Made by a program: the position numbers and the translations under genes. Of a stretch of 64,000 nt of DNA, positions 1 to 64,000 are shown one piece after another (positions within the stretch are counted from its first letter, which is position 1; each line of letters opens with the position of its first letter). Where the stretch lies: contig CAVZJV010000014.1 in assembly GCA_963775685.1 (NCBI GenBank), positions 2,240,001 to 2,304,000 of the forward strand, given 5' to 3'. Source of the DNA: Candidatus Bathyarchaeota archaeon (GTDB lineage Archaea > Thermoproteota > Bathyarchaeia > Bathyarchaeales > Bathycorpusculaceae). A model generated the notes under the pieces. That model was not told the DNA's origin, ran no database searches, and saw only the letters and a program-made list of their open reading frames with translations.

Positions 1-73
1 TCCAAAGTTATTAAATCTTGCATCTGCCAGTTATTTGGTTGCTCGAAAAAGATGTCTATTGCAGGTGGTTTAC

Positions 74-1135
74 ATGAGGGTTATCTTCCATTTAGATATG
101 GATCACTTCTACACAGCGGTTGAGGAGCGGGAACGCCCCGAAATCAAAGGTAAACCCGTCATAGTTGGTGCTGATCCCAAAGAAGGCAAAGGCAGAGGCG
201 TCGTTAGTACAAGCAATTATGAAGCTAGAAAATCAGGCGTGCGCTCGGGAATGCCCATTTCTATAGCTTGGCGGCTTTGTCCAAGGGCGGTTTATTTGCT
301 CCCTAGCTTTCCATTGTACATTCAGGTTTCAAGCGAAATCATGGCGTTAGCTCGTAAGTACGCTGGGAAGTTTGAGCAGTGGGGGATTGATGAAGCTTTT
401 TTAGATGTCTCGGAAAAGGTTGGGACTTGGGCTGAGGCTGAGGTGTTGGCGCAGAGAATTAAGCAGGAGATTAAGGAGAAAGTGGGACTCACCGCCTCAA
501 TGGGCGTGGGACCCAACAAGCTCGTTGCTAAAGTTGCCAGCGACTTTCAGAAACCCGACGGCTTAACTATCGTTAAAGAAGAGGAAGTTGAAAAATTTCT
601 TGCTCCTCTTCCCGTTTGCAAGCTGCTTTGGGTGGGACGTAAAACTGAAGCAAAACTAAAAGAACTGGGTATAAACACCATTTGTGATCTGGCACACTAC
701 AATCCGCCAGCGTTGACTTCAATGTTTGGAGTGATGGGTTTGCAGATGCATCTGATGGCTAAGGGAATCGACAAAAGTGAAGTGGAAGAACGCATTGGCG
801 TAAAAAGTGTAAGCCATGAGACTACTTTTGAGGAAGACACCGCTGAATCAACCCTCATTTTTCAAGCTTTGGATGCGCTCTGCGAGGATGTTTTGAAGGA
901 AACCGTTGACCAGCACCTGCTGTTTAAAACGGTGACAATTAAGATTCGCTATCAGGGCTTTGAAACTCACACAAGAAGCAAAACCTTGCCGTTTTTAACT
1001 AACCGTCTCCATGACCTGCAAAAAACCGCTAACGAGTTACTTTTTGCTAATTTGCAGAAAGACCGTAAAGTCAGGTTGATTGGGGTGCGGGTTTCAAGTT
1101 TAGTTTCGGGCGAAAAACAGATGCGGCTCCTTTAG
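74..1135 (+). CDS. dinB: DNA polymerase IV (Y-family)
   Basis: Motifs HLDMDHFY, GRGVVSTSNYEAR, IDEAFLD, NKLVAKVASDFQKPDG and C-terminal VRLIGV; ATG at 74 follows GGTGG. Confidence 0.95.
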   Translation: MRVIFHLDMDHFYTAVEERERPEIKGKPVIVGADPKEGKGRGVVSTSNYEARKSGVRSGMPISIAWRLCPRAVYLLPSFPLYIQVSSEIMALARKYAGKFEQWGIDEAFLDVSEKVGTWAEAEVLAQRIKQEIKEKVGLTASMGVGPNKLVAKVASDFQKPDGLTIVKEEEVEKFLAPLPVCKLLWVGRKTEAKLKELGINTICDLAHYNPPALTSMFGVMGLQMHLMAKGIDKSEVEERIGVKSVSHETTFEEDTAESTLIFQALDALCEDVLKETVDQHLLFKTVTIKIRYQGFETHTRSKTLPFLTNRLHDLQKTANELLFANLQKDRKVRLIGVRVSSLVSGEKQMRLL

Positions 1136-1683
1136 AGTTCTGTGATTTTCTTTAGCACGAGAGGTTTTCCGAACTCTTCTTCGCTGGTAACTTCGCTGAT
1201 GTTTTTTCTTGTGCGCACCAGGTTTAGGAGTTTGTTTGATAAATCTACTTTTTCGCCTGGGTAGCCGACGGCTAACATGACGAGGACCTCAAAGTTGTCG
1301 GGGACTTTTAGAACTTTGGCGACTTCTTTTTCGTTGAAGCTGCCTACGCAGCAGGTTCCTAACCCTTCACTTACTGCGGTTAAAACCATGTTTTCCACAG
1401 CTAAGGCAACGTCGATGGCGTACCAGTCTGGTGAGGCTTTCTTGTCGCCGCATGCAACAATCACAAGCGGTGATTGTGTTAAGAACTTAGCCCATGTGCC
1501 TCCTGACAACGCTTTGCGTTTCTGGGCGTTGGTTACTGTGATGAAGTGCCAGGGTTCGATGTTCTTTGCTGAAGGCGATAGTCGTCCAGCCTCCAAAATC
1601 TTCTCGATCTTTTCTCTCTCAACTGATTTGTCTTGGTAGCTGCGGATTGAACGCCGTTCCTGTATTGCTTCAAAAACATCCAT
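1132..1683 (-). CDS. Nitroreductase family protein
   Basis: RRSIRSY, SPSAKNIEPWHF, GLGTCCVG, LAVGYP. Confidence 0.9.
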   Translation of the reverse strand: MDVFEAIQERRSIRSYQDKSVEREKIEKILEAGRLSPSAKNIEPWHFITVTNAQKRKALSGGTWAKFLTQSPLVIVACGDKKASPDWYAIDVALAVENMVLTAVSEGLGTCCVGSFNEKEVAKVLKVPDNFEVLVMLAVGYPGEKVDLSNKLLNLVRTRKNISEVTSEEEFGKPLVLKKITEL

Positions 1684-2210
1684 TTGGGTCTCTTCCTATA
1701 CAGCAAATAACTTTGTAGACTAATATTGGTTTTTAGCCGTTTAGCTCTCAGTTTTATTTATTCAAGTAGCTGCTGCTTTAAGTTGAATTATGAGAAAGAA
1801 TAGTTGTTCAAAGTTTTTTCTCAATTGAAGAACAACACCAATTGTGTTTGCATTTTTCGGTGGGCTTGTTTTGGGGTGCCTTTTTACTTTAGACTTGTGG
1901 CGTCTGCAGGTTGCGTCTGGAAAAGTCACAAAACGTCACAAAAAGTCAAAAGCGTCATGTGGGAAGAACAACAAACTTGTTTTTGCGGAGTTCTAAGTCA
2001 AAGTCACATCAGGAATAATTGTTAGATTTAACATTATGCAAGTCTTGGTTCAAATTATGTTTTAGTGCAATATTGCTGAAAAATTTTGGTATTTGTTAGT
2101 TTTGGAAAGCTATGGAAGTTGAAGATTCGATGCAGGGTAAACATAGTTGATCTGAAAGATTATGCAGTGCAAAAACGCTGTTAATCATCTTCTCTGGCTT
2201 TGTTTACTGA

Positions 2211-2868
2211 TTAGTTTTCGTATTTTGTTGGGTCAGCGACGCCTGTTTCCTGAAAGGCTTTTTTGCGGTTTCGCAAGATTCGCATATGCCACAGTGTTTC
2301 TGGCGCCGACGGTAGCAGGACCATGTGAGTTCGAAAGGCACGCTTAATTCTGCGCCTCTATTGAACAAGTCGGATTTGTGTTTACCGCTGAAGGGTGCTT
2401 GGATGCTGATTTCTTGACATGTGCCCAATTTTGCAGTCTTTTCAAATGCTTCGTAGAATTCTCTTCGGCAATCAGGGTAGAACGGTTCATCTGAGCCTTG
2501 TGCGCCGTAAAAGATCTATGTCCGCACCAACTGCGACGGCGTAGGCAACTGCTGCTGAAAGGAAGATAGCGTTGCGGAACGGGACAATGATGGGCTGGCA
2601 CTGAACTCGGAGGTCAACGGGATGTTGCTGTTGCAAAGTGAGGTTACATTGCTGAAGATTTCCTTTAGAGCAGAGAGATCGACAATTTTTGTTTTGGTGC
2701 CGAGTTTATAGGCGATTTTTTGTGCGCATTGGGTTTCTTTCATTGCGATTTGTCCGTAGTTGAAGGTTATGGGGTAAATTTGGTAGCCTTGTTTTTTTGC
2801 CCAGTACGCGACTGTTGCGGAGTCAGGTCCGCCGCTGAGAACGATTACGCATTTTTTTTAGGGTTCAT
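2211..2868 (-). CDS. queC: 7-cyano-7-deazaguanine (preQ0) synthase, several frameshifts
   Basis: Read across frames: VLSGGPDS, FNYGQ, KETQCAQKIA, APFSGKHKSD, TWSCY..KHCGICESC, ADPTKYEN*. Confidence 0.9.
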
Positions 2869-3405
2869 TTATTGTTCCTCTCTTTTAATGGAGGTTTTTG
2901 ATAGCTCCGAACCATCTTTGGAATATGCCTGTTCTTTTCAGTAACTTGAAAATTGGCCATCCGACTGAGTACGTCATGCAATAGTGTTTCCAATGGAGAC
3001 GTAAGCGATAGTCAGGGAAGAAGTGGCAGTACCGTACAGGGTCAGACAGCATCCATCCGACTGTTGTGCCTAAGACAGCGGAGTAAGCGACGCATGTTCC
3101 AATCACTGTATAGTCGTTTTTAGTGCGTTTGTAAATGTAGTAGACTACAAAGGACATGCAAATGAAGGAATAGTGTTGAGAAGTCGATGGACCAAATGGC
3201 GAAGAAATGTTTCCAACAAATACTCCTATTGTGTGACCTAAAACCCCTGGCGATGCCCAGCAATGGGAACTGCTCCCAGCAAGGATCGGCTATTCGAAGT
3301 TGAATTGGTCCATAAGAGAATAGTCCGAGGTATACGACAACTAATAGCTGCATAAAGTGAGCATAAATTGCTATAAGGGCTATATCTTTAGATGTGTATT
3401 TTCAA
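2869..3405 (-). CDS. queT: QueT-family queuosine-precursor transporter, frameshifted
   Basis: SKDIALIAIYA..., FSYGPIQLRIAD signature; hydrophobic; stop codon abuts queC start (TAAATG). Confidence 0.8.
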
Positions 3406-3410
3406 TGCAT

Positions 3411-3477
3411 TTCTCCCTACTCCCGGGTTTTATTTTTGGTTGGCGGAACGGGTAGGAGAATCCACTCACCCGCCAAT
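3411..3477 (-). promoter_or_regulatory. Structured 5' leader of queT-queC, candidate preQ0/preQ1 riboswitch
   Basis: TTGGCGG/CCGCCAA stem; loop TTCTCCTAC complementary to the SD region GTAGGGAGAA; A-rich linker; TATA-like element at ~3500-3513. Confidence 0.5.
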
Positions 3478-3570
3478 TGCCTATAAAAGTTCCAATGTCC
3501 CCTAAAAAGCTTTAGTTAAACAATTTAATTTTGAAAAGGTTCTTGCAAACATCTTAGATTCAAAAACTAA

Positions 3571-3950
3571 GTTGATGAAGAGTAAGACTCTCAATTTGAC
3601 CAAACATTTTCAAAGTAGGCAACCAACACTTTTACGAACTCAGGATTGTCTGATCATAAACTTGGCGCAATTTCATTATCATACACCGTTCTTACACACA
3701 TGTTCGCATTCTTTCCATCATAGATCGCTGCCTTAATTGGGACAGCGTTAATTACACATCGAACCTCGAACAATGGATTAATTTGTCTCTTTATCATCTT
3801 GATAAATTTCTCGTCACTGCATCTCTGTGTTATGATCCGAATTTTCACCCCTTTCTTCAGAGTCTGCTGATATATTTGAAAGTGACTAAAAAACAACGGT
3901 CTGATAGTAAACCAGTCACCCATAACGTCAATGTTGGTTTTTGCATTTGA
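3571..3950 (-). pseudogene. C-terminal fragment of a TrmB-like transcriptional regulator
   Basis: KKGVKIRIIT, AAIYDGK, PSL*SDNP..VAYFENVW; in-frame stop; no N-terminal HTH. Confidence 0.55.
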
Positions 3951-4272
3951 ATCCTCAAATTCAAATTGAGTTGCTTATGGTGGCTCTTTTTAGATAAAAA
4001 AATTGCAATTTTTCTTTTTTTGTTATGTCTTTAACAATTATACTATGTTGCGCTCGGTCAGCTAAAAGATACTTTTTCATTACATTTATTCAATAGTTAC
4101 ATAATGTTTGATCGATTACTTGGTGCTGATAAGATAGTTTGATTGCGACTTTTTATGCTTTGATGACCAAAAATAATCTTTCCACACACGTCTGGCCATG
4201 GCAATTTGTTAGTCAAGAAAGTTTGACTAAATTTAGTCAAGGAAATTTGACGAAAATGCATTTTAAAGGTGG

Positions 4273-4479
4273 ATGAAAATAGGGAGTCAATGGAGAGATG
4301 AGCAGGATATGGCGTTAAACCACTATATAATAAACCATAGACTTCTGATACAAATGCAGAAGAACGGATGCATTTTCTGTGCAATATGTCATCAACCCAT
4401 CGTTGAAGGGCAGCGAGTAGCTTCCAGAAAAAGCACATCTGTGCGGCATGAAGAATGTTATCAATGGTCATTTGTTTAA
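4273..4479 (+). CDS. Small putative Zn-binding protein
   Basis: CAIC...RHEECY motif in a 68-aa ORF. Confidence 0.5.
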   Translation: MKIGSQWRDEQDMALNHYIINHRLLIQMQKNGCIFCAICHQPIVEGQRVASRKSTSVRHEECYQWSFV

Positions 4480-4680
4480 CGCAAAGCCTCGCAAACTTTG
4501 AAATAAGCAAGAAGGGATGCAAGTTAGATAAGGCGTCTCGGTTCGTTAACATAGCAAATAAACGTGCACAGCTAACAGCACCTTTTGCGAAATATTAATA
4601 AATCTCTCGGAAAGATTAGATGATGCTACTTCCTAGTGGATGGCATTCCGATTAAACGGAGTTTTAGGGAGCACAAAACT

Positions 4681-5325
4681 ATGTCACAAAACAATTCAGC
4701 TAGCCAGCTAGTCCTTAAAGGCACAACAACAATAGGCGTCGTCTGCAAAGATGGCGTAATCTTGGCTTCAGATACAAGAGTGACCATGGGTTACTACGTT
4801 GCACACAAGTTCGGCAAAAAAGTCTACAAAATCGACGACCATATGGGTATGACCATCGCAGGAACCGTTGCTGACGCGCAAAGAGTGGTTGATATATTAA
4901 CCGCCAACGCGCATCTCTATAAAATTAACCTGAACCGACCCATGCCAATCAGCTCTGCGGCAAGGCTTGTAGCAAACCTGCTGTTCTCAGCTAGGTATGT
5001 GCCCCTGTCAACACAGGTATTGGTCGGTGGCATAGATGAAACTGGTCCCCACGTTTTTAACTTGGATCCTTACGGAAGCTTAACCGAGGAGAAATCTGTC
5101 TCCACTGGATCCGGTTCACCCGTCGCTTACGGTATTCTTGAAGACAAGTTCCGTGAAGGTATGACTATTGCTGAGGTTTTGCCTACCATCGCTAAGGCCG
5201 TCAATGCAGCTATGAAGCGTGATGTTGCAAGCGGCAACAACTACAATATCATTGTAATCGACGAGTTCGGTTACAAGGAATTATCAGACGAGGAGAAAAG
5301 CAAACTCCTCAAAGCAGGAAGCTAA
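4681..5325 (+). CDS. psmB: Proteasome beta subunit
   Basis: Propeptide followed by KG/TTTIG, AGTVADAQ, STGSGS. Confidence 0.97.
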   Translation: MSQNNSASQLVLKGTTTIGVVCKDGVILASDTRVTMGYYVAHKFGKKVYKIDDHMGMTIAGTVADAQRVVDILTANAHLYKINLNRPMPISSAARLVANLLFSARYVPLSTQVLVGGIDETGPHVFNLDPYGSLTEEKSVSTGSGSPVAYGILEDKFREGMTIAEVLPTIAKAVNAAMKRDVASGNNYNIIVIDEFGYKELSDEEKSKLLKAGS

Positions 5326-5330
5326 ATACA

Positions 5331-7271
5331 TTGGCTCGAACCCAAGAAAGACGGACCCAAGAAAAAGACAAAGAAAAGATAGAAATAAGCCAATACATTT
5401 TGCAGAAAGTTCCTCGTGAAGCAGAAGTTACTCGAATCGAATATGAAGGTCCCATGCTGGCGGTTTACACTAAAAAACCAGAAATCTTAGTTGACCAAAG
5501 TAGTATTGTGGCTGAAATCGTCGGAGTCATACGAAAAAGAATAGTCATCCGACCTGACCCGTCCGTGCGAATTCCTGAGGTAGAAGCAGAAAAAATCGCA
5601 CGTGAACTTATTCCTGCGGAAGCAGAAGTAACAGACATTAATTTTGATCCAAGCCTTGGCGAAATCATCATTGAAACTAAAAAGCCAGGTCTAGTCATTG
5701 GTAGAAACGGAGCGGTCCTGCAGGAGATTATAAAGAAAACTAAGTGGCGCCCTCATGTGCTTCGGAGCCCACCGATTAAATCCAAGATTGTTACTCACAT
5801 GCGCCATTACCTTCACTCTGAGAGTAAAGAGCGCGAACGCATCTTGCGTACAGTGGGAGAACGTATCTTTAGACCCAAAACATTTGATGTGGGCGACATA
5901 CGCATGACCGTTTTAGGTGGCGCTCAGGAAGTCGGACGCAGCGCATTTCTGATAAAAACACGCGAAAGTGCCGTACTTTTGGATTGCGGCATTCACCCGG
6001 GTTCCCAGAGACCTTTTGAGTCATTTCCACGTTTTGATTGCCCAGAGTTCCAGCTTGACTCTTTGGATGCGGTTGTTATAAGTCATGCTCATCTTGATCA
6101 TTGCGGCTTAGCTCCCTTCCTCTACAAATACGGCTATGATGGTCCAGTTTACTGTACCGCGCCGACATCAAATTTGATGACTATGCTGCAACTCGATTAT
6201 TTGGATGTTGCAAGTAAACAGGGTGTTACCCCCTTCTATGACCAAAAAGACGTTCGTGAATGTGTCTTGCACACGATTCCCCTCCGGTACGGTGTTGTCA
6301 CGGACATTGCACCCGACATCCGTTTAACCCTGCACAATTCAGGCCACATATTGGGTGGCGCTATGGTTCACCTTCACATCGGTGAAGGTTTACATAATAT
6401 TGTTTACACCAGCGATTACAAGTTCGCACGGACAATGCTTCTTGAGGCGGCCGCTACGGAGTTCCCGCGAATCGAAACAGTAATCACCGAGAGCACTTAT
6501 GGTGGCACCGAAGACTTTGCGCCATCCCGAATTGAAGCAGAAGAAGCCCTGACCAGAGTCATCAACCAAACCTTGGAGCGTAAGGGTAAAGTTCTCATAC
6601 CAGTTCCCGCTGTTGGCAGAGCCCAAGAAATCATGCTCATCATCAATGGCTACATGAAGCGTGGTTTAATGAAGGAGGCGCCAGTGTTCATTGAAGGTAT
6701 GATTAGCGAAGCCACAGCAATTCACACAGCCTACCCCGAATACTTGGGCAGGGAAGTCCGCCACAGCATCCTGCATGAAGAAGTCAATCCATTCCAATCA
6801 GACTACTTCACCATTGTTGAGCACCCAAGCATCCGCCAAAGCATAATTGATGGCGAACCATGCGTTGTCTTGGCTACTTCAGGCATGCTTGAGGGCGGTC
6901 CAGTTATCGAGTACTTTAAAAACTGGGCAAGCAACGAGCGGAACACAATCATATTTGTCAGTTACCAAATCGAAGGCACCATGGGGAAACGTGTCCAGAA
7001 GGGCGTGAGCGAAGTCACCATGATGGATAACGAAGGCAAAATGGCAGCTTTGTCAGTTAAAATGCAGACAGAGTCAATTGAGGGGTTCTCAGGTCACTCG
7101 GACAGACGCCAACTCGTAAACTACCTGACTCATCTAAGCCCAAAGCCTGAACGCATATTCGTTGTCCATGGTGAAAAACAGAAAACTATGTCATTTGCTA
7201 ACTTTATGGATAACAAAGCGGGCATAAACACGGTTGTTCCAGCTATTCTGGAAACTTATAGGCTACTGTAA
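5331..7271 (+). CDS. fttA: Beta-CASP ribonuclease aCPSF1/FttA (transcription termination factor)
   Basis: N-terminal KH domains (KPGLVIG), SHAHLDH, GHILG, FSGHSD, VHGE; adjacent to psmB. Confidence 0.95.
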   Translation: MARTQERRTQEKDKEKIEISQYILQKVPREAEVTRIEYEGPMLAVYTKKPEILVDQSSIVAEIVGVIRKRIVIRPDPSVRIPEVEAEKIARELIPAEAEVTDINFDPSLGEIIIETKKPGLVIGRNGAVLQEIIKKTKWRPHVLRSPPIKSKIVTHMRHYLHSESKERERILRTVGERIFRPKTFDVGDIRMTVLGGAQEVGRSAFLIKTRESAVLLDCGIHPGSQRPFESFPRFDCPEFQLDSLDAVVISHAHLDHCGLAPFLYKYGYDGPVYCTAPTSNLMTMLQLDYLDVASKQGVTPFYDQKDVRECVLHTIPLRYGVVTDIAPDIRLTLHNSGHILGGAMVHLHIGEGLHNIVYTSDYKFARTMLLEAAATEFPRIETVITESTYGGTEDFAPSRIEAEEALTRVINQTLERKGKVLIPVPAVGRAQEIMLIINGYMKRGLMKEAPVFIEGMISEATAIHTAYPEYLGREVRHSILHEEVNPFQSDYFTIVEHPSIRQSIIDGEPCVVLATSGMLEGGPVIEYFKNWASNERNTIIFVSYQIEGTMGKRVQKGVSEVTMMDNEGKMAALSVKMQTESIEGFSGHSDRRQLVNYLTHLSPKPERIFVVHGEKQKTMSFANFMDNKAGINTVVPAILETYRLL

Positions 7272-7298
7272 GGATAAGAAAAGTGAAATTTAGAAAAT

Positions 7299-7865
7299 TT
7301 AAGCCGCTGTTGGTAAAGGCTCATTGCTGCTTGAAACTGGCGCAGGCGTTTTTTCTCTCCAAATCCTTACTGTTTTTGGAGTTATGACCACTCTTTCTTC
7401 GCCGAGACGTGCAATGTCGCCGCCTATTGAATCAGCGAACTGGAAGAGATCGTTAACTGCAGTTTTAACGTCTTCTATACTTTTGCCCGCAAGAGGCGTA
7501 ACACGTAAAATTATGATGTTACCTTTTTTTACCTCTGTTTTGATGTTATCAAGATCCGATAGTTCACGAAGTGGCATGGCTTTAAGGTAAGTTTTGCTTG
7601 GAGTTTCGGTGGTCGTAGGCATCTGCTCGAAAGGCTCTGGAGCAGGTTCTTCTGGTTGTTCCTGGGCGGGAGCATCGATTTCTGGGGGTTGCTCCTGGGT
7701 TGCCGTGAGAGGTTGCTCTGCTGCCTCCTGTGTTGTGGTCGTAGGCGTCTCTTGAGGTGCTTCTTGGGGTTGAGCTGGTGTTTCTGATTGGGCTTGTTCT
7801 TGAGGAGGCACGTTTGGTGTTTCCTGTTCAGGTTGCTTCTTTTTGTGGAATAGATTGAAGGGCAT
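7299..7865 (-). CDS. sepF: Cell division protein SepF with long P/Q/E-rich linker
   Basis: C-terminal KGNIIILRV...GGDIARLGEERVVITP; short hydrophobic/basic N-terminus MPFNLFHKKK. Confidence 0.85.
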   Translation of the reverse strand: MPFNLFHKKKQPEQETPNVPPQEQAQSETPAQPQEAPQETPTTTTQEAAEQPLTATQEQPPEIDAPAQEQPEEPAPEPFEQMPTTTETPSKTYLKAMPLRELSDLDNIKTEVKKGNIIILRVTPLAGKSIEDVKTAVNDLFQFADSIGGDIARLGEERVVITPKTVRIWREKTPAPVSSSNEPLPTAA

Positions 7866-8067
7866 TTTTTTCTCCTCTAAACCCATTAATATCAAAGCTT
7901 TAACAGTTAAGCGTTTCTTTACTTCATCACTGGCAAGGAGCTATATTTTACATTTGGTGGCACCTAAATATTTGATTTGTGTTTTTTTAGTTTCGTATTT
8001 CCAGGGTTTCAGAAAAGTCTAGCGTGATTAGGTGAATTTATCTTAGAGATAGGGAAAAAGCTCTTAT

Positions 8068-9390
8068 TCAATTTTTATGTTTAGTAAAATAAACTATTGC
8101 ACCTAAAGCCAGTGCAGCTAAGCCAAACAGGATTGCTAATTGAGTATAGTTGTTGGTTTTGTCTTGCACTTGTGGGTTTGTATTTTTTACTGGTTGTTGA
8201 GTGGGGTTATTTTGTAGCGATGTGCTTGTCGATTCTGAGTCAGGGATAGTGGACATAGTTGAGGGGTTTAAGGTTGTGTCTGAAGGGTTTGGGTTTGTTG
8301 GATCAGCTGTCAAATTGGTGGGCGAGGCGGGTGGTATTGGTGTGGCGGCAGTTGTTGATGAAGCAGGGGCTGTTGAGGGGTCAGGGTTGGTTGTGGGTGC
8401 AAGTGGGGTTTCTGTGGGGGCAGGCGGTGGTGTTGGGGAGGGAGTGGGAGTCGGCGCATCTGGGACATTGGGGTCAGGGGAGTCGAGGATAGGTAAATAG
8501 TTGATGTAGCTGGAGCATGAAGCATCATCATTTTTATCGTAAATCATAGAGTCGATTAATGTTGTGTTGGTTGTTCCCCAGAAGTTTTGAGAAGCATCCA
8601 TATCTGCGGTTGTTGAGGTTTTTTCTACTTCCAGAACTATGCTTGCCGTGTCGGTGAAGGAATTGTCGTTGACGCAGATTTTGCTTAGCCCATAACTTGC
8701 GTAGTTGTTGATGACGTAGCCTTGGTTTTTGGCGAATAAGTTGTATCTTACATAGACCATTCCTGAAGAGTTGGAGTAGTAGTCATCTGTTCCTATTTTG
8801 ATGCCTGCGGTATTTGTGAAGGTGTTATATTCTATGTATGAATCTTGGGAAGGATACCATAGGTACGAGTTTTCTGAGAGGTTGCTTAGGTCTGAATTGG
8901 TGAGGTTTAGATAAGCCGTGTTGTCAAGCCAAAAAGCACTGAAGCCATCTCTTATAATGCAGTAATCGAGTTCAACGAAACCCTTGGCAACGGGGTGATT
9001 TGTTTTAAAGAAATAAGAATTGCCGTTGCCATCAAAGACTATTTTGTTTGTTGCGTTGCCTTGTGCCTGGATGATTCCGTTTATCAGAAACATTGTATTG
9101 CTGGAGGATTGACTGGTGACTGTGACGCCAGGTTCGATTGTTAACATCACATTTTCTGGGATTTGTATAGTGTTTGTTATTATGTAGGGGCTATTTGCCT
9201 CTGTCCAGGTTGTGTTGCTGGTTATTGTTCCACCGACTTGTGTACCTGAATTGCCGGAGGCAACAATATTGTTGCTTGGAAGGCTAATTTGGAGAACCAG
9301 GAGTATGCTTGCTATTAGCAATGATGTCAGGAGGGTTTCTTTTTTGTGCTGTTTGTGATTTTCCAAGGGATAACCGGTTTGGTTAGACAT
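8068..9390 (-). CDS. Secreted membrane-anchored protein with beta-helix domain and Pro/Thr linker
   Basis: Signal peptide, TTWTEANSPYII..LTIEPG, NFWGTTN..IDSMIYD, PT-rich linker, C-terminal TM helix with basic tail. Confidence 0.8.
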   Translation of the reverse strand: MSNQTGYPLENHKQHKKETLLTSLLIASILLVLQISLPSNNIVASGNSGTQVGGTITSNTTWTEANSPYIITNTIQIPENVMLTIEPGVTVTSQSSSNTMFLINGIIQAQGNATNKIVFDGNGNSYFFKTNHPVAKGFVELDYCIIRDGFSAFWLDNTAYLNLTNSDLSNLSENSYLWYPSQDSYIEYNTFTNTAGIKIGTDDYYSNSSGMVYVRYNLFAKNQGYVINNYASYGLSKICVNDNSFTDTASIVLEVEKTSTTADMDASQNFWGTTNTTLIDSMIYDKNDDASCSSYINYLPILDSPDPNVPDAPTPTPSPTPPPAPTETPLAPTTNPDPSTAPASSTTAATPIPPASPTNLTADPTNPNPSDTTLNPSTMSTIPDSESTSTSLQNNPTQQPVKNTNPQVQDKTNNYTQLAILFGLAALALGAIVYFTKHKN

Positions 9391-9481
9391 TGCTGCCTTT
9401 TATTGTTTATTGAGATTGACTACAGATATTTAATTGTTCAACAATCCAACACAACAACAACAAAAGAAATAGAAAATTCTG

Positions 9482-9832
9482 TTAAATTAAAAGAACTGCA
9501 AAGTTGTTTATTACGGTGATTAATAGAAAAACCATTAAGCCCGCATAAGCTGTCTTCATGAGCTTGTTTGAGTACCTAAAGGCGCGAGTTTCTTTGTTAA
9601 GGGACTTGTTCAGGGTGCGTTTAGCTAAAATGTAGGTAAACCCAATTAAGAAAGTCGCTGAAACCTTAAGGACCAAAAAAGCCATTATATTTGTGTTAAC
9701 GATGCCAGTCATTAAGGGGTTAAGCTCGGAAGCTCCAAAATATATGACTCCTACAACAGTAGTTACAGCGTCGATGGAACCCAACAGTATAAGAAGCAAG
9801 CTAGGAAACAACTCTGCTTTTAAAGCATACAT
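9482..9832 (-). CDS. DUF5658-like membrane protein
   Basis: DAVTT..G..ELNPLM...LK...NN pattern. Confidence 0.7.
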   Translation of the reverse strand: MYALKAELFPSLLLILLGSIDAVTTVVGVIYFGASELNPLMTGIVNTNIMAFLVLKVSATFLIGFTYILAKRTLNKSLNKETRAFRYSNKLMKTAYAGLMVFLLITVINNFAVLLI

Positions 9833-10142
9833 GAAGCCTTCTCCTTCTCCTCTGCTTCTCCTTCCTTCTCAAAACACAGTTATCCGACAGGGCTTAAGAA
9901 CCAGGTTGCCAAACTCGATATATTCCAAACATAAAACAGCAAAAAAGCTCTTCAAAGAGCCCTAACTAACTGCTAAATATTAATATCGCACGCATCCAAT
10001 TAAACATTCGCCGAATTTATGTGTAAATGATAGATAGTTTTTCAAACGATAGTTCACATGGGTGTTGATGTTTGAAAGGAACAGCTTTTTCCGCATAAGC
10101 CTTATATTTTAATGCTCGACTCTCTTGCTGAAGGCTTTATGC

Positions 10143-11219
10143 ATGCACAAGAAACTCTTAATTCCCGGTCCAACCGAAGTAAGCAAAGAAATCCTAGATG
10201 AACAGACCCATTTCCTAATTGGTCACAGAGAAAAAGAGTTCTCCGACCTCTACGGCGGAATAACCGACAAAATAGCCAAGTTTTTCCAACTAACCGCCGA
10301 TTATAAACCCACCGTAACCACCTCTTCAGGTACATTGTGGTTTGATATAATCGGTCGAAGTATCGTAAAACAGAACGCTTTAGCATGCGTTAATGGTGCT
10401 TTCTCACAACGGGCTGCGCAAACCCTTGCTGCATGTGGCAAAGAAACAGATGTTTTAGAAGTTGAAATGGGGAAGGCAATCAAACCTGAAATGGTTGCTG
10501 AAAAACTTGCTAGTAGAAAATACGACACACTGTCTGTTTGCCACAACGAAACCTCCACAGGCGTAAGAAACCCGATTGCTGAAATCGGCAAAATGGTTCG
10601 CAAAGAATATCCGGATATAATATTTGCCGTGGATGCTGTCTCTTCGATGGCTGGCGACAAAACTTTGCCCTCAGAATTTAATTGTGATATCCTGTTTGGT
10701 TCAACCCAAAAATGTTTCGCGCTCCCACCTGGCTTAGCAGTTGCACTCGTAAACGACAAAGCAATTGAGCGCGCCAAACAGGTCCCCAGCAGAGGAGCAT
10801 ACACCGACTTGGTGGACATCATTGAATTTGAAAAAAAACACCAAACTCCCTTCACCCCAAACATCCCGTTGCTCTATGCGTTAAACAAACGCATGGACCT
10901 CTTACTGGAGGAAAGCTACGACAAAGTTTACCAACGCCACAAAGACATGGCAACTTATACCCAGCAATGGGCGAAGAAGCATTTTACGATGTTTCCTGAA
11001 GAAGGATACGAATCAATAACCGTTAGTTGCATAAGCAACACCTTGGGCAAAAACGTCAAAGAACTCAATCAGAAACTCGCCGAAAAAGGCTACATGATTT
11101 CCGGAGGTTATGGCAAAATGGCTGAGAAAACCTTCCGCATCGGACATATGGGCGAGTGGAACCTTGCAGGAATCAAGGAAGTCATAGGGTTAATTGATCA
11201 GATTTGGGGATTAAAGTGA
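10143..11219 (+). CDS. Class V PLP aminotransferase (serine-pyruvate/phosphoserine type)
   Basis: LLIPGPT, HNETSTG, DAVSS, STQKCFALPPG, FRIGHMG. Confidence 0.9.
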   Translation: MHKKLLIPGPTEVSKEILDEQTHFLIGHREKEFSDLYGGITDKIAKFFQLTADYKPTVTTSSGTLWFDIIGRSIVKQNALACVNGAFSQRAAQTLAACGKETDVLEVEMGKAIKPEMVAEKLASRKYDTLSVCHNETSTGVRNPIAEIGKMVRKEYPDIIFAVDAVSSMAGDKTLPSEFNCDILFGSTQKCFALPPGLAVALVNDKAIERAKQVPSRGAYTDLVDIIEFEKKHQTPFTPNIPLLYALNKRMDLLLEESYDKVYQRHKDMATYTQQWAKKHFTMFPEEGYESITVSCISNTLGKNVKELNQKLAEKGYMISGGYGKMAEKTFRIGHMGEWNLAGIKEVIGLIDQIWGLK

Positions 11220-12112
11220 CCATTAAAATCCTCGTAAGCGACAAAATATTTGTCGAAGGCATCAGGCTTCTAGAAAAAAAAGGTTATAAAGTTACCTGCG
11301 CATGGGACAGCCCAAAAGCTGAGCTTCCAAAAATTATCGCAGACTATGACGTGTTAATCGTTCGTTCAGCAACCAAAGTCAAAGGCGAATTGCTTGACAA
11401 CGCCAAAAAACTCCGCATTATCGGTCGTGCAGGTGAAGGATTAGACAACATTGATTATGAGCGAGCCAATAAAATGGGCATCCAACTTGTGAATACACCC
11501 CACGTTTCATACGCGAGCGTTGCTGAGTTAACCATTGGTCACTTGTTGGCGCTGGCAAGAAACATCGTTCAGGGCACAACAAGTTTGCGTGAGGGCAAGT
11601 GGGAAAAAGAAGAATTAATGGGCAACGAGGTAAATGGCAAAACTTTGGGCGTTATCGGCTGCGGATACATAGGCAAAACCGTTGAGCGATTAGCTTTGGC
11701 TTTGGGCATGAAGGTTTTGCCCGTAGAGGAATGTGTCTATGATCGATTTGTTCCTCTTGGCGAGATGTTGCCCCAAGCAGACTTCATAACAATACATGTT
11801 CCATTAACCCCGCATACAAAACACATGATTTCCACAAAAGAATTTAATCTCATGAAAAAAGGCGCTATGTTGATTGACTGTTCGCGCGGAGGTGTAGTGG
11901 ATCAAGAAGCCCTCTACCAAGCCATCGTTTCAGGCAAAGTTGCTGGCGCTGCACTAGACGTTTTTGAAGAGGAACCCCCCAAAAACAGCAAACTCCTTAC
12001 TCTAAACAACGTGATTGCCACGCCACATATGGGTGCCCAGACTAATGAAGCACAGCTGAAGGCAAGCATACAAATAGCTAACGCAGTTATTGAAGCTCTG
12101 GAAAAAAAGTGA
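11216..12112 (+). CDS. serA: D-3-phosphoglycerate dehydrogenase (no ACT domain)
   Basis: VRSATKV, GLDNID, GCGYIG, SRGGVVD, DVFEEEP, TPHMGAQT. Confidence 0.85.
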   Translation: MTIKILVSDKIFVEGIRLLEKKGYKVTCAWDSPKAELPKIIADYDVLIVRSATKVKGELLDNAKKLRIIGRAGEGLDNIDYERANKMGIQLVNTPHVSYASVAELTIGHLLALARNIVQGTTSLREGKWEKEELMGNEVNGKTLGVIGCGYIGKTVERLALALGMKVLPVEECVYDRFVPLGEMLPQADFITIHVPLTPHTKHMISTKEFNLMKKGAMLIDCSRGGVVDQEALYQAIVSGKVAGAALDVFEEEPPKNSKLLTLNNVIATPHMGAQTNEAQLKASIQIANAVIEALEKK

Positions 12113-12122
12113 GTTGAGCGGT

Positions 12123-13400
12123 TTGGTAGAAATTAGACCCTTCAAAGCCTTGCGCTACACTCAAAAAGCTGGCGAAGCAGAGAGCCTTATCACGCAACCA
12201 TATGACAAAATTGATTCTCAGATGCAAAAAGAGTACTATGAGAAGTCGCCTTACAATTATTGCCGTTTAATTTTGCCTATAGAAGAAGATAAGTATGAAG
12301 TCGCAAACAAACGCATCATGGGGTGGTTAAAAGAAGGCATAATAGCTAAAGAAAACCAACCAGTAATCTTTGTATCGCGTCAAGAATTCGCTCTTGACGG
12401 CAAGAAGTTTCAGCGGACAGGCATAATTGCTGCTCTGAAACTTTACCCTTACAGCGAAAACAAGGTGTTCCCGCATGAAGCGACCTACAGGGCGCCAAAG
12501 GCTGACCGCTTAAACATGCTGCGCACAGTTCAAAAAGATCTAGAATCCGTGTTTTTGATGTATCAGGACCCAGAGGGTGACACCAAAACTTTTCTGGATG
12601 AAGCAAAGAAAACTGAACCCCTAATTCAAGTTACTGATGCTTTGAATGTTAGGCACACCGTTTGGAAGATAACTGAGATAGAGAAAATCAAGCAGTTGCA
12701 AAAGGTCTTGAGCTCCAAAACCATGGTGATAAACGACGGGCATCACCGTTACGAGAGTGCTTTGGCTTATCGAAACGAAATGCGCAACAAAGGCAGCTGG
12801 ACAGAGGATTCAGCCTTCAACTTCCAAATGAGCTACTTCGTGCCTGTTCAAGAAGAAGGACTGGTTGTCTTGCCAACTCACAGGTTACTGAAAAACTACA
12901 CGCTTACTGATGATTTGGTACATGCTTTCAAGTTTTTCTTCGACATGGAAGACGTTGAACCCAAAGTTGAGTCATTAGAGAATTTTCTTAAGACCCATAT
13001 TGACGAGCACGCTTTCTGCGTTTATGACGGTTCAAAGGCATATGGTTTATTGTTAAAGCATGATAAAGCAGTGTACGAGTTCGTTGATGCTAATGTTTCG
13101 AAGGAGACAAAAATCTTTGATGTAGTTATACTAAGAGACCTAGTTTTTAGGTTTATTCTTAAAACTGGCGAGTTAAGCATGGATGAGAACATCCTCTATG
13201 TACGCTGGACTAAGGCAGCTGTGGAGAAAATTAACCGTGGCGAAGCAAGTATCGCATTCCTGGTTAACCCGATTAGTGCGAAAACAGTTGCAGAAATAGC
13301 GCAACAACACGAACTCTTGCCTGAGAAAAGCACGGATTTTTATCCAAAGCTGGCGTCTGGCTTTATGATGATGGATATTTCTGCTAGCGAAAACCTCTAA
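12123..13400 (+). CDS. DUF1015 family protein
   Basis: IRPFKALRY, PYDKI, PHEAT, DGHHRYE, PEKSTDFYPKL. Confidence 0.9.
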   Translation: MVEIRPFKALRYTQKAGEAESLITQPYDKIDSQMQKEYYEKSPYNYCRLILPIEEDKYEVANKRIMGWLKEGIIAKENQPVIFVSRQEFALDGKKFQRTGIIAALKLYPYSENKVFPHEATYRAPKADRLNMLRTVQKDLESVFLMYQDPEGDTKTFLDEAKKTEPLIQVTDALNVRHTVWKITEIEKIKQLQKVLSSKTMVINDGHHRYESALAYRNEMRNKGSWTEDSAFNFQMSYFVPVQEEGLVVLPTHRLLKNYTLTDDLVHAFKFFFDMEDVEPKVESLENFLKTHIDEHAFCVYDGSKAYGLLLKHDKAVYEFVDANVSKETKIFDVVILRDLVFRFILKTGELSMDENILYVRWTKAAVEKINRGEASIAFLVNPISAKTVAEIAQQHELLPEKSTDFYPKLASGFMMMDISASENL

Positions 13401-13491
13401 ACGCATTTTTGGTTTTAGCTCTTTCTTGTTAAAAACAATTATTAAGTGATTGATAGAAACTGAAAGCCAATCATAAAAAAGAGGAGAAAAA

Positions 13492-14206
13492 ATGATTGAA
13501 ACAGAACAAATTTCATTACCTATTTCACCCACAAAAAAATACGTTGCTGAATTGATTGAAACAATGGTGCTGGTGCTGATTGGCTGCGGTAGCGCGGTGA
13601 TTGCAGGTTACGCCATTGGATTCTCTGGTATAGCTTTTGCTTTCGGACTTGCTGTGTTAGCTATGGTTTACGCAATAGGCGCAATTTCCGGTTGTCACAT
13701 TAACCCGGCAATTTCAATATCAATGTTGGTTGCAGGAAAACTAACTGCAAAAGATACGGCGTTCTACATCGTTTCTCAATGTGCAGGCGCTATCATCGGT
13801 GCAGGCATACTCTACGCAATAGCTGTTGGAAACCCATCGTTTAATTTAGCGATAAGTGGTTTAGGTCAAAACGGTTATGACCTAGCATCTCCTGCCCGTT
13901 ACTCTTTGGCATCTGGCATTAATTGCTGAAATTGTCTTAACGTTCATATTCGTTTTCGTTGTCCATGGCTCCACCAGCGAACGCGCACCTAAAGGATTTG
14001 CAGGCTTAGCAATCGGCTTAACCCTTGTGCTGATCCACCTTGTTGCGATACCTATTGATGGTACATCCGTTAACCCTGCAAGAAGCTTGGGACCAGCACT
14101 CTTTGCGGGCACCACAGCGTTAAGTCAACTTTGGCTGTTTATTGTGGCACCAATAATAGGTGGAATTCTAGCGGCGGTCGTCTGGAAATTCTTCAAGCAA
14201 AATTAA
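13492..14206 (+). CDS. aqpZ: Aquaporin (MIP family), frameshift at ~13920
   Basis: SGCHINPA in the first frame; [12 protein letters not shown] in the second. Confidence 0.9.
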
Positions 14207-14243
14207 AAAAATGTATTTTCTTTTTTTATTTTTTTTAGAAAGA

Positions 14244-14390
14244 TTATTTTACAAATTTGGTTGCGTGCCGTTTGAACCGTTTTTTGCAAACTAGGCTGCA
14301 AAAATAGTATGTTTCGCCGTCATAAGAAATTTTGAATTTAGCTGTGTTCTCATCTAGCACCGTTCCGCAAACTGGATCTCTCATTGACAT
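14244..14390 (-). CDS. YHS-domain protein (48 aa, not in the ORF track)
   Basis: MSMRDPVCG...YDGETYYFCSLVCKKRF. Confidence 0.85.
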   Translation of the reverse strand: MSMRDPVCGTVLDENTAKFKISYDGETYYFCSLVCKKRFKRHATKFVK

Positions 14391-14762
14391 TACTTGTAAG
14401 TAACCCTCAGAGACAAGATTCTCGTTTCTGCCTATTATGGTTAGTGGTGGTGCAAACAGAAAGCAACGGGGCTCTATCTTCTGTTGCTCTTTTTTTTCTT
14501 TAGAACTCTTATATACCTGGGGATTTGTGCCATGTTGGAAGAGTTACGTCCTCTCTTAGGTGACCCTTTCCGTTATGATGGGGAATTCATTCCGACAGAG
14601 TACTGATCGAAAAAATGGCAAAAGTAATTTTAACTTTTTTGTTGAGTCAAACGAGCAGTAAATATTGTCTTTCTCATCGACTACTTATGAATTGTAGAAC
14701 AAATTATTCAATACGTTGCAAAAGGTCGATACATATTAAATAGCTATAAAAAAAAATTCGGA

Positions 14763-15023
14763 TTAGTCATCTTCTGCGTCTGCTTTAGCTAACTCGACTG
14801 AAACTGAGTCGTCGTGGCTAACAGCGTTTTTGCGTGTTTGTTTTTTGCTTGGTGGTTCATCTTCTCTTCCCCTCATGAAGCCTTCTTCAGCAACGGTTAT
14901 CTCGTCGTCGTCCAGCATTTCTTCTCTTTCTTTTGAGTTGTATATGTCGTCAGTTTCTTCTGTTCTGTCAGCCGCTTCTCCAGAAAAGAAGTGCGGCTTG
15001 GGTTTTTTTTTGGCTTGACTCAT
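14763..15023 (-). CDS. Small acidic hypothetical protein
   Basis: 86-aa ORF with GGAG SD; REEMLDDDEITVAEEGFMRG. Confidence 0.7.
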   Translation of the reverse strand: MSQAKKKPKPHFFSGEAADRTEETDDIYNSKEREEMLDDDEITVAEEGFMRGREDEPPSKKQTRKNAVSHDDSVSVELAKADAEDD

Positions 15024-15373
15024 TCTTTATTCTCTCCTTTGTAAGCTTTCAAGCTAATGTTTTACGACTCAACTTGTGCTTTCAACTGCTTTTATGAGTA
15101 TGTGATTGCGGCTTGACAGTCACAATAGTTTCTCTTATCCTGTTAACTTACTTCATAGTTTTTATGTTTTTAATTCTGTTCATCGCAAAAAAAATTTAAT
15201 TAGCCGAAAATTCTGTATTTTTTGGTGGCAAACTGCATGTTTTTATGATAAAACACTAATTTCAATGTGTCTTTGCTTGAAATCTTGCTAAACCTTTTTA
15301 TACGCGCCAACCCATTTTTGGGCTGTCACATTAATCATGCTATCACCAAAGCTTTGAAGCTTTTAGAGACATC

Positions 15374-16561
15374 ATGAAAAATCCTGTGGCAGAAGAAACA
15401 AAAAGTATGCAAATTCAATCATTTAAGGACTTGCCATTATCAGGAGAAGTCCTAAAAAGTATAGAAGAACTCGGGTTTGATAGTCTTTTTCCAATTCAAG
15501 CTCAAGCAATAATTCCCTTGCTCGAAGGCAAAGATGTTGTCGGGCAAGCACAAACTGGAACAGGGAAGACAGCCGCATTCGGCATACCCATGGTTCAACG
15601 TTTAAACCGTGAAATCCGCGGCGTTCAAGGACTAATTTTGGTTCCAACCCGCGAGTTAGCCGTGCAAGTAGCTGAACAAATGGGGCTTTTTGCAAAATAC
15701 GCAAAACTGAAGGTTTTAGCCGTTTACGGTGGGGAATCAATCAACAAGCAAATCCACTCACTATCCAGTGGAGTCCACATAGTTGTAGGCACACCGGGAA
15801 GGTTAATCGACCTTATGGAAAGGCGCGTTCTGAATCTTTCGTCCGTGAGGATAGCGGTTCTTGACGAAGCTGATCGAATGCTTGACATGGGCTTCACTGA
15901 AGATGTTGAGTTTATTCTCTCAAAAACCCCTAGAGACCGCCAAACCAGCTTATTCTCCGCCACCATCGATGAATCAGTCATGCGCGTCTGCAACAAATAC
16001 ATGAAAAATCCGCAGAAGATTCTTGTTAGCAAAGATGAAATCGCTCTCACCCAGATGAAACAACTCTACACCGTTGTCAACCAAAATGGCAAATTTGGTA
16101 CATTATGCGACATCCTTCATGATGACCGAGTGGATAAAGCTATAATTTTCTGTCGGACTCGAAGAGAAACCAGTAGACTCTCAGACCAGCTCTACCGCAA
16201 AGGCTGCCGTGTGCAAGCACTCCATGCAGGTTTCACGCAAGCCCAAAGGGACCGTGCAATCAACGATTTCCGATGTGGCCGAACAAACTTGCTCGTAGCA
16301 ACCGATGTTGCTGCAAGGGGTTTAGACATCGAAGGCATAACTCACATAATCAACTATGACGTACCCAATGACCCACCAGTATATTTCCATCGCATTGGCA
16401 GAACCGCACGCAAAGGCGAAGAAGGAACAGCAATTACACTTGTAAGCTACGGTGAAATGTCAAACTTTAACAACATCAAATGTTTGACTAAGACCAGAAT
16501 CGAAGAAGTCAAATCCGCAACCGCCACAAAAGACGAATCGCCAATCCAAAGCTTCTATTAA
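15374..16561 (+). CDS. DEAD-box RNA helicase
   Basis: Q motif, GTGKT, PTRELA, TPGR, DEAD, SAT, ARGLD, HRIGRTAR. Confidence 0.97.
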   Translation: MKNPVAEETKSMQIQSFKDLPLSGEVLKSIEELGFDSLFPIQAQAIIPLLEGKDVVGQAQTGTGKTAAFGIPMVQRLNREIRGVQGLILVPTRELAVQVAEQMGLFAKYAKLKVLAVYGGESINKQIHSLSSGVHIVVGTPGRLIDLMERRVLNLSSVRIAVLDEADRMLDMGFTEDVEFILSKTPRDRQTSLFSATIDESVMRVCNKYMKNPQKILVSKDEIALTQMKQLYTVVNQNGKFGTLCDILHDDRVDKAIIFCRTRRETSRLSDQLYRKGCRVQALHAGFTQAQRDRAINDFRCGRTNLLVATDVAARGLDIEGITHIINYDVPNDPPVYFHRIGRTARKGEEGTAITLVSYGEMSNFNNIKCLTKTRIEEVKSATATKDESPIQSFY

Positions 16562-16646
16562 GGAGCTTTTTTCACTTTTCTTATTTTTTTCTTTTTGATT
16601 GTTATTTCATTAAACTTAAAAGTCCATCACCCCTTATTGTTGAGTT

Positions 16647-17576
16647 ATGAGCAAACTCTTAGGGCGCCTGTTTCAGGGCTTAGTTGGGTTTACAAATAAG
16701 AGTTTGATAAAAAACCTCATTGTAACTACCCTTGTTATCCTTTTGATATTTGTCCAAATCTTCTTTCCTTATCAGTATTATGCGTCAGCAGACAAAAACG
16801 GGAGTTCCCCCTTCCAAGTCGGAATTCACTATGTGTATGAGCAGGATGAGCTTGACCAGATATATAGCCAAGTTAGCCGTATCCACGACTTAGGTTTCAA
16901 AGCCATTCGGATAACGCTTGAATGTGATCCGGCCGATTACAATCACATCCAAAACCAGAAAACCGACATGTTCTTTTCCGCCACTGATAATTACGGTATC
17001 GCTGTGGCGCTTGTGGTCAAAAACCTTGAGTTAACCGACAAGGTGGACTATTACCTTAATCGTTGGGGGAGTCATCTCAAATACATCCAAGTTATGAATG
17101 AGCCAGAATCGTCCTCAACATGGTCTGTTGGTTCAATATTTACTGATGACGAAATAATCACCAACTTTGAAACACTATACAAAACTGTTGAGGCGCATAA
17201 TCTTCCAGCCCAACTCTACACAAACTTCGGAATCGGATACCTTATACGAAGCAATGTGCCAATCGAGATAAGTAAAAAACTTGATTTCGTCGGTTTAGAT
17301 GTCTTTATGGATTCATTTCTCGTGGTGTCACCGCATATAATTCAGAATTTGCATAAAATAACTAATAGAGATGTGCTGATAACGGAGTTTGGCATGTCAA
17401 CAGGCAACAGCCAAGCTCAAAGCGACTTCATCATAAAAGGGCTCAACCTCTTTAAGAGTATGGGGCTTAAGGGCTGCTGGTTGGTTTATTGGAATAGCGC
17501 ATTTGACAGTTATGGAATTCGAGATAGGCCCTCGGAACAAGCGGTAGGCGACTGGATTGCTAAAAATGCTAACTGA
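16647..17576 (+). CDS. Membrane-anchored clan GH-A glycoside hydrolase-like protein
   Basis: N-terminal TM helix; QVMNEP acid/base and VLITEFG nucleophile motifs. Confidence 0.65.
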   Translation: MSKLLGRLFQGLVGFTNKSLIKNLIVTTLVILLIFVQIFFPYQYYASADKNGSSPFQVGIHYVYEQDELDQIYSQVSRIHDLGFKAIRITLECDPADYNHIQNQKTDMFFSATDNYGIAVALVVKNLELTDKVDYYLNRWGSHLKYIQVMNEPESSSTWSVGSIFTDDEIITNFETLYKTVEAHNLPAQLYTNFGIGYLIRSNVPIEISKKLDFVGLDVFMDSFLVVSPHIIQNLHKITNRDVLITEFGMSTGNSQAQSDFIIKGLNLFKSMGLKGCWLVYWNSAFDSYGIRDRPSEQAVGDWIAKNAN

Positions 17577-18009
17577 AAATAAACTGCTTAGCTACGTTCG
17601 GAGTTTGCGGTTAGTGGTAAAACTGCTCATTCAAGGCTTAGCTTTAGCCATCGTGTTACTCGTTGTCCAGACACAATTAGATGGTGCACGGCAGTCTTTT
17701 ATGTCCTATATGCCGCCGATTGGGCTTGCTCTTCTACTATTCACTACATACCTAGTTCAGCCAATACTTCTGGGCGTATTAAACATCGTACTCATAAACA
17801 TGTTCTATGGCACCAAGGGTTGGCAAGTGGGCTTTTGGTTAAACGGCATCTTTCTGCTGCTTGTGTTCTCAACCGTTAACCTTTTGCTACAAACCGTGCT
17901 AAATATCTCCTTTACCGCAACAGCCATTGTTGACGTTGTTTTGCTGGCGTTTCCGTTTGGATGCATAGCAAGGTTCAGCAACGGCGGATGGAAAAAACCT
18001 ATAGACTAA
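17557..18009 (+). CDS. Four-TM membrane protein
   Basis: Hydrophobic ORF overlapping the upstream gene. Confidence 0.65.
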   Translation: MLKMLTENKLLSYVRSLRLVVKLLIQGLALAIVLLVVQTQLDGARQSFMSYMPPIGLALLLFTTYLVQPILLGVLNIVLINMFYGTKGWQVGFWLNGIFLLLVFSTVNLLLQTVLNISFTATAIVDVVLLAFPFGCIARFSNGGWKKPID

Positions 18010-18106
18010 AGATATATTGACTTGATTGGGAACCTATTTTTATTTGAAATTGCTATTGGGGTAGTGAAAGCAGCTTTCAAACGCTTAATGGTTTGGTGGG
18101 TCTTAT

Positions 18107-19309
18107 TTGAGGAGATTGATTGGTTTGGTCCTGGCAGTTATCCTTATCGTATCCTCAGTTTTTGCCACTATACACTTTCTAAACATTAACCAGCCCCCAG
18201 CATATCAGAAAGCAGGTTTTCATGTGGGCGTCTCTTTTTGTGGTAACACAACTGCAGAAGCCAAACTTCTCATAGACAGAGTGAAAACTTATACCAACCT
18301 CTTTGTTGTGCAGTCTGGTCCGGTTAGCGTCAACGAAACCGCTATGAACGAAATAGTCAATTATGCTGTTGATTCCAAGTTGGATGTTATTGTTTTCTTT
18401 GGTTATTTCTACCCTAACATAACCTGGCAAATACCTTGGCTTGACTATGCTAAGCAGCAGTGGGGGAACAAGTTTTTGGGTATTTATCTTAATGACGAAC
18501 CTGCGGGACAAACAATTGACGCAAACTGGAACAGCTACTTTATTCAACAGAAAATTCGCAATTCCTCAGCTTACTACACGCATGTGCCAGAAATTGACCT
18601 TCAACTCAACGGCACCCTGCCTCCTGATAATAATGAGGCTACCCTTCATTTTCTCGATGCTGTCGAAACAAGTTTAGGACTAAACCAGTTGGAAAGCCGC
18701 GAAATCCCCTCTTTCACCTCTGACTATGTCCTCTACTGGTTTGATTTCAAAGGCGGCTACGACACCTTATTTGCCGAGTTTGGTTCGAACGCAAGCATAG
18801 TCCAAAACATAGCGTTGAACAGAGGTGCGGCGCGGCTGCAGAACAAAACTTGGGGAACCATAATAACTTGGACCTACAACCAACCACCCTACATAGTGGA
18901 CGGCACAGAAATGTACAACCAACTCATAACCGCCTACAAGTCGGGTTCAAAATATGCCGTAATCTTTGACTACCCACAAATAGAAGGCAACCCTTACGGA
19001 ATCCTAACCGACCAACATTTTATTGCGTTGGAGACTTTCTGGAACAAAATACAGACTCTCCCCGTCAACGACCCGCCCAAGGCAGTTTTGGTTTTGCCAC
19101 ATGATTACGGCTGGGGCATGAGAATGCCACAGGAACCTGTTTGGGGACTGTGGGCTCCAGACAATACTTCGGCGCAAATATGGAACATAACCCAGAACCT
19201 CTTAGCTCAATACCGTACAGGAGTGGACATAATCTATGAAGATGCACAGTTTCCGGTAGAAGGAAAAGGATACCAACAGGTTTACTACTGGAACCAAACC
19301 CTGTCATAG
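18107..19309 (+). CDS. Membrane-anchored conserved hypothetical protein (possible GH-like barrel)
   Basis: N-terminal anchor, YLNDEP, RGAA..WGTIITW, LPHDYGWG. Confidence 0.75.
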   Translation: MRRLIGLVLAVILIVSSVFATIHFLNINQPPAYQKAGFHVGVSFCGNTTAEAKLLIDRVKTYTNLFVVQSGPVSVNETAMNEIVNYAVDSKLDVIVFFGYFYPNITWQIPWLDYAKQQWGNKFLGIYLNDEPAGQTIDANWNSYFIQQKIRNSSAYYTHVPEIDLQLNGTLPPDNNEATLHFLDAVETSLGLNQLESREIPSFTSDYVLYWFDFKGGYDTLFAEFGSNASIVQNIALNRGAARLQNKTWGTIITWTYNQPPYIVDGTEMYNQLITAYKSGSKYAVIFDYPQIEGNPYGILTDQHFIALETFWNKIQTLPVNDPPKAVLVLPHDYGWGMRMPQEPVWGLWAPDNTSAQIWNITQNLLAQYRTGVDIIYEDAQFPVEGKGYQQVYYWNQTLS

Positions 19310-19413
19310 GTAGTCTAGGGCTTTGCCTTCAACTAGAATTGATTATGTTCTAAACTGGCAGGGTTCTAATCTGAGAAGCGTCTGTAAATGGAACCAAGCG
19401 TTAACAGGAATAT

Positions 19414-20662
19414 TCAATACGAATCAACAAGGTAGGGTTTTAGTTTTGCGAAGACCTTGATTTCTTCTCTTATTTTTTCTTCAGCTTGGTCTCGTTCCAT
19501 ATCCCATGTTTCTTTCATGAAAACAGCAACTCTACCGATCCAAAGTATTCTTAGTGCATCCAACAATATTACTGCGGCTCTGGGTTCTTTGTGTTCTCTG
19601 TGGAATGCTTGCGATAAACGTGTAGACTGTTTTTGCCCAGATCTCTGAAGGAAAGTCAACTTTAGATAATTCAAGTTTTTTTAACTCTTCAAATTTGGTT
19701 TGAATGTCTTTACTTAATAGTGACCTATAAGTAGGAGCATAATTGTCATAGTTGGATTTAAACGCATTAATCGTGTTCGACAAAGAAACGTTAACTGGTT
19801 TGGGAACACTATCATATTTGTCTTCACCGATCTTTTCTGTCTCGGCGATGCCGCTGATTTTTTTCCAAACTGGCTCGTAATTCTCTATGCATGTGAACAT
19901 GGTACCCGTTACTTGCCTGAACATGCCAGCTAGTTGGCTAGATGGGTCTTTGGGGTCATGTTCTTTTATCCCTAAAGATGCCTCCGTAATTTTGAATCCT
20001 TTTGCCAATGCGGTATGAGTTTCAAAGATGTCTATCCCAAAGCGGCTTACATAAGGATAATCCCACATGGGCGAATCTAAAATCTCTTCTATTAGTCTCC
20101 TTGATAGGCCAAAGTCTCCTCCTATTGGTTGTCTAACGTTTTTGCCAAAAAGAGATGCCGTTAGTGGGTAACAAAGGAAATTCGTAATAGTTCCGTCGTA
20201 TTTGCTTCGATTATATAAGGGAGCTACAAAATCAGTTCCTGTCATTGTAGGCGCAATTAGTAACTTTATCCACTCGGGTGTTATGCTCCGCAGATCGGAA
20301 TCAACAAGCGCTACACTTTTTACCTGAAGGTAGCGAGCTGCCTCGAAAATTGCTTGTACTGCTGTTCCTTTTCCCGAGGCTCCAATGTAAATAGTTGGAA
20401 TTAACTTGATATTGGCTGATTGTATATCGATTTTTTTAACTGAGGTCAATGTTTCATCGCCAGACCCGCCGTCTGAAACAAAAATCACGGACTTATAGTC
20501 TGGAAAATGTTTATCCAACCCCTCAACGATCTGAGATACCACATAGTTTGCGGTAACTACGTTGTTGTAGGAAGGCATGCCCACAAGAATATCTGCGGTG
20601 CTTATTTCCTGCAAATACTTGGAGGCTTTATTGGAAGAAATTAAGCTTACATCTTTGTTCAT
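19414..20662 (-). CDS. GT2 glycosyltransferase, glucosylglycerate/mannosylglycerate synthase-like; frameshift at ~19610
   Basis: SDGGSGD, GKGTA, DSDLRSITPEW, KYDGTITN, RQPIGGDFG, FGIDI; C-terminus in ORF 19414-19674. Confidence 0.8.
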
Positions 20663-20897
20663 TGTTACCACCCGCCTAAAAATCCTCATTAATAGTTCAT
20701 AAAATTTGCTCTAAAATGTATACTTGAACTATGTGCGCGCTTGAATGACTCATCATTAATGCAGACAACTCTTTTTTTACATTTGTATGCAGATATTTGA
20801 AACCAGTATCAAATTACTATAACGCGGGTTTTTTATGATACAAACTCTCCGAAACTTTTATACATAATTTTTCCCATTTAACTATTGGTGCCAGATT

Positions 20898-21737
20898 TTG
20901 GTAGATATTATAGGACTTTTGAACAATATTGCTGCCGATATCGTCAATGCAATTCCAGCTATAATCGCCGCAGTCATCATTATTGCGATTGGTTATGGCG
21001 TCGGAACTTTAGTGGGAAGAGCGGTAAATACAATTGTCGAAAAACTAGGCATGGAAAAAAGCTTTGACCAAACGGTTACGGGGAAATCTTTCAGATCCGC
21101 AGGTCTTGACCTGTCTAATTTTATTGGAGCAGTCACCAAAGCGTTCATAATAATATTGTCGATAATTCTAGCGATTCAGGTATTGAATGTTGGAGGAACA
21201 TTCGGATCGTATCTTGCAACAATAGCCGATTATTTGCCAAGGCTACTTGGAGGTATACTTATAATAGTCTTTGGCACGGTGTTCGTGGATTTTCTGGCGA
21301 CATTTATAGGCAAAATGCTACGGCCTATGTTTCCTGAAGCTAAAGTGGAAATAGCTGATATGCTCAAGAACTTGTTGCTAATTGGACTAATTGCATTCAT
21401 AATTCTGCTTGCCCTCGATACTATGCTTCTCTCAGGAAACACAATCTATCCGCTAATTCTTGGCTTTGTAATAATAGGCGCCGGAATAGCCTTAACTGAT
21501 ACATTGATAAAGTCAATCACAGATGATCATTCCGAGTTCAAAACAGTCGCAGGCTACGCGAAATTCGTCTTATACAGCATATTCTTAATTATCGGTGCTG
21601 GTGCAATCTTCGCTACTTTTCCTGGTGTCACAGATGTCATCGCAAATATTTCTTGGGCTTTTGCTATTGCACTTGCAATAATGCTCATTCCAGTTGGATA
21701 TGCAATGGCTAAAAAAATATCTAAAGAAATAATCTAA
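20898..21737 (+). CDS. Membrane protein with conserved TM-helix repeats (MscS-associated type)
   Basis: AIPAIIAAVIII and YLPRLLGGILII repeats. Confidence 0.75.
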   Translation: MVDIIGLLNNIAADIVNAIPAIIAAVIIIAIGYGVGTLVGRAVNTIVEKLGMEKSFDQTVTGKSFRSAGLDLSNFIGAVTKAFIIILSIILAIQVLNVGGTFGSYLATIADYLPRLLGGILIIVFGTVFVDFLATFIGKMLRPMFPEAKVEIADMLKNLLLIGLIAFIILLALDTMLLSGNTIYPLILGFVIIGAGIALTDTLIKSITDDHSEFKTVAGYAKFVLYSIFLIIGAGAIFATFPGVTDVIANISWAFAIALAIMLIPVGYAMAKKISKEII

Positions 21738-21827
21738 ACCCCCGACTTTTTTTTTAAAAAAAATGCCGAAGGTATTTTAAAATTATTTGGTTGAGACTTA
21801 GTATCTATAAGTTGTAGTTTTTAGCAG

Positions 21828-22796
21828 TTAGCTACTTTGGTCGTTTTTTTCTTGTTTGACATGAATTGGTGGGAACCCCGTTATGTTAATTGTTGAGGAT
21901 GCTATTTTGATTTTTTCAGATTTTTCAATTTCGCTAAGAATTATTCGGCTAAGCCGATCATGCAGGTTTCTTCGACTCCTAACTTCAGTTACGTACCTAA
22001 TTCCCAGTGTTATCCAGTTATCTGTTAGAGTTACGAAAATAGTGGGTTCTAAGGATCTTTTTGTGAAATAGTACTTGCCTTCTAATTTCTCCATTATTCT
22101 TTGTGCGTTAGCGCATATTTGTTCAGTTTCTATCTTTACAATGTCAAGAATCTTGGTGGTTGCTTCTTTCCAGTCGCTATCATATGTTATGGGGATTGTT
22201 AGTTCATCCCACATGAAATCAAAGTCTCGAGTATAGTTCTGAACTGTGCCTGTTAAGACGGTTCCGTTTGGAATAATTGTTAATCTCCCGGTGTTTTGGT
22301 CTCCTACAACCCATTCCCGAGTTTCCATTAAAGTTGTATAGAAAAGGCCAACGTCGATTACGTCTCCAAATTTGTTGTTAAGTTCAATTCTGTCGCCAAC
22401 TCGGTAAATCCCATTCAAAAATACCATTACTCCTCCGATAAAATTTTTAAAAATGTCCTGTAATGCAAAGGCGATTGCAGCTCCAATTAATCCTAAAGCG
22501 ATAAGGATACTTTGTGTCTCAACTATCCATACACTAATGAAGGCAATTAAAAAAACAGCTATGCTCAAGATTGAAATTACTTTTCTTAAAGAGTATCTTG
22601 TTTTTGAATCTTTGATTTTGTTAGTTATTAGCTCTTCGAACAAAATTTCAAAAAGAAAGTAGATTATTGCCAAAGCAATAATGCTGTAGCTTATTTTTAG
22701 TAAATACTGGTCAGGATACTTGAAGTTGACAAACCATGATAGAACGCTTAGAAGTATAAGAGACAACAAAATGAGTAGTCTGGAGCGTCTAACCAA
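21828..22796 (-). CDS. mscS: Small-conductance mechanosensitive channel
   Basis: AFALQD..KNFIGG, YRVGDRIE, GDVIDVG, IPNG. Confidence 0.9.
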   Translation of the reverse strand: MVRRSRLLILLSLILLSVLSWFVNFKYPDQYLLKISYSIIALAIIYFLFEILFEELITNKIKDSKTRYSLRKVISILSIAVFLIAFISVWIVETQSILIALGLIGAAIAFALQDIFKNFIGGVMVFLNGIYRVGDRIELNNKFGDVIDVGLFYTTLMETREWVVGDQNTGRLTIIPNGTVLTGTVQNYTRDFDFMWDELTIPITYDSDWKEATTKILDIVKIETEQICANAQRIMEKLEGKYYFTKRSLEPTIFVTLTDNWITLGIRYVTEVRSRRNLHDRLSRIILSEIEKSEKIKIASSTINITGFPPIHVKQEKNDQSS

Positions 22797-23042
22797 GCTA
22801 TTTTCCCTAAATTATATTCCGTGGAGGCTGTATTTATATTGTGTTTTCTTTTTTTTGGTCAATTTCAAAAATAGTCTTTTTAGAAATTCTCGAGGACAAG
22901 CATACTTGAAGATGGACCCTTGCCGAATTGAAGAATTTTTCCACAATTATCCCTGATTACCGCTATGCTAAAATACGATTCAGTCATAAAGCACTCTGTT
23001 GCTTGACCTGCCTACGGGTCGCAATTAATTTACTGGGGACCT

Positions 23043-24182
23043 TTGAAAATGACAGAGACATCAGAGCGTATTGTTACTCGCGGACTACGAAATGTCCATG
23101 CTGCTGAAACTAAAATCAGCTTTGTAGACCCAAACGGCGCCCTTTACTATTTAGGCTACAACATTGACGACCTCATAGAATACGTTTCCTATGAAGAAGT
23201 CGCATTTCTATTAATTAACAAAAAACTACCTACAAAAAAAGAATTGAGTGACTTCAAGTTGCTTCTTGAGTCAGAGATGAATCTGCCGGAGGCATCGATT
23301 AGAAGCCTCGAATCCAACTCAAAGTTCTGCCATCCCATGGAAGTTTTACGTACAGAAGTTTCACGCTTCAGCCAATTTGACCCTGACTGCAACGATAATT
23401 CGATAACTGCAAACAAAAGACGGGCTATTCAGTTAGTGGCTAAGGTTCCCACGTTGGTGGCTGCCCTTCATAGGGTACGCAACAACCAAAAACCGCTCGC
23501 TGCAGTGAAGGAATTTGGTTTTGCGGAAAATTTTCTCTACATGGTACGCGGAATTCACGCAGACGCTGAAGAGAAAAGAGCTATTGACCGATTCATGACG
23601 CTGCATGCTGACCATGATTTTAACGCTTCAACCTTTGCGGCCCGGGTAACAGCAAGTACCAACTCAGACGTTTATTCCGCAGTCACTTCCGCTATTGGCA
23701 CTCTCAAAGGTCCTCTGCATGGAGGTGCCAGTGAGAAAGTAATGCACATGTTAGACAACATAAATACTGAAGAAGAAGTGGACGCTTACATCCAAGGCAT
23801 GCTAGATGACCAAAAAAAGATAATGGGTTTTGGTCACAGAATATATAAAACAGAAGACCCACGAACAAAGCATCTGAGAGGTATGGCTGAACAGTTGTGC
23901 CACCACAAGAATTCCTTAAAAATCTATAATTTGTCTCTTAAAATTGAGAATGTTGTTCATGAGAAAAAGAAGATTTTTCCCAACGTAGATTTCTATGCTG
24001 CTGTGACGTTAAATACCCTTGGGGTTTCATCAGAATTCTTTACCCCGTTTTTTGCTTCGAGCAGAATCTCTGGGTGGGCGGCTCATATATTGGAGCAGTA
24101 TGAAGATGCGGTTCTTCTGCGTCCTTCTTCAAAATATGTTGGCGAATTCGACAGACTGTTTCTTCCAATCGAACAAAGGTGA
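23043..24182 (+). CDS. Citrate (or 2-methylcitrate) synthase
   Basis: HADHDFNASTF, GPLHGGA, MGFGHRIYK..DPR, PNVDFY. Confidence 0.93.
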   Translation: MKMTETSERIVTRGLRNVHAAETKISFVDPNGALYYLGYNIDDLIEYVSYEEVAFLLINKKLPTKKELSDFKLLLESEMNLPEASIRSLESNSKFCHPMEVLRTEVSRFSQFDPDCNDNSITANKRRAIQLVAKVPTLVAALHRVRNNQKPLAAVKEFGFAENFLYMVRGIHADAEEKRAIDRFMTLHADHDFNASTFAARVTASTNSDVYSAVTSAIGTLKGPLHGGASEKVMHMLDNINTEEEVDAYIQGMLDDQKKIMGFGHRIYKTEDPRTKHLRGMAEQLCHHKNSLKIYNLSLKIENVVHEKKKIFPNVDFYAAVTLNTLGVSSEFFTPFFASSRISGWAAHILEQYEDAVLLRPSSKYVGEFDRLFLPIEQR

Positions 24183-24331
24183 GGTAAACATTCTAGATTC
24201 TTTTTATTGTCATGGGTATTAGACTTTTAGCCTATTTTTCGACTTTTATGCTGTTAATTGTTCGGATAGCACCATTATCTGTAAGAGGAGTGCGTCCTCT
24301 AATTCTCTTGTCAGTGGCCAAGGTGTTGAGT

Positions 24332-24371
24332 GGAAGGGGTTTGAACCCTTGAATCCCAACTTAGGAAGCTG
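24332..24371 (-). repeat. Degenerate tRNA-Arg(CCU) anticodon/T-arm remnant (att-like)
   Basis: ggaaggggtttgaacccttgaatcccaacttaggaagctg vs tRNA gggagggatttgaaccctcgacccccaacttaggaggctg. Confidence 0.75.
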
Positions 24372-25119
24372 TACGCGTTATTTCTTGGTAAATCAGTATG
24401 ACGACCCATAGCATTGACAGTGTAGCTATAAAGAAGATTGGGTAGAGAATGAGGTCTGAGATTTCAAGCGATGTCAGTCGTGCCAAATCGTAGAAAATAT
24501 AGATGATGAAAGTTAGGAATATGCCGAAACCAAGAGTTCTTTTCTTGCGAACCGCTATTAACAGCCCAACCGCAGCGATTGCGCCCTCTATGATTATTGC
24601 AATGTATTGCAGCGGTGATACAACATCCCCGAATGTTTGAACGTAGAGTCCTGACCCGACGAGCAAAACCTCTTCACCGCTTTGGACACCTTTGATGAAG
24701 GTTTGTTTGGTTGATGGCTCTGTTTCTCCAGGTTTAGGCCATTGGTAGTTTATCCAGCCTTCTCCTTTTCCACTCAAGGCGATATCTATAAACAGTTTCC
24801 CAATCGGTTTTCCTGTCACATCTACCAGTGTGCTCATGTTTTGGCCTTCTCCGGTCCTGTCGGGAGGATAAACAAGGCGGAGACCATCCATCTTCCAGAC
24901 AAAGATGTACGTGTCGTCTTGGAACCATTTGGTTCCGTTCTGTCTGAACTCAGAAAATGCAGCTTCACCTTTAACTGTGATAAGATTGGCGGCGTCTAAA
25001 ACAAGCGATTTGATTGCTTCTTTTCTGTTAGTCTGCTCAGTTTGATTAATGAGGCCTATTATTAAAAATACAGACAGAATCACAAGCAAGGCTGCAAATA
25101 CTACATGTTTCTTTTCCAT
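24361..25119 (-). CDS. Single Cache-domain membrane protein without signalling domain
   Basis: TM helix, YIFV..DVTGK..GEGWINYQWPKPG..K, three C-terminal TM helices. Confidence 0.85.
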   Translation of the reverse strand: MEKKHVVFAALLVILSVFLIIGLINQTEQTNRKEAIKSLVLDAANLITVKGEAAFSEFRQNGTKWFQDDTYIFVWKMDGLRLVYPPDRTGEGQNMSTLVDVTGKPIGKLFIDIALSGKGEGWINYQWPKPGETEPSTKQTFIKGVQSGEEVLLVGSGLYVQTFGDVVSPLQYIAIIIEGAIAAVGLLIAVRKKRTLGFGIFLTFIIYIFYDLARLTSLEISDLILYPIFFIATLSMLWVVILIYQEITRTAS

Positions 25120-25230
25120 TTTATATCGCTTACCTTTTTTGATTTGACAATTTAGTCAATCTCGCTTAATATTATCAACTTAATAGGTTTTTTCTGTATT
25201 TCATGTGTTAAAGGCGGGCGCGTTTATCCG

Positions 25231-25315
25231 TGGCAGGCGGGGATATCTATGAGACCTCGTTTGAACCTTCGGGTTAGCGCCTTTGATACGGCTAATAGAC
25301 TCGACCTCGCTTAGG
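25231..25315 (-). repeat. tRNA-Arg 3'-end remnant with structured T-arm insertion (type B)
   Basis: tggcaggcgggga-tatctatgagacctcg-tttgaaccttcg...ctcgacctcgcttagg; homologous to the copy at 36372. Confidence 0.75.
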
Positions 25316-25381
25316 TTCAGCGACCCACCACAAAAAATACCGAAACAAATGAGCCGCTTCAACGGGGTCTACCCTTTGTGT

Positions 25382-26281
25382 CTATCGGCAAAGTATCACA
25401 ATCAAGTATCCAAGAATAAGCAGATTGATTGTGAAAAGAGAAACAACGTTAATAGCACTGAACATCTGGGCGTTTTTTCCTTTACGTACTTGCAGTAAAC
25501 CTATGAGCCCTGCAACTAAGGGTATGCTTGAAAACGTTGTGATTACAAAAAGATTCACCTGTAAAATAGCTGGCTGCAAAGCAAAGTAAAGAAGCACCAA
25601 GAAAGCAATAAAGGCCGAGGAGAACGTTAAAGTAAAGACTGCCCCTACCCCTTTAGTTACACCCAAGGTTTTCTTATCGCCTAAACGATCGTCTTCTACA
25701 TCGGATGCTTCAAGACTCAGTGCAAGCATAAAACCGTAAAGTATGAAGGATACCACAAATAATCCGTACCAGTTATCTATGGCGCCTTTATTTGACAAAT
25801 AACCCGCGGCAGGAATCGCAAAGCCAAAAGCTAACGCTATTGCGAATTCCCCAAATCCCCTTGAAACCAGACGTAATGGTGGCGAAGAGTAGAACCCAAA
25901 AAATTGGCTCCAATCATTATCAACACCAACACCAAAGGGGCAATATTGAAAATAACCGCAAAAGACGAAATCAGAAGCGATATCACAAGAAGAACAACCG
26001 CTATTTTTAGCCAATGGCAGCATTTCTGGGTTGTCTGTCAGAACATTGTTGCTTGAAAACAACAGTTTCTTGTGTCTTGCTTTGTCTTGTTTAACATCGA
26101 AATAATCATTACTAAAATGGGTTGAAAGATCTCCAAAGAATACTGTTGCGTAGCAGACAACAAAATAGAGGGGGTTAAAAATTCCACCATTTGCTAATCC
26201 TAACAAAGCTCCTACTGCAAAAGCCAATAGACCTCCGACAACAATGTGGAGTCTTATGATCTTTAGGTACTGCTCGACCAC
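25382..26281 (-). CDS. UbiA/MenA-like prenyltransferase (compensating frameshifts ~25900-26010)
   Basis: NDYFD..D, FYSSPPLRL..RGFGE, DVEDD..KKTL. Confidence 0.85.
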   Translation of the reverse strand: MVEQYLKIIRLHIVVGGLLAFAVGALLGLANGGIFNPLYFVVCYATVFFGDLSTHFSNDYFDVKQDKARHKKLLFSSNNVLTDNPEMLPLAKNSGCSSCDIASDFVFCGYFQYCPFGVGVDNDWSQFFGFYSSPPLRLVSRGFGEFAIALAFGFAIPAAGYLSNKGAIDNWYGLFVVSFILYGFMLALSLEASDVEDDRLGDKKTLGVTKGVGAVFTLTFSSAFIAFLVLLYFALQPAILQVNLFVITTFSSIPLVAGLIGLLQVRKGKNAQMFSAINVVSLFTINLLILGYLIVILCR

Positions 26282-26360
26282 GACTAAACCTTCAGAGAGG
26301 TATTCTACTGTTTCTATGATAAAACAACTTATATGTAAATTAGTTTAATAAAAAAGTTAA

Positions 26361-27272
26361 GTGAAAAGAACATTGATGAAAGTTAAAAAGTATATGGATC
26401 TGCTGCGTCTGCACTTCTTTTTTGTTTGGCCAACGCTATTCTGTGCGGGATTGTTTTTAAGTTTCATTTTCTATGGCAGCTTTTCCTTAATTACAGTTTT
26501 GAAAGCCGTTTTAATTGGGTTTCTGGGTTTTGAAGCTGGACTTGTACTCAATGATATAGTAGATGCAAACATCGATAAAAGAGAGTTACCATCTGATGAC
26601 AAATTAACCAAGTATTGGCGGCCATTCGGAAACCGACCTATCTCCCAAGCCTTGATTTCACGTAATCATGCTGTCGTAATTTTTGTTGTTTTTGTTGCGT
26701 TGACGTCGGCAGTTATTCTCTCTCTTCCTTATCCTCATTCGTTGTGTGTCTTTGTTATTATGATTACGTGCTATTGCTTGGAGGCGTTCTATCAGCTTAA
26801 AAAGCGACACGAAAGTTTTCCAGTTGCACAAGTAATTGGAAGAATGGATTTTGCCCTGTTTCTTGTTGCAGGATACCTCATTATCGGTCAACCGGATTTG
26901 AATGCGCTTTTTCTTTTTCTCTTCTTCTATCCTCTCGCACTTGCGCATTTGGGTGTAAATGATTTGATAGATGTATCAAACGATGTTGCTAAAGAAATGA
27001 AAACAATAGCGACACTTTACGGGTTAAATTTTACCGCTTTTTGGGTACTTTCGCTCAGCATATGGCATTTTGTAATGGCTATTGTGTTTTTAACTATGCT
27101 TGGGACGATTTTGTCTATTGCAGGGTTTGCAGTAAGCTTGACTATTTTAGCTGTTGGAAATTTCAGGATAATGAGAAAAAAGAACTCTGAGTCGGCTCTC
27201 AGTGCTTTGCCGCTCTTTCATATAGCTATGCTATTTTATGCAATAACAATAATTCTAGACTTCTTCATTTAG
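26361..27272 (+). CDS. UbiA-family prenyltransferase
   Basis: NDIVDANID, RPI, NDLIDVSND..MKT; multiple TM helices. Confidence 0.85.
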   Translation: MKRTLMKVKKYMDLLRLHFFFVWPTLFCAGLFLSFIFYGSFSLITVLKAVLIGFLGFEAGLVLNDIVDANIDKRELPSDDKLTKYWRPFGNRPISQALISRNHAVVIFVVFVALTSAVILSLPYPHSLCVFVIMITCYCLEAFYQLKKRHESFPVAQVIGRMDFALFLVAGYLIIGQPDLNALFLFLFFYPLALAHLGVNDLIDVSNDVAKEMKTIATLYGLNFTAFWVLSLSIWHFVMAIVFLTMLGTILSIAGFAVSLTILAVGNFRIMRKKNSESALSALPLFHIAMLFYAITIILDFFI

Positions 27273-27411
27273 TACTATCTTGTGCTTTTTGTTTAGGTTT
27301 AAAATGGGGACAAGCTGATTCTTCAGGGTTTAGATTAGTGAAATGAAAGAACTTGCAGGTTCCATAATCACAGTTGCTGCAGTCTCCATGTTTATGCTTG
27401 TAGAAATCCAT
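27265..27411 (-). CDS. Small Cys-rich protein
   Basis: CSNC..C...ACPHF; start codon uncertain. Confidence 0.5.
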   Translation of the reverse strand: MDFYKHKHGDCSNCDYGTCKFFHFTNLNPEESACPHFKPKQKAQDSTK

Positions 27412-27609
27412 TCGTGGGATTCCACTTCGAAGTTGCCGAAGAGCATTTCCTAGCACACTGATCAGCCTTGGAGTAACTATGCCCCTTAAGTAACAATTTA
27501 ATTTTTCTGAGTTATTAAACAAAAATCAGGGTCTACACGAATCAAACTCAAAGGAAAATTTTGCCTGTGATTTCTTCATTGTGGGGGATTGTCTTGCCGA
27601 TTTCTGTTG

Positions 27610-28379
27610 TCAGTAGCTTGACTTTTCGATCTCAAAACTAGCAACATATTCCAGATTCTTGGGTGGCTTCTTATCTTTTGAACTGTCGAAGACGAATTTA
27701 GTTTTCCAACTATTGTATTCTGCAGCAACATGTAAATGGCAAAGGGCAATACCCATGTTGATCGGATAGTGGCTCCCGCCTACAATTGTTCTAAGGAAGT
27801 TAGACTTGTGGAGGAATAGGCTTGAATTGCATTCATGTTGCCGGTAAAATACCAGTTTTGTAAGTTTACAGCTGATGGAGCAAGACGCGCTGGCTCTAAA
27901 ATTTCATCGGTGCCCTGTGTGTTTGTTATTTCCGTAATAGATTTTCTTTTGAACTCTGAAGTACTGTTCCTGTATACTGGTTCCTTTGAATTTCCAAACG
28001 ACATCAAAATAATGAATTTGAGATTTGAAGCGTTTGTTAAGTCTTTGGTTGGTTGAGGAATACCCAACCAGCAACTGCCTAAACCGGAAGCTGAAAAATA
28101 AAGGTCCATTTGCTGAAGCATAAAACCAATGTTGACTTTGTAGGCGTCCTTGGCTTCGGAGAATGCTGCGATAAAGTGGGGCGCTTTATTCCCAAGTTTT
28201 CTGGTTACCTGGTTGGGCGAAATAATTTTGAACTCAGTCTTTATCCCTGATAACAAAGGCTGTAATGACTGCAAATTTGTTGAAATCTCTTCGAGAAGAT
28301 TTGAGTCAATCGGCGCGGAGTCATAATCCCTGATTGGTTTTCTTTTAAAAATTGCTTCGTAAAGACCATTCTTATCCAT
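27610..28379 (-). CDS. Nitroreductase-family (two-domain) protein, frameshift at ~27810
   Basis: AIFKRK.IRDY, GLGSCWLG, RLAPSAVNLQ; continues as NMGIALCHL in another frame. Confidence 0.85.
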
Positions 28380-28688
28380 TTTCTTGCAGATCCAACGAAA
28401 TTCTTATTATTACTTCTGACCTCAGACCTTAAAACTTACTGTGTGAGATATAGACGCATAAATCCGATTAAGAGACGAAATCGAAAATTTGGTAACCGAG
28501 TATTACACCACCCGCAGACATTGGCAACAACAAGCTGTTCTATGTTGGCTGGTGTTGAATTGTTCGTTTGCACCCTAATAACTGCTGTAGAATCTGAAGG
28601 TTCAAACGCTCATTGGAATAATAATGACAATAGTGGTTGAAGTCAAAGAATAGCATTCTTTTGGGTTTGAATTGATAAAATTGGCTTC

Positions 28689-28748
28689 TGGCGGGCGAGG
28701 AGGGATTTGATCCTGCGCCCTAAAAGGGATATCACCCGCAAATCCTCT
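28689..28748 (-). repeat. tRNA-Arg 3'-end remnant with 31-nt T-loop insertion (type A)
   Basis: tggcgggcgaggagggatttga followed by tcctgcgccctaaaagggatatcacccgcaaatcctc; homologous to the copy at 39189. Confidence 0.8.
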
Positions 28749-28886
28749 TTTTTTCCAACATTTTGATTACTGTTTAGTTTCACAATCGACGTATTCGAAA
28801 AGCTATATCTAAAACAACTCAGAACTTTTGAACAAACGACAAGTTCAGGTTAAAATAATATTTAAATAGATTTTAACAGGCAAGTT

Positions 28887-30821
28887 ATGATAAAGGCGCT
28901 AACTATGGAATTTGAATTAATTCTAGTTGCATTGGCTTCATCGTTAATAGTAGTAGACATAACCTTGCCATTAATGTCCAAGGCAATTTTCAAGCGGCTG
29001 AGCAAATACACAGTTGCTCTAAGTTCACTTGCTTTTGTCCTTATACTATGGTCTTACATTCAGCTACTCTTCGCTTTCGTTAGCAACGATTTTTCTTACT
29101 CGAGCGTCTACTTTTTTTGTTCCTCAAGCCTGCCGTTACTATCGAAAATTTATGCGAGTTGGGCCGGGGCAGGAGGCTCAATGCTACTACTATCCATAAT
29201 CCTTAGCCTTATCTACTTTGGTTCAAAATTAGCAGCCTATAAAAAGCCTGAAAGGTTCCAAATCGTTTCCAGCCAGATCTTAGGCTTTGTTGTTCTGATA
29301 TTTCTTAGTGTTACTCTGTTAAGAAATCCATTTGAACGTTTGCCTGCCGCTATGGTGGAAGGTTTAGGGCTCAATCCCCAACTTCAAAGCTTCTGGATGG
29401 CAATCCACCCGCCGATTGTTTTTTCGGCTTACGCTTTTGTTGTCTTAACGTTTGCCTTGACTCTTGCCAGCTTACGCACTAACCAAGAGTTAGAAAAAAA
29501 CATTGTTTTCAAAATCTCCATTTATGCATCGTGGATTCTGCTAACCATCGGAATAACTTTAGGAGGCGTTTGGGCGTACGCGGTTTTAGGCTGGGGCGGA
29601 TACTGGGCATGGGACCCAGTGGAAACCGCTTCCCTCTTGCCTTGGCTTATACTTACCGCTTACTTCCTAACCCGAAGCCTATCAAAGCTCAAAAAAAGCT
29701 TAACCCAAGAATCAATGATTATGATGACTTTTGCCAGTCTCGTTTTCCTCAGCGCCTTAACCCGCGGCGGTTTAACACCATCAGTCCACTCCTACGCTAC
29801 CTCAGCAATTGGTCCAATCATGCTTTCTTTCGCCGTCGCCATGATGGGGTTTTTCTTTTTCTTTGCTAAGGGCAAAAAGAAGCCTTTCTTTAAACTCGAA
29901 GTTGATCGCGCCTCGCTGATTTCTCGGTCGACATTTGTTGCCTTTTGGGCGTTAATCCTCATTTCAATCGTTTGCCTCGCGGGGTTGGCTTTCAAAGATT
30001 TCCCTTACAGCCTCTTCACCTACCCCTTTGTGTTGTTGTTCATCATTTCGCTTGTTGGATTTAGTTTAGATGATAAAATCCATTATGCCCGCCAGCTTTT
30101 AATCGTAGTTTTTTCTTTAGTCGCGGGTGGTGTGCTCACAGCGGTCGGGGTTTTTCCGGTGAATGTTCTGCTCACTCTGACTGTCCCCATGTTTGCCGTA
30201 GTGTTTGTTTTGCTGCTTTACCAGCTTATCAAGTCTGCAAGAAGGAAAACGTTGCTTTGGCAGCGCCTCTTTGGCTTAGCTGTTGTTGTAATGTTGCTGG
30301 GCGTGTTTATCAGTGCAGGCGCAAAAACCTCCACAACCCTAAACGACCTAAAACCCAATGTTCCCACAGAAGCTCTGGATACAACAGTTGAAGTAAGTAA
30401 CCTTAACATCGTCAACGCAACCTCCGAAGTTTACAACACCCAAGCCGGAAACGTTCTGCCGCAGTACTCTGCTGTCACTGCAGATATAACCATCCGCCAA
30501 GCAGATGCAACATATAGCGGCGAAGTTTCAGCGAGTTTCTACCCCAACTACGGCTTAGCCCTGACACCGCTAATAGTCAACACCCCCTCAGGCGACATTT
30601 ATGTGCACATGGAAATCGATGAAGAACTCTATAGCATATTGTCTGCTCAGCTTACTGGCAACAGCACCACCCCCGCCGCCGTAACATTAACTGTTCAGCA
30701 TGTCCCTATGGTTTACCTCGTTTGGGCGGGCGTCACGTTGATGGTTGTTTCAATGGCTGCGGAATGCTTCATTGACCTGCATCGAACAAGGCAGCAACAA
30801 AAATTGGTCATCCGAAGCTGA
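28887..30821 (+). CDS. ccmF: Cytochrome c maturation heme lyase CcmF
   Basis: WAGAGGS, GLNPQLQ..MAIHPP, WGGYWAWDPVETAS, SVHSY. Confidence 0.9.
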   Translation: MIKALTMEFELILVALASSLIVVDITLPLMSKAIFKRLSKYTVALSSLAFVLILWSYIQLLFAFVSNDFSYSSVYFFCSSSLPLLSKIYASWAGAGGSMLLLSIILSLIYFGSKLAAYKKPERFQIVSSQILGFVVLIFLSVTLLRNPFERLPAAMVEGLGLNPQLQSFWMAIHPPIVFSAYAFVVLTFALTLASLRTNQELEKNIVFKISIYASWILLTIGITLGGVWAYAVLGWGGYWAWDPVETASLLPWLILTAYFLTRSLSKLKKSLTQESMIMMTFASLVFLSALTRGGLTPSVHSYATSAIGPIMLSFAVAMMGFFFFFAKGKKKPFFKLEVDRASLISRSTFVAFWALILISIVCLAGLAFKDFPYSLFTYPFVLLFIISLVGFSLDDKIHYARQLLIVVFSLVAGGVLTAVGVFPVNVLLTLTVPMFAVVFVLLLYQLIKSARRKTLLWQRLFGLAVVVMLLGVFISAGAKTSTTLNDLKPNVPTEALDTTVEVSNLNIVNATSEVYNTQAGNVLPQYSAVTADITIRQADATYSGEVSASFYPNYGLALTPLIVNTPSGDIYVHMEIDEELYSILSAQLTGNSTTPAAVTLTVQHVPMVYLVWAGVTLMVVSMAAECFIDLHRTRQQQKLVIRS

Positions 30822-31248
30822 TGTGCAGGATATAGTATAAAGTGCCTAACCCTAAAGAGAGAAGCCAAAGCGCAAGGATTTTCCACATAAGCTTCTTTCG
30901 GGGGGCGCAGAACTTGGTGCTGCTAGACTCGTTTATGGCCCAAACCCAAAGAAGCCAAACGCCCAAAACCACCGCAAATGCTCCAATGATGCCGTGGATG
31001 ACACCTGATAAAGCTACAAAGTAAAAGTCAGCTAAAGTTTCAGCGGCCGCGGATACAAACGAGGGTCCCATATGCGAAATTAAGAGTAAAACGGTGATTA
31101 ACATGACTACCATCATGGCGTTTCCATGCCAAACCCATTTGCGCTTCTTTTCCAGGTATAGACTTAAACCGATTATGCCCAGCGCAGCCACAAATATGAC
31201 GATGTTTGCCTGTGCCATCCATTCATGAACTACCTCGAAGGTAACCAT
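30808..31248 (-). CDS. DUF420-like four-TM His-containing membrane protein
   Basis: WHGNAM and IHGIIG motifs; lies within the oxidase cluster. Confidence 0.6.
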   Translation of the reverse strand: MVTFEVVHEWMAQANIVIFVAALGIIGLSLYLEKKRKWVWHGNAMMVVMLITVLLLISHMGPSFVSAAAETLADFYFVALSGVIHGIIGAFAVVLGVWLLWVWAINESSSTKFCAPRKKLMWKILALWLLSLGLGTLYYILHISFG

Positions 31249-31385
31249 ATACTCTCTCCAAAGTTTAGTTATAGTCTTTATGTTAAAAAATTTTCATAAA
31301 TTTAAAATAACCTGGATTATATAAAATTAGAAACCTTAATAAAGACTGGGTTTGAGACCTTAAGTGGCAGTAAGGGGTTTGTTTT

Positions 31386-32826
31386 ATGGCGGCAGAGCAA
31401 GAAGCTGTTAAAGCGGATGCTGAAGATTCTACTCCAGTTGATTTAAAATCAGCTGATTCAGTGGCAAAATACTGGTGGTATGGGGCGCTGTTGTGGTTCC
31501 CGATTTTCACCACCTTCGGAATGATTATGGCTATAAAATTTTTCTACCCAACTTTCCTGATTGACTCCGCCTGGGACACATTTGGACGTATAAGACCCGC
31601 CCACGTCAACGGATTACTATTCGGCTTTTTATCTTCGGGCTTAATCGGCTCAATGTATTATATAACCCCTCGGCTCAGCCACAAATCACTCTTCCAACCC
31701 CTAATCGCTAAAGCTTCCGCAGTTTTATGGAACGTAGCCGTTTTAGCAGGTGTACTTCTCATTCTAAGCGGCGACACCCAAGCACGTGAATACGCTGAAA
31801 TGCCTTGGGTCGTAGATATTGCAATTGTAATAACTTTGATTTTAATTGGGATAACAATTATAGGTACAATAATCAAACGCAGAGAACGAAAACTCTACGT
31901 AAGCCTCTGGTTCTTCGCTGCCATTTTCCTCTGGTTCCCCATAGTTTATTCCATAGGAAACGTAATTTGGAACCCGCCTTCGGGAGCACTTTACGGTTTA
32001 ACCGATGCCATCGTAAACTGGTTCTACGGACACAACGTTTTAGGCCTTTGGTTCACGCCTTTTGGGTTAGCTCTTTGGTACTACTTTATTCCCAAAATCT
32101 CCAAACGCGCCCTGTACAGTGTCACCCTATCTCTAATCAGCTTCTTCGCCTTAGCCTTTTTCTACACCGGCGTCGGCGGACACCACCTTCTCCAATCCTC
32201 CATCCCTGAATGGCTCAAAACAATCGCCGTCGCCACCAGCGGACTCATGATGATCTCCGTTTTAACCTTCGCCACAAACATCGGCATGACCCTCAGAGGT
32301 GCATGGAAAGAAATCATGAGCAACGTGCCGTTGCGCTTCATAGTTTTCGGCTTCATATGCTATATATTCGTCTCGATACAGGGCACCTTCCAAGCCCTCA
32401 GAGACATGAACATATACCTTCACTACTCACAGTGGACAGTCATGCACTCTCACCTTGCCCTGTACGCTTCCTTCGGAGTGACAATAATGGGCATAATGTT
32501 CTGGGCAATTCCCAGAGTCACCCAAAAACAACTCTGGAGCAAAAAACTAATGGACGTGACTTGGTGGGTTACACTTTTGGGATTCGTGATTTTCATGTTG
32601 GGCATGATGCTAGGCAGGGCTAGTTGCCAACGCCAACTGGTTCACTCATCAAACAATAGCTCAAGCACTTCCAACTCTAGAACCATACTTCATAGTCCGA
32701 GCTATCGGCGGAGGCATAGTGGTTGTTTCCGCTTTCCTCTTCGCCATCAACATCATCATGACCGTAATTTCAAAACACCGGGCATCCGCTGTCCCGATGG
32801 ATGAAGACAAAATCGAGGTACCTTAG
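31386..32826 (+). CDS. ccoN: cbb3-type (C-family) heme-copper oxidase subunit I; frameshift at ~32615
   Basis: FGRIRPAHVN, EYAEMPW, WFYGHN, FYTGVGGHH, WTVMHSH; C-terminus PYFIVRAIGG in a shifted frame. Confidence 0.9.
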
Positions 32827-32828
32827 CC

Positions 32829-34418
32829 ATGACCGCGACAGAAAAGAAACTTGAAGAGCAACTGGAAAAAGTTGAGAAAACCGTCAATTACCAAATGCGA
32901 AAAGCGAAGAAGAAAATTGTTATCAGAAACCTATTTCCAATCGTAGCCGGCGGCGTAGCAGTCTTTCTGCTCATGGTAAGTATGGTTGTAGTTGCTCCAT
33001 ACATGTTCCTCCTTGATGTTCCCCCCTCCGACACAGCCCACACCTACACAACCCAAGAACAGGAAGGCAGAACGCTATTCATGAATTTAGGCTGCTTCTA
33101 CTGCCACTCCCAACAGGTTCGTGCCGCCGACTGGGGTTTGGGTAACGTTTCGCAGGAAGGCGATTACGTATACGATAGTCCCAACGCTTTAGGCACCGAA
33201 CGTACGGGCCCCGATCTGGCTCAGATTGGGGGGATGCGACCTACAATTTGGCATCACCTGCACGACCGAGATCCCAGAAGCGTAAGCCCCGGCTCAATCA
33301 TGCCCAACTTTGTTTTCCTAAGTGACGCGCAAATCGACGCCTTAACCGCTTACATCCAGAATTTGGGTCAAGAAAACCTCCAAGTTGAATCCTCAATCAC
33401 CAACGGCTCTGCATATCACCCTGTGGTTCCGGAAAACTATCTTAACGCCTCAAACCAATATGGGCCCCTTTACTTTGATGTCTTGGCACAGTACGACGCA
33501 GACAACGACGTCTACAATGGACCAGCTTCGCTTGGAGACCAATGGGCTGCGATATACGACGTCGCCAAAGCCGACTACACCGCACGTTGCCTGCCATGCC
33601 ATGGATGCTCTGGAAACGCTCAGGGACCATACGCCCGCCATGTGGTTACTCAACCGGCAAACCTCCATGAACGAATAGCCACCTTTCCCGGCGACAACTA
33701 TCATATCTGGCGCGTGACTGAAGGAGTGCCTGGAACAGCTATGCCTGCATGGGGGCTAAGTCTCAATGATACGCAAATTCAGATGATTGCCGTTTACGAG
33801 ATGAGTTTCGTTTTTGGCTCCGCAAGAACCTTCGACGGAGCACTCTCTGATGCTGAAGGAGACGCTTTTGCTCAGTCAACGCTTAATTCACCTCCGATTG
33901 CTGGCACGCAGCAGGAATTTCAGAATGGCAATGACCTCTTTAACTTGTATTGTGCCCAATGCCACGGTGTCGATGGACAAGGAGACGGATCCGCCTCTGG
34001 CAAAGTCGCAGGTGGATACATAGTGCCTGTTCCAGCTAACTTTACTGAGTCAGGAAGTGACTTTCAAATGTATGGTAGATACGTCTGGAAAGTCAAAGAA
34101 GGCGTAGAAACAACTAACATGCCGCCTTGGAAAAATGCTTTAACAGACAACGAAATCTACCAGCTTGTATTCTACATACAAAGCTTCGCAACACCACAAG
34201 ACTACAACGCCAAATGGGGACCCCAATATAGCGACCCCTACGCAAGAAACCTGAAAATCAACCAAGCCAGCATAGGTGCCGACCCAGCTGCCGCCCTGAC
34301 ATTGTTAGCCGCCATCGTGCTTTGGGACAAAAAGTTTAACGGACAAAAACTTCGCTTCCAAAATGGGCGACATAAAAAATTAGTAGATTTAATCAGTTTT
34401 GGGAGGATTAAGCTTTGA
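32829..34418 (+). CDS. ccoO: CcoO fused to two extra cytochrome c domains (triheme)
   Basis: GCFYCHSQQVR, GTERTGPDL, PGSIMP; additional CLPCH...AMPAW and CAQCH...NMPPW. Confidence 0.9.
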   Translation: MTATEKKLEEQLEKVEKTVNYQMRKAKKKIVIRNLFPIVAGGVAVFLLMVSMVVVAPYMFLLDVPPSDTAHTYTTQEQEGRTLFMNLGCFYCHSQQVRAADWGLGNVSQEGDYVYDSPNALGTERTGPDLAQIGGMRPTIWHHLHDRDPRSVSPGSIMPNFVFLSDAQIDALTAYIQNLGQENLQVESSITNGSAYHPVVPENYLNASNQYGPLYFDVLAQYDADNDVYNGPASLGDQWAAIYDVAKADYTARCLPCHGCSGNAQGPYARHVVTQPANLHERIATFPGDNYHIWRVTEGVPGTAMPAWGLSLNDTQIQMIAVYEMSFVFGSARTFDGALSDAEGDAFAQSTLNSPPIAGTQQEFQNGNDLFNLYCAQCHGVDGQGDGSASGKVAGGYIVPVPANFTESGSDFQMYGRYVWKVKEGVETTNMPPWKNALTDNEIYQLVFYIQSFATPQDYNAKWGPQYSDPYARNLKINQASIGADPAAALTLLAAIVLWDKKFNGQKLRFQNGRHKKLVDLISFGRIKL

Positions 34419-34567
34419 ATTTCGACATGCTAATCTACACCATCGGTGCGCTAATTATAACTCTAATCACCGCGGGCTTCGTAGTTTGGGCTTTTAAAAC
34501 TAAGCAATTCGAGTCAAACGATTTTCTCCGTTACTACCCTCTTGAGGAGGATGAAAACCAACAATGA
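34415..34567 (+). CDS. ccoS: cbb3 oxidase assembly protein CcoS (50 aa, not in the ORF track)
   Basis: MNFDMLIYTIGALIITLITAGFVVWAFKTKQFE...PLEED; GGAGG SD; overlaps both neighbours. Confidence 0.8.
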   Translation: MNFDMLIYTIGALIITLITAGFVVWAFKTKQFESNDFLRYYPLEEDENQQ

Positions 34568-34848
34568 GCTATCTACCAACCGCAAAAATCGTAGAGTTAG
34601 CCCCCTACGACATTTATTTAGCCCTGTTTCTAATAGCAGCGGTAATAATCGCCATTGTGTTGATTGTCAGAAGTTCAGATGAATACTCTGTTGAGAAAAC
34701 CGAGAAAAACTCTGAAGAATTCGCAGGTGAAATACGGGACTCTCAGGGGCCAGTTACAAAATGGTTGTGGGTTGTCTATATTGTTCTGATTATTTGGGCT
34801 GTTGCTTATTTGGCTCAGCACTGGAGCGAGTTCGCTTTTTTCCCATAA
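34564..34848 (+). CDS. Small membrane protein resembling the CcoP N-terminal TM region
   Basis: EEFAGEIRDSQGPVTKWLWVVYIVLIIWAVAYL resembles the CcoP/FixP N-terminal motif. Confidence 0.6.
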   Translation: MSYLPTAKIVELAPYDIYLALFLIAAVIIAIVLIVRSSDEYSVEKTEKNSEEFAGEIRDSQGPVTKWLWVVYIVLIIWAVAYLAQHWSEFAFFP

Positions 34849-35196
34849 TTTTTAACTTCATAATTATTTTTGGTTTTTCTTTTTGCAATAAGAACGGGGT
34901 CCTTAGAATACAAGGCGATTTTCTCGCTCTTGCTTCGTATGTCAAAATTTTAGCCCGGTTACCAATAATTATTAAATCAAACTTCTTTCTTTAGTCAGAT
35001 TCAATATAGCAGATATAGGAAAAAAGATGTAGATGTGAGTAATACCTCAAAACTAACCATCTGCTTATAGGACGTAAAAGAAGCCTGTCTTAGCTGAAAA
35101 GTACATTTACAGCATATAATCTTTAGTTAGTGGCTTTTCTAAAAATTCAAATACGCAAACAACACTAAATTTATAGTCAATCGGCGGTATGAATAG

Positions 35197-35439
35197 ATGA
35201 AGTTCTTAAAAGATAATTTCAACAAATTGCTTAAGCAATTTAAAGCATTAAGCGTTGAGAAATTGGAAATAGAAAATGAGATTCTCAAGTTGTATGAGTC
35301 TTCAACTACTGACAACGTTGTAACAATAACTTCTGATAAATTAAAGAAAATAGAAGCCTTGAGGGAAAGATTGAAAATCGTAAGCAAAGAGATGAAGAAA
35401 ACAGATAAGAAGATTTTTAAATTATTCAAAGACAAATAG
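35197..35439 (+). CDS. Small coiled-coil hypothetical protein (AT-rich block)
   Basis: K/E/L-rich 80-aa ORF. Confidence 0.4.
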   Translation: MKFLKDNFNKLLKQFKALSVEKLEIENEILKLYESSTTDNVVTITSDKLKKIEALRERLKIVSKEMKKTDKKIFKLFKDK

Positions 35440-35647
35440 CTATTATTAATGTGTTTGTACTTTTTTCTGGGATGTTTATTGGTTCCAAATATACTTACAA
35501 AATAATTTTAAGTAGAAAAAGTTAGTGTCATAAGCATCAGTGTTTAGTGTATTAATTAATTTTAAAGTTTGTTATTAACATAACCGTAGGTGTATTTACT
35601 ATGTTTATTGTATCTGCCTTAAATAGGGTAATTAACATATATAGAGT

Positions 35648-35956
35648 GTGAATCACATGGTAGATTCGAATAACTCCAAAAAGAAGTTAGTAGTTAAAGC
35701 TACGCCAGTAGAGGAAGTTCCAGAGGGCAAAAAGATAGCTAGAAGACCAGAGTATGATGAAGTATTCAAAAAGATTATGGAAAACCCCGAGAAGATTTTC
35801 AAGATTGAGGTGGAGGGCAGAACTGTAAAAACGTTGTATGCTCCATTTGCTTCTAGAGTAAAAAGATACAATAAACAATCTGAAAGAAAATTCAATGCAC
35901 AGCTTAAAGTAAGAAGCAAAGAAATCTACATTGTCAAAGTAGACAAGTCAAACTAG
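35648..35956 (+). CDS. Small basic hypothetical protein (AT-rich block)
   Basis: Lys-rich 102-aa ORF with GTGA-type SD. Confidence 0.55.
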   Translation: MNHMVDSNNSKKKLVVKATPVEEVPEGKKIARRPEYDEVFKKIMENPEKIFKIEVEGRTVKTLYAPFASRVKRYNKQSERKFNAQLKVRSKEIYIVKVDKSN

Positions 35957-36371
35957 GATACAGCAGGACATTCTTTTGTTCAGTATTTTCTTTCTGATTA
36001 ATCTTAAAAGGTTTTTTTACGCTCCCTGAAATTGTTTTAATGGTCTTTAAATCTGAAATTGACCAGTCTGGGTCCCAAACTTTAAAGAAGAAATTAGAAT
36101 GAAAATCAAAGGTTATAGATTTCCATGTTGAGGTATGTGGAGATAATAAAGTTGTTTGTAGCATCCAAGTTTTTCTTTAGAAAGAGTGGGGAGGTATATT
36201 ATGCTATAGCTAGGCATTATGGAGCCGATAAGAAGTTCTACTATCATCAACAAAGCGTTGAATATACCAATAGAAAACTTATAGCGCTAGGTATTATTGA
36301 CCCTTGTCAAGCATTTAATAATAAATCCCTTGCTCAGACTGTAATAGAATCAGGTTCTAAAATAGATACAA

Positions 36372-36444
36372 TGGCGGGCGGGGATAGCTATGAGCCCTCG
36401 TTTGAACCCTCGGGTCGTAATGGCAGTAGAGACTGCACACAGCT
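36372..36444 (-). repeat. tRNA-Arg 3'-end remnant with structured T-arm insertion (type B)
   Basis: tggcgggcgggga-tagctatgagccctcg-tttgaaccctcg. Confidence 0.75.
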
Positions 36445-36543
36445 TTTGGTTGAAGTGGCAAAATAGAAATAGCTTTGGAGCTAGCGTTCGCCCAAATATC
36501 GGGCGCAGTAGAGATAGACTTATACTAAAAAACTATCGCAAAC

Positions 36544-38940
36544 TCATTTGTAGGTCAATTTACCGTTTAGCTCCTTGGGGGGGGGCAAACGAACTGTGAA
36601 AGTGGTGCCTTTGCCTTCTTGGCTCGTGAAGGAAACGGTGCCACCCGAGGATTCTGTCATCCTTTTAACAACCGGCAAACCAAAGCCTTGACCTTTGGAC
36701 TTTGTTGTAAACATGAGCGTAAACATTTTATCCTGAATTTCCCGCGGAATTCCAACGCCCGTATCCCTAACCGATAAAACGGTGTCGTCAACTTCTTTAT
36801 GTGCATCTATCGTTAACTTGCCTCCGTCAGGCATTGCCTGAACAGCATTAGTAACTAAGTTAAACAAGATTCGGTTCAAGTAGTATGAGTCAGCTTTAAT
36901 CCTTCTTGCTTCATCTGCTATTTTTACCTTAACCGTAATATTTTTGGGCAAACCGTTTTTTGCAATGAATGCTTCAACGATGGACTTCAAATCGCTTTCT
37001 TCAATCTTTGGGTTAAGAGGTCGAGCATAATCCTGAAGGTCCTGAACAATTTTGTTAATGTAATCGATATTTTTCTCGATTTCATCCATACTCTCCAAGG
37101 CATTCTTCTTCTCTTCACTATCGGGTATGGAAGCTAACTCTGTTTTAGCTAAGAACACATCGCTGGTTATGGCTTGCAATGGGTTTCGAATATCATGCCC
37201 CACCATACCTGCAGTAGCGCCGATAGCGGCCAAACGCTCTGAATCTTTGAGCTTATTTGCTCTCTGTTCTGCAAGCTCCTCCAATTGACTGGAGTATTCC
37301 TCAAGTTCTACAGCATTTTCTTCAAGCTTTCTTTGGGTATTCTCTAATTCCTCTGTTTTGTGTTTCAGATCCAATTCAGCTGTCTTACGCTCAGTAATAT
37401 CTACTGATAAAATAAAAATGCCTTCAGGAACAGGTGTTATCCTTAGGTCATACCATCCAGAGGTTTTGTCGGGAAAAACGAAAAAGTTCTCCATTTCTTG
37501 AGGAATTCTCTCCTCCATACAGCACTTCAATTTGACAAAGCCTTCGGTGAATTCAACGCCTGGCCACATTTCCATATACCGATTTCCCAATAGTTCTTTG
37601 TTTGATTTGCGGTTCTGAATTTCAGCCGCCTTATTGATGTAAATATACCGCCAATCATGACCAATTATTTGACCGCCTTCAATCATGCTGTCTAATGTGC
37701 TGTGGAACCGCGCTTCACTTTCTCTTAATGCTTCTTCGGCTTTCTTGCGCGCTGTTATGTCCTCAAAAATTGAGACAAAATAGCCCTTTCTTGGACAGTA
37801 TGCTGAAACCGAGTACCATCGGTCTAGTTGTGCAGCGTAATTCTCGAAAATCAAGGGTTGACCTGTAATCGCGACCTTCCCATACACTCCTATCCAGTCA
37901 GCAGGGTCTTTCTCTATTCCAGGCAAGATTTCCGTTACTCTTTTTCCAATGACATCTTTTCGTTCTATTCCAGTCATTTTCTCGAATGCATCATTGACGG
38001 CGATGTAGACGTAGTCTACCGGTTGCCCTTCTTTGACCAAGATTTTATGGTAAGAAAAGCCGTCGAACATACTTGAAAACAAGTTTTCCAGCTGTCGACT
38101 GTCATTGCGGAACGCCTCAGCCCAATTAGATGAAACCCCTAGTTCAGAACTTGAATATAAACTAGCTCGGGGGCGAGCCATCAAGATAGCCACCAAGAAA
38201 TAGACGCCTGCGAGCCAATACGACACTCTGGTAGCCCAGTTATATGGGCCGTTGGGTGTTTTGTAAGTTGCCAAGCCTACAAGAGATATTGCGAGAAGTG
38301 CCAATGCCAACGCATACCAGAAAACAACTTTAGATTTTGAAAGCCTGTATTGCCAACTTAGAAGGATACTGCTAACTGCGCTCAATGCTCCAGCTCCAAC
38401 GATAATCCTTTGCCGAATAGCAGTGGGACCTGATACTGCAAAAAATGTGGGTGCGAAACCGCCAAGAACTAGAACAGCTGATATAATAACAAGCGCTGTA
38501 ACTGCAACATAGCCTAAGAATAAGAGATGTTTGCGACGGCTTTGCGAGCTAGGGACAGCACCGGCCACGATTAGTACAGCGCTCAATAGCTGAAAACCGC
38601 CAGAAAAGAGAAAGCCAAGGTTGAAGAGGGCTACATTATCATTTACGGATATTGAAGCTGCAAACCCTGCGACTGAAGCTAACACTCCTCCCACTGCAGT
38701 TGCCATTCCTAAAAACAGCAAACTCAAGTCTCCTTCAGAATGGTAACTCCATGCAGAGAGGATAGCGACAATTAGACCTGAAACCGTCAAGAACAGAGTG
38801 TTAAGTGCGAACAGGAGGTTGGGTGATGGATAAACCGTCACCTCACCTATGTTAAGCAGTGCCATTATCAGGTAGAGAACCACGAGACCGATTGGTGGGA
38901 TTAATGCCACTTTTTGTAAAGATAGCTTGAGCGGTCCCAT
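36544..38940 (-). CDS. Membrane sensor histidine kinase with two PAS domains
   Basis: About 8 TM helices, two PAS domains, HDIRNPL, NLVTNAVQAM, DTGVG, GQGFGL. Confidence 0.95.
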   Translation of the reverse strand: MGPLKLSLQKVALIPPIGLVVLYLIMALLNIGEVTVYPSPNLLFALNTLFLTVSGLIVAILSAWSYHSEGDLSLLFLGMATAVGGVLASVAGFAASISVNDNVALFNLGFLFSGGFQLLSAVLIVAGAVPSSQSRRKHLLFLGYVAVTALVIISAVLVLGGFAPTFFAVSGPTAIRQRIIVGAGALSAVSSILLSWQYRLSKSKVVFWYALALALLAISLVGLATYKTPNGPYNWATRVSYWLAGVYFLVAILMARPRASLYSSSELGVSSNWAEAFRNDSRQLENLFSSMFDGFSYHKILVKEGQPVDYVYIAVNDAFEKMTGIERKDVIGKRVTEILPGIEKDPADWIGVYGKVAITGQPLIFENYAAQLDRWYSVSAYCPRKGYFVSIFEDITARKKAEEALRESEARFHSTLDSMIEGGQIIGHDWRYIYINKAAEIQNRKSNKELLGNRYMEMWPGVEFTEGFVKLKCCMEERIPQEMENFFVFPDKTSGWYDLRITPVPEGIFILSVDITERKTAELDLKHKTEELENTQRKLEENAVELEEYSSQLEELAEQRANKLKDSERLAAIGATAGMVGHDIRNPLQAITSDVFLAKTELASIPDSEEKKNALESMDEIEKNIDYINKIVQDLQDYARPLNPKIEESDLKSIVEAFIAKNGLPKNITVKVKIADEARRIKADSYYLNRILFNLVTNAVQAMPDGGKLTIDAHKEVDDTVLSVRDTGVGIPREIQDKMFTLMFTTKSKGQGFGLPVVKRMTESSGGTVSFTSQEGKGTTFTVRLPPPKELNGKLTYK

Positions 38941-39188
38941 TTTATTATTAATCCTTCGTTTTAACTACATATAACTTTCGCGAAAGATTAAAACAAAGTC
39001 TAGTGCACTTGCTCATTAATCTTGGAAGAGCATGAACTCAACTTGAAAGCTCCGATAGTTTCACTAACACTGGGTAATTTTGCATGCTAACCCCGAGCGT
39101 TCAAACGCTAAATTGAAATATAAGCACTAAAATGAGTTAAAAAAGCAGTTCTTCTTATAGAAATCATTTATTTGCCAAAATAAGCTCT

Positions 39189-39246
39189 TGGCGGGCGGGG
39201 AGAGATTTGGTCCTGCGCCCTAAAAGGTATTTCACTCGCAAACCCC
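39189..39246 (-). repeat. tRNA-Arg 3'-end remnant with 31-nt T-loop insertion (type A)
   Basis: tggcgggcggggagagatttgg-tcctgcgccctaaaaggtatttcactcgcaaacccc. Confidence 0.8.
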
Positions 39247-39267
39247 TTTTTTTATTTGCTTTTTTTC

Positions 39268-39304
39268 TTTTCTCCTATTTCGGTTCCGGAGCCTCAGCAA
39301 ACCC
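39268..39304 (+). repeat. Direct repeat, left copy
   Basis: ttttctcctatttcggttccggagcctcagcaaaccc, repeated at ~42292-42328. Confidence 0.9.
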
Positions 39305-39496
39305 ACATCAAACAGAAAAATAATAAGTACCATTTCCACCGCATAAAAAACTTTTTGCCACCTCAACTGATTAGGTTTTTTCGCTTTTTGTCGTCAGTGC
39401 CAACTTGTCACTTAGTTTATATACTATATTCTCGTAAAGTCAATAAAGTTGACTAAAACAAATCTCAAAACAATTTGTTTGGGTCAATTAAAATAA

Positions 39497-42163
39497 ATGG
39501 AGAAAAAAGAAAAAATGCATTTTAAGAAAATATTATCTACTTTGATTTTAGTAGTATTCTTAGTTTCAACAATTGCGGTAATATCTATACAACCAGCAAC
39601 AGCACAAGCGACACAGAAAACCTATCCAATTGTCGATGCAATTCCTAACCCTGTCGGTGTTGGCCAGGAGACACTACTTAAATGTGGTATCTCAGAGGCT
39701 GCACCATCAGCATCTTATGGCTGGAGTGGAATCACCATTACCGTCACAAAACCAGACGGAACAACCGAGACTCTTGGTCCATTCACAACTGATGCTACAG
39801 GCTCAACCTACACCACATATGTACCAACCCAAATAGGAAACTACACCATAACAACAAACTTCCCTAACAACACATATCCAATAACAACCTTAGTATCTGG
39901 AAGAATTGTACCAACACAACAAGGCACTATACTTCTAGCAAGCTCCATATCAACGACATTGGAAGTAGTCGAATCCGTAGATATACAATTCTATCCTGGT
40001 CATGCCTTACCAACTGAGTATTGGAGTCGACCAATCGACCCAGCGCTCAGGGAATGGTATTCAATCTCAGGTAATTGGGTAGAACGACCATTCAACTCGT
40101 TTATAGAGTACCAAGGTGGCGCTCCTGAGACTCCCCACGTCCTATGGAATACCCCGTATGAGCAAGGCGGCATATCAGGCGGTTTGTACGATGGCGAAAA
40201 CAATGTAATTGGAGATATGTATGGGGGCGACGCTTACGAAGGTAGATTCGCAAACTCGGTCATTATCAACGGAGTACTATACTACAACACCCAAGGAAAC
40301 GGTTTATACGCGCAAGTTAGCATACCTGGAATTCAAGCAATGGATCTGCATACAGGTGAAAAACTTTGGTTCTTAAACAATACATTTCTGTCATTTGGTC
40401 AGACGATGTTTTTCCCAAACTACAACGTTAACGGTGTATGGAACTACCTCTGGTCAGTAACTGGCAACAACTACACAGCATACAGTACAAATGATGGCTC
40501 ATTCCAGTTCATGTTCCATAATGTACCCTCTGGCACAAGAATCTGGGGTCCAAACGGAGAAATCCTCATCTACCAAATCGATTATGCACACGGTTGGATG
40601 GCGCTCTGGAACTCAACATTAGCAGGTCAACAAAACGACGTTATCAACACACCATCCTATGGTAGCTGGTCCTTTGGTGCCTTAGGAATGGATGCAAACG
40701 GTAAAGGCTCACGCGACGTAGGCGGTCCTACAAACCCAATTAACGCAATAGGTCAGCAGATAAATTCAGACTTCCCAGTGACAAGATACCTAGATGGTTC
40801 AATAGACAAATGTTACACATGGAACGTAACCATACCCACAGGCTTAAGCGCAAACTATGTTAGAGCCTACCAAGGCGACAGAATCGTCGGTATGGCCTAC
40901 AACGATTCAATGGTACGCGTCTGGGGATTACCAATTGATGGGATAACTACCACACGCAACGCATCCATAAACACACAATCAATCTCAAAACTATTCGACA
41001 AGACTTGGACTCCCCCATCTGAATGGCTCGCAGGATCAAACATACTATACTACACTGGTGCATCAAACTATGTCACAGACGATACTTATGGCGACGGTGT
41101 CATTGCAGTTTTTGATAAAGAATTAACAACCCACTACGGCTTCAGCCTTGTCGACGGATCATACCTCTGGGCAACTGCACCTGAAAACTACCTTGACCTT
41201 TACGGTTCGGGTGCTGGTGAGCACACCTGGTACTTTGCTTACGGCAAACTCTACTCAGTCGGTTTAGCAGGTATTATGTATGCATACAACCTCCAAACTG
41301 GCCAAATTGACTGGACCTACGCACTAAAAGATCCCTACACTGAGCCAGTCACCGGTGAGAACTGGTGGGGCTGGATTGACTTAATTATAGAAGGCAAAAT
41401 CTACATTGGCACTCTCGAGCACTCTGCAAACAGTCCAATGCCAAGGGGTGGACCTTATGCTTGTGTTAACGCGACTGACGGTAGTGAAATTTTCCGTATT
41501 AATGGTTTAATGCGTGAGACTCGTTGGGGTGGTAACCCAGTTATGGGTGACAGCATCATCGCAGGCTACGATACATACGACCTACAAATCTACGCAATGG
41601 GCAAAGGCCCAAGCAAAATCACTGTAGCAGCGCCAAACCTTGGAGCCGCATTAGGGCAAAGCGTACTATTATCAGGTAGAGTAACCGACGTTTCACCAGG
41701 AACAACTGACCCACGCATTGTGCTACGGCTCCCTAATGGTGTAGCTGCAGTTTCAGATGATAGTCAAAGCCAATACATGCTCTATGTCTACAAGCAATAC
41801 GAGATGCCAACCAATACAACCGGTGTTACAGTTACAATCTCAGTGATTGATGCAAACGGAAACTTCCGTGAAATTGGAACAACCACAAGTGACTCCTCAG
41901 GTAGCTACAGCTTAAGCTGGATTCCAGACATTCCAGGTAAATACACAGTCATCGCGACCTTCGCAGGCTCTAAAGCATACTATGGATCATACGACCAAAC
42001 AGCTTTCGTCGTTGACCCAGCACCAGACGTAACAGCAACACCAACAATCACCACATCATCGATAGCTGATCAATACCTTCTGCCAGGAATAGTTGGCATA
42101 ATCGTTACGATAGTCATTGTCGGCATCGTACTTGCACTGCTAATGCTAAGAAAACGACCATAA
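39497..42163 (+). CDS. PQQ-like beta-propeller surface protein with C-terminal TM anchor
   Basis: Signal peptide, PNPVGVGQ, LPTEYWSRPI, DLHTGEKLW, IYAMGKGPS, C-terminal LRKRP. Confidence 0.9.
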   Translation: MEKKEKMHFKKILSTLILVVFLVSTIAVISIQPATAQATQKTYPIVDAIPNPVGVGQETLLKCGISEAAPSASYGWSGITITVTKPDGTTETLGPFTTDATGSTYTTYVPTQIGNYTITTNFPNNTYPITTLVSGRIVPTQQGTILLASSISTTLEVVESVDIQFYPGHALPTEYWSRPIDPALREWYSISGNWVERPFNSFIEYQGGAPETPHVLWNTPYEQGGISGGLYDGENNVIGDMYGGDAYEGRFANSVIINGVLYYNTQGNGLYAQVSIPGIQAMDLHTGEKLWFLNNTFLSFGQTMFFPNYNVNGVWNYLWSVTGNNYTAYSTNDGSFQFMFHNVPSGTRIWGPNGEILIYQIDYAHGWMALWNSTLAGQQNDVINTPSYGSWSFGALGMDANGKGSRDVGGPTNPINAIGQQINSDFPVTRYLDGSIDKCYTWNVTIPTGLSANYVRAYQGDRIVGMAYNDSMVRVWGLPIDGITTTRNASINTQSISKLFDKTWTPPSEWLAGSNILYYTGASNYVTDDTYGDGVIAVFDKELTTHYGFSLVDGSYLWATAPENYLDLYGSGAGEHTWYFAYGKLYSVGLAGIMYAYNLQTGQIDWTYALKDPYTEPVTGENWWGWIDLIIEGKIYIGTLEHSANSPMPRGGPYACVNATDGSEIFRINGLMRETRWGGNPVMGDSIIAGYDTYDLQIYAMGKGPSKITVAAPNLGAALGQSVLLSGRVTDVSPGTTDPRIVLRLPNGVAAVSDDSQSQYMLYVYKQYEMPTNTTGVTVTISVIDANGNFREIGTTTSDSSGSYSLSWIPDIPGKYTVIATFAGSKAYYGSYDQTAFVVDPAPDVTATPTITTSSIADQYLLPGIVGIIVTIVIVGIVLALLMLRKRP

Positions 42164-42220
42164 AAAATCTCAAACAAAAACAAACTTTCTCCTTTTTTAG
42201 TTTTTTTTGGAAAATCAATT

Positions 42221-42328
42221 GAGGCTGAGTAAGCTCTGAATAAATCTAACTATTGAAGCTGCAATCAAAAAGAGGTTTATGCATTTTCCTCTTTTCTCCT
42301 ATTTCGGTTCCGGAGCCTCAGCAAACCC
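42221..42328 (+). repeat. ~110-nt structured inverted-repeat element
   Basis: GCTGAG-TAA-GCTCTG...CGGAGC-CTCAGC arms with inner AAAAGAGG/CCTCTTTT hairpin; homolog at 60192-60291. Confidence 0.75.
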
Positions 42329-42397
42329 TGATTTTCTCTTAATTCGCTGCGGTAGAGGTTTGCCCACAGTGTACGCTGTATCATTTTTGTGCAGAAA

Positions 42398-42592
42398 CTT
42401 TCCGGGAAATTTTCAGGCGCGCCCATACGTTCGAGCCAAGCGGGTCCATGGATTTAACATTTTCTGCCTAATTGGATTTTCGAGGAACGTATTTCAGATT
42501 TTTCTAACGGTAGCTACACGTCCGTTCGGCATGTCCGTCATTTGCAACTCTATCGTACCGCCTGGGGGGAGAGGTTCAGAAATTCAGCTATT
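42398..42592. repeat. Degenerate ~190-bp direct repeat, copy 1
   Basis: Shares tttaacattt(t)ctgcctaa.tggattttt and cgcctggg...ttca.aaattca.ctatt with 43129-43318. Confidence 0.7.
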
Positions 42593-42670
42593 TAATGGAC
42601 TGTTTCAGTTTTGTTTCAGGTAATTTATATAAGTAAATATTAGTATATTATAATGTGGTGATGAAAGAAA

Positions 42671-42988
42671 ATGTCAACTGCAAAAATCGCAATTGTCCTC
42701 GCCGCAATAGCCACAATAACACTCGCAATCCTTGGAATCGCAGCAGCATCGCAGATAGCTCAAAATCAAATCTACTCTAGCACACAGGCAGCCCCAAACA
42801 ACGTAGCACCAAACCAAGGTTTCTGGGGATGGTTAGGCAACTGCTTTGGTTTTTGGGCAAATCAAACACCTAACAACCAATACATAGTTCCGCCAGTCTC
42901 CGCAACCAACACTACAGCACCTGCACCTTACCAACCATATCAAGGCGGCTACGGATACGGCTATGGACCCTGCTGGGCAGGCTGGTAA
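42671..42988 (+). CDS. Small secreted protein with Gly/Tyr-rich Cys-containing tail
   Basis: Signal peptide, GFWGWLGNCFG, GYGYGYGPCW; GGTGA SD. Confidence 0.75.
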   Translation: MSTAKIAIVLAAIATITLAILGIAAASQIAQNQIYSSTQAAPNNVAPNQGFWGWLGNCFGFWANQTPNNQYIVPPVSATNTTAPAPYQPYQGGYGYGYGPCWAGW

Positions 42989-43128
42989 ACAATAAGTCCT
43001 GCTCAGACAATAGTCCTTTGTTTTCTAAAGTTTTTTTAATAACCCTAAGTTATACGCGGCAATCTCCTTTAACGATATTAGTTAAAGCTCTGTATTCATT
43101 GATTGGTCGTGAGGACTTTTAACCCAAT

Positions 43129-43318
43129 ATTTTCCAAAAATTTTTAACGCCCGTGCTTGCAACCCTACCTTTTGCACGGGTTTAACATTTCTGCCTAAGT
43201 GGATTTTTGTTAGAATGTCTTTTAGGCTTTTCTGACTTTGGCTGTGCGTTCGTTTCCTTCGGTGTCCATGGTCCATTCGAGGGTGTCGCCTGGGTGTAAA
43301 TTCAAAAATTCAACTATT
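43129..43318. repeat. Degenerate ~190-bp direct repeat, copy 2
   Basis: Alignable by eye to 42398-42592. Confidence 0.7.
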
Positions 43319-43484
43319 CCCTCAGGTACTGTAGCTCTCAGCGACTTCGATTTGGGTCGGGCTATCGATGTTTTTGATTGAAGTGGCATGTGTATTTTAT
43401 GGTTTAGGCGCTATTTATTTATACCTATGTGTTGGCAGAAGAGTTTATATATAGTTTCGCACATTTTACGATATGTGAACCAAA

Positions 43485-43758
43485 ATGGCAACACAAATCT
43501 TGACCCCAAAACAACGGAGCGAAAAGATAGCCTCCGAAGACATCGTTCAAATCAATCCCCGAGTTTTCGTCAAATCCCAAACAAGCCACGCGGCTATTCA
43601 GTGACGTGGGTCGGCAAAGTTGGAGCTGCGACTGCCCAGATCACCGGTATCGCCAGCTGAAGTTCAAACATATCCACGCCGTTGAGTCCCAATTTGCGCA
43701 GGTTCCATCTAAACCGACATGGCCATATCCCCTGGGGCTTTGGGAGGCACAGAAATGA
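43485..43758 (+). pseudogene. SWIM zinc-finger protein, frameshifted
   Basis: VKSQT..YSV..WSCDCPDHRYRQLKFKHIHAV across frames. Confidence 0.6.
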
Positions 43759-43937
43759 ACTCTTGCCCCAACAGCGGCGGGGCAGATCCGAAGGCATTGG
43801 GAATAGAGCAGGTCAAATCCATGGGCGACAACTGCGCCGTCCTCGTCACCAAATACAAATGCAAAGAATGTGAATGCGAATTCCGCGAATACATGGTCAC
43901 ACACTGGCATCTCGAAGTCACCCAGCATGACCGATAG
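43755..43937 (+). CDS. Small Zn-ribbon-like protein
   Basis: GGAGG SD; CPNS...YKCKECECEF. Confidence 0.5.
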   Translation: MNSCPNSGGADPKALGIEQVKSMGDNCAVLVTKYKCKECECEFREYMVTHWHLEVTQHDR

Positions 43938-43961
43938 AGCAGTTGTTTATGGAGGCGCCGG

Positions 43962-44123
43962 TTGACGTGTCCCGAATGCGGAGCCCTAAATTCCAAGTTT
44001 CTCGGATTCACAGACTTAGGCAGCCTGCGGATTGTCCAATTCAAGTGCCAAACCTGCAAATGCATTTTTTCCGTTAAGACTCAAACAGAAACCAAGGTCT
44101 CGGAGCATGGACGTCGGGCTTAA
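43962..44123 (+). CDS. Small Zn-ribbon protein (53 aa, not in the ORF track)
   Basis: GGAGG SD and TTG start; MTCPECG...FKCQTCKCIF. Confidence 0.65.
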   Translation: MTCPECGALNSKFLGFTDLGSLRIVQFKCQTCKCIFSVKTQTETKVSEHGRRA

Positions 44124-44198
44124 GGCCCAAACATGCAACCCGCCTAGGGACAATGCATACATAAACAGCTATGTCACAGGCGGGAGGGCTTTAGGTAT

Positions 44199-44348
44199 AT
44201 GACCAATCAACTTGAGATACTTCTGAGCGATCTGACACCCGAGGCGCAAGCCAGAGTAAAGAATTTCCTTAAAATCAAAGATGCCGAAGAAGCAAATCTC
44301 GACGTCTTTCCGCTGTTTGTTCTGCCCAAGCCCGATCAATCATGGTAA
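44199..44348 (+). CDS. Small hypothetical protein (49 aa, not in the ORF track)
   Basis: MTNQLEILLSDLTPEAQARVKNFLKIKDAEEANLDVFPLF; SD upstream. Confidence 0.55.
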   Translation: MTNQLEILLSDLTPEAQARVKNFLKIKDAEEANLDVFPLFVLPKPDQSW

Positions 44349-44388
44349 ACACTTTAGACGAGTAAAAAAAGAGGAACGGATGTCCAAG

Positions 44389-44700
44389 CTACTCAATGGT
44401 TATTTTGAATTTGGCAGGCACTATTCCGACTGCTCTGCGAACATATAGGACCTTTCCCGCAAGTTTGGCAGCATCGACTATGGTCAAGAACTGATTACCC
44501 GGGCCACCTGAGCTAGCCAACATCATTCCAACAGCATTCTGGTCAAAATCACCCATGGATCCCGCGGAAAGCATAAGATTTGTACCTGACGTATTATTCT
44601 CAAAAACAATCTTCAAAACTGCGTTCGAAGTAGTTTGCACCGGTATTCCTGAGACAAGGTATTTGCCGTTTGCGCCGACCGTGCCGGTTATTATTAACAT
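44389..44700 (-). CDS. Hypothetical beta-rich protein
   Basis: 103-aa ORF with GGAG SD. Confidence 0.6.
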   Translation of the reverse strand: MLIITGTVGANGKYLVSGIPVQTTSNAVLKIVFENNTSGTNLMLSAGSMGDFDQNAVGMMLASSGGPGNQFLTIVDAAKLAGKVLYVRRAVGIVPAKFKITIE

Positions 44701-45007
44701 TTCTTTCTGTCTCCTGATACTTATAGAGAAAAACTCTTGCTAATAAAATTCACTGAAAGCGGGCACCAAGGTTTTTCGGGGTGGGGCGCAACTTTTTGAA
44801 AGCCTTCGCCATTTTGTCCCCCATAGAGAGAGAGCGGCCAACGCTTGCCTGAAAAACGCTATTCCTCACAATAAATAAAAAATAAATAATATATTTTGAT
44901 TTGACTCTATCTATCCCCCTCAAACCGTTGAAGGCCTTCAAATCGCCGGAAAATCCGCTCGTGTACTTGGTGTATAAAGTAAACCAGAAAAGGGCGGGGA
45001 TTGTCCG

Positions 45008-45140
45008 TGGCGGGCGGGGAGGGATTTGAACCCTCGACCCCCAACTTAGGAGGCTGGTGCTCTATCCGTGAAGATATCAAAACAAAGCGGGACCCCCCTC
45101 TTTGTAGAGAACTCTCCAATCCGTACTGAGCTACTCGCCC
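45008..45140 (-). tRNA. tRNA-Arg(CCU) with ~55-nt D-loop insertion/intron
   Basis: GGGCGAG acceptor, GCTC/GAGC D stem, CCAGC-CTCCTAA-GTTGG anticodon arm, GAGGG-TTCAAAT-CCCTC T arm, encoded CCA; A6-C67 mismatch. Confidence 0.9.
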
Positions 45141-45625
45141 TCTCCGAGACTGATGAAGCTACAAAGAGTAGACCTAAAAAGGTTTTTGGAGGTAGAGAAA
45201 AAAGAGGCTGAATTAATAGAAAGGCAAAGAACAAGAGGGCGAATTAATTCTATCCCTCAAGAGCTCAAAGTAGGAGTGCCAGTATTGATAGTTTGGGGAA
45301 ATTTCAAGAAAATAGAAACAGAAGTAAGATTCAAAAAAGAGGCTGAAAACGAAAATAATCTTCAATCTACAATTGACCAAAATTCAGCTCAGTCCAAGGA
45401 AAAAACTTAGCGATAACAAGAAAAAGCATTTCTTTTGTAAAGAAGTTGCCAAGAAATGAATTACTCTATGTCTGCACAAGAGTAATCAGAAAGCCGATTT
45501 TGACACCCCAATACTCAAAAACTGCGACGTAACAAGTCGACAAAATGGTAACTTAGTCCAAGCATGTTTATTTGTAATACACAAGTTTTTTATGGTTTAA
45601 CTCCCATCTCGCGTCAGGCGTAAAA

Positions 45626-46231
45626 ATGTTTAGATTTGCACAAGTACCGTCACCATCAAACAAGATGAAAAACAAAGCGAAAGCAAGCCAAATAATACCA
45701 GTTGTGATACTAATCGTGTCAATCGTCGGAGCGTTATATTTTACTGGTTTTTTAAATGACTTCACTGATACCTCTATTTCCGATGGAGGTAAACTTACTC
45801 CAACAAGAGACATAGAAGGAACATGGAAAACAGCAATTTCCACAAAATTTACAATCGCCACAGACTATGAAAACTTTGGTCAGCTCACAAATGCGGGCTC
45901 AGAAGACCGCACAATGACGTGGACCATAACGGGAACAAGCGACGAGCACACCGTAATTGTCGACATACAGTTTACTTATTCAAATAGACAATTAGTTCAA
46001 GGGGCCGGTTATACCCCTGATGTTTCACCAATGCAGCTAACAGGCACAATAAATGGAACACAGTTGACTCTAACTAAAGGAAACGTTGGTCCGATTGAGC
46101 AAATAGGGTTAGTTGGTGTATTTACTTTTACTTCAAATCAGATGGAAGGCACATGGCATGACCATTGGAATGGCGTATACGAACAAAACGTCTATACAAC
46201 AACCAATGCCCTAAAACTAATAAAACAATAA
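45626..46231 (+). CDS. Membrane-anchored hypothetical protein
   Basis: N-terminal TM helix followed by a Thr/Gly-rich beta domain (IEGTWK). Confidence 0.7.
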   Translation: MFRFAQVPSPSNKMKNKAKASQIIPVVILIVSIVGALYFTGFLNDFTDTSISDGGKLTPTRDIEGTWKTAISTKFTIATDYENFGQLTNAGSEDRTMTWTITGTSDEHTVIVDIQFTYSNRQLVQGAGYTPDVSPMQLTGTINGTQLTLTKGNVGPIEQIGLVGVFTFTSNQMEGTWHDHWNGVYEQNVYTTTNALKLIKQ

Positions 46232-46324
46232 TCTGCGAACCACAATTTTGAAAAAAATAATGCCCAATCTGTTAAGCAAAAACACCTCAGGTAAAATCGT
46301 TATCCAAAATCAATTTTCAAGTAA

Positions 46325-46621
46325 TTGGCTTATAACTCATTCGAACCTTTTACAGCGGGCAAGGGTCTAAGTATTCACAAAGCCCGAATGCAAGTTAGTA
46401 ATATGATTTATTATTTAGAGAATAATTTGGGGAATGAAATTACCTCTATGGTAAATTCACCTTATTTTCTTTTGTATGTTCCAGTGATTGTTCTGGAAGG
46501 AAATTTATTTGTTTATGAGAATGACCAATTAAGTAAAGCGGATGGTTTATTCTATCACTTCTCTCATTTCCAAGCGACTTACATAATTGACATAGTTAAA
46601 TCAACAATCTTTGAGAAATAA
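46325..46621 (+). pseudogene. Truncated hypothetical gene fragment
   Basis: LYVPVIVLEGNLF-type C-terminal fragment; AT-rich; no clear start. Confidence 0.35.
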
Positions 46622-46815
46622 ATAGATAACTTTGAACAAATAATGATTAATCTTAAAATCAAATAAAATATCAACATAACGAAATAGAAATCAATGGTAT
46701 CAGTTGAGTCTCAAAAAGCTTTTTACTAGAAAGCAACGTCACCACTATTACTGAATTATTGAAGTGAGTGAATGTATGAGTAGAATGCAAAAGAGTAAGA
46801 AATTACTAAGCCCTA

Positions 46816-46842
46816 AGGCTGGTGCTCTATCCGTACTGAGCT
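46816..46842 (-). repeat. 27-nt copy of the insert-free tRNA-Arg D-arm/anticodon-stem junction
   Basis: aggctggtgctctatccgtactgagct equals 45051-45068 joined to 45124-45132. Confidence 0.85.
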
Positions 46843-47144
46843 TCGAGGAAACGCTCTTTGGCTTTCTTACTTGCCCAAATTCCCGTCCAGCAACCTTGCA
46901 AGTTGGTTGGGTGTTATAACTCTAACGTTCAGGTTAGCGAGCAATTCAGAATATTTTTTCAAATAACGGTCGGCTGTTACAATAACTGTTTGCAAGTCTA
47001 GTTTATGATAGTGCTCAACCTTTTGGTAGTTCTCTTGCCTTTGTTTCTATCTATGTTCTTGATAGCGATTGAGCATTTATGGAGAAAACAACTTCTAAAA
47101 GCTTAACTTTACAGCAACAATAAGAACTCGGATTAAACAGAATT

Positions 47145-47519
47145 TTAAACTATCTTTATGTTTATGTCATCTATCGAACCGAATTTTTGATCACAAGTCA
47201 ACAAAAGCTCGTTGTTGGCAAGTGAAATTCCAGCTATAAGCAAATTGTTCTCGTTGACCATCTTTCCAGCTTTGCCAAGCTTCTCAAAAAGTGCAGCGGC
47301 TTCTCTTGCAGAAGCTCTATCGAAAGGACAAATCGTTACCACTGACAAAAACTTTTCCGCCATTTGCCTTTTTAGTTCGGTTTTATGTTTAAGTAATTCG
47401 TACTCTGTTATGGTTGTTGTTTTGATTTCGTCTTTCGCAGCGAGTTCTTTTATTATGGCAACAACTTTTTCGTCGCCTGCTAAGAAATCGATTATAACAC
47501 TTGTGTCTATGAAGGTCAT
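47145..47519 (-). CDS. vapC: PIN-domain toxin
   Basis: FIDTSVIIDF, ITEYEL, LLIAGI, LLTCD. Confidence 0.9.
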   Translation of the reverse strand: MTFIDTSVIIDFLAGDEKVVAIIKELAAKDEIKTTTITEYELLKHKTELKRQMAEKFLSVVTICPFDRASAREAAALFEKLGKAGKMVNENNLLIAGISLANNELLLTCDQKFGSIDDINIKIV

Positions 47520-47523
47520 GGGC

Positions 47524-47760
47524 TCACTTTAGTGGTCTTCCGTAGTTGGCTTCTCTTTCAGCCGTTATTTTCGACTTCAAGTGCTCAAGCTTTTCTTTTT
47601 CGTCTTTAAGAGCTCCTGCAAAGCTCATGATATCTTTTTTTCCTTCCGTCGGACACAGATTTTCTTTTATAACTTGAGAGAAACTCTTTTTGCCCTTCCT
47701 TTCTATCAGAAGTTCATAGACTTCGTTTGAAACTGAAATCTGCCGTGCCATCTTATGCAT
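47524..47760 (-). CDS. vapB: VapB-type antitoxin
   Basis: RQISVSNEVYELL..K..SFSQVI; directly upstream of vapC. Confidence 0.85.
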   Translation of the reverse strand: MHKMARQISVSNEVYELLIERKGKKSFSQVIKENLCPTEGKKDIMSFAGALKDEKEKLEHLKSKITAEREANYGRPLK

Positions 47761-48395
47761 TCACCTATACATAATATATAGATATCTGTAAATAAACAAA
47801 TAAACTTTCTTGGCTTAAACCTGAAAGTAGCCGAATGCCAAAGACAACAAAAGGCGGTTACTGAAGGACCCTAAATCCAATTAATACGCTTTCCTTAAGG
47901 GCACTATTTACGAGAAGTCTTATAATGAAAATCATTCCTATAATTGAGCAATGGATAGCACAAGCAAAGGTTCTCGCTACTTCTTGTTGTTATCTTGGCA
48001 GTTTCAAGGCTAATTATGGTTAAATTTGCATCTGCTAAGTCAATACCTCTGTGCTGGAATTCACTCTAAAGTTTGTTGACCATCCATATGATGTACCACC
48101 AACCTGTTAAAATAACCCCTACACTGGTAAGAGTATCGAATAATTTCACTGGAATAAGAAGCGATGGGAGCAACACCTAAACCGTCACCAATCTGAAACA
48201 TACACTTTTTCAACTCCAACATCTAAATCTCTAGAATTCCTTATGCTTTTATTCTTGTTCTTGCTTGTAGCTATACCCTTGATAGCGGCTTGTTAGCAAG
48301 CGTTCGTTTTTTGCAAAGTCAAGTAGACAAGGCTTGTTAGTCGAGTTCTACATTCAAAAGTCAAATTTTCAGTTATATTTGACTTTAATTATTTT

Positions 48396-48779
48396 TCACT
48401 TGGGGCAGTGCTGGACGCCTATTGTTGCAGCTTGTTTTAGTAGACGAACAAGTTCAAGCTGTACCTTGATAAAATCGCCTACTTCAACATGGCGGACATT
48501 CTCGTTCTGTTGTGAGGATCCTCTACTCTTCAACATTTCCGAATCGAGACTTGCACCCATAGCAAACTCTAAATCCATATGCTCCTGAAAATGGCTAATC
48601 CACGCAAAGTCTTTCTCGCCCAGTTTATATGTTATCTTACCATGCTTTACCATTTCAACGGTTTCTGGAACGGTGTTTTTGATAAGTAAGCGTAGGTTTT
48701 GGAGAGTTTCTTTTTGGGTTGGATTTAGACTGCCTAAAACTTCGTCGAATGTTAATTGTTTTTCCTGTGCTTTTGGCAT
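48396..48779 (-). CDS. DUF1801 (YdhG-like) protein
   Basis: LRLLIKNTVPETVEMVK, LEFAMGA, RHV, LLKQA. Confidence 0.75.
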   Translation of the reverse strand: MPKAQEKQLTFDEVLGSLNPTQKETLQNLRLLIKNTVPETVEMVKHGKITYKLGEKDFAWISHFQEHMDLEFAMGASLDSEMLKSRGSSQQNENVRHVEVGDFIKVQLELVRLLKQAATIGVQHCPK

Positions 48780-48925
48780 AATAGACTTTTGGTATGGGAC
48801 TTTTTATTAGTTATACTTTTACGCTGTCTTGAGATTCTTTTTGCTTTAGGAAGACTATTAGGCTTATTTAAAGCGTTAACGAGGGCAGAATGGGCTATAG
48901 AAAAAATTTGCAAAAAGTTTGAGCC

Positions 48926-49072
48926 GCCGGGTTGAATCTAAACCCCAAGGCAAACACCGTCAATCCAATAGCTCTTACCAATTTGCCTCCTTGATGTAAT
49001 CTCGGCTGCGCTTTAGCAGTGACTTAGCGACTAATCTGCGTGTTAGCCGTGAAGAATGTTCCTCAACCGGCA
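48926..49072 (-). ncRNA. Candidate structured ncRNA (~150 nt)
   Basis: Terminal stem GCCGGTTGA/TCAACCCGGC, internal stems CGGCT/AGCCG and AGGCAAAT/GTTTGCCT, upstream AT box, downstream T tract. Confidence 0.45.
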
Positions 49073-49152
49073 CACAATAAATTCTTTTCATTGAATAAAT
49101 TGTTATGTTGGCTCAAGTCGAGCCAACTATTCGTTATAAAAGCTTATGAAAT

Positions 49153-50001
49153 TTACTGAGCCGCTTCTTTTTTGTTTCTGCTGAGGTTGGAGAGTTCCTT
49201 TTTTCCCTCCGCAAGCGTAATCGGTATTTGTCCAATCAAACCCTGACTTTTTAAATCGGAAAACAGGTTAACGATGGCAGGGGGCTCTAAACCCGACGAT
49301 TGCAAAAGCGACGCATCCTGCAAAACTTCCCGTGTTGCACCACCGCCCAGCATCAAGCCACGGCTGATGACGATTATTCGATCCGCTAATTCAGGCAGTG
49401 CTTCCACGTCATGTGTGGAAACAATTATGGTTGTGCCTGCCTTATTGAGTTCGTTTAGTGTGTCTATCAAGCCGCGTCGAGAGACAAGATCCAAGTTCGC
49501 TGTGGGCTCATCCAAAATTAACAACTCAGGTTTGAGCACCAATGCGGTGGCTAGTGAAACCTTCTTCTTCTCGCCAAAACTTAGTCTATGCGGTGGTCGG
49601 CTCTTTAGGTGTTGGATGCCCATTTTGTCAAGTACGTGTTCGCTTCGAGCTTTGATGTCTTCTTCGGGGAGCTTGAGGTTTTTGGGTCCATATTCGATGT
49701 CTTCGATAACGCTTTGAGTAAACAATTGGTCGTCGGGATCTTGAAACACCAAACCTATCCGTGAACGGAATTTTTGGAAGTTTTTGGAGGTTGTTTTTTC
49801 CCCGAACACAGTGATTTCGCCTTTTTGAGGTGTCAACAACCCAGCTATCATTAGAATAAGTGTGGATTTTCCCGAGCCGTTAGGTCCAAGGAGGGCTACT
49901 CTTTCACCTTGTTGTATATCAAGTGATACGCCTTTTATGGCGCTTACTCCTGCGGGATAGATGAACCTGACTTCTTTGACCGAAACGATGGGTTCCGCCA
50001 T
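49153..50001 (-). CDS. cbiO: ECF Ni/Co transporter ATPase
   Basis: GPNGSGKST, FQDPDDQLF, LSFGEKK, LDEPT. Confidence 0.9.
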   Translation of the reverse strand: MAEPIVSVKEVRFIYPAGVSAIKGVSLDIQQGERVALLGPNGSGKSTLILMIAGLLTPQKGEITVFGEKTTSKNFQKFRSRIGLVFQDPDDQLFTQSVIEDIEYGPKNLKLPEEDIKARSEHVLDKMGIQHLKSRPPHRLSFGEKKKVSLATALVLKPELLILDEPTANLDLVSRRGLIDTLNELNKAGTTIIVSTHDVEALPELADRIIVISRGLMLGGGATREVLQDASLLQSSGLEPPAIVNLFSDLKSQGLIGQIPITLAEGKKELSNLSRNKKEAAQ

Positions 50002-50011
50002 GGCGTTGCCT

Positions 50012-50824
50012 CTATAGAAACGCAAGTAATGCGAACGCAACTATTAACGCTGATGCAAAGAACGCATCCAGGAGTCCAAATGAAGGCATCGATGATTTGC
50101 CACTGCTTTGCACTTCAAATCCCCGAGCTTTCATCGCCAAATACACTCTCTCAGAGCGCTCGTAGGTGCGAATGAACAAGGCGGCAAGTATGTGACCGAG
50201 GTCTTTTAGGGATTGGCGGTTTAAGGTTTTCCTGTTGAAATATGTTCGGGCTTCTTTGGCTATTAGGACGCTTTGAGCTTCATGTATGGATACGAAGAAG
50301 TAACGGTAAGTTAAGGCGAAGAGTTGGACGATTATTGCTGGAACTTTGATGGAGGAGAGAAGTTTTAGCATGCGGTCAAAACCAGTAGAGAGGATCAGCA
50401 GGGTAAGGGAAGCAACGCCGAACCAGACTCTAACTGAGAACACCAAAAAATGTGTTAAGCCCTCGGCAGTTACGGCGAGTGTTGTTATGCCAATATTTGC
50501 GCTCCAAACTGGGTTACCAGCACTTAAGAAAAGAGTGGGTATGGCGATTATAGCGGCGAAAACTGGGAAAAGAGAGGTCCGAGAAAAGAAATGCTTAAGC
50601 GGGATTCGTGATGCTACCGCCAAAGCAAAAGGCACAACACAGATTGCAAGCAAAAACGATAGTTGGAAAATGCATAACGACGCCGCAATCATGAAAACGA
50701 TGGCGACAAGCTTAACCACGGGATTTATAGATTGCAACAGACCTTTTTTGCTGCTTAAGTCTTCAACGTAAACTAACGATTCTGCACCTTCAACTAAATC
50801 TCTTAAGGATTGTGGAACTTTCAT
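50012..50824 (-). CDS. cbiQ: ECF Ni/Co transporter T component
   Basis: LTYRYFF, EAR, RSERVYLAMKARGF. Confidence 0.9.
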   Translation of the reverse strand: MKVPQSLRDLVEGAESLVYVEDLSSKKGLLQSINPVVKLVAIVFMIAASLCIFQLSFLLAICVVPFALAVASRIPLKHFFSRTSLFPVFAAIIAIPTLFLSAGNPVWSANIGITTLAVTAEGLTHFLVFSVRVWFGVASLTLLILSTGFDRMLKLLSSIKVPAIIVQLFALTYRYFFVSIHEAQSVLIAKEARTYFNRKTLNRQSLKDLGHILAALFIRTYERSERVYLAMKARGFEVQSSGKSSMPSFGLLDAFFASALIVAFALLAFL

Positions 50825-50825
50825 T

Positions 50826-51113
50826 TTAACTCTTCCTCTTTTTCAATAATTTAGCTACCCCAAAGGTTACCGCAAAAATTAGTAACGTGCCAGCTATCCC
50901 AATCACTAAGGAACCTAATTGACTATCTAAGCCCAAGAAGCTGTAATCTGGAAAAGGCGGCTGATAGATGGTTTGTTCTTGTGCGCCGAGTTCTTGTGCT
51001 TTCACATCAAGAGTTTCCATAGCGTAAGAGAAACAAAAGACACCTATCACAACGAAAAGTAAAGCAACTGTTAAGCCAATGATGAGGGTTTTTTGGTTCA
51101 GATTTTTTGTCAT
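50826..51113 (-). CDS. NikN/PDGLE-like small ECF component
   Basis: Two TM helices, PFPDY, GIAG; between cbiM and cbiQ. Confidence 0.8.
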   Translation of the reverse strand: MTKNLNQKTLIIGLTVALLFVVIGVFCFSYAMETLDVKAQELGAQEQTIYQPPFPDYSFLGLDSQLGSLVIGIAGTLLIFAVTFGVAKLLKKRKS

Positions 51114-51812
51114 TTATTGTGCCTCCGAAGATGCTTTATTTTTGAACATGAAAAGTTTCCCTAAAATGGGGCTCTTCTCTAATACGTCAGGACGCAGTTT
51201 CAGCAGTGTCCCGATGAGGACAACGGTGACTATGCCTTCTGCAACTCCGATAATCGAGTGGTTTAGCGCCATCACTGGTACTGCGATGTTTATGCCAAAC
51301 CACGGAGACAATGAAGATAAACCGACTTCGGTTCCTGCAGCTACAGCAGCAAGTAAATCACCAAAAAAGGCTGAAATGAAGATTATCGTGTAGATGCTGC
51401 CGTTTGTTTTGGGTTTAACCAGTTTGTTCATCGCTATGAATACTATGCATGGGATAAATACGGATAATATACCTATGTTTAATACGTTGGCGCCAAGGGT
51501 GGTGATTCCTCCGTCTCCAAAAAGTAGTGCTTGTAAAACTAGGGTTATGGTCATGGAGATTACTCCTGCAAAGGGTCCAAGTATGAGTCCGATTGATGCT
51601 CCACCCAAAAGATGGGCGGTTGTAGGTCCGACTAAGGGGAAGTTTAGCATCATGGCTGCGAAGAAGAGTGCGGTTAGTAGGCCCATTATGGGGACTTGTT
51701 GTTCGGTGAGTTTGATTTTTTTGAAGGCGATTATCCAGACGATTATGGTTATTATGAATGTTACAATTACTATGTCGAGTGAAAGGTATCCGTCTGGTAT
51801 GTGCAATGTCAT
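51114..51812 (-). CDS. cbiM: ECF Ni/Co substrate-binding component
   Basis: HIPDGYL, TAHLLG, QALLFGDGGITTLGAN. Confidence 0.93.
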   Translation of the reverse strand: MTLHIPDGYLSLDIVIVTFIITIIVWIIAFKKIKLTEQQVPIMGLLTALFFAAMMLNFPLVGPTTAHLLGGASIGLILGPFAGVISMTITLVLQALLFGDGGITTLGANVLNIGILSVFIPCIVFIAMNKLVKPKTNGSIYTIIFISAFFGDLLAAVAAGTEVGLSSLSPWFGINIAVPVMALNHSIIGVAEGIVTVVLIGTLLKLRPDVLEKSPILGKLFMFKNKASSEAQ

Positions 51813-51822
51813 TTCGCCTCCA

Positions 51823-51858
51823 GTAACACTTTATTCAAAAAATGTGTTACTTATATAA
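51823..51858 (-). promoter_or_regulatory. NikR-type operator (GTAACA-N16-TGTTAC) next to a TTATATAA box
   Basis: Perfect half-sites at 51823-51828 and 51845-51850; TATA box at 51851-51858. Confidence 0.75.
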
Positions 51859-51907
51859 GTGTTACTAACCCAACAAAAAATGTTACCGTCAAACCCAACA
51901 ACCCAAA

Positions 51908-52696
51908 CTAACCAGTTCTACGAAATTTCGCGGCTCGATTAGCAACCAAACCAGCCACGGCACCAGCAGCAACACCGCCATCAATGTTCACAACCGCTAA
52001 CCCCAACGAACAAGACTGAAGCATAGCCATCAATGTACTAACACCTTTCGCGCCAAAACCATAACTATTCGAAGTTGGCACCGCAATCACAGGAACATCA
52101 ACGAGTCCCGAAACCACCGAAGCCAACGCACCTTCACGCCCAGCAACAACCACGACCACGTCAGCATCGTTAGAAGCAACCTGCTTCATGGGTTCAAGTA
52201 ATCGGTGGATACCTGCAACGCCCACATCATAGATAGCAGTAACTGCGCAGCCCATTTCCTGCGCTATAAGCTTGGCTTCCTCAGCAACGGGGATGTCGGA
52301 GGTTCCAGCAGTTAAAATGGCGACTCGTCCACCGCTGGAATTAATTAGGAAAGTGGGTTTTTTTATGATCATCATACGCGCTTTATCATTAACTTCCATA
52401 GATACATCGCTTTGGAACGCTTTCTTAACTGCCGCCAAATGCTCCCTGCTGCATCTACTCACAATCGCTCGCCCACACTTCGCAACCATACACTGCGAGA
52501 TCTCCGCCACATCCCCAGCAGTTTTGCCTTCAGCCAAAATAATCTCAGGCACACCCTTCCGCAACCAACGATTCCTATCCAACTTGGCCAAACAACCCAC
52601 CTCCTCGATAGCGAGCAACTGCAAAAGTTTCTCCGCTTCCGCGGGTGAAACCTCTTTTTTGGCGACTTTGTCCAAAACATCTCTTAGCGATGACAT
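51908..52696 (-). CDS. larB: Nickel-pincer cofactor biosynthesis protein LarB
   Basis: GVPEIILAEGKT, AGTSDIPVAEEA, DVGVAGIHRL, AGREGAL, VPTS, VNID. Confidence 0.93.
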   Translation of the reverse strand: MSSLRDVLDKVAKKEVSPAEAEKLLQLLAIEEVGCLAKLDRNRWLRKGVPEIILAEGKTAGDVAEISQCMVAKCGRAIVSRCSREHLAAVKKAFQSDVSMEVNDKARMMIIKKPTFLINSSGGRVAILTAGTSDIPVAEEAKLIAQEMGCAVTAIYDVGVAGIHRLLEPMKQVASNDADVVVVVAGREGALASVVSGLVDVPVIAVPTSNSYGFGAKGVSTLMAMLQSCSLGLAVVNIDGGVAAGAVAGLVANRAAKFRRTG

Positions 52697-52773
52697 AAAC
52701 AGACAATATTTAAAAAACGCTTGATAATATATCTATTATGCTTGCTTGAATGAAACATGTTTTTGTGATATTT

Positions 52774-54021
52774 ATGTCTGAATCGAAAAGAGTTTTGGTG
52801 ATTGATTGTCAAACTTCAGGCGTCGCCGGTGACATGATTTTAGGTGCGTTAATTGATTTGGGAGCAGACATTAAAAAGGTAACGTCTGCTATAAAATCTT
52901 TGGAAAACCCAGATTTTGGCTACGAAAACGTCAATATTAACCTTAAAGAGGTCATGCGAGGCGGGTTTAAAGCAACCCAAATCGATGTGACCTCGCAATC
53001 CGTCCATAAAAGTCATGGGAGCGAACTCGTCGATATAGTAGAGAAAGCATCCGGTATTCTTGAGCTTTCATTGAAAGCCAAACAGTTCGCCTCCAAAGTC
53101 ATCCGCACCCTTGTCGGTGCGGAAGCGCAGCTGCACAATACCTCTTTTGATGATGCACATTTGCATGAGGTAGCCATGGTTGATACGGCAGCTGAGATTC
53201 TCGGTGTTGCGGTCGCCCTTGATGATTTAGGCTTGTTTAACGCAAAGATTTACTCGACGCCGCTTGCGGTTGGCGGAGGGAACTTCCAGTTCTCGCACGG
53301 CATCGTCTCCAGCCCTGCTCCTGCAACATTAGCTATTCTTCAATCAAAAAATTTCCCATTCCATGGCGGACCAATCGAAGCGGAGCTGGCGACGCCTACT
53401 GGCGTTTCGATTCTAGTCAACTTAGTGGATGAGGTTGTTCAGTTCTATCCCTCACTTGTGCCCTTGCTGGTCGGTTTCGGAGCAGGAACCAAAGAATTCA
53501 TTGGGATGCCGACGGTTTTGCGACTTATTGCAGGTAACGTGTATAGTAATGGGTTGGTGAAAGATGAAATCGCCATTTTAGAAACAAACGTTGACGACGT
53601 AACTGGCGAAGTCGTGGGATACACCCTTGACAAGCTCCTTGAAGAAGGCGCCAAAGACGTTAGCATAATTCCCATGTATACCAAAAAGAATCGGCCCGGA
53701 CAAATAATCAAGGTTATAGCAGACCAAAAAGATATCCAACACCTCTCCAAAATCCTCATCGATGAAACAGGTACATTGGGAGTTCGAGTCTACTACTGTG
53801 AACGCCACATCATTAACCGCGAATTACACACCGTTGATTTGTTGTTGATGGGCAATAAAGAAACCGTCCGGCTCAAAATAGCCAAGAACCTCCAAGGCGA
53901 AATTATCCATATAAAACCCGAATATGAAGACCTAAAACGGCTGGCGGAAAAAACCAAAAAGCCTCTACGTGAACTCTTGGAGCTTGCAGTTGCCCAAATG
54001 AATGAAAAATTAGGCAATTAG
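52774..54021 (+). CDS. larC: Nickel insertase LarC
   Basis: SGVAGDMILGAL, HLHEV, HG..PAPAT, ELATPTG, ETNVDD, KKNRPG, PEYED. Confidence 0.95.
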   Translation: MSESKRVLVIDCQTSGVAGDMILGALIDLGADIKKVTSAIKSLENPDFGYENVNINLKEVMRGGFKATQIDVTSQSVHKSHGSELVDIVEKASGILELSLKAKQFASKVIRTLVGAEAQLHNTSFDDAHLHEVAMVDTAAEILGVAVALDDLGLFNAKIYSTPLAVGGGNFQFSHGIVSSPAPATLAILQSKNFPFHGGPIEAELATPTGVSILVNLVDEVVQFYPSLVPLLVGFGAGTKEFIGMPTVLRLIAGNVYSNGLVKDEIAILETNVDDVTGEVVGYTLDKLLEEGAKDVSIIPMYTKKNRPGQIIKVIADQKDIQHLSKILIDETGTLGVRVYYCERHIINRELHTVDLLLMGNKETVRLKIAKNLQGEIIHIKPEYEDLKRLAEKTKKPLRELLELAVAQMNEKLGN

Positions 54022-54033
54022 GAGCAGACACCT

Positions 54034-54862
54034 TTGGAACCACTGGGTCGGAAACTTGAAGCACTAAAAAGTTACATCGCCGAAAAGGGACAGGACGGCG
54101 TTGTCATAGCTTTCTCAGGCGGCGTTGACAGCTCAACTTTAGCTGCAGTTAGCCACCTAGTTTTAGACGAATAAAACGATAGCTGTCATCGCAACTTCAC
54201 CAACCTTCACCTCCGAAGAGTTACAGGATGCAAAGCAAATCGCCAAAGACATCGGCATTCAACTCTTCACTCTGCAAACTAACGAGTTAAACAACCCTGA
54301 CTTTATCAAAAACCCTGAGAACCGCTGCTACTTCTGCAAAAAAGAACTTCTCCAAACGCTGGTAAATTTTGCTCATGAACACGGTTTCCGAGCGGTTTTC
54401 GAAGGCACAAACTTTAGCGATCTAAAGGACCACAGACCAGGATTCAAAGCGGTTCAAGAAGCCCCAGACGTTTACAGTCCATGGATGATAAATGGGTTTA
54501 CAAAAGATGAAATCCGCCAAGTTGCAAAACATTTGGCTCTTAGTGTTCATGATAAACCTGCACTGGCGTGCTTAGCGTCGCGCATACCCTTTAATGAAGC
54601 GATCACTGCAGAAAAACTGCAACGCATTGAAAGAGCAGAGCATGAAATCAAGGTAATAGTGCCTGTTAAGCAGCTTAGAGTAAGGGATCACAAAGGTTTA
54701 GCACGTATTGAAATTTTGAAAGCAGAGTGGAATCTTTTCTTCGAGGATGATGTTTCTGATAAGGTCGTGGAGACGCTGATTGGATTAGGTTTTAAGTATG
54801 TTACTTTTGATTTGGAAGGGTTCCGATCTGGGAGCATGCTCAAAACCTTAGAAAACCCATAG
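54034..54862 (+). CDS. larE: Sulfur transferase LarE; frameshift at ~54170
   Basis: AFSGGVDS, RCYFCK, DHRPG, ACLASRIP, LRVRDH..ARIE, GFRSGSM. Confidence 0.9.
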
Positions 54863-55209
54863 CCTAACGGTCTAAGCAATCCATCTACCCCTTATTTAAA
54901 TTAGCAATAGATAGTTTGAGTCACGATTTCCTTAGAATAGACAAAGAAATCAGGGATGCAAGGTTGAGTCTAAACCTCCCGTAACAGTGATTAGTCATTT
55001 AATATTTGCCTTATCCTTTCCTTTTTAAGGGAATACTTTCAAGAATTCAATTAACAACTAATTCAATGTACCTCATGAAGTGTTCTTCAACTCAACAAAT
55101 AACAACTTTACTTTTCAAAAACAAATAATCCTTTGTTGGCATCCCAGGACAACAAACAAAACAAATACAAAAAACTTAAACAATACCGCGTAGATGTATC
55201 GGTGCTGGT

Positions 55210-55331
55210 GCCGGGGTATCCGAGCCAGGTCTAAATAGGCGGCCAGATAATTTGATTGCCTAAGATATGGAGGAGGACTTAAGATCCTCTGGCGCAGGCC
55301 TTCGTGGGTTCAAGTCCCACCCCCGGCACCA
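55210..55331 (+). tRNA. tRNA-Leu(UAA) with 34-nt D-loop intron (55235-55268)
   Basis: GCCGGGG/CCCCGGC acceptor, GAGGA-CTTAAGA-TCCTC anticodon arm, long variable arm, BHB (GTCT/AGAT helix, TAGGC/GCCTA stem), ACCA end. Confidence 0.9.
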
Positions 55332-55433
55332 CTATGTTAAAAACTACTGTGGGTTTGTCTTGGCGATAATTCTTAATTGATCCAAAAGGACATTTTTTCC
55401 GCTTGACTTTTTTGTGTTTGGTTAGTCATGTTG

Positions 55434-55628
55434 TTACTTCCTTTTCCTGAACAGTTTGTGTCTTTCAAAATCGCAGACAAAGTCAAATCCAGCTTCTATT
55501 AGTAGGCAGGCTTCAGCTTCCGTTTTTGCTATCTTTGAGGTGAAATCTATTTGGTCTTGGAATAGTGCTTCTTCGAACTGGATTTAGTGTAGCGTGTTTT
55601 TGATGTTTTTGTGACCTAGAACCTGTAG
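55434..55628 (-). pseudogene. C-terminal remnant of a tyrosine integrase
   Basis: VLGHKNIKNTLH*IQ...LIEAGFDFVCDF..KLFRKRK; a stop codon sits where the catalytic Tyr is expected; adjacent to tRNA-Leu. Confidence 0.8.
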
Positions 55629-56229
55629 AGGATGAATCTTTGAGAAGAAAGCATTTGACGGTTTAGTTCTAGGATTTTTCTATTTGAATCGCCCCTTAGA
55701 CTACGTCAAGGAGTCTGTTGGAAAAAAGGGTTGGATTGCGCTTGAGAAAATCTGACGTGTCGTTGAAAGCGACTACGAATTAAGGCAGAAACGTAACGAA
55801 TTTTTAGGTTTTTTGGCGAGAGAACAGTTAGAGAGTGCTAAGACTATCGTAGATTGGATAAAATACCTAAAAGTTGACCAAGCAACAAAGAACTGACAGG
55901 TATCATCGCAGCTTTTCACTAATTGGTAGAAGAAGAAAAACGACTAAATTCCTACAGAAAAGAGTTGTTCTTCTTCTTTTCAGGAGAGAAAAATCGATTT
56001 TTCCATAATAACAATTTTTTCCTCTTTCAACTTAAGGCTAAATTTCTTTTGAAAAGTCTCTCAGCTAAATGGTAGAAGAAGTGGTAGAAGAAGAAGCACC
56101 CGTACAACAACCTTCTTCTACTGAAAACGGCTCATTTAAAGAAGAAGAACAACAAGCAAAATTTTCATCTGTTGTTGTTCTAGCGATCCCCAATTGCCGG
56201 TCAGATCAGGGCGGCCTTTACACTTTAGG

Positions 56230-56847
56230 CTAAGACTCTTGATAGTCAACTGTTAGCTTACAAACCAACTCATAATGATATGGTCCTGCATCGATTTGTT
56301 TAATGACACAAAAACCGTTCTCGCCAAGAACTCGATTGGCCTCATCTTCCAAGAGGCGTTCTTTAAATGGCGGTCCATGATCAGTTTGGATCTTCTTCCA
56401 GTCTACATCAACAATCGTGGCTGTTGGTTTAGCTATGCGCCTAACTTCTTTAAAGAACACTTTCTTATCCGCTACCTCATGCAAAACGTTAGCGAATAAG
56501 GCAAGGTCAACGGATGCTTTCGGAATTCCAGTATGGCACACATCGCTATTTACTGTTTTTATGATATTTGGGTTCACTTCTGAGTTGGCAATGTTTTCTT
56601 TTAAGCCATTTAGCATTGTCTGGCTGCTATCAACAGCGTATACTATGCCTTTTTCTTCTGTCATCTGAGCCATTGGTATAGTAAAAAAGCCAGGTCCCGA
56701 ACCCAAGTCTACTATAACCATTCCTTTCGTTACCCCTATCTTGTTTAGAAGGGTTTGTGGATTATGCCATTGTTTTCTTTCTTCAGACATTAAGAACTTG
56801 ACAAGGTCAATATGAGGGTCAATATGAGGGTCAATATGAGGGTCCAT
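56230..56847 (-). CDS. Class I SAM-dependent methyltransferase
   Basis: VDLGSGPGFFT, YAVD, VLHE, VDWKK..GPP; N-terminal 12-bp tandem repeat. Confidence 0.88.
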   Translation of the reverse strand: MDPHIDPHIDPHIDLVKFLMSEERKQWHNPQTLLNKIGVTKGMVIVDLGSGPGFFTIPMAQMTEEKGIVYAVDSSQTMLNGLKENIANSEVNPNIIKTVNSDVCHTGIPKASVDLALFANVLHEVADKKVFFKEVRRIAKPTATIVDVDWKKIQTDHGPPFKERLLEDEANRVLGENGFCVIKQIDAGPYHYELVCKLTVDYQES

Positions 56848-56857
56848 TACTAACTCC

Positions 56858-57343
56858 TCAACTTTGCCTCTTTGGGTTCGAGCGTTTTTTGGTTCGCCAC
56901 GTTAAGCCACTATAAATCGTAAACGCTAAAAGAACCACAAAAACCGCTGCCTTGATGACTGTGAAATCTATGATGGCAGAGTAAAGGGCAAATGTTGCTG
57001 GAAATGCCCCTATGTATAGAGTGTAGAATATTGCTGTGGGTAGTTTGTAGTTGTATTTGTAGTCTTTGAAGATGCGTTTGCCAAAGTATAATGCTGCTAA
57101 GCGTCCTGTGCCATGAGTGCATTTTATGCAATTGTAGCATGGACGCAGGCAACCAAGAATGTTTAGCAAACCATAAATTAAGATCAGCGTCACTACAAAA
57201 AATACAATACCGGCAGTTAAATCAAATAGTAGAAAAGCGACTGCGTCAAGAATAATCCATAAGAAAAGCGCGAGGTTGCCGTATATAACTAATTTTTTGG
57301 GGAAGAAGATTGGTCGACCATTTTTTGGTTCTGTCAATGCCAT
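56858..57343 (-). CDS. Membrane protein with Cys cluster
   Basis: Four TM helices; CLRPCYNCIKC. Confidence 0.7.
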   Translation of the reverse strand: MALTEPKNGRPIFFPKKLVIYGNLALFLWIILDAVAFLLFDLTAGIVFFVVTLILIYGLLNILGCLRPCYNCIKCTHGTGRLAALYFGKRIFKDYKYNYKLPTAIFYTLYIGAFPATFALYSAIIDFTVIKAAVFVVLLAFTIYSGLTWRTKKRSNPKRQS

Positions 57344-57352
57344 AGCCTCTGT

Positions 57353-57763
57353 CTATTGCACAATGTATCGTTTGAATGTTGCTTCTATGTGGGCTTTTGG
57401 ATAAGCGCCGACTATTCGCTCTACTGCTTGACCGCGGTGGAAGATGACGATTGTGGGTATACTCATGATTCCAAAGCTGCTGGGCAGGATTTGGTTTTCG
57501 TCTACGTTCATCTTTCCGAAAGCTACTTTGCCTGCATATTCAGCGGCAAGTTGCTCAATTACTGGTCCGACCATTCGGCAAGGCCCACACCAAGGCGCCC
57601 AGAAATCAACAACTAGTAGCGCATTTGTCTTTACTGTGTTATCGAAGTTGTCATCAGTAATGATGAACGGGTTGTTGTTTTCCTGCTTTCCCTGGTCTGT
57701 TTGGTTTAGCATCGCTTGAATTTTTCTTAGTCTTACTTGCTTTAATTCGCTGTCCTCATACAT
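57353..57763 (-). CDS. trxA: Thioredoxin
   Basis: DFWAPWCGPC, NVDEN, SIPT. Confidence 0.95.
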   Translation of the reverse strand: MYEDSELKQVRLRKIQAMLNQTDQGKQENNNPFIITDDNFDNTVKTNALLVVDFWAPWCGPCRMVGPVIEQLAAEYAGKVAFGKMNVDENQILPSSFGIMSIPTIVIFHRGQAVERIVGAYPKAHIEATFKRYIVQ

Positions 57764-57781
57764 TGATGTTCCCTCAAGGCT

Positions 57782-57889
57782 CTACGCTTGTTTTTTTGCG
57801 ACCTCTCTTAGTTTCCAAACGTTGCAGGTGGGAGCGTGATCACACATCTCTTCGGGTATGCCTCTTGGGCATTCAAATTTTTTCTCCAT
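57782..57889 (-). CDS. 35-aa Cys/His peptide (not in the ORF track)
   Basis: MEKKFECPRGIPEEMCDHAPTCNVWKLREVAKKQA; GTGAG SD; directly upstream of trxA. Confidence 0.5.
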   Translation of the reverse strand: MEKKFECPRGIPEEMCDHAPTCNVWKLREVAKKQA

Positions 57890-57939
57890 GTTCTCACTTT
57901 CTAAGGGAATGCAATATGGTTACGAACAAATATGTGTTG

Positions 57940-57956
57940 TGGTATTGACAATACCA
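57940..57956. promoter_or_regulatory. Palindromic operator candidate
   Basis: TGGTATTG-A-CAATACCA between divergent genes, with an extra CAATACCA half-site at 57959-57966. Confidence 0.6.
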
Positions 57957-57996
57957 AACAATACCATTTATATGCGAGAAAATACATTGTTTATCC

Positions 57997-58380
57997 ATGG
58001 CAAGCATCAATCTGTTAACAAAAAAAGGCGCATCATGCACTGATCTACTAACATGTCTGTATAACTTGAAACCCGCCGACATAGAAGTCCTTCAAGCTGT
58101 CGCAAAAGACGAAAACTCGAGTCTAGACCAAATTGCCGCTAAAGTACAAAAGGACCGAAGCTCGGTTCACCGCTGCTTATCTAAACTTGTTAGCATAAAT
58201 CTGGTCACTAAGCAAACTAAAACCCTGAAGGGTGGCGGATACTACCACATCTATTGCATGCTTGACCCAGTATTGATTAAAAAGCATCCTAGAGAACGTG
58301 TAAAGGAAATAACCGAAAGCTTACAGTTATTAATTGATAACTTTGACTCAGACCTCAAAAAACACTTGACACATATATAG
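57997..58380 (+). CDS. TrmB-like wHTH transcriptional regulator with Cys residues
   Basis: CTDLLTCLYNL, DRSSVHRCLSKL, GGYYHIY. Confidence 0.85.
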   Translation: MASINLLTKKGASCTDLLTCLYNLKPADIEVLQAVAKDENSSLDQIAAKVQKDRSSVHRCLSKLVSINLVTKQTKTLKGGGYYHIYCMLDPVLIKKHPRERVKEITESLQLLIDNFDSDLKKHLTHI

Positions 58381-58550
58381 TTAGGAGCCCACAATTGGGC
58401 ACGCAGGGGTCAATCCGTAGCGCCATTTTTTCTTCTTTTTGACTTTATACTTCTTTACCATCAGGTTCTGGTAGAGAAGACGCACCCATTCAGCAACCTT
58501 CTCAAACAAAGATTACATCAACTCTAAAGTATACCGGTTGAAAGACTACA

Positions 58551-59616
58551 GTGGAGAAGGTCTATGAAGCGCTTCATAAGATAGGTCTTCCAGCGCTGGA
58601 GCCGACACTTGAGTTCCTTAAGGAACAAAGAACCCAGAAGGATGATGGAGGCATTTTGGGTGCAATCGTAATCCTTAAAGGTATTAAGGACGAAAAAACT
58701 TTCATCGCACTTATTGATTTGTTGCATGATGACGCCGTGGAAAAAGAGTACATAATCCCTGATCTTGTACAATATGGAGATGGCCGAACAGCAGAGCATT
58801 TGAGAACGCTTGTAAGCGATAACGAGGATGAAAGCGAACGACTCGACGTTTTTGAAGCTATACGCGATTTGGCACCAACCGAAACCCAAGCCTACCATGA
58901 TATGATAGCTCCATACTCGGTCAAAGACCTCTCAAAGCTTTCAGCACCAATCCATAGGGCACTGGGAAACCTAACCTTGGCACATAAGCACAATTTGGAA
59001 TTTGAAGGCGACAACGCCAAAGAATTCAATTCAGTAGTCTTTTCGTACCGAATCCAAGAAGCCATGGCTGACTTGCTTCGGGCCGCGTTTGAATTGGGAA
59101 GCTATGAAACCATCCTCCCAAATCATCTAAATAGCTCAGGCGAACTTTTGGAAATCAGAACTAAATGGTATAATTTAAAGCAAGAGAACGTCGAAATCAT
59201 AGAAATGATAAACACCCCTTTCCCAGAAGATTGTTTAAGCCAAGTGACGAAATCATATAATGGCTTGGCTACATCCCGTTATGAATCTGGACCAAAAAAT
59301 TGCTCAGCTGCAAGGCAGAATCCAGCAATGGCTAAAAGAACAAGGCTTCTCAGTCACTGATCGCGATGGAAATCTATGGGCATACAAAGGCGCAAAGGAC
59401 AAACGGCTCGGCGGTTTTTTCTCTTCAGGAAGCGATTATGAAAGCCCCAAAACTTGGGGCCCCCTTGACCTTGCTGTTTGGGGCAACGGATGGACTGAAA
59501 GCAATGCTAACCTGTTTAGCGCTGCCTTCTGGGAGTTCTCAGAAAAGACTATCGCGGAGCTAATTGGCGCAAAAAGGCTTCAAAGCCTAACAATCAATCC
59601 TGCGAGTCAGACTTGA
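58551..59616 (+). pseudogene. HEAT-repeat-like hypothetical protein, 5'-truncated and frameshifted
   Basis: ALHKIGLPALEP..., overlapping ORFs 58551-59360 and 59260-59616. Confidence 0.5.
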
Positions 59617-60191
59617 GCGGTTCCAAGACGATTATCAACTGCTTCGCGTTATATCCGGTATTATTATCCAGATACATTTTATAAGCGCCCATGATGATGT
59701 ATAGGTATAGATGAAGGCATCTTAAGATAGCATGCCAGCGGGTTACAGGGTCTCCAGAGAAGGCAACGTCCGCGTTAAAACGGCAAGCGACGCCCGATAA
59801 AGAATTTGTTATATAAGCAAACCACCCAGGAAAATCCTTATCATAACTGCGGCAGCCTCAATCTGTTTCTGATTCAACTAAGAAACCTCACCAATATGAA
59901 AAAAAGAAAAAGGTTGAATCATCGTTTTTCTGAAAATCGATACCAACACTTTCGGCATAGGTACCGTTGAATTTCCTTTGAACGAGTATATCTTATGTCG
60001 TCTTTGTATGACTTCTGGCTGCTGCGAACTGGATATTTAGCTACTTTTTCTTCAATGTTTCTTCATCTCCTCGTTGCTTTTTAGTCGATTTTTAAAGAAA
60101 ATGGGGTGGTGCGGGTGATATATCTGCTTTGAACGGGGTTCAAATTAAGCCGGGGTCAATTTAGGACTGGGGGTTAAAAAAATTAATTGCA

Positions 60192-60291
60192 AGGGTTTGC
60201 TGAGGCTCTGGACTTTAGGAGAAAGAGCAAATGCAAAAGCTCTTTTACTATGGCTATTTCGTTAATTGTTGCCGGAGCCTTCTCAGCCCTT
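60192..60291 (-). repeat. Structured inverted-repeat element (homolog of 42221-42328)
   Basis: Minus strand: GCTGAG-AAG-GCTCCGG...AAAGAGC-TTTTGCATTT-GCTCTTT...CCAGAGCCTCAGCAAACCC. Confidence 0.75.
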
Positions 60292-60355
60292 GTCTTGTTT
60301 TCCACTGTTTTTTTAAGACTAAAAAAGGGGAGAGATTGTTTTGCTTGATATTTGT

Positions 60356-63283
60356 TTATGGTCGTTTCCTGAGCACTAAGATTATGACAACGCCAATTAC
60401 AGCTACAAAGACAAATAGCCCTGCAATTGCCGGTAGGAAGTATTGATCAGACATAGACGGCGCCAGAGTAGGCGAGGGCGATAAAGTCGGATGCTCCTCC
60501 ATTACATTAAACGCCGCAGTTGCAGATGATGGCCAGTAAGCGTTGGTGCCTGCAAAAGTAGCAATAACATTGTATGTGCCTGAAATGTCTGGTTGCCACA
60601 CTAGATTATATGCGCCAGTGTAGTCGGTTGTTGCTGTTCCAATACTTCTAAAGTTTCCGTTTGCATCAACAACATTTATTGTAACATCAACGCCAATAAA
60701 GTTGCTAGGAAGCGCCTTCTGCTGATAGACATAGCCCATCCAGTCTTTCATGATAGAGTCAGCTGCAACTGGAACACCCGCTGGAAAGTCTGCTGCCTGC
60801 TGGCTCTGCTTTGTACCTGCCGAAATATCCGTCACTGCGCCATGTATCACCACTGCCTGTCCTGAGGCTGCCGATAGGTCTGGAGCTGAAACTGTCATTG
60901 CACTGGGTCCTTTGCCGATGCTGTAGATGTTGTTATCCAAGCCGTTCATGCATGTCAAATAGCCGTCTGCAACAGCCCAAGCACTACCAGGAGTAGACCA
61001 CTCACTGGGATAGCCAGAAAGCTGCCAAATCAACTCGCCAGTAGATGCGTTAAGAGCAGTATATGTAGTGCCCTTGTAGAGTGGATTTGGTATGGTGTGT
61101 TCATTTGTTGCCAAGTAGATTACACCGCCAGCAATCGATTGAATAAACGTTGGATAATGCCCATATGAGAGAGATAGGCCAGCGTTTGTGCTGTTGCCTT
61201 CGCCGCCGTTGCCCCATGTCCACTGCAGTTGGCCTGTTACGATATTGTATGCGTAGCATGTGCCTGAGAATCCGCTGGTGTAGAGGTTGCCGTAAGCTGG
61301 AACACTTAGCATAGTGTTGCCCACACCGTAGTAGTCAAAGTCTGCTTGACGCGGAGTTGTGTATAGGAGGTTGCCATTGTCCAAACTGTAGGCTACCCAA
61401 TTGAGTGTTTCCTCATAGTTAAAGTAGAAGACACGGTTCTGGAAATCGACTCCGACGCTATTTGCGTAGGTGATGTTGCCTTGTACGGGGTCGTATGTTT
61501 TCATCCAAAGTATCGAGCCGACAGCTCCGCGTGAGGCGTTGAGGTTAACAGTGAACATCGTGTAAGGAAGCTGCAAGCCGCCATTGCTATTTCCCTTATA
61601 TCCAACGGGTAGTGAGCCGTTTCTGCAGAGCATCACATCGCCATCAGCTAGCTGCGATCACCGATACAGGATTTGATCCCTTAGGTGGCAATGTTACTTC
61701 TCCTGTTGTTGTGCTGTAGGTTGGTGCTAGGGGCATTGTGTTTAGCCAGGGTAGTGAATAGTTCCAGTCGTATGTTGTTATGCCTTGACCGGCAACACCA
61801 ACTCCGCCGCGTTGCCCTCCAATAGTTGTAATGTTAATCGGAATGTCTGCATTGACTGTCGATTGTGGATACCATAAGAAACTGAGACGGTTGATCCACG
61901 TGGGTGAAGTTGGCCTGTAGCTGAGCCGGAGTATTTGGATTAGATGGAATAGTTGAAATTATTACTCAGGTTGCTTGCGTTAATAACAGATGGGTTAAAG
62001 CTTCCACGGCCAGTGTAGGGGTTGACATCGTACTGCCAGAGTTTGCTAGAGTTCCACTCAGACAAATACCATTGCGGATTATTGTTTGTGCCAGCGTTTC
62101 TTATAACATAACGTATTTGCTCACCAGTTGGACCAGACACCGAGGTGCCTGAAGGAACACCAGTTACGTTAAACAACTGCTCGCCTGTGTATGCATCATA
62201 AGCTCTGCCAAAGTTGGATGTGAACAGTATTGGCGGGAAAGTTCCATGTTGATCACCATTCCAAAGATTGTAGATATAGCCAAATGAAAGCGGTGCCACA
62301 TCGGTGCGAGACCAAAGAACTTGCCCTGTACGAAGATCAACAGCCGTGGTTGGTCCACTGCTGGGACCTGTGAAGGAAATTACTTCGGTGTAGAAGAGAA
62401 TGCCGCTGATTATTATTGGATTGCTGAATCTTGGTTCGTATGAGCTGCCTTCGAAGTATGAGACTCCTTGAACTGCACCGTTGGGGTTAGTGCCGCCCTC
62501 GACAAATGCGTTTCCTCCAACAACTCCTCCAAACTGAAGTGGACGTGTCCACATCACGTGAGAGGTCAAAGGTCCTATGCCGTCGGGCACGTAGAGCCTG
62601 TTGCTGGTATAGCCGCTTAGAACGGGTGATCCTGAACCTAGCCAGTCAGAGGAGACTGTCCACCAGTCTGTGCCTTCGCCGTAAATTGGGTGTGTCCAGT
62701 ACTGTGTTGGAAGCGGAGAGCTGCCTAAGGGCCCAGGTATTGGATCTTGCTGAACAGTAAGAGTTGTAGATGCCGTGCTACCTAAGTAAGAGTCGCCTAT
62801 CAGTATTGAGTTTTCGTAGCCGTTGCCGTTCTCGCCGTAGACTTGTCCTGGGTATGTGAAGTTGAAAGTGTATGTGCCGACTTGGTCTGGAGCGAATCTG
62901 GTAAATTGTGAGGATGTGGTGTCTGTTATGGTGGCAAAGGTTTGTGATGTGGTTGTTCCGTCAGGGGCTGTGATTGTGAGCTGGTAGTTTTTGAATCTGT
63001 AAAAGTTTGCTGTCAATGCTGCACTAGTTGTGGAAGCATTCGTGCCAATGGCGGCAGTAGATCCGCCTGCTACTCCGTAAACGGGGTCAAGCCACATGTA
63101 AACGTGTACTTCTTGACCGACTCCTACGGGGTCAGGTGCTGCAACGATGTATGCATAGGTAGGAATATTCCATCCAGGGGTATGCGCATCAGTATAGGGT
63201 ATTAAAGCTATTGAAGCTGTCATTGAAACTGTTAAAATTGCTGCAATCAAAATAGCTAAGCTTTTGTTTTTTAGATTTAGCAT
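60356..63283 (-). CDS. PQQ-like beta-propeller surface protein paralog; frameshifts at ~61640-61950
   Basis: PDPVGVGQ, LPTQYWTHPI, DLRTGQVLW, IYSIGKGPS, C-terminal LRKRP; split over ORFs 61940-63283 and 60356-61636. Confidence 0.88.
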
Positions 63284-63521
63284 TTTTTGTTTTCTCCTTT
63301 ATTCTGTAATTAACATATTGGTCCTCGCTTTGCTTAAAAAAGGTTGTAACAAGTACTCACACTGACAAAATTGTTCAGATAATTTAAATTGAATAAATCC
63401 CATAAATCAAATTTGTGGATTGTTTTAGACAAAATGCCAAAGGGTTGCTGGCTTGTAGAACCATCAGAGAGAAAATCCAAAATTTTGGGCCAAAATTAAC
63501 CTTGACCCTGTCGATAATGTT

Positions 63522-63575
63522 TTCAACTGTTGTGAACCCTTAAATATGTTCAACTGTTGTGAACCCTTAAATATG
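63522..63575 (+). repeat. 27-bp exact tandem duplication containing a TATA-like box
   Basis: ttcaactgttgtgaacccttaaatatg x2. Confidence 0.9.
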
Positions 63576-63615
63576 CCAAGTATATACCATTTATATTCCG
63601 TTAAGGTATTAAATA

Positions 63616-63810
63616 ATGAAAATAACAAAAGAAGTAATCGTATGCTTGATCATCGGTGCAATCTTGGTGTTCTTTGGAACATCAGTCAAGAGTTACATCT
63701 TTGAAGCATTAGCTATTATCATAATAGCTTTCGGTGTCATCTTAGCTGTTTTCTGGGATGACCTCTTCAAGACTAAAAATCGAGACAAACAAGAAAAAAA
63801 GAGGATGTAA
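63616..63810 (+). CDS. Small two-TM membrane protein
   Basis: Hydrophobic 64-aa ORF; stop codon abuts the next ATG. Confidence 0.6.
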   Translation: MKITKEVIVCLIIGAILVFFGTSVKSYIFEALAIIIIAFGVILAVFWDDLFKTKNRDKQEKKRM

Positions 63811-64000
63811 ATGGAATCGTTGTTTAAAAAAATAGTTGCTGTCGCCATAATCGTTATGGTTGCAATTGTGTCTATAGCGGTATTAACGAACGCATACCAA
63901 ACAGTACCAACAGGATACCAGGGTGTCGTGCTCGCATGGGGTAATCCAGTGCGTACTGTCAGTTCAGGACTAAATTTGATTACTCCAATCGCTGAAAATA
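63811..64000 (+). CDS. SPFH/prohibitin-family protein (runs off the window)
   Basis: TM helix then TVPTGYQGVV..WG...GLNLITP. Confidence 0.8.
   Translation, partial: MESLFKKIVAVAIIVMVAIVSIAVLTNAYQTVPTGYQGVVLAWGNPVRTVSSGLNLITPIAEN

Follow-up and report, generated by a model that had tools for sequence, protein, structure and literature searches.

Our analysis indicates that the leader of the queT-queC locus in the window (the whole 64,000-nucleotide stretch of bathyarchaeotal DNA that was analysed) represents a conserved cis-regulatory RNA of archaea, ~65 nt long and predicted from sequence to stand at the very 5′ end of mRNAs carrying queT, queT-queC, queE-queC or queC. The RNA folds as an H-type pseudoknot of two crossing, covarying helices, P1 and S2, the second of which pairs a loop with the SD region. 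We consider it probable that this element is a new-fold translational OFF riboswitch, for which we infer preQ0 or a close 7-deazaguanine as the ligand and repression as the direction of control.

Architecture and covariation of the leader

The leader described in an earlier, sequence-only reading of this DNA was recovered on the minus strand at 3476-3411, directly 5′ of the queT-queC remnant, whose queT ATG occupies 3410-3408 on the same strand. Its parts, with the promoter element that precedes them, are as follows.

3503..3508, minus strand: TATA-like box TTTTTA, beginning 34 nt 5′ of the first P1 base
3470..3476, minus strand: P1 5′ strand, UU-GGCGG (core 3474-3470)
3461..3469, minus strand: junction GUGAGUGGA, with a near-invariant G-U
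3465-3462, minus strand: GUGG, forming the 5′ side of P2, an optional local hairpin
3449..3460, minus strand: anti-SD strand UUCUCCUAC-CCG, 5′ strand of the pseudoknot helix S2
3455-3452, minus strand: part of the anti-SD strand that doubles as the P2 3′ strand
3447..3448, minus strand: two-base UU junction from S2 to the P1 3′ strand
3440..3446, minus strand: P1 3′ strand, CCGCC-AA
3426..3441, minus strand: A-rich linker L3, differing in length among copies and ending in the invariant AAA-N-CC
3411..3425, minus strand: S2 3′ strand, CGG-(GA)-GU-(A)-GGGAGAA, with the SD core GGGAG inside

The 7-bp stem reported earlier corresponds to P1, in which UUGGCGG (3476-3470) and CCGCCAA (3446-3440) form standard pairs throughout, and the A-rich tail corresponds to the linker at 3441-3426. 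The loop segment UUCUCCUAC (3460-3452), said to pair with the SD region GUAGGGAGAA (3420-3411), is likewise complementary to it with standard pairs at every position. Folding of the leader as a single sequence gave an MFE of -24.8 kcal/mol with a z-score of +0.93, and 162 of 200 shuffles folded at least as well.

For the covariation analysis, 137 distinct leaders were aligned with plain MAFFT (alignment A2), and 60 divergent leaders found without the search pattern formed a further alignment (A3). Excluded from A2 were L001, which duplicates the window, the exact duplicates L046, L053, L090, L106, L149 and L150, and L131 (Kiritimatiellia), which looks like a chance match. In A2, P1 and the SD helix were paired in 93.7% of cells, compared with 37-57% when the partner strand was slid, and compensatory change was found in 10 of 17 pairs; in A3, 90.6% of cells were paired, compared with 40-55% when slid. 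Double changes occupied 218 cells in A2 versus 73.6 in shuffles, and 141 versus 52 in A3, with 0 of 500 shuffles reaching the observed value in either case, counts that overstate significance because the sequences are relatives. Thus the stem and the loop-SD pairing of the earlier reading both covary under the shuffle and slid-partner controls, pointing to a conserved structured RNA whose long-range helix buries the SD region; an SD-like core lies within the S2 3′ strand in 131 of the 137 leaders, and a median of ~8 nt separates the end of the SD region from the start codon assigned by automatic calling.

P1 (5-7 bp, GGCGG/CCGCC) was paired in 99.3% of cells in A2 and 96.6% in A3. Its closing pair among the 120 pattern matches listed is GC in 93, AU in 10, GU in 8, UA in 5, CG in 2 and some other combination in 2, and the whole stem reads GGCGC/GCGCC in L021. 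In S2, which spans 12 bp in the window, the 3′ half of the internal segment (..CUCC[C/U]AC-CCG) pairs with CGG-N-GU-N-GGGAG.., and between the two strands lie the UU junction and the A-rich linker (..AUAAA-N-CC). Compensated versions of this helix include ACAUCUC/GAGAUGU (L099), GUCUCU-UGC/GCA-GAGAGAC (L113), CCGAC/GUCGG (L158, L164) and CCUCGC/GCGAGG (Asgard). The two S2 strands of a leader also bind each other more tightly than strands swapped among leaders (-16.8 versus -14.9 kcal/mol; 0 of 2000 permutations; L151, which has a wrong 5′ end, was excluded here and from the TATA-box counts below).

AAAN lies 4-20 nt beyond the P1 3′ strand, depending on the copy. AAA and CCC form invariant columns, partly by construction, as the search pattern that supplied most of the sequences fixed GCGGGU, CCGUUCCGC and AAAHCCCGG. 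Among the 60 pattern-independent copies AAA-N-CC is kept in 59, the exception being ACAU in L182. Of the two U's at the junction the second is invariant, and divergent copies may have C or A in place of the first; the pattern-independent set also contains C to U changes in CCG, replacements of UU by CU, AU, AGUU or UGCU, and a variant without CGG (AAACCCC-AAAA-SD).

The second pairing put forward in the earlier reading, GGCGGGU/ACCCGUU, which was to hide the anti-SD, did not hold up: its strands are able to pair in 95.4% of alignment cells, with 0 compensatory changes, and 426 of 500 shuffles do as well. This helix, which can also be written CGGGUG/CACCCG, may still form as a third conformer.

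Archaeal promoters place the TATA box with its centre at about -26. The DNA preceding 134 leaders gave 132 matches to TATA-like hexamers, of which 96 begin at -36 to -30 with a peak at -34 (29 matches), and in the same set AT content reaches 86-91% at -32 to -29. Taking the TATA-like box in the window together with this geometry, transcription is predicted to start near 3478-3480. The conserved box thus predicts a start a few bases 5′ of P1 and not 3′ of it, the position that the earlier reading had named as counting against a switch. A second TATA-like sequence, TTTTAT(A) at 3487-3482, is not conserved.

Neighbouring genes, distribution and the window copy

The proposed connection to 7-deazaguanine metabolism is evident in the genes that follow the leader, which include queT, queC, queE-like genes and queD. 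The first recognisable gene behind the 137 leaders encodes QueT in 123, QueC in five and a QueE-like protein in four, with none recognised in five; a QueT-QueC pair follows 42 of the 137, and QueD lies behind the motif in L192. QueT and QueC assignments were confirmed by Pfam/NCBIfam, with the QueC model TIGR00364 above its cut-off, and for the QueE-like radical-SAM proteins five QueE models were the best matches at scores below their cut-offs.

Among 60 related genomes, the motif was found 5′ of 23 of the 30 QueT loci identified by protein homology. We then scanned one genome per species with a sequence pattern; a stricter first pattern had given 3 copies, and the looser pattern used for the scan gave at least 120. 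Among the matches listed, 117 carry archaeal labels (96 Bathyarchaeia/ota, 11 Nitrososphaerota-type, 3 Methanomethylic-, 3 Asgard, 3 unclassified archaeon and 1 Methanocella) and 3 bacterial ones. The bacterial-labelled contigs L130 and L132 carry a genuine-looking motif together with QueT, which may reflect mis-binning or transfer. Of the 151 genomes of the class searched with a covariance model (R1), 93 gave a match, including 72 of the 95 that are of high quality; the model also matched 28 of 151 genomes of the phylum sample and 17 of 101 in the sample of the Asgard phylum, three seed genomes counted in, nearly always with one copy per genome; many of the source genomes are MAGs.

A second conserved leader, here termed Motif 2, lies 5′ of a second QueT subfamily (L008, L009, L015, L018, L028, L031). 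It resembles a small preQ1-I-type pseudoknot and has no Rfam match; its six copies are too alike for covariation analysis, and a strict pattern for it was found in none of 121 genomes of the family, four of them in the genus and G000 included.

In the window genome itself, queT and queC are recognisable behind the leader, as the earlier reading had stated; what that reading had missed is that both frames are broken.

2890..3410, minus strand: queT pseudogene, ATG CAT TGA followed by QueT-like pieces over several frames
2246..2854, minus strand: queC pseudogene, matching PF06508 at 160.5 bits

The queT frame meets its stop at codon 3, a six-frame search of the whole genome gave no match to PF06177 (QueT), and tblastn recovered two pieces at 52-58% identity, with ~15 frame-breaking indels relative to the intact L092 gene. 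The queC remnant, the sole QueC-like locus of the genome above 25 bits, covers model positions 1-208 with one in-frame TAG and out-of-frame stretches, its middle part and C-terminus being readable in other frames (indels at 2858, 2596, 2516 and 2270). Together the two genes carry ~19 frame-breaking indels in 1.2 kb, mostly outside homopolymer runs, with 7-16 stops per frame in all frames, and the adjoining genes, 229 to 646 aa long, have open frames. With multiple frameshifts in both pseudogenes behind it, the window leader, although intact as an element, is most likely a relic and probably regulates nothing.

It is quite unlikely that this copy is still in use, either because the frameshifts are assembly errors or because the leader now acts on a nitroreductase gene that lies intact further downstream (1132-1683, minus strand). 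The leader scores 74.8 bits with the covariance model, on par with functional copies, and differs from that of L092 by a single A, and the nitroreductase gene adjoins queC in several relatives; the position of the indels outside homopolymers, the density of stops and the open adjoining genes nevertheless argue against continued use, and the SD helix masks the dead queT start only. A search for sequencing runs listed five of DNA and none of RNA; no DNA run contained more than 0.06 of the sampled words. Searches of the window genome found no QueD, QueE or YhhQ and an intact archaeal-type TGT, which, together with the broken queT and queC, raises the question of where this genome obtains preQ0.

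Proposed switch and competing readings

We propose that a free 7-deazaguanine, most likely preQ0 as the end product of the archaeal pathway, would bind at the P1/S2 junction, where near-invariant G-U, UU and AAA-N-CCC line a putative pocket. Binding would lock the pseudoknot and bury the ribosome-binding site, so that translation of the transporter and biosynthesis genes is turned off. Without ligand, at least in Bathyarchaeia, the GUGG(G) strand would hold the anti-SD as the P2 hairpin and leave the SD free. We infer, then, that a small molecule is bound, that it is preQ0 and that its binding turns expression off.

The predicted P2 hairpin is moderately supported. In the window its four pairs (3465-3452, 3464-3453, 3463-3454 and 3462-3455) are all standard; it is paired in 90.2% of cells on A2 and in 71.7% on the divergent set versus 38-65% when slid, and its double-change pairs on the divergent set are no better than shuffles (292 of 500). 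Rough energies for the window copy are -19.9 kcal/mol for the nested, SD-free fold, -9.6 for P1 alone and -9.4 for the SD helix alone, suggesting that the two states plausibly differ by little enough for ligand binding to decide between them. These results bear on the opposite arrangement, an ON switch in which ligand stabilises P1 and P2 and the SD is freed, since P2 shows some covariation and the lowest computed energy belongs to the nested fold that contains P1 and P2. We regard such a switch as highly improbable: the invariant CCC-GG and AAA flank the SD helix and not P2, copies that have a short loop or are divergent show a weak P2 or none, and it makes little physiological sense for a product to induce its own synthesis (queC, queE) and uptake (queT).

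Returning to the proposed OFF switch, the SD helix, at 12 bp in the window, might be strong enough to form without ligand. A mask over the ribosome-binding site that is constitutive, temperature-dependent or controlled by a protein or sRNA could then use the same pseudoknot to tune queT translation, and a variant B lacks part of the helix beside the proposed pocket. We think this unlikely given the near-invariance of several unpaired bases (the G-U that follows P1, the U just 5′ of the P1 3′ strand, and AAA-N-CCC), which persist in Bathyarchaeia, Nitrososphaerota-labelled, Methanomethylicia and Asgard copies; conservation of unpaired bases is typical of a ligand pocket and unneeded for a simple mask. 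The motif moreover recurs ahead of three or four different genes that belong to one pathway, and no conserved protein gene other than the que genes accompanies it.

If the leader does sense a small molecule, the molecule may differ from preQ0 and be CDG (7-carboxy-7-deazaguanine), preQ1, archaeosine base or another purine imported by QueT. Bacterial QueT is linked to preQ1 in the available text of a review (PMC11625349). In the window genome the leader fronts a queT-queC remnant with neither QueD nor QueE found, and it fronts queT-queC in the genus as well; queT-queC without QueD and QueE suggests salvage of CDG, the substrate of QueC. On the other hand, preQ0 is both the product of QueC and the base that archaeal TGT inserts, and the end product of a pathway is what feedback sensors usually read; preQ1 is not known as a normal archaeal intermediate. 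We therefore consider another ligand improbable and retain preQ0 as the favoured one.

Comparison with known riboswitches

The leader had been judged by eye not to match the preQ1-I consensus, in agreement with our Rfam searches: the preQ1-I, -II and -III models (RF00522, RF01054, RF02680) went unmatched across the entire window at gathering score, in 3000-4000 and in the 91-nt leader at E≤10, and in 20 related loci at E≤1. Across all Rfam families only noise far below gathering scores appeared, such as IsrR at 7.8 bits. Our literature search, with subscription journals and supplements outside its scope, found no archaeal preQ0/preQ1 riboswitch, no 'preQ1-IV' and no description of the motif.

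Of the known classes, preQ1-I shares with the archaeal leader an H-type pseudoknot with a P1 of ~5 bp, an A-rich 3′ linker after P1, a second helix that uses the ribosome-binding region, and the regulation of queT and que biosynthesis genes. The archaeal leader differs in its host and in being about twice as large, with an L1 of 13-20 nt, bearing an optional hairpin, versus 2-3 nt, and a second helix of ~12 bp versus 3-4. In preQ1-I, an AC or UC 5′ of the P1 3′ strand provides the C that pairs with ligand, according to the part of the review available (PMC11625349), whereas the base at this position in the archaeal leader is U (UU, CU, AU or GCU) in 60 of 60 pattern-independent copies.

Like preQ1-II, the archaeal leader lies 5′ of queT, places the whole SD in a pseudoknot helix, has an embedded hairpin and would, judging from its sequence, act on translation only. 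preQ1-II is described in the available portions of two sources as an HLout pseudoknot of P1-P4, with U-A-U triples under the ligand, restricted to Bacillota (PMC11625349, PMC11602147); in the archaeal leader the hairpin sits in L1 and the junction conserves two U's only. Structures of preQ1-II and preQ1-III show ten shared pocket nucleotides and U-A-U triples in a gamma binding mode, again from the portion of the source at hand (PMC11602147). preQ1-III also lies 5′ of queT and pairs a loop anti-SD with the SD; it is ~100 nt long with the SD far from the pocket, as far as the same two sources extend (PMC11625349, PMC11602147), whereas the SD helix of the archaeal leader abuts the conserved core.

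What recurs before the genes of this one pathway is a conserved, covarying 5′ leader, the general mark of a riboswitch. The word 'archaea' is absent from the text available of a 2024 review of the preQ1 family, which describes three classes (PMC11625349). This family looks bacterial so far, and an archaea-wide, covarying queT/queC/queE leader would bring a new fold to a classic ligand family. In our judgement the evidence is about evenly balanced on whether the leader founds a fourth structural class of 7-deazaguanine riboswitch, one that would be preQ0-specific, native to archaea (Bathyarchaeia, Nitrososphaeria, Methanomethylicia and Asgard) and built on its own SD-burying pseudoknot. If so, it would be the first riboswitch class essentially confined to archaea and direct evidence that SD-masking riboswitches are at work in TACK and Asgard lineages, and uncultured Bathyarchaeia and Asgard archaea would regulate 7-deazaguanine salvage translationally. 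At ~70 nt the RNA is short enough to be convenient for binding and structural studies, and it could become an inducible switch for archaeal genetics.

Few riboswitches have been described in archaea. The nearest archaeal precedent is the fluoride riboswitch, called the only experimentally determined natural riboswitch in archaea in the available part of a 2021 paper (PMC8241225). The fluoride riboswitch of Thermococcus kodakarensis resembles the queT leader in being natural, archaeal and thought to be translational, and differs from it in ligand, fold and genes. Unlike the fluoride family, which bacteria also have, the queT-leader motif occurs, among the matches listed, almost only in archaeal-labelled genomes.

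The leader in the window

The sequence-only reading had proposed a riboswitch-like leader in the window (G000:C14:2240001-2304000), and the sequence that it quoted agreed exactly with the minus strand at 3476-3411. Every one of the 23 pairs listed for this leader is a standard pair, and the complementarity of 3460-3449 to 3425-3411 bears out the claim that a loop segment can pair with the Shine-Dalgarno (SD) region.

Features of the leader in the window
3508-3503, minus strand: TATA-like box, the window copy of a conserved box
3476-3470 with 3446-3440, minus strand: P1, the first stem, UUGGCGG base paired with CCGCCAA
3460-3449, minus strand: 5' strand of S2, the loop-SD helix, UUCUCCUAC-CCG
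3441-3426, minus strand: A-rich linker
3425-3411, minus strand: 3' strand of S2, CGG-GA-GU-A-GGGAGAA, ending at the ATG
3410-3408, minus strand: start codon ATG, directly after the S2 3' strand

Single-sequence folding of the leader region revealed nothing unusual (MFE -24.8 kcal/mol, z +0.93), with 162 of 200 shuffles folding at least as well. The leader differs by one A, in the linker, from that of L092, the nearest relative compared (82.7% nucleotide identity), and its score of 74.8 bits against R1, our covariance model of the motif, is similar to that of functional copies. Among the related leaders, an SD-like core falls within the S2 3' strand in 131 of 137, ending a median of 8 nt before the automatically called start codon, and TATA-like hexamers are concentrated 36-30 nt upstream of P1 (96/132 matches, peak at -34). 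By textbook archaeal promoter geometry, transcription is predicted to start a few bases upstream of P1. A second TATA-like element, TTTTAT(A), lies approximately 13 nt upstream of P1 in the window (3482-3487, minus strand) and is found in the closest relatives, with no family-wide conservation; if used, it would place the transcription start inside the motif.

Covariation, core and competing folds

The motif has the topology of a classical H-type pseudoknot, in the order P1 5' strand, long L1, S2 5' strand, UU, P1 3' strand, A-rich L3 and S2 3' strand. Covariation was counted over five pairs of P1 and 12 of the crossing loop-SD helix in A2, a plain MAFFT alignment of 137 distinct leaders. Pairing was 93.7%, versus 37-57% when the partner was slid 1-3 columns along, 218 cells were changed on both sides versus 73.6 in shuffles (observed value reached by 0/500), and 10 of 17 pairs showed compensatory change. 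Because the pattern that supplied most A2 members prescribes parts of the motif, the count was repeated on A3, 60 leaders obtained through QueT homology or R1 and fitted to R1, where pairing was 90.6% versus 40-55% when slid and 141 cells were changed on both sides versus 52 in shuffles (reached by 0/500). Alignment-free tests agreed with these counts, own strands forming duplexes of -16.8 kcal/mol versus -14.9 kcal/mol for swapped strands (0/2000 permutations). All four Watson-Crick forms occur at the P1 closing pair (n = 120: GC 93, AU 10, GU 8, UA 5, CG 2, other 2), an inner P1 pair is altered in one locus (L021, GGCGC/GCGCC), and striking S2 co-changes in single leaders include ACAUCUC/GAGAUGU, GUCUCU-UGC/GCA-GAGAGAC, CCGAC/GUCGG and CCUCGC/GCGAGG. 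P1 and the SD helix therefore covary across related leaders on both A2 and A3, in line with what the earlier reading had drawn, and the leader is nearly certainly a real, conserved, structured cis-regulatory RNA.

Variation in the core was read from pattern-independent copies. The G-U after P1, AAA-N-CCC and the four inner P1 pairs are near-constant in these, the CCG beside the junction carries C to U opposite G (a wobble pair) in some, and the junction takes the forms UU, CU, AU, AGUU and UGCU, with the final U constant. A variant in L159-L163 and L176 has AAACCCC-AAAA-SD replacing CCCGG; AAAA stands in place of CGG next to the SD helix, and the partnerless CCG is retained. Because CCG is kept in these loci despite its lost partner, its conservation suggests that it does more than base-pair.

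Two competing folds were considered. The pairing CGGGUG/CACCCG, put forward in the sequence-only reading as a means of hiding the anti-SD segment, lacks covariation support: 95.4% of cells allow it, compensatory changes number zero, and 426 of 500 shuffles do as well, leaving no excess over shuffles. P2, an optional local hairpin GUGG(G)/(C)CCAC, and the SD helix are mutually exclusive because the 3' strand is common to both. P2 is supported to some degree on A2 (90.2% paired versus 41-70% slid; 26 double-change cells versus 7.7); on the divergent set its support is weak (71.7% paired versus 38-65% slid), with a count of pairs with double change no better than shuffles. The computed minimum in the window is the nested fold of P1 and P2 with the SD free (-19.9 kcal/mol), while the separate helices give -9.6 kcal/mol for P1 and -9.4 kcal/mol for the SD helix, so that the SD-free and SD-buried states are plausibly close in energy, a comparison that is rough because it was computed without a pseudoknot energy model. 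A rival explanation is that the leader is an ON switch, as opposed to the OFF switch that we favour.

Genes behind the motif and their decay in the window

Genes were recorded on the same strand within 3.5 kb of 137 leaders, with at least 1500 nt downstream in only 105 loci. QueT alone followed 81 leaders, QueT-QueC 42 and QueC-QueT 2, with QueE-QueC (3), QueC (3), QueE (1) or nothing recognisable (5) behind others. QueT family membership was confirmed in six representatives, the QueC of L087 exceeds the TIGR00364 cut-off, and three radical-SAM proteins have five QueE models as best matches (E 1e-25 to 1e-31), under the equivalog cut-offs. At L072:5727-6557 (minus strand) a 277-aa ORF stands between the motif and QueC; it had no match in Pfam or NCBIfam and could be an unrecognised transporter or QueT-like protein.

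QueT is present in 50 of 61 related genomes. The main motif lies upstream of 23 of 30 fetched QueT loci, while six carry a second motif and one (L011) neither. When one genome per species was scanned for the exact pattern, at least 120 stretches matched; among the 120 matches listed, labels were Bathyarchaeia/ota (96), Nitrososphaerota-type (11), Methanomethylic- (3), Asgard (3), unclassified archaeon (3), Methanocella (1) and bacterial (3). One bacterial match, L131, has the look of a chance match and was left out of A2. Contigs labelled Acidiferrales bacterium (L130), Krumholzibacteriaceae bacterium (L132) and Methanocella sp. (L139) carry a genuine-looking motif with QueT, perhaps through mis-binning or horizontal transfer. 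R1 matched exactly once in the window's own genome, in 93/151 genomes of the class sample (72/95 of the high-quality ones), in 28/151 of the phylum sample and in 17/101 of the Asgard phylum sample, three seed genomes included. A QueT homologue lies behind 34 of 35 fetched low-scoring and Asgard matches; the other, L157, ends at a contig edge.

In the window, the frame from the leader's ATG stops at codon 3 (ATG CAT TGA), and QueT-like and QueC-like peptides are spread across all three frames behind it. The QueT model PF06177 has no match anywhere in the 3.06-Mb genome (96.9% complete), and tblastn recovered only two pieces of queT. The QueC model PF06508 matches at 2246-2854 (160.5 bits), the sole real QueC locus of the genome, across an in-frame TAG and out-of-frame stretches. 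Both genes are intact in L092 (PF06177 84.7 bits, PF06508 211.4 bits), relative to which the window has approximately 19 frame-breaking indels from 3412 to 2270, mostly outside homopolymer runs. Every frame of the que region contains 7-16 stops; adjacent genes have open reading frames of 229 to 646 aa. The queT and queC behind this leader are dead genes, and the leader copy is most likely a relic.

Whole-genome searches found no QueD, QueE or YhhQ/Vut_1. The archaeal-type TGT is intact (C14:719592-720563, 276 bits, 521-aa open frame) in this genome, in which queT and queC are pseudogenes. L192 (G016:C4:508432-511502), from another genome of the genus, has an intact leader (75.5 bits) followed by a QueT stub of 40 aa. 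Behind these, QueC is frameshifted and can be read only by combining three frames, and QueD is intact (PF01242, 130.6 bits), an arrangement that reflects either an assembly error or repeated decay at this locus.

The queC remnant is followed on its own strand by an intact nitroreductase-family gene (1132-1683, minus strand; PF00881, 115.4 bits). Homologues adjoin queC in L027, L106, L146, L121 and L052 (74-87% identity) and more distant ones (33-40%) lie near queT/queC in L022, L069, L095, L023 and L093; the gene may be functionally linked to 7-deazaguanine metabolism. Que remnants aside, the 2.9 kb from 1700 to 4600 hold only short ORFs, of which 3654-3923 and 4097-4552 had no Pfam match, and GC falls to 33-38% at 3400-4600; more decayed genes may lie upstream of the leader.

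Interpretation and known riboswitches

The leader matched none of the Rfam 15 families at any threshold tried, preQ1-I, -II and -III among them. We found no archaeal preQ0/preQ1 riboswitch in the full-text literature, mostly outside subscription journals; a 2021 paper gives the fluoride riboswitch as the only experimentally determined natural archaeal one (PMC8241225). On balance, the leader is probably a riboswitch that turns translation OFF in response to preQ0 or a closely related 7-deazaguanine, a reading based on the pathway-specific genes, on the unpaired nucleotides conserved where the helices meet and on the analogy to preQ1 riboswitches. Less likely rivals are a riboswitch that senses another ligand, such as CDG, and an SD mask that is ligand-independent or protein-controlled.

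Six loci (L008, L009, L015, L018, L028 and L031) carry motif 2, a second, distinct conserved leader approximately 55 nt before the QueT start (e.g. L009:1425-1482), with the sequence GGUAG-UU-UCCG-UAUAUAAC-CUACC-UUAAAAAA-CC-CGG. It fronts a second QueT subfamily, approximately 30% identical to the first, and has the AAAACCCGG tail in common with the main motif. It had no match in Rfam, and its strict pattern was found in 0/121 family genomes; by appearance it resembles a small preQ1-I-type pseudoknot.

Like the main leader, preQ1-II and preQ1-III sit on queT; PMC11625349 and PMC11602147 describe them as HLout pseudoknots confined to bacteria. The leader resembles preQ1-I in being an H-type pseudoknot with an A-rich L3, its second helix lying at the SD. 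It differs in being approximately twice as large, in its long L1, in the 12 bp of its second helix and in having a U at the position of the ligand-pairing C that PMC11625349 gives for preQ1-I.

Follow-up and report, generated by a model that had tools for sequence, protein, structure and literature searches.

The window, the 64,000-nucleotide stretch of Candidatus Bathyarchaeota archaeon DNA analysed here, carries an unannotated tRNA-Arg(CCT) gene at 45008-45140 on the minus strand, which was read by eye and contains an insert of ~52-62 nt in the D-loop; its 5' exon occupies 45119-45140 (minus strand). The gene as it stands is missed by ARAGORN and Rfam, and Arg(cct) is called by ARAGORN in 299 of 5661 single-deletion variants of it. 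Several expected tRNA isoacceptors of this genome also escape ARAGORN. Five same-strand copies of the tRNA-Arg(CCT) 3' end were found, comprising the intact gene and four partial copies downstream in the same orientation, as at att junctions, and these copies bound four units stacked behind the tRNA. Allowing at most one mismatch, the 13-nt core TCCCCGCCCGCCA of the repeat occurs in this genome at these five sites and at one unrelated match, and nowhere else. The tRNA-Arg(CCT) gene is the integration target (attB/attL) of the array.

All four units and their end blocks are read on the minus strand; the units were delimited from site ends and their cargo was read from ORFs and Pfam matches. Unit 1 (39189-45007, 5.8 kb), whose cargo includes an 888-aa Ig-like secreted protein, ends with the A2 block (39189-39253), an A-type right-end attachment site terminating in TCCCCGCCCGCCA. 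Unit 2 (36372-39188, 2.8 kb) is a B-type cassette with one histidine-kinase gene (36544-38940); an inverted motif, CCCGAG(C/G)GTTCAAACG, lies on the plus strand at 39092-39107, 81 nt inside its left end, and its right end consists of a module (36416-36530, ~80% conserved within one cassette subfamily) followed by the 44-nt B2 block (36372-36415), which is made up of ACCCGAGGGTTCAAA, a 16-mer and TCCCCGCCCGCCA. Unit 3 (28689-36371, 7.7 kb) carries a cbb3-type oxidase/cytochrome c cluster and a small Zn-ribbon ORF adjoining B2, and ends with a second A-type right-end attachment site, A1 (28689-28753), which has one core mismatch; a 91% paralogue of 28728-34875 within this unit is found elsewhere in the genome. 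Unit 4 (25231-28688, 3.5 kb) is a B-type cassette encoding two UbiA prenyltransferases and a nitroreductase, with the inverted motif TCTGAAGGTTCAAACG on the plus strand at 28593-28608, 80 nt inside its left end, and the 44-nt B1 block (25231-25274), the most diverged copy, at its right end. Beyond B1 come a tRNA-trailer-like flank (CGGATAAAC...) and, after it, chromosomal genes.

Composition of the B block

The original prediction placed a 16-nt segment at the position of the T-stem TCCC in both B-type tRNA remnants, and these segments were indeed located at 25244-25259 and 36385-36400 on the minus strand (two matches versus 0.04 expected), in place of the TCCC of the full tRNA-Arg(CCT) at 45008-45140. 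They are contained in a 44-nt direct repeat (25231-25274 and 36372-36415) of 91% identity, and B1 and B2 are alignable inside this block only. The block has three parts: a copy of the tRNA T-stem/T-loop (CCCGAGGGTTCAAA), the 16-mer, and the 13-nt core TCCCCGCCCGCCA, which is identical to the tRNA 3' end. For the 16-mer the best reading is a second, diverged tandem copy of the 12-mer CGAGGGTTCAAA together with a 4-nt change from TCCC to GCTA or CCTA, by which the T-stem is destroyed. At all 28 sites the second 12-mer matches CGAGGGTTCAAA at 9-11 of 12 positions; most of these positions were fixed by the search pattern, so the result amounts to a single observation at the level of the family. 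The duplicated 12-mer of B1 matches at 8 of 12 positions, and its core has one mismatch. An inverted 14-mer stands at an offset of 80-82 nt in 6 of 12 B units and, with three mismatches, in a seventh; its role is uncertain, since half of the B units are devoid of it.

Occurrence among related genomes

Among 120 genomes of this Bathyarchaeia genus the 44-nt B block occurs 28 times in 19 genomes (reversed-pattern control, 0), and the A-type block is present in 7. The species-representative genomes gave 11 exact B-block matches, all in entries titled Bathyarchaeota or Bathyarchaeia MAGs, and the block is also found on 16 metagenome contigs and one IMG/VR contig. The block is conserved beside non-homologous cargo, the sequence upstream of it falling into at least 10 unalignable classes. 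In all arrays examined it is found downstream from tRNA-Arg(CCT), closing the right end of a cargo unit that has no integrase, and in G012, G117, G019, G111 and G091 the tRNA is followed by one to three such B-ended units. The unit boundaries coincide exactly with the core TCCCCGCCCGCCA and the same units recur in other contexts, as expected of att junctions: the histidine-kinase unit (95.8% identity over 2636 nt plus 97.5% over 197 nt between G000 and G012) has different neighbours in the two genomes, with homology stopping exactly at ...GCCA, and an ABC-transporter unit (97.5% identity over 3572 nt) is third in the array of G012 and first in that of G117. Occupancy of the site also varies between conserved flanks, as at a tRNA targeted by integration; the dCache and citrate-synthase flank genes are separated from the tRNA by 2.3-12 kb in G056, G061, G058, G060 and G121, and by 19.9-20.8 kb in the window genome.

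The units hold from 1 to about 15 genes each. In 70 cargo ORFs scanned, whose classes are sensing, transport and metabolism, a site-specific recombinase or integrase is absent, the one mobility gene being a DDE transposase in unit 2 of G117. No integrase was found in 44 ORFs of the G012, G019 and G117 units, and no PF00589 match lies between the tRNA and the B site in the 15 genomes scanned out of the 19 with B sites, or in or beside the window array. Neither a B-ended unit with its own integrase nor one with an integrase remnant was seen among the B units examined; an integrase inside the element was found only for the A-type element of G128, where the order is tRNA, integrase (+47..838), A block (+23.8 kb) and native flank. 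In G016, an SSV-type element has its integrase gene split across the att site. In G074 an integrase lies 18 kb past the B site and could be inside the array. The D-loop insert of tRNA-Arg(CCT) holds tRNA fragments in relatives, in some of which an integrase gene begins inside the insert or directly adjoins the 5' exon; in 11 relatives an integrase adjoining the 5' exon accompanies 5'-exon repeats, not B sites.

Origin of the B remnants

The B remnants are recombination scars of a largely familiar kind and not a folded RNA or DNA structure. We propose that B1 and B2 are probably attR-type right-end junctions of integrase-less cargo cassettes stacked at the 3' end of tRNA-Arg(CCT), the likely mechanism being site-specific recombination with an integrase supplied in trans. 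A cassette would be excised as a circle and would re-enter either the tRNA or a core copy already in place, with a tyrosine recombinase exchanging strands inside the 13-nt core; the two direct 12-mer copies and the inverted copy (the latter in about half of the units) are putative protein-binding, arm-type sites. The recombinase may come in trans from autonomous tRNA-Arg-specific elements of the genus, the candidate donors including the A-type element with its own integrase and the SSV-type element with the split integrase gene. A bolder version, which we hold to be rather unlikely, makes the tRNA-Arg(CCT) locus a dedicated integron-like gene-capture platform built from tRNA parts, in which the tRNA 3' end would be the fixed point of insertion, each cassette would bring its own site in the form of the B module (two direct and one inverted T-arm 12-mer around the 13-nt core), and a trans-acting recombinase would shuffle single-operon sensing, transport and respiration cassettes between genomes. 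The arrays could also have come to share cassettes by another route, in which whole arrays are transferred and their att repeats then undergo homologous recombination. Neither a circle junction nor an empty-site junction was seen.

The 16-nt segments had originally been taken to pair with upstream sequence in a multi-stem structure that is conserved while the sequence diverges, which was thought to indicate either an attC-like folded recombination site or a tRNA-tailed ncRNA rather than passive decay. A recombination site is borne out, in that the block stands at the ends of many unrelated units and the unit boundaries map there; the attC-like folded type is not. We consider it quite improbable that the block is a single-stranded site whose hairpin is recognised by an integron-type integrase in an integron-like cassette array, although the arrays are indeed built of cargo units that have no integrase and a conserved site at one end each, and both ends of unit 4 (inverted motif and B1) carry the same unit-specific variant, GAAGG. 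The complementary strings on which the pairings were based, those upstream of B2 lying in the right-end module of unit 2, are present and are used in the minimum-energy RNA fold of B2; that of B1 is formed without the long-range stem, and pairing does not exceed chance, the z-scores against shuffles being +0.32 (B2) and +0.77 (B1) for RNA and +0.28 (B2) and +0.43 (B1) for DNA with 30 nt upstream. The G-C to T-A difference that had been read as a compensatory change is not covariation, since B1 and B2 cannot be aligned outside the block and the upstream sequences compared are non-homologous. Across 11 homologues of B2, none of the 7 pairs of the long-range stem shows a compensatory change, and the three central ones are disrupted in 5, 7 and 10 of the 11 sequences, so this pairing is not maintained; when 40 distinct blocks were folded as an alignment, the covariation term came to about 0. 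No multi-stem fold is retained, and the 16-mer does not covary with the sequence upstream.

Some smaller signals remain. A small local hairpin of the B2 subfamily has compensatory changes in 2 of 4 pairs, and each 16-mer pairs slightly better with its own upstream 60 nt than with those of other sites (-11.07 vs -10.42 kcal/mol, permutation p = 0.027), a small effect that is unexplained. The sole folded-DNA-like feature is an inverted repeat of 14-16 bp across unit junctions of one subfamily, in which the B block and the left end of the next unit form a 145-nt imperfect palindrome with a 14-16-bp closing stem; as ssDNA it has a z-score of -4.3 to -5.3, and none of 200 shuffles folds equally well. 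Against an attC-like reading of this palindrome, strong folding among unit junctions is limited to that subfamily, in G012, the unit boundary lies inside the palindrome and not on its outer edge, and the inverted motif is present in just 6-7 of 12 B units. The ends of attC sites are RYYYAAC/GTTRRRY-type motifs, and such ends are not visible in the block on inspection; nor does a PF00589 scan show an integron integrase adjoining the window array, and the number of genes per unit, up to about 15, also argues against cassettes of this type.

Inert decay would mean that ordinary elements entered the tRNA with integrases of their own and lost these afterwards, leaving B blocks that are functionless and alike by recent common descent, and we give this little credence. 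Loss of the integrase gene after integration is described for archaeal elements in the available part of PMC8371274, the A-type unit of G121 holds just a 61-aa integrase remnant, and B1, with its mismatches in the duplicated 12-mer and the core, is visibly decayed. However, the unit-borne 31 nt (motif plus 16-mer) are near-invariant in 45 sites where all sequence upstream is unalignable, integrase-less units at 96-97.5% identity are found in different contexts in different genomes, and the B units examined contain no trace of a lost integrase.

A functional RNA, whether a tRNA-tailed ncRNA, an intron-containing tRNA gene or the 3' half of a split tRNA, is scarcely credible: the block has an acceptor-like end (...GCCCGCCA), its GGGC...GCCC could form a 4-bp acceptor-like stem, and this genome does have non-canonical tRNA inserts (as in tRNA-Arg), but the T-stem 3' strand (CCCTC) is absent from the block, ARAGORN makes no tRNA call in single-deletion variants of B1 (0/27,686) or B2 (0/27,559) against the 299 Arg(cct) calls for the true gene, Rfam 15 gives no match at the gathering score in the window and none over B1 or B2 at E ≤ 10 (24500-40000), and the sequence upstream differs between sites without covariation. 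A TIR transposon or MITE was rejected, as the inverted motif is set back from the unit termini by 27 nt and 80-82 nt and is present in only 6-7 of 12 units, and the flanking repeat does not vary as a target-site duplication would, being the 13-nt tRNA core in every case.

The reading of the B remnants as boundaries of mobile cargo units replaces the structural-RNA or attC reading with a tested one. It accounts for a variable island of 20 kb in this uncultured archaeon of soil or peat, an island whose cargo includes a cbb3-type oxidase cluster as well as genes for a histidine kinase and prenyltransferases. If cassettes that have no integrase but keep a conserved, tRNA-derived end module do move in trans, Bathyarchaeia would gain a simple site-specific exchange route for adaptive operons, and the 44-nt block would serve in practice to mark such islands in metagenomes. 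The tRNA-Arg locus also offers concrete material on how archaeal tRNA genes come to be disrupted by mobile elements, a long-standing question.

Relation to known systems

The B arrays resemble integron gene cassettes (archaeal integrons have also been reported; 10.1101/2022.02.06.479319) in having arrayed recombinase-less cargo units with a recombination site at one unit end, stacked at one fixed chromosomal site. Unlike integrons, they have no adjoining integron integrase and their units are often multi-gene; unlike attC, the B site is tRNA-derived, has its boundary within a 13-nt core common to the tRNA, and is itself a block for which folding and covariation give no support. Prochlorococcus tycheposons, in the portion of their description that was available (10.1101/2020.12.28.424599), offer a further parallel: newcomers push older elements deeper into the island, where degenerate remnants and additional partial tRNAs are dispersed, and the cargo genes are niche-adaptive. 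Tycheposons are bacterial and were identified by their own integrases, whereas the B units have an archaeal host, no integrase, and an att site with duplicated and inverted T-arm motifs.

Closer to home, archaeal SSV-type and pNOB8-type elements likewise have direct repeats of the 3' part of the tRNA on either side of the inserted DNA. Several archaeal elements may stand in tandem at a single locus, and their integrase genes may be lost once they have integrated (PMC8371274). Both archaeal integrase types are found at this tRNA in the genus, the split integrase in G016 and an intact integrase beside attL in G128. The B units differ from such tRNA-targeting elements in keeping a conserved 44-nt end in spite of having no integrase, in an att site that holds a 12-nt tandem duplication of the T-arm motif instead of a plain tRNA copy, and, in about half of them, in an additional inverted motif fixed at 80-82 nt inside the other end. 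Bacterial cis-mobilizable elements, or mobilizable genomic islands, are flanked by att sites, have no integrase of their own and use that of a relative. They accrete in tandem with autonomous elements of the same site, much as is proposed here for the movement of the B units.

Tandem units behind tRNA-Arg(CCT)

The array is headed by a complete tRNA-Arg(CCT) gene with an interrupted D-loop (45008-45140, minus strand), which was recognised by eye; ARAGORN called Arg(cct) in 299 of 5661 single-segment-deletion variants of this region, the deleted segment being mostly 52-62 nt. The 3' end of the tRNA is present in five same-strand copies in the window: the tRNA gene itself, the A-type blocks A2 (39189) and A1 (28689), and the B blocks B2 (36372) and B1 (25231). 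Their 13-nt core, TCCCCGCCCGCCA, occurs in the whole genome (G000, at most one mismatch) only at those five sites and at one unrelated match, and its confinement to the array disposes of a free attP elsewhere in G000. The four intervals between the copies are units of 5.8, 2.8, 7.7 and 3.5 kb, with a cargo of an Ig-like secreted protein, a histidine kinase, a cbb3-type oxidase/cytochrome c cluster, and a nitroreductase together with two UbiA prenyltransferases. ORF inspection and Pfam profile search, PF00589 included, found no integrase in the four units.

The D-loop insert is overlooked by standard tools here and at four loci in relatives (L070, L074, L068 and L066). In G097, G068 and G093 it holds fragments of tRNA-Arg(CCT) itself, and in G105 its place is taken by 345 nt and a repeated 22-nt 5' exon ahead of an insert-less tRNA. 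It looks like the scar of an element integration, following the model of Sugahara et al. 2012 (PMC3293823). ARAGORN, run on G000 with or without the intron option, returned no tRNA for Tyr, Leu(TAA/CAA), Ser(GGA/CGA), Glu(CTC), Lys(CTT) or Arg(CCT); this genome probably conceals several more tRNA genes interrupted by non-canonical inserts, for example near C14:2216197 (C14 being a G000 contig).

The cbb3 cluster (28728-34875) has a 91% identical paralogue at G000:C14:1461409-1467563 and a 93% identical copy in G014. A tRNA-like remnant, from a different tRNA, closes the paralogue too, so the respiratory genes themselves are carried on units of this type. The ORF for oxidase subunit I (31386-32804, plus strand) has a tail of low complexity, and long ORFs in alternative frames (31805-32209 and 32210-32623) overlap it; a frameshift or assembly error may lie near its 3' end.

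The B block and its distribution in relatives

B1 and B2 are a 44-nt direct repeat (25231-25274 and 36372-36415; 91% identity between copies) reading CCCGA(G/A)GGTTCAAA, a 16-nt segment and TCCCCGCC(C/T)GCCA. A pattern search placed the 16-mers on the minus strand, at 25244-25259 and 36385-36400 (two matches versus 0.04 expected), and comparison with the tRNA-Arg(CCT) gene bears out the original prediction that in both copies they replace the TCCC of the tRNA. The first 12 nt of the segment, CGAGGGCTCATA or in some copies CGAGGGCTCAAA, are identical at 9-11 of 12 positions to the preceding 12-mer CGAGGGTTCAAA at 28 of 28 sites, a likeness that counts as one family-level observation because the search pattern had fixed most of those positions. 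The simplest reading is that 12 nt of the T-stem/T-loop segment were duplicated in tandem and that TCCC then became GCTA or CCTA, a substitution that eliminates the 3' strand of the T-stem; given such a duplication, a foreign insertion is unnecessary to account for the 16-mer.

Among 120 examined genomes of the genus, 19 carry the B block, in 28 occurrences (none with a reversed-pattern control). Exact matches in species-representative genomes number 11, all titled Bathyarchaeota or Bathyarchaeia MAGs, and the block is also present on 16 metagenome contigs and one IMG/VR contig, the latter with no PF00589 match. Six DNA sequencing runs were checked, each containing just 5-9% of the sampled words, and none of the runs listed was RNA. 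Across sites the stretch from ACCCGAG to GCCA is near invariant, a variable triplet excepted, and the sequence upstream of it splits into many unalignable classes. All reconstructed arrays have their B blocks on the downstream side of tRNA-Arg(CCT) and in its orientation; the tRNA is followed by three B-ended units in G012 and in G019, two in G117, and one each in G111 and G091.

The window's histidine-kinase unit matches the second unit of G012 (95.8% over 2636 nt and 97.5% over 197 nt), where a B block stands ahead of it in place of A2 and the DNA after it differs; the homology starts within the core on the left and stops exactly at ...GCCA on the right. Likewise, G012's third unit and the one that opens the G117 array share 97.5% identity over 3572 nt. 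The chromosomal dCache and citrate synthase genes beyond B1 lie 19.9-20.8 kb from the tRNA in the window and 2.3-12 kb from it in G056, G061, G058, G060 and G121. Unit identity in differing contexts, boundaries at the core and the variable distance from flank to tRNA together identify the units as discrete, exchangeable insertions bounded by the 13-nt core.

An inverted copy of the 12-mer motif lies 80-82 nt inside the opposite end in six of 12 B-type units, and in a seventh with three mismatches; both B units of the window carry it (39092-39107 and 28593-28608), and a single variant base (GAAGG) is common to both ends of unit 4. When the unit after a B block has the inverted motif, the junction forms a 145-nt imperfect palindrome (ssDNA fold z -4.3 to -5.3); such junctions hold the only genuine inverted repeat of the system. 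The members of one subfamily, B2 among them, have end modules in common, of about 160 nt on the right and about 140 nt on the left, at about 80% identity.

Structural, tRNA and coding readings of the sites

The original prediction saw in the two copies a covarying multi-stem fold, pointing to an attC-like ssDNA site or a tRNA-tailed ncRNA. Taken together with the 30 nt upstream of them, B2 and B1 folded no better than dinucleotide shuffles, either as RNA (z +0.32 and +0.77) or as DNA (z +0.28 and +0.43). The proposed stems are present in the minimum-energy fold of B2, and the long-range stem is missing from that of B1. The homology of B1 to B2 is confined to the 44-nt block, so the claimed G-C to T-A compensatory change falls away as a comparison of unrelated upstream sequences. 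The long-range stem was checked in true homologues of the B2 upstream region, at first seven and then 11: none of its seven pairs is changed on both sides, and pairing is lost at the three central positions in 5, 7 and 10 of the 11 homologues. The enclosed small hairpin has two-sided changes at two of four pairs and 75% of cells paired; this lends modest support to a local hairpin in the B2 subfamily alone. Pairing of a 16-mer with the 60 nt upstream of it is only slightly stronger than with those of other sites (-11.07 versus -10.42 kcal/mol; permutation p = 0.027, 27 distinct sites), B1 ranking 26th of the 27. When 40 distinct 46-mers, drawn from 45 sites, were folded as an alignment, the energy was -5.3 kcal/mol and the covariation term about 0.

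A coding reading, in which the B block would belong to the N-terminus of a split integrase as at the attR of G016, has in its favour that the 12-nt net insertion preserves the frame and that the block is open in the RGFK...PAR frame; it was rejected on the upstream open frames, which run from 2 to 110 aa with no conserved start or peptide. ARAGORN and Rfam returned no match anywhere in the window, and Rfam none over B1 or B2 even at E<=10; the sole weak match nearby, Glutamine-II at 36482-36537 (plus strand; 19.5 bits against a gathering score of 33), is taken as chance. An intron-containing or split tRNA at the B and A sites is dismissed by brute-force single deletions, which gave no tRNA calls. 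The B sites are best regarded as recombination sites rather than folded covarying structures or ncRNA; the recombination-site part of the predicted interpretation is supported, and the observation as a whole is partly confirmed.

Integrases at the tRNA and comparison with known systems

Scanning 15 of the 19 genomes with B sites gave no PF00589 match between the tRNA and a B site, and the 44 ORFs of the G012, G019 and G117 units encode transporters, kinases, enzymes and one DDE transposase. Autonomous elements in the genus use the same tRNA end: in G128 an integrase occupies +47..838 after the tRNA, and 23.8 kb further on an A-type block closes the element, with the native tRNA trailer behind it. 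In G016 the integrase gene is split across the att site, its N-terminal piece ending ...RGFKSLPAR before attR and its C-terminal piece opening within the tRNA. Integrases of this family lie right after the tRNA in seven genomes (G016, G110 (broken), G007, G053, G093, G128 and G048), and the 2.2-kb A-type unit of G121 retains as its sole integrase trace a 61-aa remnant. These A-type elements with an integrase or its remnant suggest that the window's A-type remnants are the ends of ordinary elements whose integrase has been lost. We propose that the B-type units most likely hitch-hike on the integrases of autonomous tRNA-Arg elements.

A second tyrosine integrase family (L066:12089-13159, plus strand, and homologues) adjoins the 5' exon of tRNA-Arg(CCT) in divergent transcription in 11 of 120 genus genomes (eight intact, three broken), its open frame running antisense through the exon; it is absent from G000 at E<=1e-20. 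Extra 5'-exon copies lie 1-9 kb upstream of the tRNA in G068, G097 and G069. The 5' side of this tRNA is thereby served by a second integration system. As the cassette recombinase this integrase family has no support: it goes with the 5'-exon repeats upstream, and it lies next to the tRNA in three of 19 B-site genomes (two of these broken) versus eight of 101 others.

About 10 kb upstream of the tRNA, beyond the array, a fragment at approximately 55437-55637 (minus strand) resembles a tyrosine integrase C-terminus, matching the integrase of G016 at 44% identity across 70 aa. A small Zn-ribbon-like ORF (36125-36370, plus strand) lies directly after B2 and recurs in G091, G111, G105, G117 and G093; it has a conserved ARHY...YHQQS motif and no Pfam or PHROG family, and adjoins att ends in either orientation with its frame continuing into att sequence. 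Its product may be an accessory recombination protein. Joining the ORF to the 5'-side integrase as one gene antisense through the tRNA fails, as the two are not in a continuous frame across a tRNA lacking the insert.

Literature searches on Bathyarchaeota tRNA-integrated integrases and on archaeal integrative elements turned up, among titles and abstract openings, no description of the B cassette family. Tandem integration of archaeal elements at one locus and integrase loss are on record (PMC8371274), and the tycheposons of Prochlorococcus are cargo elements stacked at tRNA genes with partial tRNAs between them (10.1101/2020.12.28.424599). Integron cassettes are alike to the B arrays in logic and unlike them in site structure. 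Peculiar to the present family are the conserved tRNA-derived end module with its duplicated and inverted T-arm motif, the complete absence of recombinase genes from all B units seen, and the host group.
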